34,499 bases of DNA from an uncultured delta proteobacterium (GTDB taxonomy: Bacteria; Desulfobacterota; Syntrophorhabdia; Syntrophorhabdales; WCHB1-27): the NCBI GenBank assembly GCA_963810935.1, contig CAWEPK010000020.1, forward strand, positions 1 through 34,499, in the 5' to 3' direction. This document shows positions 1-34,499 of this stretch, one piece after another. The notes beneath the pieces are model-generated. The model was given only the letters and a program-made list of their open reading frames with translations, did not search any database and had not been told where the DNA came from. Numbering within the stretch: the stretch's first letter is position 1; every line of letters begins with the position of its first letter. Made by a program: the position numbers and the translations under genes.

Positions 1-984
<984 letters not shown>

Positions 985-986
<2 letters not shown>

Positions 987-1093
987 CGGCGCGGCGCATC
1001 CGCTTGCTTTAGAAATCGTTGGGGCTCAGCGCCCCCTCCACGAGCAAAGCCGTCGGAGCCTTCCCCCTCGGCGCCGCGCGTCCGCTTGCTTTA
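985..1093. repeat. Two imperfect 27-nt direct repeats (REP-like unit)
   Basis: 985-1011 CTCGGCGCGGCGCATCCGCTTGCTTTA and 1067-1093 CTCGGCGCCGCGCGTCCGCTTGCTTTA (25/27 identical), with a GGGGC/GCCCC hairpin at 1021-1035 between them. Confidence 0.8.
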
Positions 1094-1819
1094 AATTCGA
1101 TCATAGTATCTTTTTACTTCTTCCGTATAATCATCGTTCTCGTAAACGTATAGGGGACGCTCCACCGATACGCCCTTCCCTGCCCCCTTCAGGCATTCGA
1201 CCAGAGAGAGCACCGCAGCAGTACCCTGTCTGGAATAGATAGGTCTCAGCCTCTTCGGCTCTAGGCCTGCGCCCTGCGCCGCCCCGATCAGCTCGGCCAG
1301 CCTCCGTGCCGGGTAGATGAGGCAGAGCCTGCCGTGCGTCCTGAGCAAAAGCGCTGCCGCATCGAGCAGCGACCGCAAGTCGAGGGTCGATTCGTGACGG
1401 GCGATCAGGCGTGATTTGCCGGGGCTTGTCCTGCCGCTCCCCGCCTTGACATAAGGAGGGTTCGAAACGATGACGTCGAAACCGCACGGGGGCAATCCGG
1501 CCGCTTTCACATCGCCTTTCAGAAACTCTACGTTCTCACACCCGTTCAATGCCTTGTTCCTCAACGAAAGCTCGTAGAGCTCCTCCTGGACCTCTATCCC
1601 GACAAGCCTGTTTGCACACCCTTTACTCGAAAGGTATATCGGTATGATACCACAGCCCGCGCCTATGTCCAAAAGAGTTTCGCCTGCTTTCAAACGGAGG
1701 AAGTTGGCGAGCAGGAACGGGTCGATGGAAAGGCGGTACCCCTCCTTCTTCTGGATGAGCCGTATCCTGTCATTGCAGAATACATCCAGCGTCTCGCCAG
1801 GCCCGACCGGATCACGCAT
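1091..1819 (-). CDS. tRNA1(Val) (adenine(37)-N6)-methyltransferase-like SAM-dependent methyltransferase
   Basis: IQKKEGYRLSIDPFLLA, LDIGAGCG, VSNPPY, IARHE motifs. ATG at 1819 overlaps the DUF1015 stop, so the listed ORF start at 1900 is too long. Confidence 0.85.
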   Translation of the reverse strand: MRDPVGPGETLDVFCNDRIRLIQKKEGYRLSIDPFLLANFLRLKAGETLLDIGAGCGIIPIYLSSKGCANRLVGIEVQEELYELSLRNKALNGCENVEFLKGDVKAAGLPPCGFDVIVSNPPYVKAGSGRTSPGKSRLIARHESTLDLRSLLDAAALLLRTHGRLCLIYPARRLAELIGAAQGAGLEPKRLRPIYSRQGTAAVLSLVECLKGAGKGVSVERPLYVYENDDYTEEVKRYYDRI

Positions 1820-3029
1820 ACTTATAGAGCACGAGACCGGTGAGTATCTTAGGATAGAAATAGGTCGATTTCGGGGGCATGAAAAGGCCGTTGTCGGCAA
1901 TCGTTTTCACTTCCTCCGCCGACGTGGCCGGGACAAAGACCGCAAAATCGCTCTCGCTTGCATCCACGAGCCCGGCCGCCTCGTCTGCGTCGTTGAAATA
2001 AGAGATGGCGTCGTCGCCCGTGCCCAGCAGGTGCTTCAGGACGCCCCTGTGGACTACGCTGACCTTGAGGTTGCGGACAGCAGGGTGGCTGTCGGGGTCG
2101 AAGTCGATGGCCTTCTTCTGCGTCAGCTTGAAAAGGCCCGGCTTTTCCCCTTTGAAATAAAGGAGGAAAGAGAGGACGGATGCGGACGATATTTCTTCGA
2201 TGAGCCTCTGCGTGGCTGCCCCAGGCGCATATTCCTCGCGGGAGACGTCGAACCAGGGAGAGAGCACATCGAGGACGCGGGCGGGGCTCATGCCTCCTTC
2301 CGGCTTTACTACCCGGTGATAGGGCAGTATGGCGATGCCGTCCGAGTACATGTCCGTCAGGTACATGGCGACGTAGGGCAGCCCAAGCTCTTTTGCGACG
2401 CTCAGCCTGTGATGGCCGTCGGCTATGTAGAGCTTCTTCTCCTGCATGGCCGAGGCGAGCGCGCCGATTGCAGCCGGGTCTGATATGCGGTAGAACCTGT
2501 TTTTGATCGACAGCTCGTCCGTAAAGTCATAAAGAAGCTCTTTCGGCGCTGCGTCGATTAATTTTTCGATTGCCTTCGACCGGTCTTCGTACATCGAGAA
2601 GACGAGGCTCGTGAACGTGCCGAGCCGTCCGATGAGGCGCTTCCTGTCCTCCCGCGCGTGCTTGCGCGTCTCTTCGTGGGTCAGTATGTCGCCCGGCTGT
2701 AGGCGGACGAGGGGTATAAAGCCCCTTCTTGTCAGCGTCTTCCCGCCAATGGCGAATTCCTGGTCGTAAATATAGATCGATTCCCGGCCGTCGTATGAAA
2801 GGACCCCTTGCGAAAGCCAGCTCCCCAGCGTCTGGCTGGCGGCCCCGTATTGGTCCCCGCCCGGGCCGGCCTGAGGCACCTCCAGGCGGATGGCGTTTTC
2901 CGGGTCCCGCTCGTAGTAAGGGCGGGCATCCGGTATGATGTCATACGGCGGGCAGACCCTCGCCGCTATTTTCCCTGCGTCCTTCGGGTTATAAAGCAGT
3001 CCTTTGAATGGTTTGATGAGTTGGGACAT
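1812..3029 (-). CDS. DUF1015 family protein
   Basis: IKPFKG, PPYDII, HEET, YIADGHHR, MPPKSTYFYPKILTGL signature motifs; start set at MSQLIKPF. Confidence 0.9.
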   Translation of the reverse strand: MSQLIKPFKGLLYNPKDAGKIAARVCPPYDIIPDARPYYERDPENAIRLEVPQAGPGGDQYGAASQTLGSWLSQGVLSYDGRESIYIYDQEFAIGGKTLTRRGFIPLVRLQPGDILTHEETRKHAREDRKRLIGRLGTFTSLVFSMYEDRSKAIEKLIDAAPKELLYDFTDELSIKNRFYRISDPAAIGALASAMQEKKLYIADGHHRLSVAKELGLPYVAMYLTDMYSDGIAILPYHRVVKPEGGMSPARVLDVLSPWFDVSREEYAPGAATQRLIEEISSASVLSFLLYFKGEKPGLFKLTQKKAIDFDPDSHPAVRNLKVSVVHRGVLKHLLGTGDDAISYFNDADEAAGLVDASESDFAVFVPATSAEEVKTIADNGLFMPPKSTYFYPKILTGLVLYKYA

Positions 3030-3117
3030 GGTGCTTTGTTTAACATGAAGGCTGCCGAATGTCAACGAATGATCATGCGGAACGGGCCTGACATGCCCGG
3101 TTCGTCCGACTCCCCGC

Positions 3118-5841
3118 TTACTTTTTCTTCTTACTCCCTGCACTACTTATAATCAGCAACAGCGGCGGCAGAAAAACCACCGCCGCAGCAACGACGCTCA
3201 GGCTACCGATCGTGGTCAGCAGCCCCAGGCTGCGTATGCCCTGGTGGCTCGATATGATAAGGCTCGCGAAACCTACGGTCGTAGTGAGACCGGCCAGTAC
3301 GACGCCCATGCCCGTAGTCGAGGGCAGGCCCAAACGGGCCGGGTCGCGGCTTTCGCTCCACCGCCGTATGATGATGATGCCGTACTCGACGCCCGCGCCG
3401 ACGACGAGCGGCAGGAAGATGCTGTTGGCCAGGTTAAGCTCGATGCCGATAAGGCGCATCAGGCCGAACGTCCACAGCGCCCCGAGGACGAAGGGCATGA
3501 GCGCCGCTGCGGTAGATGTCAGGCTGCGGAGCGTAATCAGGAGAAAGACGATAACGGCCAGGACTGCGTAAATGGCCCCCTTGATGCAGGCGTCGCGAAA
3601 GGCTCGCGTGAAGACGGAAAGCGTCACAGGGTCGCCCGTCGCGTCAGGGTCCACCGATCGCAGATCGCGCACGAACCTGTGGAGAAAGCGCGGGTCCCAG
3701 ACGTCACCCTTGGGGAAAACGCGTATCAGGTAAAGGCTGTCGCTGCCCATGAACCTGGCAACGAGAGGCGGCGGCAGATCCCTGATCTCCATCGGCCCCG
3801 CTTCTATGTTATCCCGGACCAGCGAGATCATATCGTTGACGTCTCCCGTTATCGTTACCTCCAGTCTTTTGAGCCGGTCGAGGAGCACCGCGCTCGGGAT
3901 GGACGCCATATGCCGCCTGATCGCGTCGATCAGCGCCCTCACCTCGGCCATCTGCCGCCCGATGTGGCTGTCGACAGGGACCTCGGGGCTGCCGGCCATC
4001 ATGAACGCGATGCGGGACAGCACGTTGTCGAGCCGCTTAAGGTTTACGGGACCGGCAGGCACGGGAATGGGCCTCAAATCGCCAAGGATAGGCTTCATCT
4101 CGGCTATAATGCGGGCCTTTTGCTCCTGGTCGGATGGAAGCATATCTTTTATGCTCGTCACCCTGGAGACCGTCGGGAGCCGCTTGAGCGCACTTGTCTT
4201 CTCATCGATCTCCGGAAAGGAATGGGCGAACAGGACGCCGTAAATACTCGCGTAGCCGGATGCCCCCAGGAGCTTCTTTTCCCAGACGACCGGCTCTGCG
4301 TTCTGTGATTGCAGGTGCAGCATATTGAGGTCGAAACCCGTGTGAGCGGCCGCCCACAAGCAGATGCCGCCGCTGGCTGCCGCAAAGCCGAGCAAAAAGA
4401 CCGATCTTATTTTCCCTGTCATAAACAGCGGGCGCACCTCCCCTGGAATGAACCGCCTTTCGGGGCCGATGTGAAACCGGTCCATGAGGGTGATAAGGAC
4501 GGGCAGCAGACAAAGGGTGGCGACGGTCGTGACCGCCATGCCCATCCCGCAGATAAGGCCAAGCTCCGACAGGCCCTTGAACCACGTCAGCATAAGGGGG
4601 AGAAAGGAGAGGGCGGCGCACAGGCCGGCCAGGAGTATCGCTCCCCCTACCTTGCCCATGGTGGAGCGGAGCACGTCCTGTACAGGGGCCCTGGAGCGCG
4701 TACGCTCTTCTTCATAGCGGGCAAACCAGTGGATGCCGTAGTTTATGCCGAGACCGAGGAGCATGGGGGCGAACGTGACGGAAAGGAGGTTCAGATGACC
4801 GATCGTCAATGTGGCGAGGCCGAGGGTCAGGCAGAGGGAGATGGCCAGGACTATCATTTCCATCATGGGCCGCTTCACGCTACGCCAGAAGATAAGCAGC
4901 AGGAGAGCCAGGCCTGCAAGAGAGAGGGCCGTGGCGACGCCGACGTCCCGCGTGGCCATGGCCATTTCGGCCTGGTCGAGGGCCTTCTGGCCGGTAACGC
5001 CGGCGTCGATGCCGGGGAACTGCTTTTTCAGGCTGCGGATGGTCTCTCTCAGCGCCTCTAGGGCCTGCTTCTCTTTCTGGTCTTTCGACAGCCCGGTCGG
5101 CGTGACCGAGATGAGGAGGTATTTCTTGTACTCCGTAAAGAAGTATCCCTCGTTTGACGAGTTTGTCATGCCCGTGTCGAACAGCCGGCGCAGGGGAGAG
5201 GCAAACGCGAAGGAGCCTTCTATCGCGCTTTGCGTGTCCTTGAGCGTCCGGATAAGGAAGCCCAGGTCCAGCGAGGTCTCCCTGTCCGGGCGTGCGCCTC
5301 CGGACAGGAACTTGGTAAAGAGCTCGCCTACCATCGCTGACGCTATCTCGCCGTTGATCGCCTCCAGAAGCGTGGGCAGGCCGGGCGATGCACTGATGCG
5401 GCTAAGGAACTCCCGGTGCTCGCGCAGCGCGCCGACAAGCGAATGGAGGTCCTTCTCGCTCAGGTAGCGCAGGGCCCACGGCCGGAGGGACTTGGGTTCG
5501 ATCCGGTAGAAGACCTGGGTGAAGTGTTTTGGGTCGGCCCTGAGGCGCGCGGCGAGGGCGTCGGCGAATGCGATGGACTTCGGAGTATCGCGGTTCTCGA
5601 CCGCGACGATAAACGCGTCGAGCCGCGAGAACCGGTCGGCCACGCGGAGCCTCTGGATGAGCCGGTTGTGCTGTGAGATAAGTGCCTTCTGGCTCGGCTC
5701 GAACTTGAGACAAAAGTAAGCGTAGGCCATCGAAAGGACAGCGAGGGACAGCCAGACGGCCAGGGCGGCCCCCGGATGAGACATATGGAAAGCAAGTAAA
5801 CGCCGCGACAGACCCACCGCCCAGGAGCCGGCCGTTCTCAT
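3118..5841 (-). CDS. MMPL/RND family transporter, HpnN (hopanoid-associated)-like
   Basis: Two TM bundles with LGLGINYGIH and GAGVEYGI motifs and large soluble loops; GGAGGG RBS before ATG 5841 (MRTAGSW). Confidence 0.85.
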   Translation of the reverse strand: MRTAGSWAVGLSRRLLAFHMSHPGAALAVWLSLAVLSMAYAYFCLKFEPSQKALISQHNRLIQRLRVADRFSRLDAFIVAVENRDTPKSIAFADALAARLRADPKHFTQVFYRIEPKSLRPWALRYLSEKDLHSLVGALREHREFLSRISASPGLPTLLEAINGEIASAMVGELFTKFLSGGARPDRETSLDLGFLIRTLKDTQSAIEGSFAFASPLRRLFDTGMTNSSNEGYFFTEYKKYLLISVTPTGLSKDQKEKQALEALRETIRSLKKQFPGIDAGVTGQKALDQAEMAMATRDVGVATALSLAGLALLLLIFWRSVKRPMMEMIVLAISLCLTLGLATLTIGHLNLLSVTFAPMLLGLGINYGIHWFARYEEERTRSRAPVQDVLRSTMGKVGGAILLAGLCAALSFLPLMLTWFKGLSELGLICGMGMAVTTVATLCLLPVLITLMDRFHIGPERRFIPGEVRPLFMTGKIRSVFLLGFAAASGGICLWAAAHTGFDLNMLHLQSQNAEPVVWEKKLLGASGYASIYGVLFAHSFPEIDEKTSALKRLPTVSRVTSIKDMLPSDQEQKARIIAEMKPILGDLRPIPVPAGPVNLKRLDNVLSRIAFMMAGSPEVPVDSHIGRQMAEVRALIDAIRRHMASIPSAVLLDRLKRLEVTITGDVNDMISLVRDNIEAGPMEIRDLPPPLVARFMGSDSLYLIRVFPKGDVWDPRFLHRFVRDLRSVDPDATGDPVTLSVFTRAFRDACIKGAIYAVLAVIVFLLITLRSLTSTAAALMPFVLGALWTFGLMRLIGIELNLANSIFLPLVVGAGVEYGIIIIRRWSESRDPARLGLPSTTGMGVVLAGLTTTVGFASLIISSHQGIRSLGLLTTIGSLSVVAAAVVFLPPLLLIISSAGSKKKK

Positions 5842-5984
5842 AGATTGCTTCCCTCCGCTACGCGCGCCCGGCCCGCCGGACCGATGTCTATGCGCTTCTC
5901 TCGAAATAATATAAGAACGGTTCACCACCTTAACTACCGGCCGGCCGCCCCATAGTGCGGCAGCCCCCGTAAGCGGTGTTATCC

Positions 5985-6013
5985 TTGACAAGGAAATACG
6001 CCGCCCATATAAT
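5985..6013 (+). promoter_or_regulatory. Consensus sigma70 promoter for the nitroreductase gene
   Basis: TTGACA (5985-5990), 17-nt spacer, TATAAT (6008-6013): exact consensus. Confidence 0.85.
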
Positions 6014-6100
6014 GGATTTTTCGCAAGGTCTAACCAGCGCAAAGGCCGTTTTTGCCAGGCCGGCGACGGCGCTTTTCGCAAACTTTCAAGGGGTGACAAT

Positions 6101-6655
6101 ATGGAGCTGACGACCGCGATCAAAGAAAGAAGGAGCATCAGGGCGTTTTCGCAGGAGCCCGTCCCCGACGCCCTTATCCTGGAAGTCCTCGAAGCCGCCC
6201 GGCTCGCCCCGTCGTGGGCCAATACGCAGACCTGGCGGTTCATAGTCGTGAAGGACGCGAACACGAGGCAAATGCTCTCAGAGACCCTCGGACCGACGAA
6301 CCCCTGCCGCAAAGCGATAGCCGAAGCACCGGCGGTCATTTGCCTGGCTTCGCTTCTGGGGTCTGCCGGCATGTTCAAAAGCGGGCCGGCCACGGACAAG
6401 GGTGACTGGTTCATGTACGACGCAGGCATCGCCATGGAGCACGTGGTCCTTGCAGCCTGGAACCTGGGTCTCGGCACGTGCCACGTCGGCGCCTTCGATT
6501 CGCGTAAAGCGGAAGAAATTCTGGGGGTCCCATCGGGATATACCGTAGTTGCCCTCACACCGCTCGGTTATTTCACTCCCATCTCGCGCACAACGCCCCG
6601 TAAGCCCATGAAAGAAATAGCTTATCTTGAGGGTTTCGGAAAACCGTACGCATGA
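6101..6655 (+). CDS. Nitroreductase family flavoprotein
   Basis: RRSIRAF, APSWANTQTWRF, LGLGTCHVG, LGY, RKP motifs. Confidence 0.93.
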   Translation: MELTTAIKERRSIRAFSQEPVPDALILEVLEAARLAPSWANTQTWRFIVVKDANTRQMLSETLGPTNPCRKAIAEAPAVICLASLLGSAGMFKSGPATDKGDWFMYDAGIAMEHVVLAAWNLGLGTCHVGAFDSRKAEEILGVPSGYTVVALTPLGYFTPISRTTPRKPMKEIAYLEGFGKPYA

Positions 6656-6835
6656 CGGAAAGCCGCCATCCCGGAAGGTGAGGTAATGCCTTCCGGGCGC
6701 CCGGGCAAACTTTCTTCATAATTTCTTCCGATCCTGGGAAGAATTTTGCATCCAGCCGAGTCTATACATATATAAAGATGGAAGGTCTTCCCCTCATGAG
6801 AGGACCACGCATACGTTTGTGCAAGGGGGAAACGA

Positions 6836-7057
6836 ATGGTAGAAGGAATCGAAGAAATGATGCTCCAGGATATACCCAACAGGAGGCTGCTGAAACCGGG
6901 AGAGGTGGCGGCCTTTCTGGGCGTTTCGGCCAAGACGGTCTATCGGTGGTGCGAGATGGGCCTGATGGAAAGCATCAAGCTGAACAGGTCGGTCCGGGTG
7001 CTCCGGGCCTCCGTCTTGAGCTTTCTGTCTTACGACAGGGGCACCGGCCTCTCGTAG
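6836..7057 (+). CDS. Small excisionase-like helix-turn-helix DNA-binding protein
   Basis: LLKPGEVAAFLGVSAKTVYRWCEMG..ESIKL...VRV pattern; AAGGGGGA RBS. Confidence 0.85.
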   Translation: MVEGIEEMMLQDIPNRRLLKPGEVAAFLGVSAKTVYRWCEMGLMESIKLNRSVRVLRASVLSFLSYDRGTGLS

Positions 7058-7130
7058 ACCTTCGCCGTCCGGCCGGTATTTTGCGGTATATTCCCGATAT
7101 CGCAAGCCGGTTCTCTGATGAGGGGGACCG

Positions 7131-7169
7131 GAACGGCCGATATCCCCCTTTTTTACGGCCGTTTTTATT
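7131..7169 (+). terminator. Intrinsic terminator with C-rich loop
   Basis: AACGGCCG/CGGCCGTT 8-bp stem, loop containing ATCCCCC, followed by TTTATT. Confidence 0.65.
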
Positions 7170-7250
7170 CGGTCCTTCGCGGTCCGGAAGACTTCCAAAA
7201 TCGCCAGCCTTGAACCCCATGCTCTTTCGGTGGTAATCCCCCACCATGTT

Positions 7251-7259
7251 TGTTATAAT
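7251..7259 (+). promoter_or_regulatory. Extended -10 promoter for the lemA-TPM operon
   Basis: TGtTATAAT about 25 nt upstream of ATG 7285, with GGAGG RBS in between. Confidence 0.6.
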
Positions 7260-7284
7260 TGACAAAATCTTACGCGGAGGGAAC

Positions 7285-7870
7285 ATGAGAAGAATATTAC
7301 CCTTTCTGCTCCTGGCGGTCTTTGCGTCAGGGCTTTACGGGTGCGGCTATAACGAAATGCAGGCCAAAGAGGAGGGCGTATTCGCTGCGTGGGGGGACGT
7401 CGAGGCGGCATACCAGCGCCGGACGGACCTTGTCCCGAACCTTGTCGAAATCGTGAAGGGATACGCGAAACACGAGAGCGAGACGCTTAAAGCAGTAACG
7501 GAGGCCAGGGCAAAGGTAGGGTCCGTCCAGGTGTCCAAGGAGATGCTCGCCAAGCCCGAACAAATGGCGCACTTCCAGCAGGCACAGTCGCAGCTCGGCT
7601 CGGCCCTGTCGCGCCTGCTCGTCGTCTCGGAGCAGTACCCCAACCTGAAGGCGAACCAGAACTTCATGGACCTGCAGAACCAGGCTCGAAGGAACGGAGA
7701 ACAGGATAAACGTGGCCAGGGTCAGGTACAACCGGGCCGTGCAGGAGTTCAACGTCAGCATCCGCACCTTTCCCAACTCCATGACCAACTCGCTGCTCCT
7801 CCATCTGGTGAGGAAAGAGCCCTTCAAAGCGGACGAGGGGGCAAAGACTGCACCCAAAGTCAAATTTTAG
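7285..7870 (+). CDS. lemA: LemA family protein (apparent +1 frameshift at ~7684)
   Basis: Lipoprotein-like start, [24 protein letters not shown]. Removing one G from CAGGCTC restores [17 protein letters not shown]...FP...PKVKF* (194 aa). Confidence 0.9.
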
Positions 7871-7877
7871 GTATGCC

Positions 7878-8831
7878 ATGAAGAGGACGGGCGCAACCCT
7901 TTTTGTCCTGGCGGCGATCTCCATATTCGCGGCCCTCGCTGCACCGGCAGGCGCCCTGCCCGTCCCGGAGTTGAGCGGCCACGTAAACGATTATGCCCGG
8001 ATGATCTCGCCTGCGGCGGCTCAAGGCCTGGAGCGCGACCTTACCAAATTCGAGGCTAGCCATTCCACGCAGATAGTGGTGCTGACGATACCCGGCCTCA
8101 AGGGCGAGAACCTGGAAGACTTTTCCATTAAGGTCGCCGAGAGCTGGAAGATAGGCCACAAGGACATCGACAACGGCGTAATCTTCCTCGTGGCAAAGGA
8201 CGACCGCAAGGTCAGGATCGAAGTGGGGCGCGGCCTCGAAGGTAGGCTCACCGACCTGATCGCCGGCCGGATTGTCAGGAACGTGGTCATACCCAGGTTC
8301 AAAACAGGCGATTTCGACGGCGGCATCATGGCCGGCGTAAGCAGCATCATGGAGATTGTACAAGGCGAGTACGCCGGCCGCGCTGCCCGCGAGCCTGCCT
8401 CCGGACAAAAAGGTGCGCCGATCTTCACCCTTCTCATCTTCCTCTTCGTCATCCTCGTTTTTGCGGGCGCCCTTTCCAGGATAGCCGGCGCAGCAGTGGG
8501 GGCTATCGGCCTTCCTGCCGTCGCAAAGCTCTCCTTTCCTGTCCTCGGCTTTCCGATACTGGGCGGCATCGCGGTCGTCGGGGTCCTTGCGGGCCTTTTT
8601 GTCCACAGCCTCTTCTCGGGGGGCAGGCAAAAACCGGGCGGAAAGACGCGCGGCGGTAAAGGCGGCGGAGACGATGGAGGCGGGTTTCTGGGCTTTTTGA
8701 CCGGGTTCCTTCTCGGAGGATTTTTCGGTGGAGGATGGGGCGGAGGCGGCGGCTTGGGTGGCGGAGATTCCGGCGACTTTTCGGGCGGCGGCGGAGATTT
8801 CGGAGGCGGCGGCGCGTCAGGGGATTGGTAG
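7878..8831 (+). CDS. TPM domain (YgcG-like) membrane protein
   Basis: VNDYA, RIEVGRGLEG.LTD motif, Gly-rich tail GGGGDFGGGGASGDW. Confidence 0.9.
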   Translation: MKRTGATLFVLAAISIFAALAAPAGALPVPELSGHVNDYARMISPAAAQGLERDLTKFEASHSTQIVVLTIPGLKGENLEDFSIKVAESWKIGHKDIDNGVIFLVAKDDRKVRIEVGRGLEGRLTDLIAGRIVRNVVIPRFKTGDFDGGIMAGVSSIMEIVQGEYAGRAAREPASGQKGAPIFTLLIFLFVILVFAGALSRIAGAAVGAIGLPAVAKLSFPVLGFPILGGIAVVGVLAGLFVHSLFSGGRQKPGGKTRGGKGGGDDGGGFLGFLTGFLLGGFFGGGWGGGGGLGGGDSGDFSGGGGDFGGGGASGDW

Positions 8832-8850
8832 CTCCGTATAGGGGGTTGGG

Positions 8851-9477
8851 ATGAAAATAAACGCCAAGACGCTCTTCAGCGATGCGCAGAAAGAGAAGAT
8901 CCGGGAGGCGGTAAAGGCTGCCGAGTGCTCGACGCGGGGCGAGATCATGGTCATGCTCGTGGACGAGAGCGACCCGTACCGCGAGGCCGAGCTGGCCGGG
9001 GCATTCTCCCTTTCCGGCCTCGTCGCGCTTCTTTTATCCGTTATACTGCACCTCACCTCCATCTGGTTCTTCATCCCTGTAACGGTCGTCCTTTTCGTGC
9101 CGTTCCTGGTGCTTTTCAGGAGGTTGCCGCACCTCAAGCTTGCCCTCCTCACCCACAAGAGGGTCGACGAAGCGGTGAGGGAAAGGGCCTTTTACGCATT
9201 TTTCCAGAAAGGCGCACATCTGGCTGAAGGGCAGACGGGCATCCTCATCTTCATCTCGGTGCATGAGCGGAAAGTCTGGATTCTCGCGGACAAGGGCATC
9301 CACGGCAAAGTCGCCCACGATGTCTGGGGTTCCCTGGCCAGGGAAGTCGCCGAGGGCATCAAGGAAGACCGCGCGTTCGACGCCCTTTGCGCAGTAATCC
9401 GCAAATGTGGCGCGGAGCTGGCGCGCCACTTCCCCGGCGCCTCCTCCGGCAAGCCGCAGGCGGACGTAATTTCCTGA
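8851..9477 (+). CDS. TPM domain membrane protein
   Basis: AE..TRGEI, TGILIFIS..ER.V.ILADKGI, HFP motifs; third gene of the common LemA-TPM-TPM triad. Confidence 0.88.
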   Translation: MKINAKTLFSDAQKEKIREAVKAAECSTRGEIMVMLVDESDPYREAELAGAFSLSGLVALLLSVILHLTSIWFFIPVTVVLFVPFLVLFRRLPHLKLALLTHKRVDEAVRERAFYAFFQKGAHLAEGQTGILIFISVHERKVWILADKGIHGKVAHDVWGSLAREVAEGIKEDRAFDALCAVIRKCGAELARHFPGASSGKPQADVIS

Positions 9478-9554
9478 AAGTCCGCCCCACCCCGCGTACG
9501 GCCTTGTTTTCTCTTCAGGACGGCACGGCCGGGTACAAATTCCTAAAAAACATC

Positions 9555-9584
9555 TTGACAGAGCATTCTCAGCAATGTTATCAA
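9555..9584 (+). promoter_or_regulatory. Sigma70-type promoter of the sdh-Rieske-cyt b operon
   Basis: TTGACA (9555-9560), 18-nt spacer, TGn-TATCAA extended -10 (9576-9584). Confidence 0.55.
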
Positions 9585-9586
9585 GG

Positions 9587-9898
9587 ATGCATATGTTTAT
9601 TTGGCTATTCCACAGAACCAGCGGAGTGGCGCTCCTTGTACTTTTCAGCCTGAAGATTTTCTCCGCTTATTTTCTTTATACGAAGGACAAGAAGCCCGAC
9701 TGGGCCCTTGGCATCCACAGGAACCCGGTCCTCGATATCCTGATACTCGTGCTCTTCACCTTTCACAGCCTTTACGGTCTGAGAACCATAGCGATAGATT
9801 TCGGCTACAAAAAGGAGAAGCAGCTTTTCTGGCTGTCGAACGCGCTCGGTTGCATCATTTCGGCAGTTCTGATACTGCTCTACGCCAAAGTAGCATAG
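9587..9898 (+). CDS. sdhC: Succinate dehydrogenase/fumarate reductase cytochrome b small membrane anchor (SdhC-like, 3 TM)
   Basis: HRTSG and FHSLYGLR..AID motifs, three hydrophobic segments; start ambiguous (9575/9587/9593). Confidence 0.75.
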   Translation: MHMFIWLFHRTSGVALLVLFSLKIFSAYFLYTKDKKPDWALGIHRNPVLDILILVLFTFHSLYGLRTIAIDFGYKKEKQLFWLSNALGCIISAVLILLYAKVA

Positions 9899-9899
9899 C

Positions 9900-11603
9900 A
9901 TGGTCCAACATGATGTCATTATCGTCGGGGGCGGCCTGGCCGGATTGCGCGCAGCAGTCGGCCTTTGCGACAAGTACGACGTGGCCCTCGTATCCAAAGT
10001 ACACCCCATAAGGTCCCATTCCATAGCGGCCCAGGGGGGCATCAACGCAGCCCTCGCAAACAACCCGGACGGCAAAGACGACACGTGGGAAAAGCACACC
10101 TTCGACACGATCAAGGGGAGCGATTACCTCGCCGACCAGGACGCGGTCGAGATCATGTGCAAAGAAGCGATCAACATCGTCTATGAGATGGAGCATTGGG
10201 GCTGCCCCTTCAGCCGCTTCCCGGACGGCACGATAGCCCAGCGCCCGTTCGGCGGCGCAGGCTTCCCGAGGACCTGCTTCTCGGCAGACCTGACAGGCCA
10301 CGTGCTCCTCAACACGCTTTACGAGAGGGCGGTAGCGAGGGGCGTCAAGGTCTATTACGAATACGTAGCCATCGGGCTGGCGGAGGAGGAAGGCACATGC
10401 CACGGCGTAGTCCTTATCGACCAGGTCAAAGGTGAAGTTATCCCCGTCATGGCGAAGGCGACGCTTTTCGCCACGGGCGGCTACGGCCGGATTTACCTCC
10501 ACTCGACCAACGCCCTGATCAACAACGGCAGCGGCATCGGCATGGCATACGCGGCTGGCGTCTCGATGAAAGACATGGAGTTCGTCCAGTTCCATCCGAC
10601 CACGCTCTTAGGCAGCAACATCCTCATGTCCGAGGCCTGCCGGGGCGAGGGCGCTTACCTCGTCAACAACAAGGGCGAGCGCTTCATGCAGCGGTACGTG
10701 CCGAAGGCCATGGAGCTTGCCCCGCGCGATATCGTGTCGAGGAGCATACAGTCGGAGATCGAGGCGGGCAACGCCTTCGAGAACGAGCTGGGCAAATACG
10801 TGCATCTCGACCTGCGTCACCTCGGTGCGAAGAAGATACTCGAAAGGCTCCCGGGCATACGCAACATGTCGATCGATTTCTCGGGGGTCGATCCCATCAA
10901 CGAGCCGATCCCCATCATGCCGTGCCAGCACTACTCGATGGGCGGCATCGATACGAATGAGGCCGGCGAGACGGTGCTTAAAGGCTTTTATGCAGCGGGC
11001 GAGTGCGCCTGCGTGAGCGTCCACGGCGGGAACAGGCTGGGCGGCAACTCGCTTCTGGACACCATCGTCTTCGGCAAAATCTGCGCGGGCAGCATCGACA
11101 AATACCTCCGCGCAGGGGGGGTGGCGCCGCGTGAGGCAGCGGTCGCCCGGAAAAAAGAGGAGATGGAGAAGAAGATCCGCAAGCTGTCGGACGAAGGAAG
11201 CGAAAAACCGTTCGCCGTGCTCGAAGAGCTGCGGAAAACGATGGACGAATACGTCGGCATATTCAGGACCAGGGCCGAGCTTGAGACGGGCCTTCAAAGG
11301 GTGCTGGCAATTAAGGAAAAATACAAGCGCGTGAGGCTTACGTCCGCGGCCCTCCATATGAACTACGAGCTTATCGGCGCCCTCGAGCTTGAGTCGATGA
11401 TCGAGGTGGCCCACGCCACCGCGCTCGGGGCGCTTTTGCGCGAAGAAAGCAGGGGCGCCCATTACAGGCGTGATTTCACGAAGAGGAACGACCAGGATTG
11501 GCTCAAGCACACGCTCGCGACAAAGGGCCCTGACGGGGAGCTGTCCATCTCGTACAGGCCCCCCGTTATCACCAGGTACCAGCCGATGGAGAGGACCTAT
11601 TGA
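9900..11603 (+). CDS. sdhA: Succinate dehydrogenase/fumarate reductase flavoprotein subunit
   Basis: GGGLAG, RSHSIAAQGG (covalent FAD His), QFHPT, EACRGEG, APRD, HYSMGG, HGGNRLGGNSL, ESRGAH; no signal peptide. Confidence 0.96.
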   Translation: MVQHDVIIVGGGLAGLRAAVGLCDKYDVALVSKVHPIRSHSIAAQGGINAALANNPDGKDDTWEKHTFDTIKGSDYLADQDAVEIMCKEAINIVYEMEHWGCPFSRFPDGTIAQRPFGGAGFPRTCFSADLTGHVLLNTLYERAVARGVKVYYEYVAIGLAEEEGTCHGVVLIDQVKGEVIPVMAKATLFATGGYGRIYLHSTNALINNGSGIGMAYAAGVSMKDMEFVQFHPTTLLGSNILMSEACRGEGAYLVNNKGERFMQRYVPKAMELAPRDIVSRSIQSEIEAGNAFENELGKYVHLDLRHLGAKKILERLPGIRNMSIDFSGVDPINEPIPIMPCQHYSMGGIDTNEAGETVLKGFYAAGECACVSVHGGNRLGGNSLLDTIVFGKICAGSIDKYLRAGGVAPREAAVARKKEEMEKKIRKLSDEGSEKPFAVLEELRKTMDEYVGIFRTRAELETGLQRVLAIKEKYKRVRLTSAALHMNYELIGALELESMIEVAHATALGALLREESRGAHYRRDFTKRNDQDWLKHTLATKGPDGELSISYRPPVITRYQPMERTY

Positions 11604-12364
11604 CGGACGCGGCAAGCGATATTTACACGTTCAGGGTACTGCGGTACGACGCGAAGACGCCGGAGGCTAAGCCCTCCTTCTCGTCCTACCGCGTTCGGGT
11701 GATCCCCGGCCTGACGGTCCTTACGGTCCTTAACCGGATACGCGACGAGATCGACGGCACGCTGGCTTTCCGCTCGTCGTGCAGGGCGGCCACGTGCGGC
11801 TCGTGCGCGATGATCATCAACGGAAAGCCCGGCCTTGCGTGCAGGACGCAGATAGCCGTGGCGTCCGCGGGCAAGCTGGAGCTTGTGCTGGAGCCCCTGC
11901 CGAATTTCCGGATCGTCAAGGACCTCGTCGTCGATATGGCCCCCTTCTGGGAGGCGTACGAGCGGATCAAGCCCTTCATGATAAGGAAAAGCGCGGACCC
12001 GGATAAAGAGATATTCCAGAGCGAGGAAGACAGGCAGCGGATCGACCAGTTCGTCAACTGCGTGCTCTGCGCATGCTGCTACGGCGCGTGCGAGGCGTTG
12101 CGGCGCGAGCCTGACTACCTGGGGCCCGCCGCGCTGGCGAAGCTCCAGAGGTTCATGCTCGACTCCCGCGACGAGAGACCCGACGCCTTCCTACGGTCGG
12201 TTGACTCGCAAACGGGCGTCTGGGGGTGCGATACGCTCTTCCGGTGCATCGACGCGTGCCCCAAAGAGGTCCGGCCGACGGACGGCATCGTCGGCCTGCG
12301 GAAGAGGCTCGTAAAATACAGGCTTAAGCGGCTCTTCGGCGCGGGCGGCGGCAATGAAGATTGA
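11600..12364 (+). CDS. sdhB: Succinate dehydrogenase/fumarate reductase iron-sulfur subunit
   Basis: SCRAATCGSC...C ([2Fe-2S]), CVLCACCYGAC ([4Fe-4S]), CDTLFRCIDACP ([3Fe-4S]-type); DLVVD motif. Confidence 0.95.
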   Translation: MTDAASDIYTFRVLRYDAKTPEAKPSFSSYRVRVIPGLTVLTVLNRIRDEIDGTLAFRSSCRAATCGSCAMIINGKPGLACRTQIAVASAGKLELVLEPLPNFRIVKDLVVDMAPFWEAYERIKPFMIRKSADPDKEIFQSEEDRQRIDQFVNCVLCACCYGACEALRREPDYLGPAALAKLQRFMLDSRDERPDAFLRSVDSQTGVWGCDTLFRCIDACPKEVRPTDGIVGLRKRLVKYRLKRLFGAGGGNED

Positions 12365-12824
12365 TTATTCCTTTGTAACGCGCAGGACTTTCCTTAATAC
12401 GCTTTTAGGCGGCTGGCTCGCCTCCTTCGCGTTCGGCAGCCTCGTTGCCCTTTACAGGTTCGCGTTCCCGACGCTGGGGAAGGAGCCGGACTTCGTCGTT
12501 CTCAGGCCCGAAGACTTTCTGAACATCCCGGCCAACTCGACGAAGCCCTTCGCCTGGGGAGGCAAAGTCGGCCTCTTCCTCAAGAAGGCGGACAACAAGC
12601 TGGTGGCGCTCAAGGGCGTCTGCTCGCACATGGAGTGCAACATCGTCTACAAGCCGGAGGACAGAAAATTCTACTGCCCCTGCCACAAGGGGTGGTTCGA
12701 CGAGAACGGAAAGAACGTGGACGGCCCTCCGCCCAAGCCGCTGGAGTTCTTCGAGTACAGGGTGGAGGACAAGAAGCTGATCGTTTACAGGAAAGGGGTA
12801 AAGGTTGAGCTTCCCAAAGCTTAA
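12354..12824 (+). CDS. Rieske [2Fe-2S] protein of a Rieske/cytochrome b complex
   Basis: TRRTFL twin-arginine motif plus TM helix; CSHMEC and CPCH boxes; GPPPKPL proline loop. Confidence 0.93.
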   Translation: MKIDYSFVTRRTFLNTLLGGWLASFAFGSLVALYRFAFPTLGKEPDFVVLRPEDFLNIPANSTKPFAWGGKVGLFLKKADNKLVALKGVCSHMECNIVYKPEDRKFYCPCHKGWFDENGKNVDGPPPKPLEFFEYRVEDKKLIVYRKGVKVELPKA

Positions 12825-13872
12825 GGGCTGGATCACCGAGCGCTACGACGTGGCGGATGAGATGCGCGATATCGCCCGCCACAAGCTCGTGCCTGTCCAT
12901 AGTCGTGAGATCTGGTACTACACGGGCGGCGCCGTCCTCTTCCTCTTTATCGTCCAGTTCCTGACAGGCATTGCCCTGGCCTTTTATTACGTGCCCTATT
13001 TCGAGAAGGCCCACGAGAGCGTCGTCGAGATCGTGACGAAGCTCAACATGGGGTGGTTTTTCCGCTCCCTCCACCACTGGGGCGCGCAGGCCGCGATATT
13101 CGTCATGTTCGTCCACGTGTTCGCCACCTTGCTCCTGAAATCTTACAGGAAGCCCAGGGAGCTGCTCTGGATATCCGGCTTTTGCCTCCTCGGCATCTCC
13201 ATCTTCTTCGGCCTGTCCGGCTACTTCCTCCTGTGGGACGAGCGGGCCTTCGCCGCAGTGCGCGTGGCAACGGGAGGCGCGGGCAACCTGCCGATCTTCG
13301 GAGGATGGATAAGAGCCTTCCTGCGGGGCGGCATCGACGTGACCGGCGAGACGCTCACCCGCTTCTACGCCTTCCACGTCTGCCTGCTGCCTTTACTGGT
13401 GCTCGCCATAGCCGGCTTTCACCTTCTTCTGGTCCAGTTCCACGGGATGAGCGTGCCCGTGTCACAGAAGGGCAAGGACCTGAAACAGGTCCCCTTCTTC
13501 CCGAATATACTCTACCGGGACTTCATTATCTGGCTCGTCGCGCTCGGCGTCATCGTCACCCTGGCTACTCTGCTGCCGCCGGAGATCGCCAAAAAGGCCG
13601 ACCCGCTCGCGCCGGCGCCCGAGGGTGTGAAGCCGGAATGGTATTTCCTCTTCCTCTTCCAGACGCTGAAATTATTCCCCGGCACAATCGCCGGCATGAA
13701 CGGCGAGACGATCGCCATAGTCCTTATAAGCCTCGGGATCCTTTTCTTCTTCCTGCTGCCCTTCTTCGACAGGAAGTCGAGCCTGGAAGAGCGCAGCCCG
13801 CTGTTTACGGCAATCGGCATCGCCTACCTGATCTACTTCGTCGTCATGACGATAGTGGGCTATGTGACATGA
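12805..13872 (+). CDS. Cytochrome b subunit of a bc-type complex (unsplit)
   Basis: Heme ligands in RSLHHWGA, FVHVF, YAFHV, GFHLL; YRKPREL.W, TLTRFY, KPEWYFL Qo motif; TTG start overlaps the Rieske end. Confidence 0.94.
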   Translation: MSFPKLKGWITERYDVADEMRDIARHKLVPVHSREIWYYTGGAVLFLFIVQFLTGIALAFYYVPYFEKAHESVVEIVTKLNMGWFFRSLHHWGAQAAIFVMFVHVFATLLLKSYRKPRELLWISGFCLLGISIFFGLSGYFLLWDERAFAAVRVATGGAGNLPIFGGWIRAFLRGGIDVTGETLTRFYAFHVCLLPLLVLAIAGFHLLLVQFHGMSVPVSQKGKDLKQVPFFPNILYRDFIIWLVALGVIVTLATLLPPEIAKKADPLAPAPEGVKPEWYFLFLFQTLKLFPGTIAGMNGETIAIVLISLGILFFFLLPFFDRKSSLEERSPLFTAIGIAYLIYFVVMTIVGYVT

Positions 13873-13883
13873 AGGAGCGCTTA

Positions 13884-14129
13884 ATGAAAGGACTCCTTTC
13901 CCTCATCGCAGCTTTCCTGTCTACCGCAGCCGGCCCTGCGGCTGCCGAACAAATCAGCCTGCTTCCGCCGTCGGCCTACGACCGCTCCGAGATATACCTC
14001 AACCTGGCCTTTTTCTGGATCGGCATCATCGTGCTCATAGTGCTGATACGGTTCAAGCTGCGGGAGACGGAGCGCGTGCAGGCGATGGAAACAAAAGAGA
14101 ACGGCGAAACAACGCCTTTGCTCGAATAG
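13884..14129 (+). CDS. Small membrane protein (signal-peptide-like N-terminus plus one TM helix)
   Basis: GAAGGAG RBS then MKGLLSLIAAFLSTAAGPAAA-EQ...LAFFWIGIIVLIVLIRFKLRE; alternative ATG 13869 overlaps the cyt b stop (ATGA). Confidence 0.7.
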   Translation: MKGLLSLIAAFLSTAAGPAAAEQISLLPPSAYDRSEIYLNLAFFWIGIIVLIVLIRFKLRETERVQAMETKENGETTPLLE

Positions 14130-14236
14130 TACGTGCGCTGAACGACCGGCCTATTGCCTGTTTCGTCAAACGCGCTCCAGGGAGGCGGGATTCTGCAATA
14201 ATTTTTCGATAAAGCGCTAAAACAAGGGGGGGAATT

Positions 14237-15637
14237 ATGTGCGCGGAAAAGGTCAAGCTAAGCAAAGACACGAAGATGGCGATGGTCTCCCAGTTCTTAG
14301 GCTTCATGCTCGATGCCTACGACATGGCCCTGGTCCTGGTTATGGCGCCTATCCTCGTGAAGGTCTTCGCGTCCCCGAAAGGGAGCGAGGCCTGGCAGTA
14401 CATCACCGTCGTCTTCACCTATTCGATCACGATGGCCGCAAGGCCCGTCGGCTCGGCAATTTTCGGCCATTACGCGGACAAGATAGGGCGTAGGCGCCTG
14501 CTCGTCATGACAATAGCCGGCGTCGGCGTCATGTCGGGCGTTGCCGGCTTCCTCCCTACCTATGCGCAGATAGGCGTCTGGTCGTACGTCCTTTTCTGCG
14601 TCCTCCGCTTCGTGATGGGCTGTTTCTTCGGCGGGGAATATGCAGTGGGCCACACGTTCGCCATAGAGCATGCCCCTTCCAAGAAGCGCGGGACAATCGG
14701 CGGCTTCGTCCAGTCCGGCTTCCCCCTGGGCTACGTGCTGGCTTCCCTGGTATTCGCCTTCATTTCCATTTTCGCCGGGAAGGCCGCCATGTCTTCCTAC
14801 GGCTGGCGCATCGCCTTCATGACCGGCATCATCCCCGTGCTCCTGGCGCTCTATATCAGGCGGATGCTGCCGGAATCGCCCGAGTTCGAAAAGGCCAAGG
14901 CGAGGGGCGACGTGGAAAAGGCGCCTTTCTTCAGCCTCTTTAAGCCTCCGGCGCTCTGGGATTTCCTCCAGGTCTTCATTTTCATGACGGGCCTTTTCCT
15001 CACCGATTATTCGGTTTACGGGTTCCTGCCGAACATACTAACCTTAGGCGGGCGCGGCTTCGACCCGACTACCTACAGCCTCATCTACGGCTTCGCGCTC
15101 TTTATGGCCTTCCTGGGCTACAACTTCTACGGCTGGCTTTCCGACCGCACGGGAAGGAAGTCGCTCACCATGTGGTATTGCGTCTTCCTCGTCGTCTTCG
15201 GCATCCCCGTCTACTATGTGCTCTACAACGCAGCCGTAGCCCACAACATCGCCCTCGCCGTAGTAGGCACGGTGATGGCGGCGATGCTCAAGCTCGCATG
15301 GGGCATCGTGCCTGCCTACCTATCGGAACGCTTCCCGACCAGGAGGCGGGCCGTCGGCGTCGGCTTCGGCTACTCGGCTGGCGCCCTCATCGGCGCGGGC
15401 TTCAGCCTGTACGTCTGGTATGCCCATAACATCCCTTACATAAAGTCGATAGAGGGGAAGGACATGTGGCTCTCCCCCGCAGTAATACTGACGGTCGGCG
15501 CTATCATCACGTTCTGCAGCCTGCTCTATAGTCCGGAGACGAAAGGCATAGAGTTGTCGGACGTGGTAGCCGGCAAAGGCAGGAAGGCCGGGGCGGCCCC
15601 CGGAAAAGCGGAGGCCGGCGGTGTAGGAACGGTATAA
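14237..15637 (+). CDS. MFS transporter (metabolite:H+ symporter-like)
   Basis: LDAYD, ARPVGSAIFGHYADKIGRR, GGEY, SDRTGRK, SERFPT, PETKG motifs; about 12 TM. Confidence 0.92.
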   Translation: MCAEKVKLSKDTKMAMVSQFLGFMLDAYDMALVLVMAPILVKVFASPKGSEAWQYITVVFTYSITMAARPVGSAIFGHYADKIGRRRLLVMTIAGVGVMSGVAGFLPTYAQIGVWSYVLFCVLRFVMGCFFGGEYAVGHTFAIEHAPSKKRGTIGGFVQSGFPLGYVLASLVFAFISIFAGKAAMSSYGWRIAFMTGIIPVLLALYIRRMLPESPEFEKAKARGDVEKAPFFSLFKPPALWDFLQVFIFMTGLFLTDYSVYGFLPNILTLGGRGFDPTTYSLIYGFALFMAFLGYNFYGWLSDRTGRKSLTMWYCVFLVVFGIPVYYVLYNAAVAHNIALAVVGTVMAAMLKLAWGIVPAYLSERFPTRRRAVGVGFGYSAGALIGAGFSLYVWYAHNIPYIKSIEGKDMWLSPAVILTVGAIITFCSLLYSPETKGIELSDVVAGKGRKAGAAPGKAEAGGVGTV

Positions 15638-15647
15638 AAGGCGGCGC

Positions 15648-15682
15648 GCAGGCGTCTTGGCGAAATTGTCTAGGACGCCTGC
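15648..15682. terminator. Hairpin between convergent MFS and AddB-like genes
   Basis: GCAGGCGTCTTGG pairs with CTAGGACGCCTGC (13 bp with G-U pairs) and overlaps the AddB-like stop; no clear U-tract. Confidence 0.5.
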
Positions 15683-18555
15683 CACTGGGTGCCGCAGAGA
15701 TACCTGTAGTCGCAGAAAAGGCAGGCGTCCTTCGCCCTGTATTCGGGGCTGAAGGACGCCTTCTCGTCTGCAATCTCCCTCATCAGGCGCAGGATCACTT
15801 CACGGGCTTTTGCATTATGTGCCGCCTTCTCCTCGTCGTCACCGAAAAGGGGCGCTTCGGTCTTTTCGTCGATGAACGTCCTTCCGAGGAGCAAAAATAG
15901 CGCGTCGGGCACGCCGCCCACAGCCACGCCCGCGTCAGGCTGTGCGCCCTGCGCCCCGTACAGCAGGAGGTAGAAAGGCAGTTGAAGGCTCCCGGCCGCA
16001 TCGGCATATCCCGCCCTGTTGTCCGGGTCGAGGCGGCCGAAATCGACGGCGAGGCGCTTCGCCGATGAGGATATCTTGTAGTCGATTATACAGAGCCGTC
16101 CGCCCCTGGTCTCTGTCCTGTCGATGATCCCTTTGAGCCGAAAACCTGACAATTCCGCGGTCATGCGCCGCTCGAGCCCGTGCACTACAACGGGCATCTC
16201 ATTGACCATGGCCGCCTGGTAACGGATAAGGAACGCCTCCATCCGGCTCAACACCTGCCGCTTCAGAAGGTAAGCGGGGCCGATGGGCGACGGCCCGTAG
16301 GATTTCTCGAACACGCGGGACGCAACCGCGCGCATCTCGCCCGTATCGATGTCGGCGGCCGTGAGCAGCCGGCCGGTCCTGTTTCCGAAATATTGGAAGA
16401 GGATGTCGTGGACGAGCCTGCCTATGTCCATCCTCTCTATGTCGGAGGAAGCACCTTCCTTCCGCTCCAGGTCGAGGACGTACCTGTAATAGAAACGGAG
16501 CGGGCACTTGAGGTATGCGTCGAGGGAGGTCGCGTCGTAGGGCCGGGCCTGAAGAAAGGCGGCCATCGCGGCGGTCTTCTCTACGGGCCGGGGCAGCGCG
16601 TTTTCGAGGCTCATCCTGGCGCCGCACGTCCTGACGTGCCTGCCCGTCGCCGACCCGTCCTTTTTCTGCCTTTCCCAGAGCAGCCGTTCTACGAACCTGC
16701 TCTTTTCCTTCCTGTCGTTCTCTACGAAAAAGAGGTGCACCTCGCCCGCGCCCTTCACGAGCGTGTCGAAATAATAGGCGCTCAGCATGTCCCTATCGAT
16801 ATATGTGGGCAGCCCGAGCACCTGTCTTACCTTAAAGGGCAGCAGCGTCTCTTCCTTGCGCGTGTCGGGCAGCACGTCTTCGTTTACGTCGAGCACGCAG
16901 ACGCGCTCGAACGTTAAGGCCCTCGTCTCCAGGAAGCCGAGCACCTGCACCCCCCGGAGCGGCGTGCCCTCGAAAGGCGTGATGCTGTGGGCGATGTATC
17001 TCCTGAAGAAATGGAAGTAGCTGTTCCTCTCGCTGAAGGCAAGGTCCCTGATGCGCGATTTGCGCAAACCATCCAGCTCGTTCAGGAGCGATTCGACGAA
17101 TGGATGAAAGTACGGGTGCAGGCGGGCCGAGCTGCGGTCGTAAATGAAGGTCAGGATGCGTGCCATCCTCTCCGCGAAGTCGGCTATATTGTCGAACGCG
17201 CACGCCTGCCGGACGGATGCATCGTGGATCGTAGAGAGGTGGCACGCAAGGAGGTCGGCCCCCACCGGCTCCCCTGCGGCTGCAAGCCTCTCGGATGCGG
17301 TGTTAAAAACGCCGGTCAGCCCTTCTATCTCTTCAAGGGACGCGAAACTCTTCGTCCTGTCCGCAAGCAGGGTTTCTTCCAGCGCGTGGAACATGATCCT
17401 CGTCACGTCTGTCCTCCCCTCCATATAGATGTTTTTCGTGTAAGGGTGGAGCGCGAAGCCGAGGTAGTCCGGTATGTAGACGCGCCCCTCGTCCATCGAC
17501 GAGACGACCTGCATGAGGCTGACGAGGAAGCCCCACGCAGGCGTGCGGTCGAGCGGATAACCGAGGGAGACGTTGTAGCTCTCGCCGGCAAAGGGCAGGG
17601 CATGGTGAAGCACGGGGAAAAGCGTCTCCGCGGAAGGCAGGACGATCACGGTGGAAAGATCGTCCCCAGGCGGCCGCCCGCCTTCTGCGGCCCCCTTCAG
17701 CACCGAGGCGAGCGCGAAGGCCTGCCCGTGGACATCGGCGCTCTTATAGAAATGTATGCCGTCTTCCCTGCCGTCGCCGTCAGGCGTTGGAGGCTGCCAG
17801 GCAATGCCCACCGTTGCAAGCTTTTCGGCAAGGCCGGGCCCCTCGGTAAAAAGAAAGCAGACGTGCTCCCATGACATAAGCTCCTTGAAGAGCCGCCTTT
17901 CGCTTTCCGTCAGGGCATAGAACCCCGCGAAGACGATGCGCTCGTACGGCATGAGGCCGCGGCTGATCGACGACGAGACGGCCGCGTAACGCTGCGACCT
18001 CGAAGAAAAGCCCGCCTTCCCTATCGCCGCGTAGAACCCCTCGTAAAAGAACGATAGCGATTGAAGGCCGCCGTCCGCCTGCGGCGGCAGGGGCGCCTGA
18101 AAAAGCGGCTCGACCGGGCGCAGGCGGGCAGGCTCCACGCCTTCTATCAGCAGTTCCTCGATGTCCCGGTATATGCGCAGGCCGAGCGGGAAAAACGCCT
18201 CCAGGCTCAAAAACTCCCGCCCACCCAGGGGCTTTTCCATCGACCTGTGTAAGTCGAAAAGGAAGGCTATCGCGTCGATGGTCTCTATCTTCGCCGTCGC
18301 ACTTGCGTCGATCTTTTCGTAGACGCGGTCCATAAGCTCTTCCATCGAGAGGATGGCCGGAGGGATATAACCCGACCCGACGGCTTGGGCGATTATCTTC
18401 CGCAGGAAATGAGCGGGCCTTTTCCCCGGAAAGACGACGAGGTTCCGCGAGAAGTCGCGTCCGTCGGGAATGAGCTGCCTTGCCGCCTCCTCCGCGAGGG
18501 ACTGCGAGGGATGAAGCACCATGTACCGGGCCTCGATCATTGCTTCTTTCGTCAT
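15670..18555 (-). CDS. AddB-like PD-(D/E)XK nuclease subunit
   Basis: VVFPGKR, QVLGFLETR, C-terminal YLKCP...GIIDR...IIDYK...CLFCDYRYLC (four-Cys Fe-S staple); coupled to the helicase by ATGA overlap. Confidence 0.88.
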   Translation of the reverse strand: MTKEAMIEARYMVLHPSQSLAEEAARQLIPDGRDFSRNLVVFPGKRPAHFLRKIIAQAVGSGYIPPAILSMEELMDRVYEKIDASATAKIETIDAIAFLFDLHRSMEKPLGGREFLSLEAFFPLGLRIYRDIEELLIEGVEPARLRPVEPLFQAPLPPQADGGLQSLSFFYEGFYAAIGKAGFSSRSQRYAAVSSSISRGLMPYERIVFAGFYALTESERRLFKELMSWEHVCFLFTEGPGLAEKLATVGIAWQPPTPDGDGREDGIHFYKSADVHGQAFALASVLKGAAEGGRPPGDDLSTVIVLPSAETLFPVLHHALPFAGESYNVSLGYPLDRTPAWGFLVSLMQVVSSMDEGRVYIPDYLGFALHPYTKNIYMEGRTDVTRIMFHALEETLLADRTKSFASLEEIEGLTGVFNTASERLAAAGEPVGADLLACHLSTIHDASVRQACAFDNIADFAERMARILTFIYDRSSARLHPYFHPFVESLLNELDGLRKSRIRDLAFSERNSYFHFFRRYIAHSITPFEGTPLRGVQVLGFLETRALTFERVCVLDVNEDVLPDTRKEETLLPFKVRQVLGLPTYIDRDMLSAYYFDTLVKGAGEVHLFFVENDRKEKSRFVERLLWERQKKDGSATGRHVRTCGARMSLENALPRPVEKTAAMAAFLQARPYDATSLDAYLKCPLRFYYRYVLDLERKEGASSDIERMDIGRLVHDILFQYFGNRTGRLLTAADIDTGEMRAVASRVFEKSYGPSPIGPAYLLKRQVLSRMEAFLIRYQAAMVNEMPVVVHGLERRMTAELSGFRLKGIIDRTETRGGRLCIIDYKISSSAKRLAVDFGRLDPDNRAGYADAAGSLQLPFYLLLYGAQGAQPDAGVAVGGVPDALFLLLGRTFIDEKTEAPLFGDDEEKAAHNAKAREVILRLMREIADEKASFSPEYRAKDACLFCDYRYLCGTQWQAS

Positions 18556-21500
18556 GGCCCGACCCGCCTCATTTTCTTCGCGTCCACGTATGCGATGACG
18601 CCCTCCACCGGCTTATCTTTATATATTTCGCTCATCAGGCGCAGGTAATTGCGCATCTGGGCCAGGTGGTCCTCAAAGTCGTCTTCTCTGCCTGTCTTGA
18701 ACTCCATTACGGTGATCCGGTCCGCGTCGATGACGACCCTGTCCGCTCTGAAAAGCCGGCCCCTTGCGTCCGCAAGCTCCTGCTCCAGCATTACCCGCCT
18801 GCCGGTTCGCCTTTCGAAATGGGCCGCTGCGCCGGCATCGCTTAAGAACGCGCTTATCGCTTCCGTGAGCGGCTGCGGCACGCTGTCCGCGCCTTCCGTT
18901 TTACGCACCTTCCCGGCTGCCGCGCCGACTTTGGCCGCTGCATCGCCGTCAATGTAGTCGATCAGCGAGAATATCCGGTGGACGATCTCGCCGCGCCGCC
19001 TCGAAGCGTACCGCATCGGCCCCTCCGGGCCGGACGGGGCCTCGAAACGCGCGGCCGGGTGCACGGCCTCGATCCGTTCGTCGCCGCCTGTCTCCTTGCG
19101 CTCCTGCCTTTCGGGAGGCGCCGGGGGGGCCTTTGCGAAGACGGCCGTGCCTTCAGGTAGAAGACCGAAAGGGAATAAGCTCTTATCGTTCGGGTACTTC
19201 ACGGCTATGACGTACAGCTCGGCGCCCGCCCGCGTGAACGCCACATAAAGGCTGTTGAGCTTCGCGACCTTTTCCTTCGTCTCCTCCATGCGGTAGCGCT
19301 CTTCGAACGCCTCATCAGCGCCAAGCATGTTTTTAGTCAGCCGCAGGAGCGCGATTGAGCCTTCCGACTCCTGGACGATGTAGCGGAACCCCCTGCTCTT
19401 ATCGGTGTAAAAAAGCAGTATGACAACCGGGAAGCCCAGGCCCTTCGCCTTGTGGACCGTCATGACTTTCACCGCGTCCACGCCCCCCGGTATCGCGACG
19501 TTCCAATCGGCCTCCGCCGCGTCGGACAGCAAGGCTGCGTCGAGGAAGCGCCTTAGGCCTCCGCCCTCGGCTTCCAGGTCCTTCACCACTTCGAGTATCC
19601 GGGAAAGGGCCGCCTCTTCCGACGGGAAGCGGGCAAAGACGTCGAATACGCGGTAGACCTCCACGACCAGGTCGTAAAGGGGCAAATACCCGGCGAGCCG
19701 GAAAAGCCGGTCGAAGAAGCGGTCCCAGAGGGCGGGCATCTCGTCCTGAAAACGCTTGTAGAGTGGACGGTCGCCCGCGCGGTTCCTGAACGCCATCTCG
19801 TGGAGGGCCTGCCCGGTAGCTCCGCCGTGTGCCTTAAGAGCAGCGGCCATGACGTCCCCCAAAAGGAACGTGGCAAAGGAGAGGCTGTCCGGCGGCGAGT
19901 CGAAAAAAGCGAGGAGCGCGACTATCTCGCCCGTGATCTTGCGCCTCCGCACGTCGAGGCTGCTGTACGAGACGAAGGGTATGGCCTGCGCGTTGAGCCA
20001 CGCGGTCACCTTGACGACGTCGTCGTTCCGCTGGGTGAGCACCGCAATGTCCGAGCGGCGGTAACCCCTTTCGAAAAGCCGCGCTAGCAAGCCGCAAAGG
20101 TGCTCCCTCTCAGGCGCGGCCCTGTCGTCCCTGTCGAGGACGCACGTCTCGACGTACCCGCGGGCCTCGCGCCCGCTTTTAGCCTCCTGCCTGTAAGTAA
20201 GCAGGCCGCTGTCGGACCCCGCCTCCCGGTACGCCTCGATGCGCGGCAGCACTTTCTGGAAGACGTGCTCCGAGAAGCCGACGACGGCCCCGTCGCTCCT
20301 GTAGTTCGTGTGCCAGCTCCTCGACGTTCTTGGGGCTGGACGGGAAGGGGTTGCCTGTCTCCAGGCCCCTCATGATCGTATAGTCCGCGTCCCTGAAGCC
20401 GTAAATCGCCTGCTTCGTGTCCCCCACAACGAAGAGACTCCCCCCCTGGGAGAGGGAGTTGTCGATCAGGGGCAGGAGGTTGCGCCACTGGATCGGGGAG
20501 GTGTCCTGGAACTCGTCGATAAGGTAATGGACGATCGCCTCGCCAAGCCTGAAATAGACATCGGGTACTATCTGCGCGTCCAGGTATTCCGCGAGCCTGC
20601 TGTTCACGTCCTCGATGAATATCTTGCCTTCATGCCTCTTGGCCCGCTCGAGTATGGCGCTGAAAGCCTCGTAAGTGCGCAGGTACGGGATATAGTAGCT
20701 GCACGCGAACAGCCTGGTGAAATCGGTGATGAGGCCGCAGGCGCGCTCCCATTCCTCGATTGCGCTATGATAAGGCTCGCGCCCTTCTTTCGTTTTCGGC
20801 AGGCAGACAGGCGGGAGCTTGCGCCCCCTGTCCACCAGGTCGGCGAACCTGCCCGCCCTGGCCGCCTTCAGTATATTAGGGTAGGCGCTGCTCTTATGCC
20901 TTACGAGCCCGGACGCCTCTATCTGCGCGTCCAACTGCTCCAGGCAGCCGGCGATATCCCCCCTTGCCGCATCGATGGCGGCCGAGTAGTCGTCCATTTG
21001 CACAGGCTTGCCGCGGGAGGCAACCTTCCGGTATATCTCCTCTATCTCGGCGAGTATCGCGCCGGTCGGCTCGAAGGGATAAGGAGCGTCGCCTGCCGTG
21101 TTCTCGGCTATGATATCGACGACCTTCTCCATCAGGCGCGCCTCTTCCGTCCCTTCCCTGACCCGCCTCAAAAAAAGCTCGAAGGCATAACCCATCAGCC
21201 CTGAGTTGTTCATGAGTATCTCGAAATCAGGGTTATAGCCGAAGTCGATGGCCGACGCCTTAAAAACGGTCGTCATGAAGCTGTCGATCGTCTTTATCTG
21301 GAAGTCGCTGTAGCGCGAGAGGATTTCGTCGATCACCTCGCCCGCCCTCGCCGATATCGCATCAGGCGGCAGGGTGAGGTCGCGGCCGAAATCCGCCAGG
21401 ACGTGCTTCTCCCCCAGGTGGAGCTGCTTCAGAAACAGCAGTATCCTCTCCTTCATCTCCCTGGCCGCGTTATTGGAGAAGGTAATGGCGAGGAGGTTCC

Positions 21501-21639
21501 CCAGCCGGTTCTGGCGCACGGAATCGGAAAGAAGGAAGAGCACGAAGCGCCGGGCGAGGGCATACGTTTTCCCGGAGCCCGCTGAGGCCTTGAGCACGGT
21601 AAAATGAGGGAACGTCAGGCGTTTTTCTTGTGAGGCCAA
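18552..21639 (-). CDS. AddA-like UvrD helicase-nuclease (apparent +1 frameshift at ~20312)
   Basis: ASAGSGKT, IDEFQDTS, VGDTKQAIYGFR; in the next frame TNYRS, MTVHKAKGLGF, YVAFTRA and nuclease RADR..EFKTG. Removing one base joins both ORFs (1028 aa). Confidence 0.9.
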
Positions 21640-21683
21640 AATCGCGCTCCTGGGGTGCGCTATATATTAGCAGAAAAGGGGGT

Positions 21684-21729
21684 AAAAAAGCACCGGCCCC
21701 TTACCTTGGGGAAAAGGTAAGGGGCCGGT
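21684..21729 (-). terminator. Strong intrinsic terminator
   Basis: Perfect 16-bp stem (21692-21707 with 21714-21729), followed on the minus strand by GCTTTTTT. Confidence 0.8.
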
Positions 21730-21893
21730 TGCACAAGGTCCCGGCTAAGAAATATGGGGGTTTAGGCCGGGGTTTGTCATTCCAACCTGTGCAGGTTGAA
21801 AGACAGATAATTTTCGCACCGAACGGCCAAGAAAGAAATATTAGATATATATAATGAAAGTATAAGTGTCTTTATAATACTGGTATACAGGGC

Positions 21894-23144
21894 CTATGTC
21901 AGGGAGAGGAGATACGAGCGAAGATTGGACTTGTCTTTATTTATGCCCAGCCTCTTTCTTATCAGGAACCTCTGGAGATCGACCGCGCCCTTCCCCACAT
22001 GGAGGATGCCGGCGATCTCCTTCGTCGTCCTGCCGTCCCTTATGAGGGCGACGATCTCCATCTGGCGCGGCGTTAAATTGAACCCCCTCACGTTGTTAAG
22101 AAAAGGCGATAATATCTCCCTCAGGTTCGTTTCCAGGAAATCGACCTCCGTCCGCTGTACCGTATCGAGCCTGCTTTTTTTCAGCTTCTCGACGTAAGGC
22201 AGCACCAGTTGCTTGACGTTGAGCAGGAACTTCTCCTCCAGCTCCCGCCTGTCCTCCTCCCTGTGCTTAAGCAGCACCTTGAGGGCGGTATTCGCCTCTT
22301 TGAGGCTCCGCGACTTGATCTCCAGCGCCTCCTCGGCGCTTTTCCTCTCGGTGATGTCCTGGACGGTCCCTTCCCGGTACAGGATCTTCCCAGCGTCGTT
22401 CCGCACTACTTTAGCATTGACCGAAACCCAGGCGACGGAGCCGTCCTTACAGCGGACCCTTAATTCAAAATCGCGGACGTGACCCTCCCGGTTCATCTTC
22501 CCGATGTAAGTCTTGCGGCGGCTGGGGTTCACATGGAGGACAACGATGTCGGTCACCTGCTCCATCATCTCTTCCGGCGACTCGAACCCATGGATGCGCG
22601 CAAATGCAGGGTTCAGGCTCAGCGGGCGGCCGCCGGGGGCGATCTGGAAAATGCCCTCGGTGGCGTTGAGGAATATGTTGCGGTACTTAGTCTCGCTCTT
22701 TCGCAGCTCCTCCGTCCGCTCCGCGACCAGCTTCTCCAGGTATTTCTGCTGCTCCAGCAACCGCCGTTCGACCCTGCTGCGCTCGGTCAGGTCCCTTATG
22801 GAGGATACGCGCAGCCGGCGGCCTTCGGCCTGCACCTCGCGGGCGCTAACGGCTATGGGGAACTCGCTCCCGTCCTTTTTTTGGCCTACGCTCTCGAACC
22901 GTCCCTCTTTGCGGTCGCTGACGCGCTCCTGCGCATCGCTGCGCGCGTAATGAGCAAGAATGTCCGTGAGGGGCCTGCCGCGCAGCTCTCCGTCCTCGTA
23001 TGCGAAAAGCTCGTAGAGCCTGGCGTTGCCGCCGATGATCAGGCCGTCCTCGACAAGGACGGTGGCCTCAAGGAATGCCTCGACAAGGTCCCTGAACCGC
23101 CTATCACTAGTCGTCCCCCCGGCGCCTGTCTTATTGCTTCTCAA
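21894..23144 (-). CDS. PAS-PAS-LuxR HTH transcriptional regulator
   Basis: Two PAS/PAC domains (KKDGSEFPI, CKDGSVAWV..DITERK), coiled coil, LTPRQMEIVALIRDGRTTKEIA. Confidence 0.9.
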   Translation of the reverse strand: MRSNKTGAGGTTSDRRFRDLVEAFLEATVLVEDGLIIGGNARLYELFAYEDGELRGRPLTDILAHYARSDAQERVSDRKEGRFESVGQKKDGSEFPIAVSAREVQAEGRRLRVSSIRDLTERSRVERRLLEQQKYLEKLVAERTEELRKSETKYRNIFLNATEGIFQIAPGGRPLSLNPAFARIHGFESPEEMMEQVTDIVVLHVNPSRRKTYIGKMNREGHVRDFELRVRCKDGSVAWVSVNAKVVRNDAGKILYREGTVQDITERKSAEEALEIKSRSLKEANTALKVLLKHREEDRRELEEKFLLNVKQLVLPYVEKLKKSRLDTVQRTEVDFLETNLREILSPFLNNVRGFNLTPRQMEIVALIRDGRTTKEIAGILHVGKGAVDLQRFLIRKRLGINKDKSNLRSYLLSLT

Positions 23145-23244
23145 CTCCGCTCCTACTCTATTGGACCATTTAAGGCCCGCGTTCTGCGGTGGGTCAGCGT
23201 TCTATCGTATGATAACCGTTCATGCCGAACCGATTTGAGAGTTA

Positions 23245-24213
23245 TCATTCCTCGTAAGGTCCGAGAAAACGTTCGCCGTTAAAGTGGATCAAATGGGTCG
23301 GGGAATCGGCAATCCAGACTTCCGTTTCCCACGAAATATCATTCAAGTATTTGAGCATCGATCTACGGTCGAGAAAAGCGGTCACAAACACCAAGCCGGC
23401 AGTTGAACCGGAGAATAGTTCCTTTAGCTCCCGCCTACGCTTTGGATCCACAGGTCCGTGACTGGTCACGGCTTCAACCAGCACTAACCAGTTCTTCTCC
23501 GCATGATAGATTACGATATCGGGCATCTTCCCGTGTTCTTCCATCCTAAGGTTCAACGAGGACAGCGCGACTGCGTCGAAGTATGCCCACTTTACCTGGG
23601 TGTCCCCCACATAGATGACGCGCCCACCCGGCGTGAACAATGGACAAAAATCATCAATGATCTTTTTTACCAAGATATTCTGGCCACCCGGCGAAAGGCT
23701 TATTGTCCGGGCATTTGCCAGTTGAACGGGCAGTCGCCTCATATCTCTTTCCAGTGCATAGAGATTCTTCAGGGTCTTGAGCGTCTGTAAGTATTTCTGC
23801 AAATTCTTCTTCCATCCAGGCCTGCCGAAGCCGCGCACGAGCTTCAATGCCAACGGCTCGATCTGGTAGACAGCTTTCGGGCTGTTTGTCGGCCTGGAGG
23901 GTTTGTCCGGATTCGCTATGATCAAAGCAGCCTGAACAAATTGGTGTACCGTTTGGCGACGTACCGTCTCACGCGTGTTGGGCGCATATCGCTTGCCGTA
24001 GTGTTCGGAGAAGAAATCCATCATCGGAGTAATGCCCATGAGCGGATTGGAGGCATCTCGCCAAGGGTCCGTTGGCTTCAGGCCAAGCAGCGAAACGAGG
24101 GTGAGCGCAGAACGCTCGTTCTGTTGCTGTCTGGGTAACCCCAACTCAACCAGTATTGAGAGGGCTTCCCTGATTTTCTGTTCCGCTTTCTCGCCGCCGG
24201 ATTTCTCAACCAC
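23245..24213 (-). CDS. BsuBI/PstI family type II restriction endonuclease
   Basis: YAPNTRETVRRQT.HQF, NSPK..Y, LSPGGQN, HGKMPD..LVEAVTSHGP, WETEVW, HFNGERFLGPY. Confidence 0.93.
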   Translation of the reverse strand: MVEKSGGEKAEQKIREALSILVELGLPRQQQNERSALTLVSLLGLKPTDPWRDASNPLMGITPMMDFFSEHYGKRYAPNTRETVRRQTVHQFVQAALIIANPDKPSRPTNSPKAVYQIEPLALKLVRGFGRPGWKKNLQKYLQTLKTLKNLYALERDMRRLPVQLANARTISLSPGGQNILVKKIIDDFCPLFTPGGRVIYVGDTQVKWAYFDAVALSSLNLRMEEHGKMPDIVIYHAEKNWLVLVEAVTSHGPVDPKRRRELKELFSGSTAGLVFVTAFLDRRSMLKYLNDISWETEVWIADSPTHLIHFNGERFLGPYEE

Positions 24214-25726
24214 AGGTTTCGCACTCCCTTTCGACTATTGCATCAAGTGACTCCTGGTCCGGCATTGTTTCCTTTACACAAAGCCCAAACCGCGCGAGTT
24301 GTTGGTGAGTGGGGTAGGGCATTTTCTTGAGATCGGTTGCATTGACCTGAGTATGGCCGCTGAATAGACGGAAATACTGATCGGCAAGCGTGGAGTTAAG
24401 GTACAGAGCAAGTCCGTTTGCTAAATCGCGCGGTAATCCTTTACCCCCTTTATGAAAATAGTTAGTGTGGTTTTCGAAGCCAACGAAAGGGGCATTGATC
24501 CTTGAGGGGTCATATATAGCTGCCATTATCCGTCTTCGCTGTTCTTTAGACGAAAACCTTTTCGTGAGGACATAGAATCCCGCCTCGACAAGAAGGCCGG
24601 ATGTTTCCGGCGATAAGAGGATGGCTCCCGGCTTATTTTTCGATTCGATTGGCCAGGCAACGAAACCATCCCGCAAATTATGAGGATATACGAGAGGAAC
24701 GGCGCTCCCTTCCCCCGATCGCCGCAGGTACTCCCGAGCCCTGAAGTCGACCACCCGTCCGGTAGAGACGCTCAGTCCCAATTTGTTAAGGGATGAAGAG
24801 AAGCACTTAATACGCTCGGGGAGTGCTGAACCAGACGTGTCAGGTGCAAGATGGATGAACACATCCGGATCATTTGGACGAACAATTCGATTATACGGGA
24901 TTGACAATCTTTGCCCCTTGTCGAAATCCAATCCTTCAGACATAGAAATTATAACGGTTTTCGTCTTTTTAGGCTCACGGACGGCGTGATAGATTATATT
25001 CTCTTGAAGCACGTTGTCATCGCCGAATGCTTTCTTTCGCGACCCGAATACATGAATGTGCCTTAGACTCGCCATCTTCAGGAAAGCTACCCGGAATTTT
25101 CTGAAATAGGGCCCATTACAAAAGCTTCGCGGAGTTATGGCCACTATTTCACCGCCCGGCATTAACAAATGCAAGGAAAGCCATGCAAAAGCAGCGTACA
25201 TGTTGGCTACTTCAAGACCGGCCGCATAAAGCTTTTTGCTCATGGCCGTCTGGCTATTAATCTTCCTGTAGGGCGGATTGAGAATAACGTGGGTAAAGGG
25301 CCTGTCGGGAACAACAAAAAGAGATTCTCTTGTTTGGGCGATTGCGGCGGAAAGAAAATCTTCGTTTCTGACTGTCCCTCTGAAATGTATACCGCCCGAA
25401 GTACAGAGAGCTTCGCACCGCTTCATGGTCTCTTTAAGAAACGGCAGCACTGCAGTGTCTGTTTCGTAAGCCACGACTTCGATGGAAAGAGGCCGATCAT
25501 CTTTCGAAAGCAGAGTTTCAATAAGTGCAGCGAAAAGAACGCCCGTGCCTGCCCCAGGATCAAGGATTCGCGTATGGGGTGAGGCCTTTTCAAACATTGA
25601 CGACATGAACTTCGCTATAGTCGAGGGCGTAAGAAACTGCCCGATTTGAACTCTACCGGTTCTGCTATTCGAATCGTTAAAAGATTTCCGTATATGGTCA
25701 AGCGTGTGCAAATGTTTCGTTATCAC
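24206..25726 (-). CDS. N6-adenine DNA methyltransferase, M.PstI/M.BsuBI-like
   Basis: GQFLTP, LDPGAGTG, NPPY, ITPRSFCNGPYF, STGRVVDFR, GHTQVNATDL; overlaps the REase start. Confidence 0.92.
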   Translation of the reverse strand: MITKHLHTLDHIRKSFNDSNSRTGRVQIGQFLTPSTIAKFMSSMFEKASPHTRILDPGAGTGVLFAALIETLLSKDDRPLSIEVVAYETDTAVLPFLKETMKRCEALCTSGGIHFRGTVRNEDFLSAAIAQTRESLFVVPDRPFTHVILNPPYRKINSQTAMSKKLYAAGLEVANMYAAFAWLSLHLLMPGGEIVAITPRSFCNGPYFRKFRVAFLKMASLRHIHVFGSRKKAFGDDNVLQENIIYHAVREPKKTKTVIISMSEGLDFDKGQRLSIPYNRIVRPNDPDVFIHLAPDTSGSALPERIKCFSSSLNKLGLSVSTGRVVDFRAREYLRRSGEGSAVPLVYPHNLRDGFVAWPIESKNKPGAILLSPETSGLLVEAGFYVLTKRFSSKEQRRRIMAAIYDPSRINAPFVGFENHTNYFHKGGKGLPRDLANGLALYLNSTLADQYFRLFSGHTQVNATDLKKMPYPTHQQLARFGLCVKETMPDQESLDAIVERECETCG

Positions 25727-25835
25727 TTAACTTCCTTCGCAAGAATCCGCGGTCAGCCACTTATACTATTGCACGATTCGAAGACCAATTTAAAGTCAGT
25801 GCTTCCAACATGCCGTCGCGTCCTTGGCGGCCTAT

Positions 25836-26384
25836 TTACTCCACCAGCACCAGCCCGTACACGTCCCTTTCCTCGCTGTGATTTTTAACGACGTGGATGG
25901 GAAGTCCGTGGGCGCCGGCTGTTGAGAAGACGTCTATGCCGCATGCCTCCATTGCCGGCCGGGCCTCGTCCGGGTGAAGGCATTCCCCTGCGACGTTGCA
26001 CTTCGCGCACTTCCTGCACGGTCCGCATCCCATCGCAAAGGCCTTGTTGAAGCCGTCGAGGAATATCGTCCTCTCCAGGCGGGCCAGAACGTCATTGAAG
26101 CCGTCCACGGTCTTGTAGTCTTTATCCCAATGTAGATGCAACAGGATCGCCCAAGTGTAGGAGTCGAGCAGCACCCTCGTCTGCTCAGGCGTGGGGGTGC
26201 GCGGCGGGCAGCAGAGGCCTTTGCCGTAAAGGCCACAGCCGAACTGGCATTTTGTTCTGACCCACGGCGCGGTAACTACCGTCGATGCCCTTATGACGAG
26301 CGCGTCGGTTATGCCTTTTTTGAGGGCCGCCGCCGCGTACGACTTCAGCTTCTCCGGCGCCTGCCCGTCGGCGCGCTTCTTCAT
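25836..26384 (-). CDS. DUF2284 domain predicted metal-binding protein
   Basis: KCQFGC..YG...CCPP, GPCRKCAKC...C, RPAMEACGIDV. Confidence 0.88.
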   Translation of the reverse strand: MKKRADGQAPEKLKSYAAAALKKGITDALVIRASTVVTAPWVRTKCQFGCGLYGKGLCCPPRTPTPEQTRVLLDSYTWAILLHLHWDKDYKTVDGFNDVLARLERTIFLDGFNKAFAMGCGPCRKCAKCNVAGECLHPDEARPAMEACGIDVFSTAGAHGLPIHVVKNHSEERDVYGLVLVE

Positions 26385-26830
26385 GCCATCACCTCGTCGA
26401 GGATCGACGCTGCGTCAGCGACGAACTTCGGGCAAAGGGTCTTGAAGACGTCCTTCCCGGTGGCCTGTTTATAGCCTTCGTCCGTGCTGATGTCGCAGCC
26501 TGTAAGCTCGCGGCAGAGAATCGTCTTATTGCGCTCCGTGAACCGCTTGATGAACTCCCTTATCAGCGCGTTCGTCTTCTGCTTCGCCTCGGCGTCCGCA
26601 GCGGACGTCCTACCGTATTTCAGGCTGATGACCATGAACGCGCCCGTCACTGCCCCGCAGGTGTGCCCGAGGCGCCCCATGCCGCCGCCGAATCCGTCGG
26701 CGAGTTTCAGGGCTACGTTCTTGTCCATGCCCAATTCCTCGCAAAAAGCGGTGAGGACCGCCTGCGAGCACGCGAAGCCTTCAAGAAAAATCCCTTTTGC
26801 CTTTTCCGCATTGTCCATAATCTCCTCCAT
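26381..26830 (-). CDS. C-GCAxxG-C-C family putative redox protein
   Basis: FACSQAV, GFGGGMG...TCGAVTG, CREL, CPKFV. Confidence 0.9.
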   Translation of the reverse strand: MEEIMDNAEKAKGIFLEGFACSQAVLTAFCEELGMDKNVALKLADGFGGGMGRLGHTCGAVTGAFMVISLKYGRTSAADAEAKQKTNALIREFIKRFTERNKTILCRELTGCDISTDEGYKQATGKDVFKTLCPKFVADAASILDEVMA

Positions 26831-26844
26831 CTAATGTAGAAACC

Positions 26845-27171
26845 TTACCCCGGCTGGTGCTGTAAGGATCTCTCTCTTCTCTTCTTTCCCTTCGCGAGCG
26901 TCGGCAGCTCTCTAATCGTTTCTCCGGATTTATTTTCGGCCACGCGCAACTCATAGAGCTTTTGCAAATTTATCCAGAAATCCGGAGTCGTCCCGAAAAA
27001 GTGGCCAAAACGCAAGGCCGTATCGCCTGTTATGGCCCGCCTTCCTTTCAGGATTTCCGTTATACGGTTCGTCGGCACCTTTATCTGGCGGGCCACCTCC
27101 GCCGCGCTCAGGCCTGACGCCTCAAGCTGCTCGGCCAGATGCTCTCCCGGGTGTATCGCGCTACGTCCCAT
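26845..27171 (-). CDS. higA: HigA family antitoxin
   Basis: HPGEHL, RITEILKGRRAITGDTALR, FWINLQ..YEL. Confidence 0.93.
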   Translation of the reverse strand: MGRSAIHPGEHLAEQLEASGLSAAEVARQIKVPTNRITEILKGRRAITGDTALRFGHFFGTTPDFWINLQKLYELRVAENKSGETIRELPTLAKGKKRRERSLQHQPG

Positions 27172-27179
27172 AACTCACC

Positions 27180-27461
27180 TCAATGATAATCGACTATCTC
27201 AACACTGGTTGGACCTGGCGACCCTTTCGGCCATCGGAAACAAACCCGCCAATGGTCGTTGATGCGGATGCTGTACTGCCCCTTCCGGTCTCCCTTGAGC
27301 GTTTCGAGGCGGTTGCCAGGCAAGTCCAAGTCACGCAAGTCAATCGCAGCCTCAAGCTGGTCGAGCTTCATTTCCGCTCTTCGCTCAAACCCGGCAAAGG
27401 CCCCAATTCGGCCCCCTTCGGTAAATTGCCGCGTCCTCTTGTCCCCGAAGCTTACAATCAC
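27180..27461 (-). CDS. higB: HigB (RelE/ParE-like) toxin
   Basis: MIVSF.D, PGNRLE.LKGDRKGQYSIRIND.WRVCF.W, VEIVDYH. Confidence 0.93.
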   Translation of the reverse strand: MIVSFGDKRTRQFTEGGRIGAFAGFERRAEMKLDQLEAAIDLRDLDLPGNRLETLKGDRKGQYSIRINDHWRVCFRWPKGSPGPTSVEIVDYH

Positions 27462-27466
27462 TGCAC

Positions 27467-27504
27467 ATTCTAACCCTCATTATGCGTTACGTCAAGCGTA
27501 ATGC
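27467..27504 (-). promoter_or_regulatory. higBA promoter and putative HigA operator
   Basis: Minus strand TTGACG-17 nt-TAGAAT; inverted repeat GCGTTACG-N5-CGTAATGC (27484-27504) covers the -35. Confidence 0.75.
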
Positions 27505-27608
27505 GGCATCGGCCGCGCAGCGCTCTTCCGCGTTGACATTTCCGGCCCTGAGATGTAATTATTAGCCGTCAGGGCGACGCCTTGCGATATACCAAAGGGG
27601 CGACGGAT

Positions 27609-29148
27609 ATGGCGGACAGGGCAAGACGGGAGATACCGGATGAGATAGCGGGGTACGGGCGTGTCGTCGCCTTTCTCCGGCGCTTTCTCCACGTTCCTTG
27701 AAAACGTCGCCCGGTATGCGCCGCAGGTAAAGGCCGCCCGGCCTGGAGAACGTAAGGTCGTCGAATGCCTTGAAGAGGTCTTCCGGCGCATACCGGTGAG
27801 GGACGGGATGACCCTCTCCTTCCACCACCATTTCAGGAACGGCGACAAGGTCGTAAACCTCGTGCTCGCTGCGGCTGCCCGGCTGGGCCTGCGCGACCTC
27901 AAGGTGGCCTTAAGCGCGGTCTTCCCTGTCCACGCTCCAATCATCGAACATGTGAAGGCAGGCGTCGTCTCCGGCCTCGATACGAACTACATCTCAGGTC
28001 CGGTAGCGCAGGCAGTCTCGCAGGGCCTCTTTCCGCGCCCGGTAGTGATGCGCACCCACGGCGGCCGGGCGGCTGCCATCGAATGCGGCCGTCTGCCCGT
28101 CGACGTCGCCTTCATCGCAGCCCCGGCGGCGGACGATTACGGGAACATCAACGGCGTCACCGGCCCTTCCGCGTGCGGCTCCCTGGGCTACGCTTTCCCG
28201 GACGCCGAATATGCGCGCTTCGTCGTGGCCGTCACGCCGCACCTCGCGCCGTACCCGCTGACCCCCATATCGATACCGCAGACGCGGGTCGATTACGTGG
28301 TCAGGGCGGACAACGTGGGCGACCCTGAGGGCATTGTCTCAGGCACAACCATGATGACGGCCGACCCGGTCAAGCTGTCGGTGGCGGAGGCGGCCGCGAG
28401 CGTAATCCGGGGCGCGGGGCTGATCGGGGACGGCTTCTCTTTCCAGACAGGGGCGGGCGGGGCGTCGCTGGCCGCCGCGCATTTCATCGGCCAGATGATG
28501 CGGGAAAGCCGGGCAACAGGGAGCTTCCTCCTCGGCGGCATAACCAGCCAGATGGTCGATATGCTTGAGCAGGGCCTCTTCGCCAAAATACTCGACGTGC
28601 AGGATTTCGACCTGGCGGCAGTCCGCTCCCTCGCACAGAACAGCGACCACGCGGAGATCGGCGCCGGGTTCTATGCAAACCCCTTCAACACAGGCTGCGC
28701 GGCCAACCGGCTCGACTGCGTCATCCTCAGCGCAACGGAGATCGACACGGACTTCAACGTTAACGTAGCGACGGGCTCGGACGGATGCATAAGGGGCGGC
28801 TCCGGCGGCCACAGCGACACTGCGGCAGGCGCGAAGCTCACACTGATCGTCGCCGAGCTTGCCAGGGGCAGGTTCCCCATAGTCCGGGACCGCGTCAATA
28901 CGGTGGTCACGCCGGGGGAGACCGTTGACGTGCTGGTCACCGATCGGGGCATTGCAGTCAACCCGCTGCGGGCGGACCTGCTGGGGATGCTGAAAAGCGC
29001 GCGCCTGCCGGTCACGGACATAGACGACCTTAAAGAGGCGGCCCGGCAGATCGCAGGCGATCCACCGGCAGTGCGGCAGGATGGGAAGATCGTAGCAGTC
29101 GTCGAATACCGCGACGGCACGGTTATCGACATCATCCGGCAGATATAA
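27609..29148 (+). CDS. citF: Citrate lyase alpha subunit (citrate:acetyl-ACP/CoA transferase), apparent +1 frameshift at ~27669
   Basis: DGMTLSFHHHFRNGD, THGGR, ACGSLGY, FQTGAGG, GGSGGHSDTA, EYRDGTVID. The N-terminus MADRARREIPDEIAGYGRVV lies in another frame; joined length 512 aa. Confidence 0.9.
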
Positions 29149-29172
29149 GTAGTGGGCCTATCGGCATGAAAT

Positions 29173-29216
29173 GAAAGGGGCGCCTGGACATAATCGGCCC
29201 GTGCGCCCCCGTTTCG
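29173..29216. terminator. Hairpin between convergent citF and hydrolase genes
   Basis: GAAAGGGGCGC ... GCGCCCCCGTTTC imperfect stem. Confidence 0.45.
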
Positions 29217-29242
29217 TCCGTCCAGTCAGGCAGGTTTTAGCT

Positions 29243-30271
29243 CTATCGCCTCTCGTCCAGGAACCTCTGGACTTCCTTGATCAAATCCATCCGGCTCTTC
29301 TCGACAGAGATCATGTGGGTGCCTTCGGGCAGTATCTCCTCGCGCTTGTAGGGCACATTGGTGAGCCTGGCAAAGACTTCCTGGGCCATGAACAGGGGTG
29401 TATCCTGGTCCCACTCACCCAGGATCAGGAGGGTCGGCACCTTGATCGCGGACGGGTCGTACATCGGCTTGTCCTTGCCCCAGAACTGTACGACGTCCTG
29501 AAGCACGCCGTTAGGCGACCGCACTACAGGCGGTTCCTTCTTCGCCCCGACAGGGTCGGAAATCATGTTCGCATCCCACCACTTGTCGAACCACGCCTGG
29601 GGGCTTACCTCTTCCGCCTTCGCGGCGGGTATGCCGGCCAGGGCGCGCTTGCGCGCCATTTCCTTGGTGGTGTTCCTGTATGCGCCCGTGCCCGAGAAAG
29701 GCGGGGGCTCCTTCAGGCACCAGAGCGGGGCGTAGAGCACCAGCTTGACGACTTTGTCGTTATTTTTAGCCGTGTAGCCGCCCATGATGGTGGTGCCCCA
29801 TGACCAGCCTACCAGGTTGATCTTGCTGACATTGCGCCTCTTGAGGATGAAATCTACGGCTGCGCCGACGTCCTTCCAGGCATCTTCCGTAGTTGCAAAG
29901 GCGGGGTTCTGGTCCGGCGGGGCGTCCATGGCCGGCGGGCGTGTTGACAGGCCGTAGCCGCGGATGTCCACCAGATAGGTATCGTAGCCGCGCGCTGCAG
30001 CGTAGTCCATCCAGGAGCCGCCCGGAAGCGCGAGGTCGAAGACGGTCTCGGACGGGTAGCTTGCCCCGTGGACGAAGAGGATGATCTTCTCACCCGCAAA
30101 CATCTTTGCCCCGGACAGGTACTTGTTGCGGACGTACAGCTTGATGCCCGGGTCGGAAGACTGTATGGAGAATGTCTCGGCGGCTATCCTCACCTTCGAC
30201 GCCGCGTAACCCGCACCCGCTGCCGTCAGCATAAACACCGCCGCAAGCGTTACGACCAGCAATGTCTTCAT
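29243..30271 (-). CDS. Secreted alpha/beta hydrolase
   Basis: Signal peptide MKTLLVV..AGYAA; HGA, DIRGYG, GWSWG nucleophile elbow, GEWD, GTH; GGAGG RBS before ATG 30271. Confidence 0.9.
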   Translation of the reverse strand: MKTLLVVTLAAVFMLTAAGAGYAASKVRIAAETFSIQSSDPGIKLYVRNKYLSGAKMFAGEKIILFVHGASYPSETVFDLALPGGSWMDYAAARGYDTYLVDIRGYGLSTRPPAMDAPPDQNPAFATTEDAWKDVGAAVDFILKRRNVSKINLVGWSWGTTIMGGYTAKNNDKVVKLVLYAPLWCLKEPPPFSGTGAYRNTTKEMARKRALAGIPAAKAEEVSPQAWFDKWWDANMISDPVGAKKEPPVVRSPNGVLQDVVQFWGKDKPMYDPSAIKVPTLLILGEWDQDTPLFMAQEVFARLTNVPYKREEILPEGTHMISVEKSRMDLIKEVQRFLDERR

Positions 30272-30394
30272 AATTCCTCCTTGAGGACTATGGGCTCCCA
30301 TACTGCCTAAGACCGACTCGTAAGCCGCCTCTGTCCAAATTCTACATTACACTGCGCACAAACAACAAGAGTTTCTAACGGGAAGGAAGGGCCG

Positions 30395-30520
30395 GCGGCC
30401 GGAGAGATTTTCGTCGATGACGCGAAGTCGCGGAGGTGCGACCCGGAGCATACGTATTTTGTATGTGAGGACTCGCGCCGAACGCGACGACAAAGTAAGC
30501 GGCGAAAAGATCCCGGCCGC
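30395..30520. repeat. ~126-nt imperfect palindromic element (RPE/REP-like)
   Basis: Nested arms GCGGCCGG/CCGGCCGC, TTTTCGTCG/CGGCGAAAA, GTCGCG/CGCGAC, CATAC/GTATG. Confidence 0.75.
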
Positions 30521-30626
30521 AATTTTCGCCGTTCTTGCAATTGCCGGGCCTTTGGATATATCATTATTCTGTCGTAAAGGCATCGTTCAATCGCTTTCAA
30601 ATAGATTTCATAAAGGAGGAACTTCT

Positions 30627-31271
30627 ATGAGAATTGTTTTGTTGGGGGCGCCGGGGGCGGGCAAAGGCACTATCTCGAAGCTGCTCACGGCGCATGACGG
30701 CTCCGTGCAGATATCGACCGGCGACATCCTGCGAGGCGCGGTCAAGGCCGGCTCGGATCTGGGCAAGCAGGCGAAGGGCTACATGGAGCGTGGAGAGCTG
30801 GTGCCGGACAGCCTCATTATGGATATCATGGAGGCAAGGCTCCAGGAGCCGGACGCCAAGAAGGGCTTCATCCTGGACGGCTTCCCGCGCACCATACCGC
30901 AGGCCGAAGACCTGAAGAAGCTGCTTGTAAAGCTCGGCATCAAGCTCGACGTCGTGATCGATATCCAGGTACCCAGGGAGGTCATCCTCGACCGCCTCAC
31001 CACAAGGCGGACCTGCTCCAACCCCGATTGCCAGGAGATTTACAACGTGAAGAGCAAGCCGCCGTCAGCGGACGGGAAATGCTTAAAGTGCGGCTCGCCG
31101 ACCATCCAGCGGGCGGACGAGACGGAAGAGGCGATCACGCAGCGGCTCGAAACGTACAACGAGAAGACTGCGCCCCTCATCGATTTCTACCGTAAAGAGG
31201 GGATTATGAAGTCGATAAGCTCGCTTAGCAGCGACGAGATCGTCAAGCAGGTAATAGCGGCCCTCAAGTAA
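30627..31271 (+). CDS. adk: Adenylate kinase (zinc-LID type)
   Basis: GAPGAGKGT, STGDILR, LDGFPRT, CSNPDC...CLKC LID, QRADE; AAGGAGG RBS before ATG 30627. Confidence 0.96.
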   Translation: MRIVLLGAPGAGKGTISKLLTAHDGSVQISTGDILRGAVKAGSDLGKQAKGYMERGELVPDSLIMDIMEARLQEPDAKKGFILDGFPRTIPQAEDLKKLLVKLGIKLDVVIDIQVPREVILDRLTTRRTCSNPDCQEIYNVKSKPPSADGKCLKCGSPTIQRADETEEAITQRLETYNEKTAPLIDFYRKEGIMKSISSLSSDEIVKQVIAALK

Positions 31272-31277
31272 AAAAGA

Positions 31278-32855
31278 ATGGAATCAGGGCGGCCCGGCAT
31301 ACTGGCACGGGCCGCCCTCTTTAACCCCTTGATCCTCATCCATCCCCCAGTCGCAAAACCGTCCGAGCCGCCCGCAGGCATCGCTGCGATCTGCGGCGCC
31401 CTTGCCGAAAACGGCGTGCGGCACACCGTCGTGGACGCGGCCCTTGAGTCGATGCTCTGGCTCCTCGAAAAAGGGCCGGCAGGACCGGCTGATACGTGGA
31501 CACAGCGCGCCCTCTCTCACCTCGACGCCAACCTTGGTTTCTTGAGGAGCAGGAAGGGATACGCGAGCTTCGAGCGCTATCGAAAGGCGGTCTCGGAAGT
31601 GAACCGCGTCATCGAAAAGGCGCCTGCGGCCGGGACGCGCATAAGCCTCGCCGATTACAGCCAGGAGCGCCTGTCGCCGGTCAGGAGTACAGACCTGCTC
31701 CATGCGGCCCTCCATCACGAAGAAAACCTGTTCTATCCTTACTTCAGCAAGCGGCTGGCCGGGCTTGTCGAAAACGAGGGCGCGGACGCAATCGCCGGTT
31801 TTTCGATCAACTACCTGAGCCAGGCAATCTGCGCATTCGCCATGATAGGCTTACTGCGCCAACGGTTCCCCGGAGTGAAGATCGCTATCGGCGGGGGCCT
31901 GGTAAGCACCTGGATGAGCAGCCCCAATTGGCGCAACCCGTTTCAAGGCCTGGTCGATCATCTGGTTCCGGGGCCCGGCGAGCCTTTCCTGCTCTCCCTT
32001 GCCGGAAAGGACGCGGGCGGGCGGGCGGATGCCCGGAGCTGCCCGTCGTTCGACGGTTTCCCCATGGAGCGGTATCTCGCGTGCGGCCCTATCCTCCCGT
32101 ATGCGGCCTCCAGGGGATGCTACTGGCGCCGCTGCTCCTTCTGCCCGGAAAAGGCGCAAGGCACGCGGTTCTCGCAAAGCCCGCCCGCGCAGGCCGCGGC
32201 CGACCTCTCGCATCTTGCGGCCAGGTACAATCCCGCCCTGATCCATCTCGTCGACAACGCGGTAAGCCCGGCGGTCATGGCTGCGCTCGTCGCGTCGCCG
32301 CCCCCTGCCCCGTGGTACGGGTTTGCCCGCGTCACGGACGAGCTTGCCGACCCCGGCTTTTGCCGGCGACTGAAGCAGGCGGGTTGCGTGATGCTAAAGC
32401 TCGGAATCGAATCCGGCGACCAGCATCTACTCGACGCCCTCGGGAAAGGCACGCGCGTGGAGACTGCGGGAAAGGCCCTGTCGGCCCTGAAGCAGGCGGG
32501 GATAGGAACATACGTTTACCTATTGTTCGGCACCCCTTCGGAAGGCCCGGAAGCAGCGAGAAAGACCTTAGATTTCACGGCCCGCCACAGCGCCTCGATC
32601 GACTTCCTCAACCTCGCCATCTTCAACCTGCCCGCAAATTGCGAGGAGGCAGGCAGCCTCGACGTCCGCCCCTTCTATGCAGGAGACCTCTCCGTCTACT
32701 CCGATTTCGTGCACCCCCTAGGCTTCGGAAGGCGCGCGGTAAGGACTTTCCTGGAGCGCGAATTCAAGGCGCACCCCGCAATAAGGCCAATAGTACTACG
32801 CCGCCCGCCGTACTTCACGTCGAATCACGCGCCGTTGTTTTTCCTGGGGCCGTGA
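31278..32855 (+). CDS. B12-binding-domain radical SAM protein
   Basis: LIHPP..P.GIA N-terminus, GFSINYLSQ, SRGCYWRRCSFC (CxxxCxxC), LGIESG, YLLFGTPSE. Confidence 0.88.
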   Translation: MESGRPGILARAALFNPLILIHPPVAKPSEPPAGIAAICGALAENGVRHTVVDAALESMLWLLEKGPAGPADTWTQRALSHLDANLGFLRSRKGYASFERYRKAVSEVNRVIEKAPAAGTRISLADYSQERLSPVRSTDLLHAALHHEENLFYPYFSKRLAGLVENEGADAIAGFSINYLSQAICAFAMIGLLRQRFPGVKIAIGGGLVSTWMSSPNWRNPFQGLVDHLVPGPGEPFLLSLAGKDAGGRADARSCPSFDGFPMERYLACGPILPYAASRGCYWRRCSFCPEKAQGTRFSQSPPAQAAADLSHLAARYNPALIHLVDNAVSPAVMAALVASPPPAPWYGFARVTDELADPGFCRRLKQAGCVMLKLGIESGDQHLLDALGKGTRVETAGKALSALKQAGIGTYVYLLFGTPSEGPEAARKTLDFTARHSASIDFLNLAIFNLPANCEEAGSLDVRPFYAGDLSVYSDFVHPLGFGRRAVRTFLEREFKAHPAIRPIVLRRPPYFTSNHAPLFFLGP

Positions 32856-33107
32856 TCTTTTAACGCATAGGTTTGTCGCGCTCTGCTCAAAACTCTCAAA
32901 GTACCGTTTCGAGTCTCAGAGGTAAACCACGCACCCCTTACCTGCCGACTTTCTTTCTGAAGTGGAGCACCTCGGGTTTTTATTGCAATTCTCACGTTTG
33001 TGGTGGTAATCAATAAAACAGTCCTGCGTGAAACAAGGTCTTGGGTCAGGATAAATAGAGATTTGACCCATTCCCCTGGGCGAATGTACAGAAAGATTTG
33101 GGCATAA

Positions 33108-33960
33108 ATGAATAGAAAACGTAGAACATTTATGTGGCGTAAGATAAGAAATTGGGGCGGCTTCGTCCGCGGTTTGATGCCGCCTGGGGTTTCAGAGCAA
33201 GTAGCGAAGGCTATTCGTCAGCAATCAAAACTCTTCCGATGCTATGATGATCCTGACCCGCTAAAGAGCATCTATTCGGCTTTTTCCGATTTCGATTCCC
33301 TTGCGGAGAGGTTCGCCGCAACTTTCGATGCCAGTTTCAGCCATGTGGTAATGTTTCATTGTTGTCGTCCTCGACAGATTGAATCTTATTATCGTGAAGG
33401 TATTCGCGTTCTTTCCGCTGACGATGCAAACGGGTACTTTACAGAGCCTCTGCCGGAGGAGAAACGGCACGCCAAACATTACTGAACAGGACATAAACGA
33501 CGCAATTGATTCGATGGCCGATTCACGCGGCCGCTTTGGTCAGGTTTACTTTGGTCTAGATGATCGTTTTCTCATAGAATATTGCGGTCACTATCTTATC
33601 TACGGTAGTGAATACCTGCAATCGCTGTGCAGCAATCTACGAGCCAAAACACACTGCGATCTAAACTCCCAGCTTAGACGGGCCGGCACTCCTACCGTCT
33701 TTCAAGTCAAGATTCCGGTTGATCAATTTGAGAACCATGAATTGAAGTCCTTGGCGGATGACGCCCTTCCAGCTTGGGCGTATTGTATTGCTCACGACAA
33801 ACCAGAGCCAGGGCTATTGGATTTCGCGATTATGGTGGGTCATACTCTTCCATCCGAGCATATCGTAAGCCATTACCATCCTGAAGCGATCCCTGATCCG
33901 TCCTGCAGATGTGTGCTGTACCGGTATAAAGACGAAAGGCTCAGTACGAAGGAACACTAA
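33108..33960 (+). CDS. Hypothetical protein, possible ADP-ribosyltransferase-like fold (apparent +1 frameshift at ~33441)
   Basis: Two overlapping ORFs (33108-33485, 33379-33960) join into 283 aa by removing one base; FHCCR..YYREGI, VYFGL, VFQVKIP, LPSEHI pattern. Confidence 0.55.
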
Positions 33961-34063
33961 GGCTCTTGTTTTTTTACACATTTCACTCTCGGCCTAACAA
34001 CAATGCAAAAAAACAAAACGGATCTCATCTCTTATACGTTATCATTCACCGGACCAACTGTCT

Positions 34064-34499
34064 TCATAACACTTCCACTTTTATTGTCTTACGTATGTCG
34101 CGTCCTGAAAGCGCACGGGCAACCGTAGCACCCGCGCACTGTGCAACCGCGTAACCACGCCAAAGCTCTTGTAGCGACTTTTCACCGCCTTTGTATCTAT
34201 CTTCGACACCTGGATAAATGTCGATATAAGGTTGAATGTCTCTCAGCTCAGATTTTATGTCAACGATGAGACATCTGTCGAGGGCCTTTTCTATATGGTG
34301 CCCAAACTTGCGCTTGGCGTCGTTCTCGGTTAGGCCATCATAGGCGGCAAGAAAAGCCTTTAGGAATATCTCCGTAGACATCCTCCCAGACTCCATGGCT
34401 TTTGGGCTCGGCCTATCCTGGAACATAAGCGCAACAGTTGCCCTAAGCTGTTGGTCTCCACTATTGAGGAGTTCTCGAGTGAAGGGGCCAAAACCGTCT
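34064..34499 (-). CDS. Hypothetical protein with HEPN-like C-terminal domain (5' end outside window)
   Basis: Frame is open to the window edge (DGFGPFTRELLNSGDQQLRATVAL-MFQ...); TEIFLKAFL...GHHIEKAL...DRY resembles the HEPN E..LKA.L / HxL / RY pattern. Confidence 0.55.
   Translation of the reverse strand, partial: DGFGPFTRELLNSGDQQLRATVALMFQDRPSPKAMESGRMSTEIFLKAFLAAYDGLTENDAKRKFGHHIEKALDRCLIVDIKSELRDIQPYIDIYPGVEDRYKGGEKSLQELWRGYAVAQCAGATVARALSGRDIRKTIKVEVL

Follow-up and report, generated by a model that had tools for sequence, protein, structure and literature searches.

How do anaerobes living near equilibrium oxidise succinate with menaquinone, which is among the hardest steps they face, and what business have the genes of two respiratory complexes in a single operon? 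The established solution to the first problem is a dihaem membrane anchor, at the price of two protons. In the window (the whole stretch of 34,499 nucleotides analysed here) the genes of a complex II run directly into those of a Rieske/cytochrome b complex, an arrangement of which a full-text literature search found no prior description, some subscription-journal surveys lying beyond its reach. The operon, which many anaerobic bacteria possess, probably specifies a hybrid of complexes II and III of the respiratory chain that has no description so far. Our preferred reading, to which we give a probability of roughly 0.4, is that a one-gene anchor replaces cytochrome c1 as redox partner of the Rieske protein, and that a reverse Q cycle drives the oxidation of succinate.

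The six genes lie where a preliminary description had placed them, in the order anchor, sdhA, sdhB, Rieske, cytochrome b and ORF6 (Table 1), with a 1-nt gap at 9899 and overlaps at 11600-11603, 12354-12364, 12805-12824 and 13869-13872. This spacing, with overlaps maintained across lineages, is consistent with the single translational unit proposed there; an operon-spanning transcript was not seen in metatranscriptome contigs. Four runs compared with the operon of a cultured host, Syntrophorhabdus aromaticivorans UI (locus L074), whose existence makes the hypothesis testable, gave short contigs only, at a depth of 2-4 over the operon; two RNA contigs bridge sdhA and sdhB and none among the pieces listed bridges another junction, such contigs being unable to demonstrate a transcript and open to DNA carry-over. 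The anchor frame was correctly located, but its start at 9587 gives way to the more likely ATG at 9593, relatives beginning at a matching MFIW. The TTGACA element, which recurs at a like distance upstream of many relatives, also points to this ATG, with a likely leaderless start; the extended -10-like hexamer ends 8 nt before it. A consensus promoter scan did not pick up this candidate element. A downstream MFS gene was rejected as an operon member, being near the operon in just 5 of 60 loci.

Table 1. Features of the operon and its upstream region.
Feature	Positions	Strand	Characteristics
Promoter-like element	9555..9584	+	TTGACA (9555-9560) and extended -10-like hexamer; read from sequence
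Complex II anchor	9593..9898	+	101 aa, three-helix; PF01127; frame open from 9575
SdhA flavoprotein	9900..11603	+	TIGR01812, 764 bits against a cut-off of 567
SdhB	11600..12364	+	PRK05950/TIGR00384 above cut-off; 2Fe-2S, 4Fe-4S and 3Fe-4S cysteine patterns
Rieske protein	12354..12824	+	PF00355; twin-arginine motif, both boxes, disulfide pair
Fused cytochrome b (b6 + subunit IV)	12805..13872	+	PF00033 and PF00032
ORF6	13869..14129	+	signal-peptide-like start, one C-terminal helix, no haem motif; no Pfam family

Loss of the adjacency among relatives, named beforehand as fatal to the idea of a joint module, was not what we found. The same succession of genes is found in 47 of 49 related genomes that have sdhA together with operon-type cytochrome b, in 59 of 60 loci of Syntrophorhabdales/Syntrophales type (the sixtieth starts at a contig end) and in all 30 metagenome loci of sufficient length among 80 fetched, tallies which, kin being non-independent, reflect some three or four lineages. 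It recurs in Syntrophales, Aminicenantia and a third lineage, and the operon is split in one genome (G209). A range including Firmicutes was rejected, two loci titled Clostridia and Eubacteriales belonging to genomes of the Aminicenantes class. Trees of SdhA and cytochrome b, whose congruence had been suggested as a check, have 16 strong splits in common (of 22 and 19) and one conflict, and SdhA of the module forms one clade (SH-aLRT 95).

SdhA belongs to the complex II superfamily by its covalent-FAD His and dicarboxylate residues; the motifs QFHPT, RGEG, PRD, HYSMGG and NRLG noted earlier are all present and are found in 53 full-length relatives, two of which have one motif unmatched. It has no export signal, is the sole close copy in the genome and carries Gln at FAD-His+5, the marker of succinate dehydrogenases, as do 56/56 module SdhA and most canonical loci too (20/22). 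That this flavin marker is Gln, not Glu, tells against a decidedly unlikely alternative, in which the module reduces fumarate within a reductive branch of the citric acid cycle (supplying succinyl-CoA and 2-oxoglutarate for biosynthesis) and quinol bifurcation delivers one electron to fumarate via the Rieske protein. The hosts are strict anaerobes, as such an enzyme would want; genes for fumarase, succinyl-CoA synthetase and 2-oxoacid:ferredoxin oxidoreductase follow the operon in four third-lineage loci, citric acid cycle neighbours that fit either direction and are counted for the preferred reading as well, and the low RNA contig depth would, weakly, suit an anabolic role. The arithmetic is less kind. 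On a charge count that puts the flavoprotein on the inner and the Rieske head on the outer side of the membrane, a Q cycle with its return path would move four charges per fumarate for 180-372 meV, so the fumarate direction would work only at a very low gradient or with slipping. A forward Q cycle with fumarate reduction, one of the directions entertained in the preliminary description, is disfavoured, because those four charges would be affordable only below 45-93 mV.

All 62 SdhB sequences keep the three FeS cysteine patterns, and in alignment to 6LUM_B the proximal quinone-site positions hold Arg168 for Trp and Asp211 for His. Trp occurs at the former in 0/56 module sequences against 22/23 canonical ones, and His at the latter in 6/56 against 23/23. 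Loss of this site is not unique, since Sdh2 of M. smegmatis (class A, PDB 6LUM) also lacks a working one. The same enzyme gives the best sequence and fold match for the anchor (model pLDDT 96.7) and the best match for SdhB, and has the proximal haem His and a Gln-type SdhA; unlike ours, it has SdhC and SdhD in place of one anchor gene, and there the operon does not run on into Rieske/cytochrome b. Against its haem ligands, taken from PMC7447783, the invariant His58 of the anchor occupies the proximal position (C-His87), and position 21, which aligns with both distal ligands, C-His47 and D-His65, holds an invariant Lys; His42 and Asp48 are new and likewise invariant, these columns being read in alignments of 43 and 37 rows. 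His42 is on the periplasmic side, where in the model a surface helix ends. In the genome, which is 93% complete, PF01127 matches no protein above cut-off other than this anchor, none of the 80 metagenome loci has a second anchor gene, and we infer that it likely pairs with itself as a homodimer.

Such an anchor fits none of the named classes of complex II (definitions from the accessible part of PMC10238741). Of the class A features it has the proximal haem His, and neither two distinct anchors nor the distal-haem His. Class C (E. coli SdhCDAB) differs in its SdhD and in the SdhB Trp and His discussed above, and classes B, E and F have, respectively, five-helix, amphipathic CCG and six-helix Rieske-bearing anchors. 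Class F (M. smegmatis Sdh1, PDB 7D6V) also unites a succinate dehydrogenase with a Rieske-type cluster, but the accessible part of PMC10238741 places that cluster inside the anchor, whereas here a separate Tat-type Rieske protein accompanies a PEWY cytochrome b. Regardless of mechanism, therefore, this is a one-gene anchor outside classes A-F, and it models the symmetric state from which SdhC and SdhD could have arisen.

The rewiring of histidines extends well beyond this genome. Among 99 anchors, representatives covering both columns from 123 hits, 49 have His21 only, 44 His42 only, four both and two neither, so that 93 carry one His or the other exclusively. In 60 loci fetched by anchor score (some 30 more divergent His42 anchors fall outside this tally), Rieske/cytochrome b genes accompany 31 of 37 Lys21/His42 anchors and none of 23 of the His21 type; the rest of the 37 comprise one locus running onto another contig, one with cytochrome b elsewhere and four without it. 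Across 151 genomes of the Aminicenantes class, operon-type cytochrome b is found in 39/39 with a His42 anchor and in 0/57 with low-scoring anchors (10/57 inspected, all canonical). The anchor does not strictly need the module, because four loci (L210-L213) have a His42 anchor and a Trp-less SdhB with no Rieske/cytochrome b nearby; in the SdhA tree they branch as the sister group of the module, and such Rieske/b systems as their genomes have are more distant and linked to cytochrome c.

On the other side of the operon, the twin-arginine pattern is found in 48/49 Rieske proteins, with TatC in the genome, and Gly and Phe take the places of the Ser and Tyr that raise the potential according to the accessible part of PMC12954380. 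Cytochrome b carries haem ligands H90/H104/H191/H206 and PEWY, the ligands and P[DE]W[FY] being invariant in 49 rows. Its chain is fused, not split as in the b6f/b6c type, and the haem ci Cys is absent from 49/49; this is no special trait, the sister clade also being without it. The operon encodes no cytochrome c1, f or c and contains no CxxCH gene.

The sister clade suggests what has been exchanged. Rieske-cytochrome b-nonahaem clusters of Acidobacteriota and others (L092-L110, L278-L297), which are uncharacterised, share the fused 355-aa cytochrome b (45-50% identity) and a low-potential-type Rieske, but form their own clade (SH-aLRT 98), have a nonahaem cytochrome c and lack sdh. ORF6, conserved in all three lineages, matches the nonahaem gene in position, and its profile matches the membrane tail of that cytochrome with a probability of 83% (pairwise E 9e-6); a single-sequence HMM gave weak matches (E 0.14-9). 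ORF6 resembles, then, a haem-less stump of that tail, with CcmD_alt (an Atlas lead at 0.83, below the useful mark) as a rival identity. Members of this cytochrome b family are accompanied either by a nonahaem cytochrome c or by Sdh and the stump: all 19 non-sdh-linked copies fetched adjoin a nonahaem gene, and none without both was seen among fetched loci with enough flank. The nonahaem tail was found in 0/61 related genomes (control search, 4/5), and many Aminicenantia keep a nonahaem paralogue. The trees are compatible with a single clade of sdh-linked cytochromes b (p-AU 0.565), and either state may be the older. This exchange of nonahaem for Sdh, together with conservation, congruent trees and co-varying changes in complex II, supports the dedicated partnership suggested at the outset. 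The preliminary description had noticed neither the single, rewired anchor nor the lack of a cytochrome c.

Partnership sits poorly with the least probable of the alternatives that we weighed, two independent enzymes under one promoter, the anchor being a quinone-reactive variant (His42/Asp48/Lys21 as distal quinone/proton site) and Rieske/b a separate complex. The four loci without the module and the one split operon speak for such independence, binding between Sdh and Rieske/b being a prediction; overlaps kept across lineages argue against it, as do the failure to find this cytochrome b with neither nonahaem nor Sdh and the lack of an evident acceptor for an orphan Rieske/b in most hosts.

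Where else might Rieske electrons go? Cytochrome c maturation is present in 61/61 genomes, which disposed of its supposed absence as an argument, and the source genome has other c-type cytochromes, so a Rieske partner in trans is possible. The likeliest of the alternatives, though still unlikely, builds on this: SdhAB would deliver its electrons from the cytoplasmic side (by way of the proximal haem to bH/Qi, as Mitchell's donor 'd') or via the pool, the Rieske protein would reduce a cytochrome c elsewhere, and a forward Q cycle would pull the oxidation. No His42 haem is needed, a cbb3-like oxidase gene is present in G000, and in the accessible part of PMC5600118 Mitchell's scheme has succinate dehydrogenase as second donor. 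Anammox complexes (Kuenenia Kuste4569-4574, Kustd1480-1485) likewise join Rieske/b with a cytoplasmic flavin-FeS oxidoreductase, and the suggestion for these Rieske/b-NAD(P) oxidoreductase complexes is that they power an uphill reaction (PMC12954380, accessible part). As described there, however, they have multihaem cytochromes c, haem cN and a high-potential Rieske, whereas here no cytochrome c is encoded, the Rieske is of the Gly/Phe type, cytochrome b has no ci Cys and the partner is a complex II with its own anchor. On this alternative the invariant His42 would be left unexplained, the want of a ci Cys in 49/49 cytochromes b counts against it too, and the two sinks surveyed are scarce: beside the missing nonahaem, 34 of the 51 genomes with operon-type cytochrome b yielded no match to a haem-copper oxidase.

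In the preferred reading, a reverse Q cycle through the anchor, electrons would pass from succinate through FAD and three FeS clusters to a proximal haem (His58/His58'), on to a distal haem shifted towards the periplasm (His42/His42') and thence to the Rieske 2Fe-2S cluster, which would reduce quinone at Qo with a second electron from quinol at Qi via bH and bL. The net reaction, succinate + MK to fumarate + MKH2, would let four protons in, where dihaem class A/B enzymes admit two. Dihaem class B enzymes (those of the syntrophic propionate oxidisers Pelotomaculum and Syntrophobacter, and of Bacillus) also use the gradient to oxidise succinate with menaquinone (PMC10308238, accessible part), but through a single anchor of five helices, which has a distal quinone site and no Rieske/b complex beside it. 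Tentatively, at somewhat less than even odds, we propose a seventh class of complex II in syntrophic and other anaerobes, with homodimeric anchor, distal haem at the periplasmic face, II and III made into one enzyme, reverse Q cycle and 4 H+ per succinate. Gene order, residue patterns and co-inheritance are observed, as is the lack of the cytochrome c usual in this family; homodimer, His42 haem, Rieske docking, direction and stoichiometry we infer. His42 may be no haem ligand after all, and without a distal haem no electron would reach the Rieske head. A complex prediction (two anchors, four haems, Rieske and cytochrome b) scored 0.00 with no contacts and is evidence neither way.

The quinone is presumably (methyl)menaquinone, although searches for MqnA/D, MqnC, MenB and MenD revealed no route to the menaquinone head group in G000 and MqnA/D occurs in just 4/61 genomes. 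With methylmenaquinone at -156 mV, its potential in Syntrophus aciditrophicus, succinate oxidation is calculated to need a gradient of 186 mV with two charges and 93 mV with four. If the reading is true, the reverse Q cycle doubles the driving force, enough for methylmenaquinone, through a new wiring of two textbook complexes. Methylmalonyl-CoA mutase is present in 46 of the 51 genomes with operon-type cytochrome b.

The six tightly packed open reading frames of the preliminary description proved to be real genes with the spacing it had given them, five of them belonging to recognised families (see the table). Only the anchor's start was displaced: 9587 gave way to 9593, the probable start, since relatives begin at the same MFIW and many of them keep, similarly spaced, the TTGACA that lies here at 9555. 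A leaderless promoter is likely at 9555-9595; in other lineages the TTGACA lies farther upstream, with a ribosome-binding site. In the window's genome, 93% complete, the operon holds the sole close sdhA/sdhB and the sole Rieske/cytochrome b match.

Genes of the operon and their family assignments
Gene	Position	Strand	Family
anchor	9593-9898	+	Pfam/NCBIfam family
sdhA	9900-11603	+	Pfam/NCBIfam family
sdhB	11600-12364	+	Pfam/NCBIfam family
Rieske	12354-12824	+	Pfam/NCBIfam family
cytochrome b	12805-13872	+	Pfam/NCBIfam family
ORF6	13869-14129	+	no family in Pfam/NCBIfam

The neighbourhood search proposed earlier shows the adjacency of sdhAB, Rieske and cytochrome b genes to be kept in relatives. 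Among 61 genomes of the window's order, cytochrome b occurs in 51, a close sdhA in 50 and both in 49, 47 of which carry them on the same contig and strand, 1.2-1.9 kb apart. Named records yielded 80 loci: gene order is kept in 59 of 60 of Syntrophorhabdales/Syntrophales type, cultured Syntrophorhabdus aromaticivorans UI included, and in 4 further loci, the other 16 being without sdh. Order also agrees in all 30 metagenome loci long enough to judge (80 fetched), and a third lineage in the phylum sample (L214-L220) has the operon too, continuing into fumarase at two loci and into succinyl-CoA synthetase and 2-oxoacid:ferredoxin oxidoreductase at two. Two loci labelled Clostridia/Eubacteriales come from genomes sampled within the Aminicenantes class; the samples overlap, some genomes occurring in more than one (identical rows in the SdhA tree). 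The five junctions in turn span 20 nt or less in 52/57, 54/60, 61/62, 69/76 and 42/58 loci, with starts picked by script near the expected site and non-sdh loci included in the fourth count.

The anchor is a single three-helix protein of 101 residues (structure model pLDDT 96.7) whose nearest fold is 6LUM, Mycobacterium smegmatis Sdh2 (E 0.02). It aligns to both SdhC and SdhD of that enzyme, and a profile search of the window's genome found no second PF01127 match above cut-off; given the single gene and the C/D symmetry, it may well form a homodimer. An extract of PMC7447783 gives the Sdh2 haem ligands as proximal D-His107/C-His87 and distal D-His65/C-His47. The anchor shares the proximal histidine (His58) but differs in placing an invariant Lys21 in the column of both distal ligands. 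Two further residues, His42 and Asp48, are likewise unchanged throughout the aligned relatives. Across the 99 of 123 representative hits that span both columns, 49 anchors have His21 only, 44 His42 only, 4 both and 2 neither. Because anchors mostly hold one or the other, the distal histidine appears to have moved rather than vanished, and His42 is a candidate haem ligand. Lys21 co-occurs with Asp48 in 37 anchors, and five Gln21 rows are without Asp48. Divergent Lys/Gln21-His42 anchors (P0008-P0053, P0083, P0087, P0099) include one cluster named from Phycisphaerae; an Atlas cluster of divergent His42 anchors is mostly Myxococcota and 22% non-Bacteria.

Anchor type was compared with gene neighbourhood in 60 loci chosen on anchor score: a phylum sample of 401 genomes gave 71 hits, of which 40 were used, and a class sample of 151 genomes gave 96, of which 20 were used. 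Rieske and cytochrome b genes are both adjacent in 31 of 37 His42 loci, and within the fetched flank neither was found beside any of 23 His21-type anchors, 20 of which have a detected second anchor gene. One further His42 operon runs on in another contig (L219 into L294), one keeps its Rieske gene with cytochrome b elsewhere (L245), and four have neither (L210-L213). In the class sample the module's cytochrome b is present in 39/39 His42 genomes and 0/57 low-scoring-anchor genomes. SdhB follows suit: the tryptophan of the proximal quinone site, a role we take over from E. coli Trp164, is found in 0/56 module versus 22/23 canonical proteins, and the histidine after the 3Fe-4S cysteine in 6/56 versus 23/23. 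In a quick tree, module SdhA forms one clade (support 95), with the four Rieske-less loci as its sister (support 99). The suggested tree comparison bore out congruence over 46 loci, SdhA and cytochrome b having 16 strong splits in common (of 22 and 19), one conflict and a distance correlation of 0.87, which shared descent alone could explain. Overall, the module is very probably a real co-evolved unit (probability about 0.9), conserved and internally co-adapted, and a variant of known complex types.

At one canonical two-anchor locus (L228) the genes run C-D-sdhB-sdhA, and its SdhA sits on a very long branch. G150, G301, G447 and G182, the four genomes with a His42 anchor but no Rieske module beside it, carry other clusters (L273-L277) that recall the anammox Rieske/b complexes: each combines a pyridine-nucleotide oxidoreductase/4Fe-4S gene with genes for cytochrome b6, subunit IV, Rieske and monohaem cytochrome c.

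Cytochrome b keeps four haem ligands at b6 spacing and a PEWY motif, all invariant, and no haem ci cysteine was found among aligned relatives. Given a twin-arginine motif in the Rieske protein and no signal on SdhAB, the Rieske head would be periplasmic and SdhAB cytoplasmic. The Ser and Tyr positions of the Rieske protein are Gly in 49/49 and Phe in 44/49; Ser and Tyr raise the potential by ~130 and ~65 mV respectively, according to an extract of PMC12954380, and the Gly/Phe form would, as expected, suit a low-potential quinone. A nonahaem cytochrome c lies beside the nearest sdh-less relatives (12/12 of those listed in one set, 19/19 in another). ORF6 occupies its gene position and matches the nonahaem tail by profile (probability 83%; 67% with a thinner profile), and the tail itself was found in 0/61 genomes of the window's order by a search that recovered 4/5 in a control. 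Many Aminicenantia hold both the sdh-linked and the nonahaem-linked cytochrome b. In that group the nonahaem-linked paralogues (L278-L297) sit within large multihaem clusters, with genes of up to 17-19 CxxCH. A single 850-residue frame (L271:1459-4011) with cytochrome b, PEWY, CxxCH and Rieske motifs is a fused b-c-Rieske protein.

The operon fits neither complex II classes A-F nor the cytochrome c-bearing Rieske/b types. Full-text literature searches found no description of it; subscription journals and sdhA neighbourhood tables (supplements of PMC12727194 and PMC10308238) could mention it. Each half would supply what the other lacks, since the Rieske protein needs a periplasm-side partner and that of its family is gone, and since the complex II does not have the residues that normally mark a quinone site, but a new histidine lies on its periplasmic side. 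In the simplest joint reading, the anchor's His42 region would be the partner of the Rieske head. The potential of fumarate/succinate is +30 mV and that of menaquinone -60 to -74 mV; methylmenaquinone lies at -156 mV, a value from Syntrophus aciditrophicus, whose quinone may not be that of the operon's hosts. The computed gap between succinate and either quinone is 180-372 meV per succinate, which by calculation needs a gradient of 45-93 mV with four charges or 90-186 mV with two. At the usual gradient a four-charge machine would run only towards succinate oxidation, a direction that agrees with the Gln marker in SdhA. It is also possible that the Rieske partner is a cytochrome c encoded in trans; this, the four Rieske-less loci, one split operon and the putative His42 haem count against the anchor-Rieske link and four-charge succinate oxidation, which we offer tentatively, at somewhat under even odds.

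The window's genome encodes TatC, class I fumarase, methylmalonyl-CoA mutase, two CcsB, DsrMKJOP and a cbb3-like oxidase gene, whose subunit I adjoins a Qrc/alternative complex III-like module (L199, G000:C8 ~777-791 kb). A MenA-like prenyltransferase match falls slightly below cut-off, and MenB, MenD, MqnA/D and MqnC gave none above it in this genome. MqnA/D occurs in only 4/61 genomes, yet UbiA-family prenyltransferases occur in 60/61, together with several quinone-linked complexes; as a side reading, the menaquinone head group may come by salvage or an unknown route. A haem-copper match is absent from 34/51 cytochrome b genomes, the family being present in 17/21 genomes of the window's family versus 3/39 in others.

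Around the operon, a LemA-TPM-TPM cluster lies directly upstream (7246-9477; near the operon in only one relative) and an MFS metabolite/H+ symporter downstream (14237-15637), with copies 84-87% identical near the operon in 5/60 loci at varying positions. An IS110 transposase opens the contig (36-959), and the minus strand carries a BsuBI/PstI-type restriction-modification pair with a HigB/HTH toxin-antitoxin pair (23245-27461) and an AddAB-like helicase-nuclease pair (15670-21639), whose UvrD-type gene is split into two overlapping frames (18552-20252, 20179-21639), probably by a frameshift or assembly error.
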